From the IMG/VR virus record IMGVR_UViG_3300020048_000030: a DNA stretch of 24,416 nucleotides; one strand, 5' to 3'. The DNA comes from an uncultured virus (IMG/VR IMGVR_UViG_3300020048_000030) (Duplodnaviria > Heunggongvirae > Uroviricota > Caudoviricetes). A model generated the notes under the pieces. That model was not told where the DNA came from. It ran no database searches and saw only the letters and a list, made by a program, of their open reading frames with translations. A program made the translations under genes and the position numbers. Of the stretch, positions 1-24,416 are shown one piece after another (positions within the stretch are counted from its first letter, which is position 1; every line of letters begins with the position of its first letter).

Positions 1-339
1 ATAAGCAATATTGTTATCAACTTGTTCTGCAACATATTCTGAATATTTAATACTATTATCTACATATTCTGATAACATTTCAAAATTTTGTAAGTTTGTT
101 TCAGTATTTTCTGCAATATATTCAGCATAATCAATAGATTTATCAAGATGTTCAGCTAAATATTCTGAATATTTAATAGTTTTATCTACATTTTCAGCAA
201 CATATTCAGTAAAATCAATTGATTTACTTAAATTTTCAGAAATATATTCAGCATAATCAATGTTTTTGTCCACTTTTTCTGCTAAGTAATTAGAATAATT
301 AATAGATTTTTCAAGAGTTTCTGCTAAATAATCACTATG
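1..339 (-). repeat. Tandem 42-nt/14-aa repeat (consensus YxEY[LIV]AExxDKxIx) in the protease C-terminal extension
   Basis: HSDYLAETLEKSIN/YSNYLAEKVDKNID/YAEYISENLSKSID/FTEYVAENVDKTIK/YSEYLAEHLDKSID/YAEYIAENTETNLQ/NFEMLSEYVDNSIK/YSEYVAEQVDNNIA; at least 8 units, truncated by the window edge. Confidence 0.9.
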
Positions 340-1206
340 TTTAACAAGATTTTCTGATTGTGATTTCAATGTTTGATTTTCATTTACTAAAATTTGAACA
401 TTATCTGCTAGATAATCTAAATATTTAGTCATTTTACTGTAATTTTCCATAAGAATTTCATATTGTTCTTGTAACTTTACTAATTCTTCTGGATTCTTCC
501 CATCTTTAATATTTTGCATTAGTTCTTCTTTAATTTTAGAAGTTTCATTTGCCAAATATTCTGTATATTCAGTCATTTGTGACTGTGTTACTTTGTCATT
601 TTTATTCATATCGAATAATTCATTAATTTTTGACTCATTGGACATATCTACTATCCTTAAGTTTACTGATTCATTGAATCCTAAAGATTCATTAATAACA
701 TTTAAATTCATTTTTGCTGATGCAAATCCAGGATCTGCCACAGCATCATAAGTGAATAATTTCTTAACTGTAACAGTACCATCTGATTCTGTAACACCAG
801 CAGCTCTTGAAGATACAAATAAAGGACAACCATCTAATACTAATTCTTTTGCAGTCTTACCATTAGGTGTGTTCAATAATCTTATTGATCCATCAATTCT
901 GTTTTTTGATTCATTATAAGTAGCAGACTGTATTAAGTGTGATACTCTTGTTAATGATGTGTCAAAAACATCAGGATGGTCAAATTCTCCATAAACTACA
1001 CCTAATGACTTAATCCTACCTTGCATTTCATACAAATGTGGTAAGAATCTATCTTTGGTGTAAATTCTTTCATTTCTATTTTTAATATCAAATTCAGTAA
1101 AAATACCAGAAAGAATAAATTTGTCTCGTTTAATTTCAGATGCACCTTCATTTAACATTAATCCACTAAGATTACTTTCCATGATAAGTACGGGTTTCAT
1201 TTCCAT
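1..1206 (-). CDS. gp21: T4 gp21-like prohead protease fused to a scaffold-like 14-aa repeat region (3' end runs off window; missing from ORF track)
   Basis: Manual translation from ATG at 1206 (alternative 1200): MEMKPVLIMESNLSGLMLNEG...KNRNERIY...GEFDHP...RVSH...LLNTPNGK...VSSRAAG...YDAVADPGF. These match gp21 motifs (NRN.R.Y, GE.(N/D)HP, VSSR..G, D.V.DP). The frame is open to position 1. Confidence 0.92.
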   Translation of the reverse strand, partial: MEMKPVLIMESNLSGLMLNEGASEIKRDKFILSGIFTEFDIKNRNERIYTKDRFLPHLYEMQGRIKSLGVVYGEFDHPDVFDTSLTRVSHLIQSATYNESKNRIDGSIRLLNTPNGKTAKELVLDGCPLFVSSRAAGVTESDGTVTVKKLFTYDAVADPGFASAKMNLNVINESLGFNESVNLRIVDMSNESKINELFDMNKNDKVTQSQMTEYTEYLANETSKIKEELMQNIKDGKNPEELVKLQEQYEILMENYSKMTKYLDYLADNVQILVNENQTLKSQSENLVKHSDYLAETLEKSINYSNYLAEKVDKNIDYAEYISENLSKSIDFTEYVAENVDKTIKYSEYLAEHLDKSIDYAEYIAENTETNLQNFEMLSEYVDNSIKYSEYVAEQVDNNIAY

Positions 1207-1238
1207 TATGTGTAAAATTATTTTTATTTTATTTATCT

Positions 1239-1270
1239 TATATATTTAAACAGAAATGTCACTTTTTTCC
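1239..1270 (-). promoter_or_regulatory. Putative extended late promoter GGAAAAAAGTGACATTT-N6-AAATATATA upstream of the protease gene
   Basis: The same bipartite motif with identical spacing occurs at 17427-17458. The ATATATA core recurs upstream of about 10 minus-strand genes. Confidence 0.65.
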
Positions 1271-1325
1271 ATTTTTGTAAATAGAATAAGGGTATTATAA
1301 TGTAGTAGTAATCAATGTTTTACAA

Positions 1326-1381
1326 ATTAAAATAAATAAAAAAGGGAAATTCTATAATTTCCCTTTTTTATTTATTTTAAT
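1326..1381. terminator. Intrinsic terminator, 26-bp perfect inverted repeat with CTAT loop, after the peptidase gene
   Basis: attaaaataaataaaaaagggaaatt-ctat-aatttcccttttttatttattttaat; A/T tracts on both sides; overlaps the peptidase stop codon. Confidence 0.85.
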
Positions 1382-3434
1382 GTTTTTCATAATATTTTTT
1401 GATTTCATGTTCAAATTCAGAACAAAAATTTACAAATTTATCTGGATAACTTTTAAATATTGTTTTATCAGATCTTTTATAATCAATACTACTTAATTCA
1501 TCCAATATCATTTTAGTTAATGATGGTCTAACTTTTGGTGCATCATTAATTTCAAAATCTTTAAATATTAATTTCACTAATTCTGGTTCATTATCAACTA
1601 ATTTTCCAAATAATTGATATTGGTCTTGGTGAAATCTACTTGTATTAATTTGAAAATCTTCTAATGTTCCTAAAAATCCACTACCAGAATTTATTTTAAT
1701 TTTATTTTTAGAATCACTACCATATTTTAATAATGATTCCATATTTGTCCAATAATCATATATCCATTCAGTATATTCATCTGGATTTATTTCAGTACCA
1801 TGTACACCATAATTAACTTTATAACCTAATTTTTTAAAACCATGATCAATTTTTAACCACAATTCACTTTTAAGTGTTTTAGTATTATTAGTTTTCATAT
1901 CATCCATTACTGATTTAAGTAAGTCTAAATCATATGATGATAAATCTTTAAATGCCTTTTGTTGTTCTTCAGTATAATTAAATTCACTTTTAGATATTTC
2001 TTTTTTAACTGATTTATTTTTATTAATCTTATCTAATTGTTTTTCTAATATATTAAGTTGTTTAGCCAAATCATTAGAATCTTCTTCATCATATGTTTGG
2101 TCTAATTGATATTTAACTTCACTTATTTTCTTTATTAATTCTTCTTCTGACATAGTATTTTGTGTATTATCTGACTCTATATCATTTGGATTTATACCTG
2201 TCATTAAATGTTTTTTAAAATTATCAAAATCACCTATATTAGTATATTTTTTTAATGTATCATCATCACTTAAATAAATATCAAAATCAATAATTCTTAA
2301 TCCAAAAAAATCATCATAATCAACATTACTAAAATAGATTTCTACTGTTTCTTTAAAATCATCAGGATTTAAACATTCATAATTCATATCAGTCAATAAT
2401 TCTTGAACAAGTACAAATAATTCTTCCATTGTATCATATTCAGATTTTTTCTTATTAGTATAGTGTTGTTTATAAACAGTATTTCTTTTAGCATTACTAT
2501 ATCCCCTATCCCATACATCCCAATCTTGTTCATAGCTAAATCTACCAATACTTTTACTTACTAAAGTTGGATCTCTTTTAACTGGTAATTTTTCCCAATC
2601 TATATTAATAGCAGCATTTACTAATTTTTCCAAGTGTACAATATCTTGTTCTTCGTTAAAAGTGTGTTCTGCTTTATAACCCATTGATATATTAGTACAT
2701 TCAGGTATAGTTTCCATAAATACGCCTGAATCACACCACATACCAGTTGGATCATTTCTATAATCCATTCCATTTTTTTTAAATTCACTAATCAAAGCAT
2801 TAACAAATTCACTTGAACAACATTCTGAATACATCTGTTCAGATATTATTGAAGTATTTGCTTTTCTATCAAATGCAACACATTTATCATAATCTTTAAA
2901 AAAGTCACCCCTTGATTTTAATGCTTGTTTAGAACCCCATGTTCCAGATGGTGATGTAACGCCTTCTTCACCTCTGAAAAAATAATATAACCCAGGTATA
3001 TTTGCTTCCATCATTTTTATCATAACTACTATACCTGCTTTATCATCACCACCTAATGTTGTTGTTCCATCAGTCTTAATTATATCACCATCAATTACAT
3101 GCCAAACTCTTTTATATTCTCTACAATAAGTATCTAAATGACCACAAAACATAGTCTTACTAGTACCTACTTTTTTATAATAATTACCATGTCCATCAAT
3201 TTCCATATTTGGAAAAAATTCAACCAAGGTTTTTTCATAATTAAATGGAATTTGCATTTTAGTTAAATTCAGAAATAATTGTTTAACACTACCATCCATT
3301 GTATAATCAATATTATCAACTTTTTCAACATCTTTATTCTTATTACCTTTTACTATTGGATAATTTTGTGTTTTTTCTCGTGTTCTAATTTCCCTTTTTT
3401 TATTTCTTCTTCTTTCATTTAATTCTTCATACAT
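1377..3434 (-). CDS. M28/M20-clan zinc metallopeptidase with long acidic C-terminal extension
   Basis: Metal-ligand motifs CGHLDT, LGGDDKAG, FFRGEE, AFDRK and NISMGY..EH in the first ~285 aa; the remaining ~400 aa are unrecognised and include a coiled coil. Confidence 0.8.
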   Translation of the reverse strand: MYEELNERRRNKKREIRTREKTQNYPIVKGNKNKDVEKVDNIDYTMDGSVKQLFLNLTKMQIPFNYEKTLVEFFPNMEIDGHGNYYKKVGTSKTMFCGHLDTYCREYKRVWHVIDGDIIKTDGTTTLGGDDKAGIVVMIKMMEANIPGLYYFFRGEEGVTSPSGTWGSKQALKSRGDFFKDYDKCVAFDRKANTSIISEQMYSECCSSEFVNALISEFKKNGMDYRNDPTGMWCDSGVFMETIPECTNISMGYKAEHTFNEEQDIVHLEKLVNAAINIDWEKLPVKRDPTLVSKSIGRFSYEQDWDVWDRGYSNAKRNTVYKQHYTNKKKSEYDTMEELFVLVQELLTDMNYECLNPDDFKETVEIYFSNVDYDDFFGLRIIDFDIYLSDDDTLKKYTNIGDFDNFKKHLMTGINPNDIESDNTQNTMSEEELIKKISEVKYQLDQTYDEEDSNDLAKQLNILEKQLDKINKNKSVKKEISKSEFNYTEEQQKAFKDLSSYDLDLLKSVMDDMKTNNTKTLKSELWLKIDHGFKKLGYKVNYGVHGTEINPDEYTEWIYDYWTNMESLLKYGSDSKNKIKINSGSGFLGTLEDFQINTSRFHQDQYQLFGKLVDNEPELVKLIFKDFEINDAPKVRPSLTKMILDELSSIDYKRSDKTIFKSYPDKFVNFCSEFEHEIKKYYEKH

Positions 3435-3460
3435 AATTCTAATTATTATTTTTGTATCTT

Positions 3461-3469
3461 TATATATAA
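3461..3469 (-). promoter_or_regulatory. Putative late promoter core TTATATATA
   Basis: 26 nt upstream of the peptidase ATG; the context ctttatatataaaataaaaa is identical to that at 24290-24309. Confidence 0.6.
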
Positions 3470-3487
3470 AATAAAAAAATATTAATA

Positions 3488-3519
3488 TTTGTTTTAAAAA
3501 TAAATTATTAGTATATTTG
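3488..3519 (+). promoter_or_regulatory. Bacteroidota-type housekeeping promoter (-33 TTTG, -7 TATATTTG)
   Basis: TTTG at 3488-3491, 20-nt spacer, TATATTTG at 3512-3519, ATG at 3539; fits the TTTG-N19-21-TAnnTTTG consensus. Confidence 0.7.
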
Positions 3520-3538
3520 TAAAAATAAATTTTGATAT

Positions 3539-4393
3539 ATGAAAGATTACAAAAAATTTTTATTAGAAAAATTAATTGATGACACCCTTCATTATTCTTG
3601 TTATGATTGGGATGACAATATACTTGTTATGCCAACTGTTATTCATGTAGAACATTTAGAAAATGGTGAATGGATACCTAAAGATATATCAACTGCTAAG
3701 TTTGCTGAAATAAGAAGTGAAATTTTCAAAAACACTGATGGTGAAGATTCATCTTGGAAATTAAGAAATGATAATTATAAAGATACATATTGTGAATTTA
3801 GAGATTATGGTCCAAGAGGTGAAATTGCATTTGTGGAAGATATGATAAATGCAATAAAAACAAATAGTTTTGGACCAGTATGGGATAAATTCATACAATG
3901 CATAGTTGATGGTCACGTATTTATGATTATTACTGCAAGAGGACATGAACCACAAACAATAAGAAATGGTATTAATTGGATTATTTTTAATTATCTTAAA
4001 CCAAAACAAAAGGAAGAAATGGAAAAAAATCTAAGAGAATTCAATGTATTATTTGGTTGGGATGATAAAACTTGGTCTTTTAAAGATTTAATAAATCATT
4101 ACTTAGATATGTGTGATTTTGTTGGAATTTATTCAAGTTATTTTTCTAAAAAATTTGGTACAGAAGGACAATCTGCAAAACCAGAAAAATATAAAGCAAT
4201 GGCAATTAGATCATTTACTGAAAAAATAAGTGATTTTGGAAAACAAATTAATAAAAAAGTTAAAGTTGGGTTTTCTGATGATGATTTATCTACTGTTCAA
4301 CATATTCATAAATATTTAAGAGATGAGTTATCTTTGGATTTTGATCTAGATTATTCAGTATATCACACAAAAGATGGTGTAGTAAAATTATAA
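3539..4393 (+). CDS. HAD-superfamily-like phosphatase/hydrolase with capsid-targeting-like leader
   Basis: Motif I-like YDWDDNIL, motif II-like IITARGH, conserved K (PEKYK), motif IV-like GFSDDD; N-terminus MKDYKKFLLE. Confidence 0.6.
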   Translation: MKDYKKFLLEKLIDDTLHYSCYDWDDNILVMPTVIHVEHLENGEWIPKDISTAKFAEIRSEIFKNTDGEDSSWKLRNDNYKDTYCEFRDYGPRGEIAFVEDMINAIKTNSFGPVWDKFIQCIVDGHVFMIITARGHEPQTIRNGINWIIFNYLKPKQKEEMEKNLREFNVLFGWDDKTWSFKDLINHYLDMCDFVGIYSSYFSKKFGTEGQSAKPEKYKAMAIRSFTEKISDFGKQINKKVKVGFSDDDLSTVQHIHKYLRDELSLDFDLDYSVYHTKDGVVKL

Positions 4394-4396
4394 AGA

Positions 4397-4424
4397 AAAA
4401 GTCTGAATTATAATTCAGACTTTT
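4397..4424. terminator. Bidirectional intrinsic terminator (perfect 28-nt palindrome) between convergent genes
   Basis: aaaagtctgaattataattcagactttt equals its own reverse complement. Confidence 0.85.
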
Positions 4425-4569
4425 GTTTTTCTATTCCTAAGATATGTTCTTCTATCCAATCTATACTATATAATGGTTGTCCGTCTTCATCTAAAATATT
4501 CATAAGTTGTTCTGCAACTTCCATTCTATTTTTATCACTACAATTACTACAATTACAATTATTTTCCAT
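4408..4569 (-). CDS. 53-aa mini-protein resembling the portal C-terminal (crown) segment
   Basis: MENNCNCSNCSDKNRMEVAEQLMNILDEDGQPLYSIDWIEEHILGIEKQKSEL; fills the gap between the portal stop and the terminator; aligns by eye with portal KRATIASTLTSNLQNAEGESWLATEWIIRNIM. Confidence 0.7.
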   Translation of the reverse strand: MENNCNCSNCSDKNRMEVAEQLMNILDEDGQPLYSIDWIEEHILGIEKQKSEL

Positions 4570-4597
4570 ATCTTTATTTAATTATTTTTTTTAATTT

Positions 4598-6343
4598 TTA
4601 TTGTGCTGGTGCTTGAGCCTGTGGGGGGGTTTGAGCCTGTGGAGGAGTTTCTTCACCGCCACCTTGTGCAGGAGCTTCACCACCAAAACCACCTTCTTCA
4701 CCACCGCCTTCACCACCTTCATTAAAAAATGGTGCACCAGGCCCAGTTGGCATTCCACCACCCCCACCTTCACCTTCTTGACTACCTTCTTCACCAGTTG
4801 GTGTTCCAGCAAGTGCTGCTTTTTCTTTAAGTTTATATCTTTCATTTTCTGCAATATCTTCATCTGTAAATTTCATGATATTTCTTATAATCCATTCAGT
4901 TGCTAACCAAGATTCACCTTCTGCATTTTGTAAATTACTAGTTAAAGTAGATGCAATTGTTGCTCTTTTTTCTAAATTACCTAAGTGTTTCCATTCTTCA
5001 AATAATTCATTTGAATTAAAATCTACATTAAGTTCTTTAATAAAATTATGATCTTGCATTAATTCAGGGAAATCTCTCATCATTTGAATTTTAAGAGGTT
5101 TAACCATCAATTCTCTAAATACTGTTCTTATTCTTCTTATAAAATTATGAAATTTCATTTCATCTCTAGTTAATTCAGCAGCATCAGTATAAATATTACC
5201 ACCACCTTGTTCTTTTTCAAATCTTGAAAATGGCATACGTGATGATCTTTTAAGATTATTCATAAACCAATTAAGAATTTGATCTTCATTTAAATCATTT
5301 CCTTGTGGTGTTTCTATTGATACATCTGGTTGTCCACCTTCAGAAGATGAGGGAAACCAAAAATCTTTACTATGTGGCATCTGTGATGAACCATTAATAG
5401 ACATTGTTCCTAAATTATCATCCCATGTGATTTCTTCATGATATTCAGACATTAATTGATAAATCTGTTGTTCTGCTTGTTGTCTAGATAAACCACCAAC
5501 TGGAATAACAAATTTTTTATAAACTGCTGCTTGATTAATATTATAAATTAATTTAGTTTGTTCAACTAATTTAACTTGATTATATGGTCTAATAAGTGGT
5601 TCAACATAAGATGTTTCACCATAATCCATATTATTACCATAAGATATATAGATAATCTGCGCATCAAGTAAAACTCTTCTTAATTTTGCATCATCTGGAT
5701 ATTGTATCCAAACTATTGTTCCTGATTCTGGATCAGTTGCTGGTACTAAAGTAATTGGATCTAATTTTATTATATCGGTAATATTTCTTTGCTTTTTATC
5801 ATAAACAATTTCATATGCAATAAAACCATCTATTAATAAATCCCTCATCATATACCACGCTTTAATACCATCATTAAATCCAAAAGTATTGTATAATCTA
5901 TCAAAATTTTCATGTACCTTCTTCCTTATAACATCATCAAATTCTTCTGGTAAATCTTTAGCAAAACAAAATTTATTTGCATCATCAAAAATAACACATT
6001 CATCAGCTATTTGATTTACAAAATCCCTAATTTCATCTTTAATAGAATATTGTCTTAATATTTTTCTTTTATCAAAATATGACCTATCTAAATATGCAAT
6101 AGATTTCTTATCTAAAATCTTAGATATTACTTTTTTAGTAAATAAATCATACATATATGGTCCTTGTACTACATTGGCCATATTAGAATATGAATCAGGA
6201 TCATCATTCGCGCCAATAGCGAAAGATTGTTGTATTGATGATATATCATATGATAAACCATAATTACTTATTTTTCTTAACATTTTACTAAAATATCCAG
6301 TATTAGTCAAATTTGAACCACCTTGTTGAGTGTAACCAGCCAT
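4598..6343 (-). CDS. gp20: T4 gp20-like portal vertex protein
   Basis: Motifs I..IADECVI, RDLLIDG, SYVEPLIRPYNQVKLVE...IY, F.IPVGGL...AEQ, DFWFP, I.TP.G, L.RSSRMPFSRF, LTRDEMKF..FI.R.R..F and N.LFEE.K; 581 aa with a G/E/P/Q-rich tail. Confidence 0.93.
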   Translation of the reverse strand: MAGYTQQGGSNLTNTGYFSKMLRKISNYGLSYDISSIQQSFAIGANDDPDSYSNMANVVQGPYMYDLFTKKVISKILDKKSIAYLDRSYFDKRKILRQYSIKDEIRDFVNQIADECVIFDDANKFCFAKDLPEEFDDVIRKKVHENFDRLYNTFGFNDGIKAWYMMRDLLIDGFIAYEIVYDKKQRNITDIIKLDPITLVPATDPESGTIVWIQYPDDAKLRRVLLDAQIIYISYGNNMDYGETSYVEPLIRPYNQVKLVEQTKLIYNINQAAVYKKFVIPVGGLSRQQAEQQIYQLMSEYHEEITWDDNLGTMSINGSSQMPHSKDFWFPSSSEGGQPDVSIETPQGNDLNEDQILNWFMNNLKRSSRMPFSRFEKEQGGGNIYTDAAELTRDEMKFHNFIRRIRTVFRELMVKPLKIQMMRDFPELMQDHNFIKELNVDFNSNELFEEWKHLGNLEKRATIASTLTSNLQNAEGESWLATEWIIRNIMKFTDEDIAENERYKLKEKAALAGTPTGEEGSQEGEGGGGGMPTGPGAPFFNEGGEGGGEEGGFGGEAPAQGGGEETPPQAQTPPQAQAPAQ

Positions 6344-6364
6344 TTATTGTTTTAATTTTTTTAT

Positions 6365-6373
6365 TATATATAA
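6365..6373 (-). promoter_or_regulatory. Putative late promoter core TTATATATA
   Basis: 21 nt upstream of the portal ATG. Confidence 0.6.
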
Positions 6374-6385
6374 AAGATTCTATAC

Positions 6386-7123
6386 TCAATCTTTAAATAA
6401 TTTGTAATTAGACTCTAAATTTTTTAATTTTTTATAATAATCTTTAATATCTTCTTCATAAGTTTCATGTATTTCAGATAATTCTTCTACTAATTTTTCT
6501 ATTCTTTCCCTCTCTTTTGTACCTTTTTCATATTTATCCATTAATATTTTCATAAGTGCAACATTTAATGGTCTCATATGTATGTGAATTGTTAAATACA
6601 TTAAATTAGTTGATATCCCAAATAATTCAGTTATTTTTGTTATATCAAATGCAGAAATTGCATAATGATAACCACCATTACTTTGTAATGTTTTATATAT
6701 CTGTTCGAAATTTACTGGTAATGGTTTTTCTTCCATAAAATTTGGTGCATCTCCATTAAAATCAAATAATTCTTTAAAAACTACATTAAGTTGATTAAAA
6801 TATAAAGATTTATAATCAAATGGTAAATAATCTAAATTAATTGCATACATAACATGTTTACCACTTTCTTTAATTCTGTAATCAATAGTAAAAATAGGAC
6901 AATATAATTTGTTTTCATTGAAATTATAATTTATAAGATAAAATTTTCCTACTTGTATTTTATTATGGGGTACATTCATAAACCAATCAGTAGGTTCTCT
7001 TCTCATTAAAAATACTTCCTTATTAGATGCATTTATTAATGAAACTAAATCATTACCAAATTGACTACGTAATGCCCTTACATAATAATCAAAAGGATGT
7101 CCTTGTTCAGTAATAAGTGCCAT
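6386..7123 (-). CDS. gp2: T4 gp2-like DNA end protector protein
   Basis: GKFYLINY...PIF...MYAINLDYLP resembles gp2 (G..Y...Y...P.I...YGLNLHY.P); lies near gp4 as in T4-like phages. Confidence 0.65.
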   Translation of the reverse strand: MALITEQGHPFDYYVRALRSQFGNDLVSLINASNKEVFLMRREPTDWFMNVPHNKIQVGKFYLINYNFNENKLYCPIFTIDYRIKESGKHVMYAINLDYLPFDYKSLYFNQLNVVFKELFDFNGDAPNFMEEKPLPVNFEQIYKTLQSNGGYHYAISAFDITKITELFGISTNLMYLTIHIHMRPLNVALMKILMDKYEKGTKERERIEKLVEELSEIHETYEEDIKDYYKKLKNLESNYKLFKD

Positions 7124-8505
7124 TAGTTATTTCTTTTATTTTTCATATGTGAACATATTTCATCTAACCAACCATTTCTATATGCCGCACAAACTAATGC
7201 GTTATTCTTAATTCTAAGTTCACTCTTTGAATTGTATTTTAATGATTCTTCATGACATTTTTCTTTAGTCCAATAATTTCTTGGTTTTTGTGTAGGTATT
7301 ATATGTGAACAAACTTCATCTAACCAACCATTTTTACGTGAAGATTCATATGCTCCTTTTGATGAATTTTCAAATTCATGTCTACTTTTATATTTTAATG
7401 CTTCTTTTTTACATTTTTCATATGTCCATCTTAATGGACCACCAATTGCACCGGTTTTTGCTTTATTTAATACACACCAACCTTCACTGTTATATTTTTC
7501 AACATAATACCCTTCTAACTTAATTGCGTCATTAACATTAATATATTCAGTTAATTGTTTTCTGATTGGTTTTAATTTGGATTCTTTTATGTGTTTTGTA
7601 ACTTGATCATTATCACAATTATCTCTATCTTTTTGTCTTTTTTCTAAATTATATGTTAAACCAACATAAACTGAATTATCAGAAAATTCATAACAATAAA
7701 TACATCTTTTAGTATTATTATTTTGTATTATCATATGTGAACATATTTCATCTAACCATCCATTTTTAAGTGCACTATTATATGTGCTACTATTATTTTT
7801 CTGAAATTCACTTCTTGTTTTACATTTTAATGCTTCTTCTTTGCATAGTTCTTTAGTCCAATAACCATTTGGTTTTTGTAAAATTATCATATGATTACAA
7901 ATTTCATCTAACCAACCATTTCTGTGAGCAGCAGAATAAATATTACTAGAATTTTTACTAAATTCTGTTCTGTTAATATATTTTAATGCTTCTTCTTGAC
8001 ATCTTTTTTTAGTCCAATAATTATTTGGTTTATGTAAAAGTATCATATGATTACAAATTTCATCTAACCAACCATTTATTCTTGATATTTTATATACACT
8101 TGCATTATTTTTCTGAAATTCACTTCTTGTATTGTATTTTAGTGTTTCTTCTTGACATTTTTCTTTAGTCCAATAACCAGTTGGTTTTTGTGTAGGTATC
8201 ATATGAGAACATATTTCATCTAACCAACCATTTTTATTAGATATAACATGTACACTTGCATTATTTATCCACAATTCATTTCTTGTTTGATATTTTAATG
8301 ATTCTTCATGACATTTTTCTTTAGTCCAATAACCATTTGGTTTTATTAAATTTATCATATGACTACATATATCAATCATCCAACCATTTCGTATAGCTGA
8401 TTTGATACATCCTTTAGCATTTTTTCTAAATTCTTTTTTTGTTTGATATTTTAACGCTTCTTCCTTACATTTTTCATAAGTCCAATAATTTCTAGATTTT
8501 ACCAT
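7123..8505 (-). CDS. Free-standing GIY-YIG homing-endonuclease-like protein with seven ~52-aa helical repeats
   Basis: Central CIYCYEFSDNSVYVGLT...KR...E..YVEKY...LN catalytic domain; five N-terminal and two C-terminal WTKEKCxEEALKYxxRxEF...GWLDEICSHM repeats; wedged between gp4 and gp2 with near-zero spacing. Confidence 0.8.
   Translation of the reverse strand: MVKSRNYWTYEKCKEEALKYQTKKEFRKNAKGCIKSAIRNGWMIDICSHMINLIKPNGYWTKEKCHEESLKYQTRNELWINNASVHVISNKNGWLDEICSHMIPTQKPTGYWTKEKCQEETLKYNTRSEFQKNNASVYKISRINGWLDEICNHMILLHKPNNYWTKKRCQEEALKYINRTEFSKNSSNIYSAAHRNGWLDEICNHMIILQKPNGYWTKELCKEEALKCKTRSEFQKNNSSTYNSALKNGWLDEICSHMIIQNNNTKRCIYCYEFSDNSVYVGLTYNLEKRQKDRDNCDNDQVTKHIKESKLKPIRKQLTEYINVNDAIKLEGYYVEKYNSEGWCVLNKAKTGAIGGPLRWTYEKCKKEALKYKSRHEFENSSKGAYESSRKNGWLDEVCSHIIPTQKPRNYWTKEKCHEESLKYNSKSELRIKNNALVCAAYRNGWLDEICSHMKNKRNN
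7730..8495 (-). repeat. Five tandem 156-nt repeats encoding the WTKEKC...GWLDEICSHM module
   Basis: agtccaataa and atttcatctaacca motifs recur at 156-nt intervals; two further copies at about 7140-7430. Confidence 0.85.
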
Positions 8506-8506
8506 T

Positions 8507-9031
8507 TTAATATTTTTTCTTTTTATAAGAACTTTTAGGTGGAATTAACCCCTCTTTTATTAATCTATCTTCAGTTATAATTACAAATTCTGCTTTATTT
8601 TTAATGCAATATTCATATGCCGAGTTCCACTTCAATTTATTACGAATATGCTGACGAACAGCATATTCGTAGTTTTCCAAAGCTTTTCCCGTTTCATTTA
8701 ATGGTCTAACTGGTGGAACTAATTCTGCGGCTGGTTTTATTTCAACAATAACTGTCTTATAATTAAGTGGATCACCCTCTACTGCCAAGGAGTAAGTAAA
8801 GTCAGGGTAATATCTATGTGTCTTCCCCGCAGTATCTTTATACATTATTATTGGTTGTTCCATTGCCCATTTTTTTATGAGTGGATTTGTATCTAAATAT
8901 CTACAAAATGCAAGTTCCCAAGAACTTCTATATTTTATATCTAGTGGATTACCAATGTATTTATCAGGATTAACAGGATTATATAACCCTTGTTTATAAT
9001 TATCATTCCATTGTGATTTATTACTACTCAT
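8507..9031 (-). CDS. gp4: T4 gp4-like head completion nuclease (TnsA-like PD-(D/E)XK)
   Basis: YKQGLYNPVNPDKYIG.P..I.YRSSWELAFCRYLD.NP.I.KW..E...I.Y......HRYYPDF...IVEIKP is the gp4 signature. Confidence 0.92.
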   Translation of the reverse strand: MSSNKSQWNDNYKQGLYNPVNPDKYIGNPLDIKYRSSWELAFCRYLDTNPLIKKWAMEQPIIMYKDTAGKTHRYYPDFTYSLAVEGDPLNYKTVIVEIKPAAELVPPVRPLNETGKALENYEYAVRQHIRNKLKWNSAYEYCIKNKAEFVIITEDRLIKEGLIPPKSSYKKKKY

Positions 9032-9046
9032 TTTTATTATTATTTT

Positions 9047-9590
9047 TTAAAAAATTACTACAATTGCAATAACCCATAATAATATTAATAGTATAAAATA
9101 TAACAATTTAATTTTTTTATCTATTAATTTAGATTTTTCTTTTTCATTAATAGAGTCTTCTAGTCTAGATAAAGTATTTTTTAGATTAAATAATGCCATA
9201 TCATTTTTAATAATATAATCATATGCACCTTCTTTCATCATAGATGCTGCAATTTCAACATTTTCTTGACCGGATAAAATGACAACACTAACAGTAGGAT
9301 TATTTATAGCAACATAATTTAATACATCACCACCATTTAATCCATTTTCAGATAATTTATGATCTAATACAATACAGTCAGGTGATTCTTTTTTTAAAAA
9401 AGAAATAACATCTTCTCCGTTATGAAATAATTTAATATTTTCATATCCAGATTTTTCTAAATTTATCTGTACTAATTTAGCATAAAAAGGAATATCATCT
9501 ACTACAAATAAATTAATTCTTCTATATGGTATAGTGCNNNNNNNNNNTGCCAATTAATTTATTAATTATTTTTATAAATATATTTTTCAT
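9047..9590 (-). CDS. CheY-like response-regulator receiver with C-terminal transmembrane anchor; spans a 10-N scaffold gap
   Basis: VVDD, IVLDHKL (phosphoacceptor D), ILSGQ and DYIIK motifs; hydrophobic tail LLYFILLILLWVIAIVVIF. The likely start is ATG at 9590 (MKNIFIKIINKLIG), in frame if the gap is collapsed on the duplicated tgc. Confidence 0.8.
9538..9547. other. Assembly gap (10 N)
   Basis: Run of n flanked on both sides by tgc. Confidence 0.95.
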
Positions 9591-9607
9591 TATTAATATT
9601 TTTATTT

Positions 9608-9643
9608 TATATATTAAAAATAATGGTGTCCATTTTATATATA
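9608..9643. promoter_or_regulatory. Back-to-back ATATATA promoter cores (minus: TAATATATA 9608-9616; plus: TTATATATA 9635-9643)
   Basis: The minus core is 17 nt before the receiver gene ATG; the plus core is 5 nt before the endonuclease ATG. Confidence 0.55.
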
Positions 9644-9648
9644 TTAAT

Positions 9649-10773
9649 ATGTCATTAAGAAAATCACAAATAGAAGTAGATGAAATAATTAATAAAAGAT
9701 TAGAAGAAATTAATGTATCATTAAGAGAACCATATATACATAAGAATAATAGGTCAAAATTACAATTAATATGTAATATAGATAATCATATATGGGATGT
9801 TAAATACTTTTCTTTTATAAATAAAAAAAGTGGATGTCCAAGATGTGCTGGTCAAATTATATATAAAGAAGAAGCTGAAAATAATGTTAATAAAAGATTA
9901 AGAGAAATAAATGCAACATTAAGAGAACCATTTACTTATATTGGTGCTGAAAAAACAAGACTGAAATTAAAGTGTAACATAGATGGATATGAATGGGAAA
10001 CACATTATTCAAATTTTGTGAATAATAAAACTGGTTGTTTTAGATGTAGTGGTCATGTTCTTTATAATTATGAAATAGTAGATAATATTAATAGAATATT
10101 GAAAGAAATAAATGCGACATTAAGAGAACCATACATACACATAAATAATAAATCAAAATTAAAATTAAAATGTAAAATAGATAATTGTGAGTGGGAATCT
10201 ACTTATTATAATTTTGTAAATAGTAATAAAGGATGTCCAAAATGTGCAAATGTTTTAAAATTAACACAAGAAGAAGTAGAAGAAAAGATATTAAGACAAT
10301 GTAAAATAATGAATTATGAAATAAATAAACCATTTGTTTATGAAAATACACGTACACTATCATTAGAAATTAAGTGTAATAAATGTAATCATATTTGGAA
10401 TGTTAAATTAAATAATTTTATAAGTCATAAAAGTGGATGTCCTAAGTGTAATACATCAAAAGGTGAAAATAAAATTGAAACTATATTAAAAGAAAAAAAC
10501 ATACAGTATGAAACACAAAAAATTTTTTATGGGTGTATAGATAAAGGTTTTTTGAAATTTGATTTTTATTTACCCAATATTAATACATGTATTGAATTTG
10601 ATGGTGAACAACATTTTAAATCATTTAAATTTTTTGGTGGTAAAGAAAAATTAAAACAAAATAAAAAAAGAGATGAAATAAAAAATCAATACTGTTTAGA
10701 AAACAATATTGATTTAATTCGTATTCCATATTATGAATTTGATAATATTGAAGAAATATTAAAAAGAATGTAA
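9649..10773 (+). CDS. Homing-endonuclease-like protein: four Zn-ribbon repeats plus C-terminal PD-(D/E)XK (Vsr/DUF559-like) nuclease
   Basis: Repeats LREPY..KL.L.C..D...W.....F...K.GCP.C; tail SKGE..I...L...FDFYLP..N.CIEFDGEQHF...RD..K..YC..N.I.LIRIPY; 3' end overlaps gp55 by 15 nt. Confidence 0.8.
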   Translation: MSLRKSQIEVDEIINKRLEEINVSLREPYIHKNNRSKLQLICNIDNHIWDVKYFSFINKKSGCPRCAGQIIYKEEAENNVNKRLREINATLREPFTYIGAEKTRLKLKCNIDGYEWETHYSNFVNNKTGCFRCSGHVLYNYEIVDNINRILKEINATLREPYIHINNKSKLKLKCKIDNCEWESTYYNFVNSNKGCPKCANVLKLTQEEVEEKILRQCKIMNYEINKPFVYENTRTLSLEIKCNKCNHIWNVKLNNFISHKSGCPKCNTSKGENKIETILKEKNIQYETQKIFYGCIDKGFLKFDFYLPNINTCIEFDGEQHFKSFKFFGGKEKLKQNKKRDEIKNQYCLENNIDLIRIPYYEFDNIEEILKRM

Positions 10774-11136
10774 TCCTTTACCTTCATTTGCACGATCAAT
10801 ACTTATCATCTTAATAATATCATCATTATAACTTTTTTTGTTATTAATTAGATTTATTCCGTCGGCCAGTCCGCGTTTAAAAATTTCTGTGAAATATGGA
10901 AATGCTGATTCATACTTACGGTGATTGAAATTTTTCCAATTTTGAAACATATGTAGGAGGCCTTGTTGTATGCAGTCATTCCTATCATCTATTGTATTAT
11001 AATTTCTTTCTTTTTTTCTAATAGTATTCTTTGCAATCAAAATTAATAATTGTTCTGCTCTTGGTGTTAGTTTACCTTTGCCTTTTGACACTATCATTTC
11101 TCTATAAAATTCACGATCATCTAAATATTTTGGCAT
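10759..11136 (-). CDS. gp55: T4 gp55-like late-transcription sigma factor
   Basis: From ATG 11136: MPKYLDDREFYREM...LILIAKN...DCIQQGL...NWKNFN..KY..AF.YFTEI..; matches gp55 region 2 (Y....E....., IA, NF...KY.N.F.Y.T). The TTG start at 11175 in the track is less likely. Confidence 0.85.
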   Translation of the reverse strand: MPKYLDDREFYREMIVSKGKGKLTPRAEQLLILIAKNTIRKKERNYNTIDDRNDCIQQGLLHMFQNWKNFNHRKYESAFPYFTEIFKRGLADGINLINNKKSYNDDIIKMISIDRANEGKGLHSF

Positions 11137-11350
11137 TTTTATTAAATTTTTTTTTGTTAAAAAATTTGTTTCCAAACTTTTTTTTAAGTACTTTTGTAAC
11201 TTGGGAAATATTTTTGTATATATTTTTTTTAAAACCCCATTTTACTATATATAATCTTATATACAAAAAGTTCTTAAAAGTTTCTTTATTCTAGTTAAAA
11301 TAATTGATGTTTTATTTTAATTTATTCATTATCAATATGTTAAAATTATA

Positions 11351-11379
11351 AAAACTTTAATTAAATTAATAGATATATA
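11351..11379 (+). promoter_or_regulatory. Putative AAAACTTT-N15-TATAT promoter upstream of two mini-ORFs
   Basis: The same motif and spacing occur at 18591-18618 upstream of guaC. Confidence 0.5.
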
Positions 11380-11383
11380 TGAT

Positions 11384-11554
11384 ATGGATCTATTTAATTT
11401 ATTACCTATTGTTAGAAGAGTGTCTGCTAATTCAATTGCAGATGATTTAATTGGAATGAGACCTGATGAAACTTGGGATAAAGCAGTACATAGACATATG
11501 TTAGAAATGAGATTAAAGAAGATTACAAAAATAAAACAACAGATGAAGAAATGA
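11384..11554 (+). CDS. 56-aa mini-protein with a major-capsid-protein-like segment and basic C-terminal helix
   Basis: MDLFNLLPIVRRVSANSIADDLIGMRPDETWDKAVHRHMLEMRLKKITKIKQQMKK; LPIVRRV....IADDLIG..P resembles the gp23-family L..VRR....IA.D..GVQP motif; ATGA overlap with the next ORF. Confidence 0.7.
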   Translation: MDLFNLLPIVRRVSANSIADDLIGMRPDETWDKAVHRHMLEMRLKKITKIKQQMKK

Positions 11555-11664
11555 AAATGCCTTATTCACAAACACTAGAAGAATTTTGGTATCAATATGT
11601 TAAAAATATTAAAATAAAGAAAAGAAGAGAAAAGATTTTAAAATTAAAAAAGAAGATTGGTTAA
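11551..11664 (+). CDS. 37-aa basic mini-protein
   Basis: MKMPYSQTLEEFWYQYVKNIKIKKRREKILKLKKKIG; ATGA-coupled to the upstream ORF; its stop shares TTAA with the convergent gene. Confidence 0.55.
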   Translation: MKMPYSQTLEEFWYQYVKNIKIKKRREKILKLKKKIG

Positions 11665-12611
11665 TCTTCTTTTTCTTCAGGTGGTGTTTTAGTAAATGTA
11701 GTAACTAGTGGAACATCTTCATCATTCATACCACCATAGTCTTTTCTTTTAAATAGAAGAATTCTTCTATTTATAGCATCTAATTTTTTTCTTTCATCTT
11801 TACTTAGATATTTAGCTTCCTGTTTTTTTCTAAGTTTTTCTTTTTCTTCTTTTTTGTTTTCATTTATAACTTCATTGTATTTATTCTTAATTCCACTATC
11901 TTTATTTATAGTAACATTTAAAAAATTAATAAATATCTGTTCATATTTTTTTAACTCTTCTTTAGTATGATTATTTTCTTCATAATCTTTCATCATTAAT
12001 CTAATCACATTTTCTGATTTATTATTTTTTAATAAATATTTAATTTGTGTAGTAAATGGAATATATTCAAGCCAAACATTAGGATATGTATTATGTCCAA
12101 AACAATCTTTTGGGTTAAAAACATTATCCCATGATCCAAATTTATCAGCTGTAATAAATTGATTTTTTATTTTTGGTATATCTTTATAATCTCTCCAAGA
12201 TACAACATGTCCTATTTCATGAGGTATCCAACCATCTACATCATTATCCCATGCAGATTTTTCAAATACAATCATATTTGTTTTTCTCATAGAAACACTT
12301 TTTCCTGTTTTACCAAATTTTACAAAAACACCATCTGGTACTAATCCTATTATAATATTTTCTGGTTCATAATACTTTAATATGATATTAGAATTATTTA
12401 ATCCTTTATAACCCATCATAGAAAAAGCTGATATAATATAATTTTTACATTTTGTTACTATCATATCATCCTCCAAGATTTTCTTTCCGATATTTTTACA
12501 ATCAATAAAAAGTTGTTTATCTTCTTTTTCATTTTGTATAAGAATTTCTACTTGATTTTTAAAAAAATCACCAATAGTTGCTTCATTTACAAATTCTTTA
12601 AATGTTTTCAT
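11661..12611 (-). CDS. Putative internal head protein with HExxH zincin-like motif
   Basis: Leader MKTFKEFVNE; WIPHEIGHV and a downstream E (WLEY); a second leader-like motif KYNEVINE near the C-terminus. Confidence 0.6.
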   Translation of the reverse strand: MKTFKEFVNEATIGDFFKNQVEILIQNEKEDKQLFIDCKNIGKKILEDDMIVTKCKNYIISAFSMMGYKGLNNSNIILKYYEPENIIIGLVPDGVFVKFGKTGKSVSMRKTNMIVFEKSAWDNDVDGWIPHEIGHVVSWRDYKDIPKIKNQFITADKFGSWDNVFNPKDCFGHNTYPNVWLEYIPFTTQIKYLLKNNKSENVIRLMMKDYEENNHTKEELKKYEQIFINFLNVTINKDSGIKNKYNEVINENKKEEKEKLRKKQEAKYLSKDERKKLDAINRRILLFKRKDYGGMNDEDVPLVTTFTKTPPEEKED

Positions 12612-12877
12612 ATTATTTTAAATTTTGTTTCAAATTTTCCACCAATAACCTTACATAGTTTATCTTTGTAAACAGTAAATGTAATATTATATTCTCTACC
12701 CATCTCATCTAATTTTTCAATCTTGGAAATTTTAACACATTGTTCATTTTTCCATAAAAATGATTGATTTTCAATTAAAAATTTAGAAAACGATTGTAAT
12801 GTTTTAACTGGTATTGAATCTGTTAAAGTGAATACTTCTTCATTTAAGAAGTTATCATATTTTATTATTTTTTCCAT
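12608..12877 (-). CDS. Small hypothetical protein with capsid-targeting-like leader
   Basis: 89 aa, MEKIIKYDNFLNEE; TAATATATA 21 nt upstream; ATGA overlap with the next gene. Confidence 0.7.
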   Translation of the reverse strand: MEKIIKYDNFLNEEVFTLTDSIPVKTLQSFSKFLIENQSFLWKNEQCVKISKIEKLDEMGREYNITFTVYKDKLCKVIGGKFETKFKII

Positions 12878-12897
12878 TCTTTTATTGATATTTTTTA

Positions 12898-14166
12898 TTA
12901 TATATTAATAATTTTATTTATATTATTATCTAATAATTTTTCTAATCCAAAATGTTTTGGTTTAATTTTTAATAATTCATTTAATGTAACCCACTTATAA
13001 TCTTCTGTTTCAACCAACCCTCTTTCATTTTCCCAATCTAATTCTGGATCAAATTCATCTTCAATCAATCCAATAAAATTATGATATGTAAATCCTCTTT
13101 CTTTATAAATATATGAAGGAATTAATTCAATTGGTTTATTACATCCAGTTTCTTCATTAAATTCTCTAATAGCAGATTCTTCAACATCTTCATTATCTTC
13201 AATTTTACCACCCCAGATTCCCCATGTATGAGGTTCTAATACATAACTTGATCTAAATGCAAGTAAGAATCTTTTAGTTTTTTTACAATATGGTAGAATT
13301 CCAGCACCTATATTTCCCCATCTACCAGTATTTGTCATATGTTCATTAATATTAGTTTTAACTAATAATACAGGTGAATCAGTATATTCAGCAATATATG
13401 TACCTCTTTTACTATATTCTGTGGTTGCAAATTTATTAATTGTACTTTCATTTATATCTTCATAATTAAATATATCATAATTTTCAGGAGCAAATAAAAA
13501 TTCCATATATTCTCTAAAAGTCATATTATGTTTTTTCATATTATTTACTATTACAAGTTCTCTATCTTTCCATTGAGATAAATTTTTAGGATTATTAAAA
13601 ATATTTTCTAATTTTTTAATTACTTCTTCAATATTATTAGGAGTTATTTCATTAAAATTACTCATATCTTTTAATAACATTGCCATATCAGATGGACCAT
13701 TAATATAATAATTTCCAAATTCTTCTTCAAATAATTTAGTTCTAAAATTTCCAAATAAATAAGGCATACAAACAATTTTAGCATGATCAAATGGTATTAC
13801 ATAATAATAAGAATTTGCAAAAACTGATGTTATACCACCAGAAGTAGCCATATTTAATGAATTTTTCTTTAATGGTAAATCTTTACTTTTCCATAAATCA
13901 GATGAAATAAATTCTGTTGTGATATAATTAAAATCAAATTTAAATTGATTTATTGTTTGTTCACTATTTACTAAATAATAATTACCTTTTAAACTTTTAT
14001 CACCCCTATAAAAATGAATTCTATTTTTAAGATATGTTTTACAATATTTATTACGAATATTAAAATACATATTCTTATCTAATTCAGTGATATATTTACT
14101 TGAATTTACTATTGATTCAATATCATCTGATGATTCTAATAAAAAATTTTCAAAGTTTGTTATCAT
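12898..14166 (-). CDS. Two-domain protein: N-terminal possible ADP-ribosyltransferase-like domain plus C-terminal Nudix hydrolase, with capsid-targeting-like leader
   Basis: The Nudix box GGKIEDNEDVEESAIREFNEETG is clear; the N-domain has HFYRG and SLNMATS (ART-like, tentative); leader MITNFENFLLES. Confidence 0.75.
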   Translation of the reverse strand: MITNFENFLLESSDDIESIVNSSKYITELDKNMYFNIRNKYCKTYLKNRIHFYRGDKSLKGNYYLVNSEQTINQFKFDFNYITTEFISSDLWKSKDLPLKKNSLNMATSGGITSVFANSYYYVIPFDHAKIVCMPYLFGNFRTKLFEEEFGNYYINGPSDMAMLLKDMSNFNEITPNNIEEVIKKLENIFNNPKNLSQWKDRELVIVNNMKKHNMTFREYMEFLFAPENYDIFNYEDINESTINKFATTEYSKRGTYIAEYTDSPVLLVKTNINEHMTNTGRWGNIGAGILPYCKKTKRFLLAFRSSYVLEPHTWGIWGGKIEDNEDVEESAIREFNEETGCNKPIELIPSYIYKERGFTYHNFIGLIEDEFDPELDWENERGLVETEDYKWVTLNELLKIKPKHFGLEKLLDNNINKIINI

Positions 14167-14173
14167 ATCTATT

Positions 14174-14716
14174 TTATTTTTTAATAAACATATCTAATGT
14201 TGTTTTATCTAATTTTTCAATTGGTAATATTTTAGTAACTGGACTTCCAAAATGATATTTTTTAATTGAAAATTTATCATTATTCAATATATATTCTGTT
14301 GCTGAATGTCCTATTGTGGGGTTATTAATACAATCAAAAACTAATGGTTTATCCTTACCTGCTTTTGGGTATGCATCTAACATATTTCCAATAACCCATT
14401 TATTATCTTTAAGAACATATATAGTAACTTTATTATTTTTAATATTTAATGCACATTTAATTTCTTTATCAAATAAGAATAAAATAGAATTGGCTTCATA
14501 TTCAAATTTAGGGTCAACAAAAAATGAATTTTGATACCATTCTTTTAATCCTTTATCATCACCACCCGTATTTGCATGTTCAGATTTCCATCTTTTAGTT
14601 TCTCCTTTATCAGTTATAAGATATTTAGAACCTTGCCCAGTTTCAAAATATAATATAATATTATTTCCTGTACTTGATGTAATTGATTCTTTTAATAATT
14701 GTGTAAATTTTTTCAT
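14174..14716 (-). CDS. Hypothetical protein with capsid-targeting-like leader
   Basis: 180-aa ORF in a tight operon; starts MKKFTQLLKES. Confidence 0.7.
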   Translation of the reverse strand: MKKFTQLLKESITSSTGNNIILYFETGQGSKYLITDKGETKRWKSEHANTGGDDKGLKEWYQNSFFVDPKFEYEANSILFLFDKEIKCALNIKNNKVTIYVLKDNKWVIGNMLDAYPKAGKDKPLVFDCINNPTIGHSATEYILNNDKFSIKKYHFGSPVTKILPIEKLDKTTLDMFIKK

Positions 14717-14719
14717 ATT

Positions 14720-15991
14720 TTATTTCTGTTCAGTTTGTACAACTTTTTCTGGTTGTGTCTTTTGTACTTCTTTATTTGGTTGTGTTTCTTTTATTGGTTG
14801 AGATTTTTGTACTTCTTTTGGTTGTTCTGTTGATTTAGGTGAAGATGGGTTTATTTTTGCTAATGTAGGTTGTATAGTTTGATAAATTCCAATACATAAT
14901 GCTAAATTTTCAAGAATTGCTAATATATCTGAAATATAAGGTATTTTTTGTGCAATCCCTTTAATTTTATCTACTACACTTTTTGGATCAATTCCAATTT
15001 TACCATAAATTTCATCTAATGTTTTATTTTTAATATCATGTGTAAATGTTGATATATCACCTTTTTTCATTGCTTCTTGAAACTCTTTTAATTTATTTCC
15101 TATTTTTTCATTAAATTTATAAATTACATATATTTCTAACATATCAAATAAAAATCTTAATCCTCTAACAAATCTATCTGTTTCTTTTAATAAATCAACT
15201 GCTTCAGTTACTTTTTCTTCATCTTCTTTATCTATCCAAATAAAAAATTTTCTTATAAATTCTTCAACAGCATACAATCCTTGTTTAATCATATCTTCCA
15301 TTTTTGGAATCCAACTAAAAGGTGGTAATGATTGAATTTTATCTCCTAATCTTTGAAGAAACGATTTCTTTTCTGTTTCATCTCCTTCATTTAAAAAATC
15401 ATTACAGAAATAATTAAATCCTTCATTTGTTCCTTTACTGAAAACATTTTTAAAAAAATTAATTAATTTATTAAATAGTTTTACTGGTAATTCAGTTAAT
15501 ACAAATTTTAATATAGTACCAGCACCATCTACCCATTTTTTTAAATTATCACCTTTTCTATTCATATAATCAGTGATTAAAACTAATAATTCTGGTTTTG
15601 GTATTATTTTACTTTTAAATGTACTTACAGAATTTTTAATCAATCCACTAACAGCATCTCTTATTTGAGTAGCAATAAGTTTAACAAAATCTACTATATC
15701 TTTAGCTTTTTTAGCAACTGATGTTAATAATTCTCCTGCTTGTGATTTTATTTTTAAAACTCCTTTTGTAGCCTTATCTTTTAAATCATCAAACCAACTT
15801 TCATTTAAACTATAATCAAATTCATTTAATAGTGTTTTTTCAAAATCAGTTAAATGGAATTCATAGATACTATTAAATATTTCTACAAAATATAATTTAT
15901 CATCATTCTCAATATTAAGTGATTCTAATAAAAGATAATTATCATTTATATTTATCTTTTCATTTACAAATTGGTCATATTTTGTTATCAT
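14720..15991 (-). CDS. Helical/amphipathic hypothetical protein with capsid-targeting-like leader and multiple [LV]xE sites
   Basis: MITKYDQFVNE; LLLES, LLNE, SLNES, FLNEG and VTEA motifs; hydrophobic ILAILENLALCIGIY; Q/P/K/E/T repeat tail. Confidence 0.7.
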   Translation of the reverse strand: MITKYDQFVNEKININDNYLLLESLNIENDDKLYFVEIFNSIYEFHLTDFEKTLLNEFDYSLNESWFDDLKDKATKGVLKIKSQAGELLTSVAKKAKDIVDFVKLIATQIRDAVSGLIKNSVSTFKSKIIPKPELLVLITDYMNRKGDNLKKWVDGAGTILKFVLTELPVKLFNKLINFFKNVFSKGTNEGFNYFCNDFLNEGDETEKKSFLQRLGDKIQSLPPFSWIPKMEDMIKQGLYAVEEFIRKFFIWIDKEDEEKVTEAVDLLKETDRFVRGLRFLFDMLEIYVIYKFNEKIGNKLKEFQEAMKKGDISTFTHDIKNKTLDEIYGKIGIDPKSVVDKIKGIAQKIPYISDILAILENLALCIGIYQTIQPTLAKINPSSPKSTEQPKEVQKSQPIKETQPNKEVQKTQPEKVVQTEQK

Positions 15992-16013
15992 ATTTTACTA
16001 TTTTTTAAATTAA

Positions 16014-16041
16014 AAAAGGGTGAAATTAATTTCACCCTTTT
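16014..16041. terminator. Intrinsic terminator (perfect 28-nt palindrome) abutting a late promoter core
   Basis: aaaagggtgaaattaatttcaccctttt, followed by a U-tract on the minus strand; TAATATATA (minus) at 16041-16049. Confidence 0.8.
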
Positions 16042-16060
16042 ATATATTAAATATTAAAAA

Positions 16061-17341
16061 TTAAAGTTTCTTTCTTTCAGAAGTTTTTTCATTTTTAACA
16101 TCTTGAAGATTTTTAGTTAAATTATGTTTATGAACTAATAAATTATCAAAAGCAGCTTTTAATTCAGTTGATTCATTCATTAAATCACCAACTTCTTTTA
16201 ATGCTTCAATAGATTCATTAACTTCTTTTAATTTTAATTCAATTGATTTTTCTTTATCTTCTAATTTTCTAAATTGTCTTAATTCTTTAGAAAGTTTGTT
16301 TTCAAAAAATGGTGTTAAATCATATTCCATTTCTCTTTGTACATCTTGGATAAGTTGATTAACTGATTCATATTCAAATAAAGATGAACCTGTTCTTTTA
16401 TCAATATTATAAATATACATTTTATCTTTATAATTAAATGCGAAAGTTTCAGTCATAGGTCTTTTCATTGATGTAACTTTACAAGCAACGTCTAATTCAA
16501 CAATTTTTTCTAAATTATTTGTAACTCTTTCAATTAAATGATAGTAGTTTTTCTTCATAAATGGTACAAGAGGTGAATTAAATATATCTTCTAAGGTAGA
16601 TTCTTTATCAGTTTCTTCACCATTAATAAATAATCTATTGTCCATACTTACTGAAATTGCAAGATTTTCATCTAATTGGAATTTAATAGCATCTTTATCA
16701 AAATTTGATAATTTCATTGCTTGTTCTAAAGCTTCTAAAGTTTTAAGTTTTTCAACATCTTTAACTTGTTCTGCTAATACACATTGTTGAACTGTTCCTT
16801 CTTTTAATAAAAACCATCTGTCACCTACAAATGCAACATGTCCACCGTCTACTGATTCTACAACTGTATAAATTTTTGATGAACTTGATCCATTTGAATT
16901 AAAATTTTGTTTTTGTGTTGGATTTTGAATCAATCCAGCAACAAATACTTTAATTTCAGGAATCCAATCATACATACCTAATTCATTAACTATTGATTCC
17001 ATTCTTGCTTCATCTGTATCTTTTGCAATTACATCAAGAATTTTTTGAAGTGGATCACGATATAACATACCATAATTCTTTCTTTCAACTACTTTATATA
17101 ATTTTTTCAAGTCATATACTAATGGTCTTGCTTCAAGTTCTTCATCAAAAGATTCTAATAATTTTTTAACATCTGTATCATAACTATAATTAGCTAAATT
17201 CATTTTTAATGATTCTACTAATTCTCTTTCTGACATTTTATCAAACTGATATAAGTGTTTTTCAACTACTTGTGAAATATCTAGTTGATCTAATGTTAAA
17301 GATTGTTTGAAATTAAATAAGTCAAATTTCCAATTTTTCAT
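16061..17341 (-). CDS. Hypothetical late protein with C-terminal coiled coil (possible prohead core/structural protein)
   Basis: 426-aa ORF; acidic, with LVES/LLES/MNES motifs; shares the extended promoter with the protease gene. Confidence 0.6.
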   Translation of the reverse strand: MKNWKFDLFNFKQSLTLDQLDISQVVEKHLYQFDKMSERELVESLKMNLANYSYDTDVKKLLESFDEELEARPLVYDLKKLYKVVERKNYGMLYRDPLQKILDVIAKDTDEARMESIVNELGMYDWIPEIKVFVAGLIQNPTQKQNFNSNGSSSSKIYTVVESVDGGHVAFVGDRWFLLKEGTVQQCVLAEQVKDVEKLKTLEALEQAMKLSNFDKDAIKFQLDENLAISVSMDNRLFINGEETDKESTLEDIFNSPLVPFMKKNYYHLIERVTNNLEKIVELDVACKVTSMKRPMTETFAFNYKDKMYIYNIDKRTGSSLFEYESVNQLIQDVQREMEYDLTPFFENKLSKELRQFRKLEDKEKSIELKLKEVNESIEALKEVGDLMNESTELKAAFDNLLVHKHNLTKNLQDVKNEKTSERKKL

Positions 17342-17426
17342 TTTTATAATTATTTGTTTTTTAAGATGTTAAATATTCTTCATATCTTGCATCTTTTTGT
17401 AATTTTTTGTTTAATAAATCTATATG

Positions 17427-17458
17427 TATATATTTAGTTTTAAATGTCATTTTTTTCT
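17427..17458 (-). promoter_or_regulatory. Putative extended late promoter AGAAAAAAATGACATTT-N6-AAATATATA
   Basis: Same architecture and spacing as 1239-1270. Confidence 0.65.
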
Positions 17459-18592
17459 AAACTTATTTAATCTTTTCAATATATACTTATATGGTAGAAA
17501 TTACATCAGAAATTTTAATTGAAAAATTAAAAGTAGTTCATAATAATAAATATGAATACCCATTATTTAATTATACTAATATGCATATGAAATTAAAAAT
17601 TATATGTAAAGAACATGGTGTATTTGAACAAAGTGCTCATTCACACTTAAAGGGATATGGTTGTCCAAAATGTAAATTTGATAAATTAAAAAATATTTTT
17701 AGTCATAATAAAGAAAAATTCATAGAAAATGCAAATAAAGTACATAATTTTGAATATGATTATCATTTAGTTGATTATATTAATGCACATGCAAAAGTAA
17801 AAATAATATGTCCTATTCACGGTATTTTTGAACAAATTCCTAATAATCATATAAGTAAAAAACAAGGGTGTCCTCTTTGTTCTTATGATAATAAAAAATT
17901 AGATTATTATAGTACATTAGAAAAATTAAAAATAATACATAATAATAAATATGACTATTCATTAAATACTATTATTGAATCCACAAATAAATTAAAAATT
18001 ATTTGTTCTATTCATGGTGAATTTAAACAAAAATTACACATTCATATGGATGGTCATGGGTGTCCAAAATGTGGTACTAATAAAATAACAAAAACAGAAA
18101 ATATATTCATAGAAGAATCTAATTTAATTCATAATAATAAATATGATTATTCTTTAGTAGATTATAAAAATGCCTATACTAAAGTAAAAATAATATGTCC
18201 TATTCATGGTGAATTTTTACAAACACCCCAATCTCATTTAAATGGTAGTGGTTGTCCAATTTGTAAATCATCAAAAGGTGAAAAAATAATAAAAGAATTT
18301 TTAGAAAATAATAATATTGAATTTGAAACACAGAAAAAATTTAAAGATTGTAAAAATGAAAAATCATTAAAATTTGATTTTTATCTTTTAGATTATAATA
18401 CTTGTATAGAATTTGATGGTAAACAACATTTTGAATCAGTTGAACATTTTGGTGGAATTAAAGCATTTCATAAACAACAATTAAGAGATAAAATTAAAAC
18501 TGAATTTTGTAAAAATAATAATATAAATTTAATAAGAATTAAATATGATGAAAATATTCAAACTATATTATATAATGTCATTTTTTCCTAAA
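17443..18592 (+). mobile_element. Endonuclease cassette bounded by a 19-nt imperfect direct repeat
   Basis: aatgtcatttttttctaaa (17443-17461) and aatgtcattttttcctaaa (18574-18592) differ by one base and flank the nuclease ORF. Confidence 0.55.
17491..18591 (+). CDS. Homing-endonuclease-like protein: four H-N-K-Y-D-Y/CPxHG..GCPxC Zn repeats (DUF723-like) plus PD-(D/E)XK (Vsr/DUF559-like) nuclease
   Basis: Repeats HNNKYDYS...KVKIICPIHGEF.Q....HL.G.GCP.C; tail SKGEKII...FDFYL...CIEFDGKQHF...RDKIK..FC..NNI.LIRI. Confidence 0.82.
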   Translation: MVEITSEILIEKLKVVHNNKYEYPLFNYTNMHMKLKIICKEHGVFEQSAHSHLKGYGCPKCKFDKLKNIFSHNKEKFIENANKVHNFEYDYHLVDYINAHAKVKIICPIHGIFEQIPNNHISKKQGCPLCSYDNKKLDYYSTLEKLKIIHNNKYDYSLNTIIESTNKLKIICSIHGEFKQKLHIHMDGHGCPKCGTNKITKTENIFIEESNLIHNNKYDYSLVDYKNAYTKVKIICPIHGEFLQTPQSHLNGSGCPICKSSKGEKIIKEFLENNNIEFETQKKFKDCKNEKSLKFDFYLLDYNTCIEFDGKQHFESVEHFGGIKAFHKQQLRDKIKTEFCKNNNINLIRIKYDENIQTILYNVIFS

Positions 18593-18625
18593 AACTTTTA
18601 ATAATTCATTAACTATATTATATAA
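18591..18625 (+). promoter_or_regulatory. Putative AAAACTTT-N15-TATAT promoter of guaC
   Basis: Matches 11351-11379; aactatattatataa is duplicated at 18561-18575 and 18611-18625. Confidence 0.5.
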
Positions 18626-18642
18626 ATTAAAACTAAAAATAT

Positions 18643-19587
18643 ATGAATAAAAAATTCGATTTTGATGATATTAATCTTATTCCAAGATATAGTACAGTAA
18701 ATAGTAGACAAGAATGTGATACCAGTATTAAAATTGGTAATTATACATTTAAAAATCCAGTCATTCCAGCAAATATGGAATCTGTTATTAATGAAGAATT
18801 AGCAATTCAATTGGCTAAAAATGGATATTTCTATGTTATGCATAGATTTGGTACTGATAATATAGAATTTATTGGTTATATGAAACAAAATAATTTAATA
18901 TCATCTATATCAATTGGTGTAAATGAAGATTCATATCATTTAATTGATAATCTAGTAAAATCTAACTTAATTCCGGATTATATAACTATTGATATTGCAC
19001 ATGGTCATTGTAAAAAAATGAAATTAATGTTAAAATATCTTAAAGAAAAATTACCAAGTGTCTTTGTAATTGCAGGAAATGTAGCAAGTATTGATGCCAC
19101 CGTTGACTTAGATAATTGGGGTGCAGATGCAATAAAGGTAGGTATTGGACCGGGTTCAGCATGTACAACATATCCTACTACTGGATTTGGAAGTAGAAAT
19201 ATTCAAGCATCAGTTGTAAATGATTGTGCAAGTGTAACAAAGAAACATATTATATGTGATGGTGGTATAAGGAATCCGGGTGATATTGCTAAATCTATTG
19301 TAATGGGTGCTTCTTTGATAATGATTGGTGGAATGTTATCATCTTTTATTGATTCACCAGGAAAAATTATTACTATGGATGGTATTCAATATAAAGAATT
19401 TTATGGAAGTGCATCAGCAAGACAAAGTAATAAGACAAATAGAATAGAAGGTACTGTTAAATTAAATAAAATTAAAAATACCACAATGGTAGAATATATG
19501 GAATATCTTTCTGAATGTCTTCAATCTTCAATAAGTTATGGTGGTGGAAAAAAATTAACAGACTTACATTCTGTAAAATGGATATAA
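18643..19587 (+). CDS. guaC: GMP reductase (short GuaC type 2), auxiliary metabolic gene
   Basis: FDFDDINLIP, PVIPANM, GYFYVMHRF, ITIDIAHGH, KVGIGPGSACTT (catalytic Cys), ICDGGIR..GDIAK, EFYGSAS and LQSSISYGGG motifs; no CBS insert. Confidence 0.93.
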   Translation: MNKKFDFDDINLIPRYSTVNSRQECDTSIKIGNYTFKNPVIPANMESVINEELAIQLAKNGYFYVMHRFGTDNIEFIGYMKQNNLISSISIGVNEDSYHLIDNLVKSNLIPDYITIDIAHGHCKKMKLMLKYLKEKLPSVFVIAGNVASIDATVDLDNWGADAIKVGIGPGSACTTYPTTGFGSRNIQASVVNDCASVTKKHIICDGGIRNPGDIAKSIVMGASLIMIGGMLSSFIDSPGKIITMDGIQYKEFYGSASARQSNKTNRIEGTVKLNKIKNTTMVEYMEYLSECLQSSISYGGGKKLTDLHSVKWI

Positions 19588-19593
19588 TATATT

Positions 19594-20070
19594 ATGGTAT
19601 TACTACCTAATATACCTAAACTTTCAGAAGAGATAAATATTGCATTATGTGGATTTGATTTTAATGATCTCCCATATTTATCTCTTGCAGTAATTAAAAT
19701 GGATTCTTATACAATTACATTTAGTGTTGAAGTTGTAAATGATAATAAAATAGAACCATTAGAAACTATTATAAATATGATAAGAACAGATAGTATTATA
19801 ACAGTTATTAAAACCAATATAAGTAAAGAAGGGGTAGTTCTTTTTAAAACAATATTTAATAAATTTAAATTTTTAAGTATTAATAATTTATTGGAATTAG
19901 ATTATACTAATAGTGATTATATGAAAATTGATGTATCATATACATTTGAAGATATAGAATTTATAAATTGTAATGATTTACAAAAAGAAAGAACTATTAA
20001 AATTAATAAACTACTGAAAAGAGAATTTAAATATCCTTATTTGACAAAAAAAGAATTAAATATAAAATAA
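19594..20070 (+). CDS. Hypothetical protein with C-terminal RxxKIxKL motif
   Basis: 158-aa ORF 6 nt after guaC; contains QKERTIKINKLL near the C-terminus. Confidence 0.65.
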   Translation: MVLLPNIPKLSEEINIALCGFDFNDLPYLSLAVIKMDSYTITFSVEVVNDNKIEPLETIINMIRTDSIITVIKTNISKEGVVLFKTIFNKFKFLSINNLLELDYTNSDYMKIDVSYTFEDIEFINCNDLQKERTIKINKLLKREFKYPYLTKKELNIK

Positions 20071-20071
20071 T

Positions 20072-20102
20072 TTTGTTAATTCAATTTCTTTATCTATCTT
20101 TG
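20072..20102 (+). promoter_or_regulatory. Bacteroidota-type housekeeping promoter (-33 TTTG, -7 TATCTTTG)
   Basis: TTTG 20072-20075, 19-nt spacer, TATCTTTG 20095-20102, ATG at 20120. Confidence 0.78.
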
Positions 20103-20119
20103 TAGAATAATTTAAAACT

Positions 20120-20287
20120 ATGAGTACTATAAAAGAACAACTTCTTCGTAAAATCGCAGATAGAATCAGAAACAATGTAGGTATTATTGAATTTACTGAT
20201 GAACGTGAAGCAGAATTAGAAATTACTGATTGTATGAAATTAATTGAAGATGATTTAAAACTTTATCAAATAAGAAAAAAATTATGA
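20120..20287 (+). CDS. 55-aa hypothetical early protein (not in ORF track)
   Basis: MSTIKEQLLRKIADRIRNNVGIIEFTDEREAELEITDCMKLIEDDLKLYQIRKKL; follows the promoter; ATGA overlap with 20284. Confidence 0.72.
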   Translation: MSTIKEQLLRKIADRIRNNVGIIEFTDEREAELEITDCMKLIEDDLKLYQIRKKL

Positions 20288-20520
20288 CAGCAAATGATGA
20301 ATTTGACATATATGGAAACCCTATTGGATTTATCCCTGATGATATTAAAAAGGGTGATGTAGTATCTTACATAGATGCTAGGTCTAAAAAAACAAAAAAA
20401 GGATCTATCACTTTTTATGTAAAGTTAGTAGGAATATGGGATGGTGAAAAAGTTGAGTTTATTGAAGATAATGAAAAAACAATTGTTAGAACTATAAATT
20501 GGCTTAAATTAGAAAAATAA
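20284..20520 (+). CDS. Small beta-rich hypothetical protein
   Basis: 78-aa ORF in a coupled operon; IKKGDVV is KOW/SH3-like (tentative). Confidence 0.7.
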   Translation: MTANDEFDIYGNPIGFIPDDIKKGDVVSYIDARSKKTKKGSITFYVKLVGIWDGEKVEFIEDNEKTIVRTINWLKLEK

Positions 20521-20528
20521 AAAACACT

Positions 20529-20919
20529 ATGAGCAGAACATTAAGAAATTACAAAGGGATTGAATATCCTGAAAAAACAAGGAAGAAATTAAAAGATAAA
20601 AAATTCTTTGGTACTTGATAAGTATCCTAATACATTATTTATTGGTACATCTAATATGTCAAATGAATTTCCAGTAAGTGAAAAGGGTGATTCAGTAAAA
20701 ATTAACTTTGTATCTGGTGCAGATGAAGGTGAAATCTTTATTGATAAATTTGATAACTTACACCTTAATTTTAAGAAAACTACTGCTCAAATGGGTAAGG
20801 TTGTACAAGATTCATTAGTAGATGTAAGAATTGATAATGAAAATGTAGATAATAGTGTCAAATCTAAATTAGAAAATATGACACCAGAAGAGAAAAAAGA
20901 ATTTATTAAAAATAAGTAA
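20529..20919 (+). pseudogene. Hypothetical gene split by an apparent +1 frameshift at an A6 run (20598-20603); may be a sequencing error
   Basis: ATG 20529 gives MSRTLRNYKGIEYPEKTRKKLKDKKFFGT*. Removing one A fuses it to the 20608-20919 frame (…KLKDKNSLVLDKYPN…). Confidence 0.5.
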
Positions 20920-20920
20920 A

Positions 20921-21286
20921 ATGAATAAAAAATTATTAGATGAATCATTTCTATCATTTACTGAAGATGAATTATGGGAGATGGCTAATATAAGTGATAA
21001 AGGAACTGGTATTAAAGATGTAGTAATATGGGTTGGTGCACCACCAGAATCATATGAACACAGGATTAAAGTTTGTAATATTCCTAATCAGCTTAAAAGT
21101 AATAATTGTTTTATTTTAACTATATCAGATTTTAGGATAATTGGAGAAGTAGATACATCTTTTATTGATGAAGAAAAATTAAATAAAATTATTGAATTTA
21201 TTAAAATAAATATGGATACTATAATTTTATATTCTGAATATCAAACTTCTACTGATGTTTTTTTAAATAATCTAATAAAAGTATGA
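20921..21286 (+). CDS. Hypothetical protein (LWEMANI..TG..VVIWV...HRIKV; possibly DUF4160-like)
   Basis: 121-aa ORF, 1 nt after the previous stop; family call tentative. Confidence 0.6.
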   Translation: MNKKLLDESFLSFTEDELWEMANISDKGTGIKDVVIWVGAPPESYEHRIKVCNIPNQLKSNNCFILTISDFRIIGEVDTSFIDEEKLNKIIEFIKINMDTIILYSEYQTSTDVFLNNLIKV

Positions 21287-21468
21287 TAAAATTTTCAGAT
21301 ATATCAAATGATTTTATTAAATTAAAAATTAAAAAAGTTTGTATAAAAACCATAGGTATTATACCTAATAATGATTCTATTATTAGTATTAATGATAATA
21401 ATGAATTGGATGGTTTAATTGTAATTGAAGGTGTAGAATATAATTTTAAAAATAAAAATTTAATATAA
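21283..21468 (+). CDS. Small hypothetical protein
   Basis: 61 aa; ATGA overlap with the upstream ORF; ends at the terminator. Confidence 0.6.
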   Translation: MIKFSDISNDFIKLKIKKVCIKTIGIIPNNDSIISINDNNELDGLIVIEGVEYNFKNKNLI

Positions 21469-21469
21469 T

Positions 21470-21502
21470 AAAAAAGGTGAAGAGTTATTCTTCACCTTTT
21501 TT
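21470..21502. terminator. Bidirectional intrinsic terminator
   Basis: aaaaaaggtgaaga-gttat-tcttcacctttttt between convergent genes; the methyltransferase stop lies in the loop. Confidence 0.85.
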
Positions 21503-22324
21503 TCTTTTTATAATCATTTTTAAATGTGTTTTTTCTTTTAAATCAATATCAAAATCTTTTTTTACTTCTTGTTTTATAAAATCATAAAGATAATGTTCTT
21601 CATATATAATATTCCAATCATTAGGAATTCTTTTAGTTTTAAGATATTCTATTGTAATAGGTAAATAATTTTCTTTTAATTCTCTTTTCCAATTATCAGC
21701 ATATCTGTACTTAAGTAACCAATGTAATAATGTTCTAAAACTACCATCTATTTTTCCCCAATGTTCTTCAAATTCTTGTAACATTTTTGGGTCTGATTTT
21801 TCTCTAACTTTTTTAATATCTTCTGGATTAATTTGTCCAAAATTCGATGAACATATCATATCTCTAATGATTACATAATCAAAATTTCTATTGAATACTT
21901 GTTTCCAAAAATGACTTGTATTTTTACCACCTGCATAAGAATAAACTTCATGTATAACACTAGATAATAATATTCCTTTATTTTTATTTCTATATTCAAA
22001 ACTATTTAATAATGTCATAATTTCTTCCCAATTATCAGTAAAATGAATATGTGGATATTTTTTCTTAGACATATTAATCATATTTTCATCAATATCATAT
22101 CCAATTAATTTAATATCAGAATTTATAGTTGACAAATAATTTAATAAATGACCATCTGCTGAACCAAAATCAACCAATACATTAACATCAATCTTATCAA
22201 GAAAAAATAATTTATCATAAATACCTTTACTCATACCTTCTAAATATTTATCCCTATTTTCTATTGATATTTTACCAACATTGAATTCTAATAAAAAGTC
22301 TTTAAATGTTTTAATTTTTTTCAT
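21485..22324 (-). CDS. Class I SAM-dependent methyltransferase with capsid-targeting-like leader
   Basis: Motif I LVDFGSADG, motif II GYDID, SSVIHEVY and IIRD; leader MKKIKTFKDFLLE; TAATATATA at 22331-22339. Confidence 0.8.
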   Translation of the reverse strand: MKKIKTFKDFLLEFNVGKISIENRDKYLEGMSKGIYDKLFFLDKIDVNVLVDFGSADGHLLNYLSTINSDIKLIGYDIDENMINMSKKKYPHIHFTDNWEEIMTLLNSFEYRNKNKGILLSSVIHEVYSYAGGKNTSHFWKQVFNRNFDYVIIRDMICSSNFGQINPEDIKKVREKSDPKMLQEFEEHWGKIDGSFRTLLHWLLKYRYADNWKRELKENYLPITIEYLKTKRIPNDWNIIYEEHYLYDFIKQEVKKDFDIDLKEKTHLKMIIKRKKGEE

Positions 22325-22377
22325 AATTATTATATATTAAATTTTATGAATTGATTATTTTTAATATATATATTTAT

Positions 22378-23445
22378 ATGAAAGATAGAAAACCAATGGG
22401 GTATTGGACTAAAGAAAAATGTCAAGAAGTTACTTTACAATTTGATAATAAAAGTGATTTTATGAAAAATTATTTAGGTGCATATAAATCATGTTTAAGA
22501 AATAATTGGTTAGATGAAGTTTGTTCTCATATGAAACAATTTAGAAAACCAGATGGTTATTGGACTAAGGAAAAATGTCAAGAAGAATTGGGCATTATTC
22601 ATAATTATAAATATGATTATTCACTATTTAAGTTTATAGATTTTAAAACTAAAGTTAAAATAATTTGTCCTATCCATGGAGAGTTTGAACAGAGATTTGA
22701 TCATCATTTAAATGGGCATAGGTGTAAAAGATGTAAAGGATTTGAAATATTAAATCATGAAGATTTTATGAAAAGATCGAATGAAGTACATAATAATAAA
22801 TATAAATATCCATTTAATGATTATAAGAATAATCATACTAAAGTTAAAATAATTTGTCCTATACATGGTGAATTTGAACAAATACCCAGTGGTCATTTAA
22901 ATGGTAAAGGTTGTAGAAGATGTAAAGGAATTGAAGTATTAAATCAGCAAGATTTTATAAAAAAATCAAGTGAAGTACATAATTTTGAATATGATTATTC
23001 ATTATCTGATTATATTAATGCAAAAACTAAAGTTAAAATTATTTGTAAAAATCATGGAGTATTTGAACAAACACCAGATAATCATATTTCAAAAAAACAA
23101 GGATGTCCGTATTGTAATAAAAGTGTAGGTGAAGAAAAAATAAAAAAATATTTGGATGAATTTAAAATTGATTATAACAGACAATATAATTTATATGAAG
23201 AAAACAAAAAACATCCATTAAGAGCAGATTTTTATTTACCTAAATATAATTTAATCATAGAATATAATGGAACTCAACACTATAATGAAATTAAATATTT
23301 TGGTGGATTAAAAACATTAATAGATATTAAAGATAGAGATAGAAGAAAAAAATTAATATGTGAAAAAAATAATATTAAATTAATTATAATACCATATACT
23401 AAATTCAATGAAATAAAAAATATTTTATTAACAAATATAATTTAA
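22378..23445 (+). CDS. Chimeric homing-endonuclease-like protein: WTKEKC repeat + three CPxHG Zn repeats + PD-(D/E)XK nuclease
   Basis: The likely start is ATG 22378 (MKDRKPMGYWTKEKC), not TTG 22351; tail SVGEEKI...ADFYLP...IEYNGTQHY...RD..K...C..NNI.LIIIPY; its stop shares TTAA with the gp15-like gene. Confidence 0.8.
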   Translation: MKDRKPMGYWTKEKCQEVTLQFDNKSDFMKNYLGAYKSCLRNNWLDEVCSHMKQFRKPDGYWTKEKCQEELGIIHNYKYDYSLFKFIDFKTKVKIICPIHGEFEQRFDHHLNGHRCKRCKGFEILNHEDFMKRSNEVHNNKYKYPFNDYKNNHTKVKIICPIHGEFEQIPSGHLNGKGCRRCKGIEVLNQQDFIKKSSEVHNFEYDYSLSDYINAKTKVKIICKNHGVFEQTPDNHISKKQGCPYCNKSVGEEKIKKYLDEFKIDYNRQYNLYEENKKHPLRADFYLPKYNLIIEYNGTQHYNEIKYFGGLKTLIDIKDRDRRKKLICEKNNIKLIIIPYTKFNEIKNILLTNII

Positions 23446-24272
23446 AAATTTTCTTTTGGTGTATTATTCCATCTTTCTTTACCATCTGGTTTATCATCAT
23501 CATATAAGTCATTATCCCATATCCAATTCTTCCAATAAACAGCTCTAATTTTAGATAAATCTTTTGGATCTTTTAATGCTGGTTTAGTTTTACACATACG
23601 AGACCAGTCTATATCATCATCATTATCACATATAATATAATCATCTGTATCTTCATAAAAAGAAGGATAATAACTATCCACAGTTAATGTAAACTTAATA
23701 TGTTTTTTAGTATCTGCATCTAAATTTTGTTCTCTTACAATTTCAATTGATTTATCATCAGGTAATGCAAAAACTGCATCTATTTTTATACCATAATAAT
23801 CAATGTTCATAAACATATAATTAAATAACATATTCATTATTTTTTCAGAACACTTATATACGTCTATTTCTGTCATTAATACTATATCTATATCATATGT
23901 AAGTTTAACTGGTATTCCTTTTGTTTTTTGTAGAAATGATTTCATTTCACCATTAATAACTGCATTTTTAGATATATATGTATTAGGGTTAGCAAATTCA
24001 GCTGTATTTGTTGTAAATCCATTAAATGTAATAACACCCCTTGGAATTTGGTCAGTATTTAATTCAATTCTTGATGAAACAATATCATCTACAAATGCAT
24101 CTAGAACAAATTTTTCACTACCTGCCATAGACATATAAAAAGGAACAACCACTCTTTGTTTTGTATCACTAAAGTAATTAACCCAAGTTATACAACGACC
24201 AAGTGTTTTAGTTAATGCTACACTAATCATTCTAAAATAAGAATCATCAAAATTTCTTTGTTCACCTATCAT
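23442..24272 (-). CDS. T4 gp15-like tail terminator / tail sheath stabilizer
   Basis: DSYFRMISVA.....VVVPFY...IPRG.I.F...GIPVKLTYDIDI...D....EKI pattern typical of the gp15 family; late promoter core 20 nt upstream. Confidence 0.65.
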   Translation of the reverse strand: MIGEQRNFDDSYFRMISVALTKTLGRCITWVNYFSDTKQRVVVPFYMSMAGSEKFVLDAFVDDIVSSRIELNTDQIPRGVITFNGFTTNTAEFANPNTYISKNAVINGEMKSFLQKTKGIPVKLTYDIDIVLMTEIDVYKCSEKIMNMLFNYMFMNIDYYGIKIDAVFALPDDKSIEIVREQNLDADTKKHIKFTLTVDSYYPSFYEDTDDYIICDNDDDIDWSRMCKTKPALKDPKDLSKIRAVYWKNWIWDNDLYDDDKPDGKERWNNTPKENF

Positions 24273-24292
24273 AAACTATTTGTATTTTTCTT

Positions 24293-24301
24293 TATATATA
24301 A
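24293..24301 (-). promoter_or_regulatory. Putative late promoter core TTATATATA
   Basis: 20 nt upstream of ATG 24272; context identical to the 3461 site. Confidence 0.6.
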
Positions 24302-24416
24302 AATAAAAACAATTATAAAATGTTTAATATAAACTCAATTAGAGGTGAATATATTTATTCTTTATTTATTAATAATAAACATCTTATATTAGATTGGCCA
24401 AGACAAACAGGTAAAA

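Follow-up and report, generated by a model that had tools for sequence, protein, structure and literature searches.

Every tailed-phage head is nucleated at its portal, which also serves as the gate for the DNA, and bacterial immune sensors have portals among their targets. In T4, the genes for the small proteins gp67 and gp68 lie directly after gene 20, the portal gene, and neither protein is known to resemble the portal crown. A further class of proteins relevant here is the microProteins, which are single-domain paralogues that engage the interaction surface of their parent protein; the concept comes from eukaryotic regulators.

The crown of the T4 portal gp20 comprises residues 451-524 and consists of helices alpha10-alpha12 (PMC4493910). 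The portal nucleates the scaffolding core, the crown points toward the inside of the capsid, and in T4 it bears an internal extension that is unassigned (PMC9958956 and PMC4493910). Both gp67 and gp68 are prohead core components (PMC9958956).

The window analyzed here is a 24,416-nt stretch of DNA from an uncultured virus of the Caudoviricetes (IMG/VR record IMGVR_UViG_3300020048_000030). A sequence-only reading of this DNA had reported a 53-aa open reading frame directly downstream of the portal gene that copies part of the portal's C-terminal crown, and the frame is present at that position (the mini-gene; Table 1). Alignments, profiles, and substitution patterns indicate that it is almost certainly a genuine protein-coding gene under purifying selection and that its product is a paralogue of the portal crown that exists as a separate protein. 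As for its role, the overall best explanation is that the crown paralogue acts as a portal-associated head-assembly accessory, which is proposed tentatively and with slightly less than even confidence.

Genomic setting of the mini-gene

With a GC content of 0.20-0.31, the window is A/T-rich, and its minus strand encodes a T4-like head and neck module comprising a head-closure protein, a 245-aa protein, the portal, and, further on, a prohead protease. The DNA of the portal gene is 67-70% identical to that of uncultured huge-phage records of 462-735 kb. The low-complexity portal tail that separates the crown from the mini-gene includes a PSGPGAxFF motif, which is kept across 31 aligned clade portals, and the tail, disordered and acidic, would reach inward from the crown to the inside of the capsid.

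Several other genes of the window have features of their own. The homologue of the prohead protease (1-1206, minus strand) runs on into ~13-aa repeats of the YSEYVAE/YAEYIAE type, as does its counterpart in the huge-phage genome LR756501, and its product resembles a fusion of protease and scaffold, with the repeats as a coiled-coil region. Three genes occupy the interval between portal and protease (1377-4569), namely the mini-gene, the 284-aa gene convergent with it, and a gene for a 685-aa peptidase-like protein, the N-terminal half of which matches a PHROG 'peptidase' family at E 6e-57; in the corresponding region of LR756501 (71000-75500, L018) the protease comes directly after the portal. 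A 460-aa protein encoded at 7123-8505 (minus strand) is built of ~45-aa repeat units ending in NGWLDEICSHM-like sequences and matches phrog_20046, a family of unknown function, at E 1e-104. In addition, three HNH/homing-endonuclease-like paralogues (9649-10773, 17491-18591, and 22351-23445, all on the plus strand; phrog_559, E 1e-68 to 3e-92) are encoded on the strand opposite to their neighbors.

Table 1. Features of the portal and mini-gene region, in window coordinates
Feature	Position	Strand	Evidence and remarks
T4-type portal gene, 581 aa	4598..6343	-	Pfam PF07230 E 4.1e-68; phmmer against T4 gp20 structures E 1e-25
Portal crown segment, residues ~447-506	4826..5005	-	Homologous to the mini-protein family; hhalign range 449-506; mini-family HMM 447-499
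Portal C-terminal tail, low-complexity, Gly/Glu/Pro/Gln-rich, ~75 aa	4601..4825	-	Between crown and mini-gene; translation, tandem repeats
Spacer from portal stop to mini-gene start, 28 nt, A/T-rich	4570..4597	-	No Shine-Dalgarno
Mini-gene, 53 aa, ATG start, pI 4.2 (12 acidic, 4 basic residues)	4408..4569	-	ORF call; homologues; dN/dS; composition
Conserved core of the mini-protein, R15-I46: helix, DEDGQP loop, helix	4432..4527	-	Alignments, hhalign, AF2; matches portal ~458-495
9-nt tandem repeat, 2.2 copies, encoding the Cys-Asn-rich N-terminus	4537..4556	-	TRF; copy number differs among close relatives
Bidirectional intrinsic terminator, 12-bp hairpin	4397..4424	both	Scored as terminator on both strands; dG -12.7 kcal/mol
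Convergent gene, 284 aa, function unknown	3539..4393	+	Shares the terminator; synteny with the mini-gene holds in every relative seen

The portal transcription unit has the mini-gene as its final gene ahead of the terminator, and from this position the mini-gene is probably co-transcribed and made with the portal, late in infection. A Shine-Dalgarno-like sequence was found upstream of none of the 18 window genes checked, the mini-gene included, and the start context of the mini-gene is like that of the other genes. Readthrough or fusion of the portal with the mini-gene was considered and is ruled out by the different frame and by the gap that follows the portal stop. The earlier remark that the frame ends within a terminator is correct, as its TAA stop (4408-4410) sits in the loop of the hairpin. 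In 5/5 aligned relatives the hairpin is found again, with stem sequences that differ, pairing that is preserved, and the TAA in the loop. The C-terminal tail of the mini-protein is whatever the terminator stem encodes and is variable among relatives. The convergent 284-aa gene, which reaches the terminator from the other side, has no Pfam or PHROG match.

At its N-terminus, the window protein has three cysteines (C5, C7, and C10), and thus the CxCxxC motif that the sequence-only reading had described. The motif does not hold as a defining feature, since it is lineage-specific and repeat-encoded: the cysteine count is 2 to 4 in the close relatives P0001-P0004 and zero in L010, L011, and L012, which are three of the seven syntenic orthologues. 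A conserved set of metal-ligand cysteines, as in a zinc-binding or CxxC-type small protein, is absent from these proteins.

Conservation and selection

A word-indexed protein search gave three relatives of the mini-protein with 66-79% identity. Scans of viral and metagenome contigs showed the order portal, mini-gene, and convergent gene of ~285 aa in the window, L001/L002, L010, L011, and L012; L009 has the mini-gene and a 286-aa gene, and its portal is cut off by the contig end. The position of the mini-gene is kept in at least five related lineages. The metagenome scan gave six loci, of which four were true and two (L013 and L014) were motif coincidences, and the genome-collection scan gave four, every one a motif coincidence within a large cellular protein. 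The six loci with the DNA pattern DEDGQP...W consisted of two already-known contigs and four unrelated proteins.

Two relatives lack the gene. In L005 and L006, with portals 74-79% identical, no mini copy was found within the 7.6-7.7 kb examined, which indicates that the gene is dispensable or replaceable. A different ORF of 55 aa, with no evident similarity to the mini-protein, lies directly past the portal in L005 (4826-4993, plus strand).

Across the seven orthologues, which are 42-68% identical, 14 columns are invariant, whereas the portals of the same genomes are 80-88% identical, and the mini-protein therefore evolves faster than the portal. Nonetheless, dN/dS of the core is 0.13-0.36 by the Nei-Gojobori method in 10/10 pairs, which are all the pairs among the window, L001, L010, L011, and L012. 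The sequence-only reading had taken the frame for a real gene rather than a decayed duplicate and had named conservation and dN/dS among relatives as the check. Both the core dN/dS and the retention of the same position across lineages bear this out, and the conservation in relatives was found.

Homology to the portal crown

The similarity that drew attention to the mini-gene is an alignment with the portal of its own genome. Under Smith-Waterman, the top-scoring alignment joins mini-protein residues 12-44 to portal residues 457-490 with a score of 35, 8 identities, and one gap, and it is the one that the sequence-only reading had quoted. As a pairwise match, however, it lies within chance, because 11.35% of 2000 shuffles of the mini-protein score at least 35 and BLASTP against the portal does not report it, giving its best HSP elsewhere at E 5.1. 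The window mini-protein alone matches nothing in Pfam and nothing in PHROG. By profile comparison, the similarity of mini-protein to portal is significant only once relatives are added.

The relatives come from an exhaustive hmmsearch with a 7-sequence profile over 1.84 billion proteins at a cut-off of E<=1e-3. It gave 26 matches, comprising 21 small stand-alone proteins (49-128 aa) and five long proteins, and no full-length portal was among them at this cut-off. The long proteins (P0005, P0014, P0022, P0027, and P0028) contain many short matched stretches and were left out as repeat proteins, a status that rests on P0027 and P0028, the two that were inspected. When 20 small relatives were scanned with Pfam, 11 matched positions 373-433 of the 433 in PF07230 (E 6e-10 to 0.046) and two exceeded the gathering score of this family. 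The remaining nine, among them the nearest kin of the window protein, did not match it.

Profile-profile comparison with hhalign gave a graded picture. With seven orthologues against seven portals, mini-protein residues 13-50 aligned to portal residues 458-496 weakly (Prob 7%, P 0.005), in the same register as in the sequence-only reading, and a column shuffle reached this score once in 300. With the 25-member family, the alignment to the portal profile extended over 57 columns and portal residues 449-506 (Prob 96.2%, E 2.4e-9), and against 33 portals the family reached Prob 97.6% and E 4.3e-12. The narrow 12-member clade that holds the window protein still gave Prob 70.5% and E 3.9e-5 against the portals. 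In the control, the family profile was compared with 18 other window proteins and the best P was 0.041. Moreover, the plain family HMM, run on the window, found portal residues 447-499 with 33.3 bits and no second mini copy. Homology to the crown segment, which had been claimed on the pairwise alignment, is upheld by these comparisons at the family level. A PDB sequence search with the family profile returned two chance-level rows only (E 1.6 and 7.1), and T4 gp20 was unmatched in it.

Some members of the family call for comment. P0018 (128 aa, from a 995-bp contig) contains two tandem crown-like units and has the top Portal_T4 match among the small proteins, 38.8 bits in two stretches. Some of the most portal-like small proteins, a group that includes P0013, P0018, and P0026, could be fragments of portal genes that were miscalled. 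With P0013, the only match in a scan was a portal's own C-terminus, and scans for genomic loci with P0018, P0026, and P0020 found nothing. Longest contigs of equal length were seen for several small proteins and portals (P0013/P0045, 5378 bp; P0002/P0034, 53367 bp; P0031/P0035, 49016 bp), which hints that the members of each pair come from a shared contig.

Among 50,697 phage records searched by tblastn, family members or portal crowns of this kind were found in uncultured huge-phage records only. No description of a stand-alone crown-domain protein was found in the full-text literature covered, which excludes subscription journals and preprint supplements. The mini-protein appears, from its sequence relationships, to be a known portal domain that lives as an independent small gene, and its family is apparently undescribed.

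These data also bear on the simplest alternative, that a partial duplication of the portal left this frame as a decaying remnant, or that both the ORF and its similarity are due to chance. The chance-level pairwise score against its own portal and the variable, stem-encoded C-terminal tail are what such a frame would be expected to display. On the other side stand the low dN/dS of the core, the 14 columns that stay invariant across seven orthologues despite their divergence, and a family of 21 small relatives with profile matches to E 4e-12. As far as sequence evidence reaches, this alternative is refuted, and it is regarded as extremely improbable.

Extent and predicted structure of the crown-like segment

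The part of the crown that is represented in the mini-protein can be delimited through solved portals. By phmmer, residues 446-511 of the window portal align to residues 452-511 of the T4-type portal structure 9lu6. Combined with the definition of the T4 crown given above, this mapping suggests that the mini-protein corresponds to the greater part of alpha10, the loop, and alpha11. The longer members of the family also retain the start of alpha10 (E-W/Y-x-x-L) and alpha12 (T-D-E-E-I), and the long forms carry extra N-terminal helices that are unrelated to the portal.

An AF2 model made with the family alignment has helices at residues 8-24 and 36-42 joined by a short loop, with a mean pLDDT of 74.7. 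A Foldseek search of the PDB with this model gave no match at E<=1e-3. In a VIA-align comparison with 48,161 chains, the T4 portal ranked 8th through residues 450-504 (Z 3.1, rmsd 5.3, 48 aligned), a weak result that is tied with unrelated helical chains. The structure search is consistent with a crown-like fold of the modeled protein and says no more than that.

Origin of the family

A maximum-likelihood tree, obtained by quick search, compares the crown segments of 34 portals with 28 segments from small proteins over 67 columns; 35 of its 59 inner branches lack resolution. All 33 portals of the clade group together (SH-aLRT 94) to the exclusion of every small protein, and no small protein nests beside the portal of its own genome. 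The window protein belongs to a small-protein clade of 17 members (SH-aLRT 91). Within the limits of a short alignment, this topology fits one old duplication that was followed by faster change, rather than repeated recent copying.

A separate copy in a 735-kb genome

The complete genome LR756501 (735 kb), from a related phage, provides a second case. It has an intact 608-aa portal that is directly followed by the protease, and a 95-aa ORF located ~58 kb from this portal contains a separate copy of the crown. The 95-aa protein matches its own portal by BLASTP at E 4e-12 (21/53 identical) and the window portal at E 2e-11. Moreover, the window mini-protein matches the LR756501 portal at E 1e-5, with 13/31 identities between its residues 15-44 and portal residues 463-493. 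These BLASTP results and the complete LR756501 genome are independent of the contexts of the metagenomic small proteins. The neighbors of this copy have no head annotation, and a dUTPase gene adjoins it. Its location outside the head context argues against an obligatory link of the family to the head module.

The same comparisons raise the possibility of interference between phages, in which the product would act as a dominant-negative microprotein that poisons ring assembly by the portals of related competitors, whereas the portal of the phage itself would tolerate it through sufficient divergence. Acting through non-productive complexes is known for single-domain paralogues. The window protein would suit such a role in being closer to the foreign LR756501 crown than to its own portal, where the similarity is not significant. 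However, the LR756501 small protein matches its own portal as well as it does that of the window, and self-avoidance is therefore not general in the family; we consider this role improbable.

The crown hairpin may instead be re-used outside the portal, for example in DNA binding or as a generic dimerizing helix-loop-helix in another complex. A tiny helical domain would suit such re-use, as would the LR756501 copy outside a head-gene context and the extra N-terminal helices of the long forms, which have nothing to do with the portal. In addition, the genomic DNA of full heads is touched by both crown and wing (PMC9958956). The strongly acidic character of the window protein is unfavorable to a DNA-binding role, and the post-portal position, which is kept in every lineage relative that has the gene, speaks against re-use in general. 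Such re-use is considered rather unlikely.

Possible role in head assembly and in phage-host conflict

The mini-protein keeps the residues of the crown hairpin, from which crown-type helix-helix contacts would be its most likely mode of interaction. It may dock on portal crowns or on crown-binding partners inside the prohead. As an accessory, it could act on the timing or the capping of portal ring formation; alternatively, it could anchor or extend an internal structure atop the crown. This mechanism, head-assembly accessory action through crown-type helix contacts, is a possibility that is suggested with reserve by the conserved residues and by the T4 background given above. A binding prediction for portal residues 370-515 with the mini-protein family returned no answer (score 0.00, without controls) and weighs neither way.

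Besides assembly modulation and interference, the sequence-only reading had suggested an immune decoy, that is, a free crown fragment that titrates a portal-recognizing host sensor such as Avs4 or otherwise blunts portal-triggered defense. A portal-derived fragment made alongside the portal would be a candidate for this, and so would a gene that is patchily present among close relatives (L005 and L006 are without it) and that changes faster than the portal. Accessory or counter-defense genes often sit away from head genes, as the family does in LR756501. Against these points, the literature search found no paper that joins Avs4, portal, and crown, and a paper on a portal-sensing TIR defense protein often mentions the clip domain. 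Late co-expression with the portal would also be poor timing for a pre-emptive decoy. Overall, this idea is considered improbable.

A broader version of the conflict hypothesis treats the free crown domains as portal mimics of large T4-like and huge phages, which would be used in trans to blind portal sensors or to sabotage the rings of competitors, and not to build the phage's own head. The resemblance to a foreign crown, the patchy distribution, and the copy far from head genes would fit such an arms-race role, which is nevertheless thought quite unlikely. The head-assembly accessory remains the reading preferred here.

Comparison with known systems

The closest described counterpart of the mini-protein is the crown of T4-type gp20 (PF07230; PDB 3JA7, 6UZC, and 9LU6), with which it shares the register and the R, A, L, G, W-I, and I positions. 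Three residues that are invariant in the portals, R460, W484, and I489, have counterparts in R15, W38, and I43 of the mini-protein, for which a helix-loop-helix is predicted. In contrast to gp20, it is a separate 53-aa product, the counterpart of portal residues ~458-495 only, and it lacks the clip, stem, and wing domains that form the DNA channel of a functional portal as well as the alpha10 start (ELFEEW motif) and alpha12. It also differs from the gp20 crown in its own DEDGQP loop signature and in its faster evolution.

In its setting, the mini-protein resembles T4 gp67 and gp68 in being a small acidic protein directly downstream of the portal in a T4-like head module. When P0001-P0003 were compared with PHROG, 0 families were matched at E<=0.1, and PHROG provides no link to a gp67 or gp68 family.

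The separately encoded, conserved crown hairpin offers a natural probe of the binding partners of the crown. Depending on its role, it would represent a head-assembly factor of a new kind or, alternatively, a new type of mimic used in conflict. Moreover, about 20 unnamed small metagenomic proteins gain a name, and the case illustrates that a very short ORF beside a structural gene can be a domain paralogue overlooked by ordinary Pfam and PHROG scans.

Among described small proteins, the microProteins provide a conceptual parallel. The parent is a transcription factor in their case, whereas the parent of the mini-protein is a structural ring. Like them, the mini-protein is a small stand-alone copy of one interaction domain from a multi-domain, oligomeric parent.

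Follow-up and report, generated by a model that had tools for sequence, protein, structure and literature searches.

A capsid-protein-like motif in a 56-residue mini-gene of a T4-like phage lineage

Between the gene of a late sigma factor and a run of putative head-protein genes, an uncultured tailed phage carries an open reading frame (ORF) of 56 amino acids (aa) at 11384..11554 (+), a member of a family of 51-110-aa proteins. Its translation contains a stretch that resembles the major capsid protein (MCP) of T4-type phages, and the head genes next to it run on the other strand. This raises the question whether such a short ORF is a gene at all, whether the resemblance goes back to a capsid gene, and which role a detached capsid segment may play. 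Here, we refer to the whole stretch of DNA that was analysed, the 24,416 nucleotides of the IMG/VR record IMGVR_UViG_3300020048_000030, as the window. The translation of 11384-11554 (+) is identical to the peptide quoted in a preliminary description of this DNA, and the opposite strand of the same interval holds no overlapping ORF of 30 aa or more.

Genomic setting of the mini-gene

The window is very A+T-rich (GC 0.20-0.31). Starting from its left end, we find a gp21-like protease as a T4-type head gene (1-1206, -), a peptidase (1377-3434, -), the gp20 portal protein (4598-6343, -; Pfam Portal_T4, E=4e-68) and a gp4-like head-completion protein (8507-9031, -). Positions 9000-14000 were compared with phage records by megablast, and no match was obtained. 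The MCP reference of this study is P0006 from locus L004, the protease gene of which is 94% identical to that of the window. The closest relatives of this MCP come from uncultured 460-735-kb 'huge phage' records (33-61% identity), followed by the Prevotella Lak megaphages (28%). The lineage is a T4-like, very A+T-rich phage related to these uncultured 'huge phages'. The relatives of its MCP point to a host of the Bacteroidota type, and the genes of the window are preceded by no Shine-Dalgarno sequences, which fits such a host.

Several further features of the window deserve mention. In the window (1-1206, -) as in L004 (4722-7229), the gp21-like head protease forms a fusion protein with a long region that resembles a scaffold. 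This region is built from approximately 15 tandem repeats of 14 residues, I-x-Y-[SA]-E-Y-[LIV]-[AS]-E-x-[LV]-D-x-x, with a likely protease site at the end of each repeat, and the repeat pattern is the same as that of the N-terminal targeting sequences of neighbouring genes. Between gp55 and gp4, the phage encodes a response-regulator receiver domain that has a hydrophobic segment at its C-terminus (9047-9553, -). Its gene contains a run of 10 N at 9538-9547, and the homologue in L001 matches Pfam Response_reg with E=1e-14. Three paralogous homing-endonuclease genes of the CapR/DUF4379/HNH type (9649-10773, 17491-18591 and 22351-23445, +) are accompanied by a GIY-YIG-like gene (7123-8505, -). 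The first of the three sits between the response-regulator gene and gp55; a counterpart adjoins gp55 in L084 and is absent in L001. A gene of the IMP dehydrogenase / GMP reductase family (18643-19587, +; Pfam IMPDH, E=1e-60) is located in the plus-strand block, with a homing-endonuclease gene on either side.

The left neighbour of the mini-ORFs is the gp55-like late sigma factor gene (phrog_234, E=6e-7), which is oriented divergently. Its ORF spans 10759-11175 (-), and by comparison with L001 and L084 the start was placed at Met14, which gives 10759..11136 (-). To the right, a convergent gene of 316 aa (11661..12611, -) begins with the capsid-targeting-sequence (CTS)-like N-terminus MKTFKEFVNE. 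The corresponding gene of L001 (5659-5886, -) encodes only 75 aa and has the same 10 N-terminal and approximately 60 C-terminal residues. A module has thus been inserted into, or deleted from, a gene that putatively encodes an internal protein. The 316-aa gene opens a series of five consecutive genes (11661-15991, -) with CTS-like N-termini, namely MKTFKEFVNE, MEKIIKYDNFLNE, MITNFENFLLE, MKKFTQLLKE and MITKYDQFVNE; one of the five, coding for a 422-aa protein, contains a NUDIX domain. By these N-termini, the run looks like a hyperplastic locus of head-packaged proteins.

A promoter motif of its own had been ascribed to the 56-aa ORF in the preliminary description, and this claim was not confirmed. 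The divergent intergenic region between gp55 and the mini-ORFs (11137..11383) is a candidate promoter region with two TTATATATAA-like palindromes at 11245-11254 and 11257-11266. None of the motifs scanned is commoner than expected: TTATATATAA with at most one mismatch occurs at 16 sites versus 18.4 expected (10 of the 16 in or at intergenic spacers), the late-promoter consensus TATAAATA at 13 versus 14.3, and sigma-70-like sites number 6 versus 10.5. At the other end of the mini-ORF array, a 12-bp A/U-rich hairpin lies over the overlapping stops of the convergent genes (11647..11674) and may act as a bidirectional terminator. Its centroid energy of -10.4 kcal/mol corresponds to a weak z-score of -1.63, and a consensus terminator scan called no terminator, this hairpin included. 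L084 has a different but perfect 9-bp hairpin at the same site.

The capsid motif and its family of small proteins

Residues 5-27 of the 56-aa protein (11396..11464, +; NLLPIVRRVSANSIADDLIGMRP) carry a copy of the MCP N-arm motif, found by BLASTP, by hhalign and with a profile of the family. In the BLASTP alignment with residues 85-107 of P0006, 10 of 23 positions are identical and 17 of 23 positive (E=1e-5). The identity of this segment, which we call the bait, to the MCP is thus only about 43%. A 57%-identical family member aligns to the lineage MCP with 11/24 identities (E=3e-6). The family profile, made from 32 sequences, was run against 7117 six-frame ORFs of at least 30 aa from 85 sources, i.e., the window and 84 loci, some of which are duplicates of each other. 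Straight below the five ORFs of the family itself, 56 of the 57 MCP ORFs follow at ranks 6-62 (E 5.7e-5 to 0.011), and the 57th is a C-terminal fragment. In all 56 cases, profile positions 11-35 align to MCP residues ~84-132. Eleven control profiles, one reversed and ten column-shuffled, gave no match at E<=0.011, their best E-values ranging from 0.093 to 1.7. A profile-profile comparison of the family with 39 MCPs (hhalign) gave E=3.4e-5 with a probability of 72% over 37 columns. Within the N-terminal half of the 39 aligned MCPs, no other part varies as little as the motif stretch. The capsid resemblance noted in the preliminary description is therefore beyond chance with respect to the MCP of the lineage itself.

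The closer attribution to the gp23 family of T4 holds in part. Searching Pfam with the 56-aa protein at E<=10 returned Gp23 as the sole match (E=0.11); with residues 6-27 aligned to positions 8-29 of the 376 in the profile, it scores 12.3 bits, below the cut-off of 24.4. Only one of the 32 family members matches Pfam Gp23 at E<=10; the homology is thus to the clade's own MCP and not specifically to the T4 Gp23 profile. The VRR triplet shared with T4 gp23, on which the preliminary description had relied, does occur in the window variant and is peculiar to it, the family consensus being V-K-K at this place. A tblastn search of the ORF against phages yielded 91 records, all with E 1-6; among the 40 matches listed, 24 are annotated as major capsid or head proteins, 6 as exonuclease VIII, and 10 are unannotated or hypothetical, a distribution that is only suggestive. 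From PHROGs, phrog_31281 was the only match (E=0.14). In a weak colinear hmmsearch alignment (domain score 0.2), the motif falls on residues ~94-116 of T4 gp23.

On the strength of these alignments, residues 5-27 are a motif derived from the capsid protein. The likeness to the gp23-family MCPs (Pfam PF07068) concerns the N-arm, where window residues 5-27 are homologous to residues 85-107 of the lineage MCP. It ends there: the window protein has only 23 similar residues and no HK97 fold, and since it misses the Pfam threshold, it is not itself a capsid protein. Family and MCP also differ systematically at two positions, at which Leu100 of the MCP is replaced by Asp/Glu and Met91 by Lys/Arg.

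Similar mini-ORFs in relatives, which the preliminary description had proposed to look for, do exist. A word-based search found five relatives of 56-82 aa with 67-100% identity. When 1.84 billion representatives were searched with the profile at E<=1e-3, 30 matches were obtained, 28 of which are further small proteins of 51-110 aa that cover nearly the whole profile. The remaining two are proteins of 761 and 730 aa without an informative Pfam family. The family thus comprises at least 33 clusters and has neither a Pfam nor a PHROG model; bait, linker and tail could be mapped onto it. Its consensus, derived from 32 sequences, reads L-L-P-I-x-K-x-I-x4-I-A-D-D-I-I-G-x-R-P-D-E-T-W-E-x-A-x2-R-H-x-L-E-x-R-x-K-K-I-x-K-I. 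The half not related to the MCP (D-E-T-W ... R-H-x-L-E) is conserved as strongly as the bait, which makes the 56-aa protein more than a peptide on a handle. Three further searches were negative: a first scan of metagenome contigs gave no confirmed relative, no longer or fused forms were found, and a protein atlas search had no usable match. Short contigs from four DNA sequencing runs repeat two of the L001-type substitutions.

Synteny is retained at three loci (the window, L001 and L084), where the family member lies between the divergent gp55 gene and the convergent gene with the capsid-targeting-type N-terminus. Compared with L001, the ORF shows approximately 3% differences and the upstream spacer approximately 13%. 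By the method of Nei and Gojobori, dN/dS amounts to 0.375/1.545 for the window versus L084, 0.385/1.18 for L001 versus L084, and 0.065/0.12 for the window versus L001; the ratios against L084 are thus ~0.24-0.33, and all of these estimates are based on three sequences only. L085 and L086 depart from the window context in that the family member comes after a gene for a glycosyltransferase; within 2 kb of it, L085 has a NUDIX gene and a gene whose product begins with a CTS-type sequence. Judged by its sequence conservation, the 56-aa ORF is a real, conserved small gene.

In L085, the family member is followed by a second, extremely basic and K/R-rich mini-ORF (5185-5331, +) that ends in Y-Y-E-N-L-K-K-G-N. 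In P0010, a mini-ORF of this type is fused as a C-terminal extension (residues ~60-110), which represents a gene fusion or fission within the family.

Could the ORF nevertheless be a functionless by-product, left behind when illegitimate recombination, in a genome crowded with homing endonucleases, joined part of the capsid gene to a repeated sequence coding for the tail, and kept by chance? Homing sites usually coincide with the best-conserved motifs of essential genes, which we count in favour of this explanation, and the window holds three paralogous CapR/HNH-type endonuclease genes in addition to the GIY-YIG-like one. One endonuclease gene is present in the window and L084 and missing from the same site in L001, and the neighbouring genes show module shuffling, e.g., the proteins of 316 and 75 aa with the same ends. 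Chance persistence, however, is difficult to reconcile with dN/dS below 1 and with an ORF that has stayed uninterrupted in 33 or more clusters (at 50% identity), its start, length and motif pattern being conserved. A bait that is approximately 43% identical to the MCP must, therefore, be old and yet maintained, and the genomic contexts in L085 and L086 are different ones. We consider a by-product very improbable.

Basic tails and tandem mini-ORFs

An AlphaFold2 (AF2) model based on an alignment of five sequences (mean pLDDT 72.5) predicts that the N-terminus is disordered and that two helices follow, a short one at residues 15-23 and a long one at residues 31-55, the latter with block pLDDT values of 84-87. 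The long helix (11474..11548, +) is predicted to be basic and amphipathic and ends in the shared tail R-L-K-K-I-T-K-I. The net charge is +6 over the last 16 residues and +5 over the 56-aa protein, so that the fusion to a basic helix, as put forward in the preliminary description, is borne out by the model. The bait is joined to this helix by a conserved linker, R-P-D-E-T-W, and the extreme C-terminus of the window protein reads K-Q-Q-M-K-K. The tail motif R-x-K-K-I-x-K-I is common to the window family and to neighbouring mini-ORFs that are otherwise unrelated.

The window contains a tandem of two such ORFs. The second one, of 37 aa (11551..11664, +), ends in the tail K-K-R-R-E-K-I-L-K-L-K-K-K-I-G and has an identical copy in L001. 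Its start overlaps the stop of the 56-aa ORF (ATGA), and it is matched by the tail part of the family profile at E=0.018; its N-terminus had no match among the large ORFs. L001 shows a series of 57, 52 and 37 aa, and L084 one of 76 and 59 aa. L001 has its additional 52-aa ORF between the counterparts of these two ORFs of the window. Over the last 15 residues, it is identical to the tail of the window 56-aa protein, and its N-terminus is made up of the 14-residue repeat known from the protease-scaffold fusion, present twice (E=3e-24; 69 of 904 large ORFs matched).

Other baits were sought by phmmer comparison of the mini-ORFs with the same 904 large ORFs. Two related huge-phage loci, L012 and L013, have arrays in which 6-9 ORFs of 49-98 aa overlap one another. 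The arrays are located between a split PolB gene and the MCP gene, and all array ORFs end in R-x-K-x-K-[LI]-x-x-[IL]-F-[GDP]-[DE]. The N-termini of huge-phage mini-ORFs match the scaffold (E=1e-18 and 4e-4) and the N-terminus of the head protease (E=8e-5). A mini-ORF of L019 matches MCP residues 319-378 (E=4.7e-4), a second piece of the MCP spine helix is found in an 85-aa mini-ORF of L013 (Pfam Gp23, E=1e-4), and a mini-ORF of L015 matches PolB motif A (E=1.4e-3; Pfam DNA_pol_B_2, E=0.0078). The family of structural-protein fragments suspected in the preliminary description thus gains siblings with pieces of scaffold, head protease and MCP spine helix. Because these siblings carry pieces of other core proteins, we describe the architecture as a variable bait, taken from an invariant part of a core protein, combined with a constant handle. 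By its sequence, the 56-aa protein falls into this class: it joins a core-protein piece to the shared C-terminal R-x-x-K-[LI]-x-x-[IL] tail and is encoded in tandem overlapping ORFs.

With respect to the PolB gene itself, it appears split in L012 (14160-17910, -) and L013 (17907-21373, -). A 493-aa ORF comprises the exonuclease domain and motif A only and is followed by the array of tail-bearing mini-ORFs, in L013 with a homing-endonuclease-like gene in between. A PolB motif-B appearance of L012 14293-14487 and L013 17907-18104 was not supported by Pfam and was discarded.

The preliminary description had also named a portal-like mini-ORF of 53 aa (4408-4569), and here the outcome is divided: the ORF shows weak similarity to the portal proteins of other loci (E 0.003-0.02), but it matches neither the portal of the window (E=5.1) nor the shared tail. 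Immediately downstream of the portal gene, this ORF (4408-4569, -) has conserved counterparts in L001 and L004 (E=1.6e-22). The portal residues concerned are ~460-495, and ORFs of 190-201 aa in L034, L035 and L082 are matched as well (E=2.6e-6).

How closely the tails of the two groups are related is less clear-cut. The tail part of the family profile matches ORFs of the L012/L013 arrays at E 0.02-0.4, and an in-register hhalign comparison of window-clade and huge-phage tails gives E=1.7e-3 with a probability of 15%; when small ORFs were searched with the tail HMM of the huge phages, the window ORFs were not among the matches at E<=10. Profile support for the link is weak, and the link rests mainly on two bridging members, P0018 and P0019, which combine the MCP bait with the tails K-L-E-K-I-F-G-D-E and K-L-K-E-I-F-G-E-D, like those of the L012/L013 arrays. 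A short, interchangeable C-terminal tail on otherwise unrelated proteins is reminiscent of the clamp-binding tails of T4 gp43, gp55 and gp33. These are hydrophobic and acidic at the end, according to PMC2988020, and the huge-phage tails end likewise. In contrast, the window tail is purely basic without a hydrophobic-acidic end, and the gp55 of the clade ends in G-K-G-L-H-S-F. A sliding-clamp-binding tail was therefore dropped as an explanation, the basic window tail being unlike the gp55 C-terminus.

Tails and neighbours allow for a role inside the phage head. The 56-aa protein would then be a small basic internal head protein, an idea we hold possible but doubtful and rank as the strongest rival of mimicry: its bait, or in the siblings a scaffold repeat or a piece of the protease N-terminus, would dock in the assembling prohead, the protease would cut, and the basic tail peptide would stay with the DNA. 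In the corresponding scheme, which we regard with the same doubt, the cut would fall at the conserved [ILMV]-x-E before the tail, and the tail would serve as a counter-ion or as an injected factor in the manner of the T4 internal proteins. According to PMC9026906, the latter are basic, rely on short N-terminal propeptides for targeting, are cleaved by gp21 and injected, and IPI acts against restriction. The resemblance to these CTS-targeted proteins of hyperplastic loci (IPI-III, Alt) lies in a small basic protein, a fast-shuffling locus and CTS-type neighbours. With 56 aa and a net charge of +5 (0 to +21 in the family), the window protein is small and basic; of 31 members, two are neutral and the remaining 29 have a positive net charge of +3 to +21. 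CTS-like N-termini are encoded adjacent to the family member or within ~2 kb of it in four of five loci (the window, L001, L084 and L085), which fits packaging and the mimic reading discussed below equally well, and the window itself has five such genes in a row. Moreover, the 52-aa sibling of L001 bears the same 15-residue tail behind two scaffold repeats, aromatic-x-[DE]-aromatic-L-x-E, a pattern that equals both the N-termini of the neighbours and the protease-scaffold repeats. Prohead proteins supply four of the five bait types identified. Of the 32 family members, 31 have a recognisable tail, and in 26 of these an [ILMV]-x-E directly precedes it, which is suggestive only.

Several observations speak against packaging. 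The N-terminus of the 56-aa protein, MDLFNLLP, is not CTS-like, as it lacks the aromatic-x-E-aromatic-[VIL]-x-E of the five neighbours and of the L001 sibling, and in this it differs from the T4 internal proteins. The window gene lies on the strand opposite to the adjacent head genes. Triplets of the type [ILMV]-x-E are common in amphipathic helices, and the cleavage rule of the clade's protease is itself only inferred. Finally, the mini-ORF with PolB motif A carries the same kind of tail and has no reason to enter the head.

Capsid mimicry as a possible role

A mimic of the N-arm may also act in assembly. By binding the MCP or the scaffold, it would curb premature self-assembly of the phage's own MCP or poison the capsids of co-infecting relatives. 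The N-arm of T4, in which Met98 is located, is disordered before the head expands and ordered thereafter, and it engages in inter-subunit and portal contacts (PMC9546572). In our AF2 model of the MCP monomer, pLDDT falls below 50 over residues 46-111, which contain the motif region, as expected for a segment that becomes ordered only in the lattice. The baits from MCP, scaffold and protease are likewise pieces of the interface type. A protein of this kind would, however, threaten the assembly of the phage's own heads as well, and the PolB bait would be left unexplained, so that we judge this role unlikely.

Our tentative preference is for mimicry in a more general sense, which we would call possible rather than probable. 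By analogy, the 56-aa protein may imitate, and thereby compete with, the capsid segment equivalent to the Gol peptide of T4. The correspondence of the window motif to Gol depends on the weak alignment to T4 gp23 (score 0.2) and on the residue range assigned to Gol. The bait would occupy whatever partner normally recognises the invariant MCP peptide, and the handle would supply a common activity, e.g., oligomerisation, nucleic-acid binding or recruitment of a partner. The most likely partner would be a host factor to which the MCP peptide signals an infection, comparable to the recognition of T4 Gol by Lit with EF-Tu, and the 56-aa protein would then be a decoy or anti-defence microprotein. The exchanges of Leu100 to Asp/Glu and of Met91 to Lys/Arg could allow binding without triggering or assembling.

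Mimicry is favoured for three reasons. It is the sole reading that also covers the PolB bait, and since PolB does not belong to the virion, its use as a bait speaks for mimicry or decoy action in general more than for head targeting. The T4 segment to which the capsid motif would correspond is a known linear-peptide trigger: the 29-residue Gol region is reported to be the most conserved part of gp23, to bind EF-Tu and to switch on Lit (PMC3014915 and PMC9712102). And MCP, scaffold, protease and polymerase recur as defence triggers; in PMC13728456, MCP, scaffold, head protease and DNA polymerase are reported as triggers or escape loci of defence systems. The window bait resembles Gol in being a short linear stretch from the first quarter of the MCP; Gol is described as most conserved in gp23 and active as an isolated peptide (PMC3014915). 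The difference is that Gol is part of the capsid gene, whereas the window peptide stands apart from the capsid gene, has diverged and is joined to a basic helix. Against mimicry it may be held that a copy of a trigger peptide might set off the sensor instead of blocking it. The equally strong conservation of the half not related to the MCP, the weak profile link between the two types of tail and the lack of a Pfam Gp23 match in 31 of 32 family members also count against it.

A search of one literature library for a description of such phage mini-genes found none. The nearest published parallel found are the ankyrin fusions of Bodo saltans virus (PMC5871332), in which fragments of essential genes are fused to a repeated module and interpreted as decoys. 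Both systems would share conserved fragments of essential proteins (there 5' gene fragments), a shared module and tandem arrays. However, Bodo saltans virus is a giant virus of eukaryotes, and its module is a long ankyrin-repeat domain compared with a helix of ~25 residues here. The decoy function is a proposed idea in that source, too.

Extending the analogy, the T4-like phages of this clade and their huge-phage relatives may encode a combinatorial bait-and-handle set that presents core peptides (MCP N-arm, MCP spine helix, scaffold repeat, head protease and PolB motif A) as decoys against a pattern-recognition immunity of the host, with the 56-aa protein as a free-standing Gol-type peptide. 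This wider proposal is conceivable, and we put it forward with considerable doubt. If it applied, the sensing of linear capsid peptides in the manner of Lit and EF-Tu would be widespread outside E. coli and actively countered by phages. If, on the other hand, the tails are packaged, the mini-genes would represent a new route, besides the N-terminal targeting propeptide, for loading small basic proteins into T4-type heads. Should the 56-aa protein act as a mimic, the mini-genes would parallel, in phages, the decoy fusions that have been suggested for a giant virus of eukaryotes, and their baits would mark which peptides of capsid, scaffold, protease and polymerase are actually read by host immunity. 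The sensing of conserved phage proteins by defence systems, and the answers of phages that leave these proteins unmutated, would then become testable with proteins of 50 residues.
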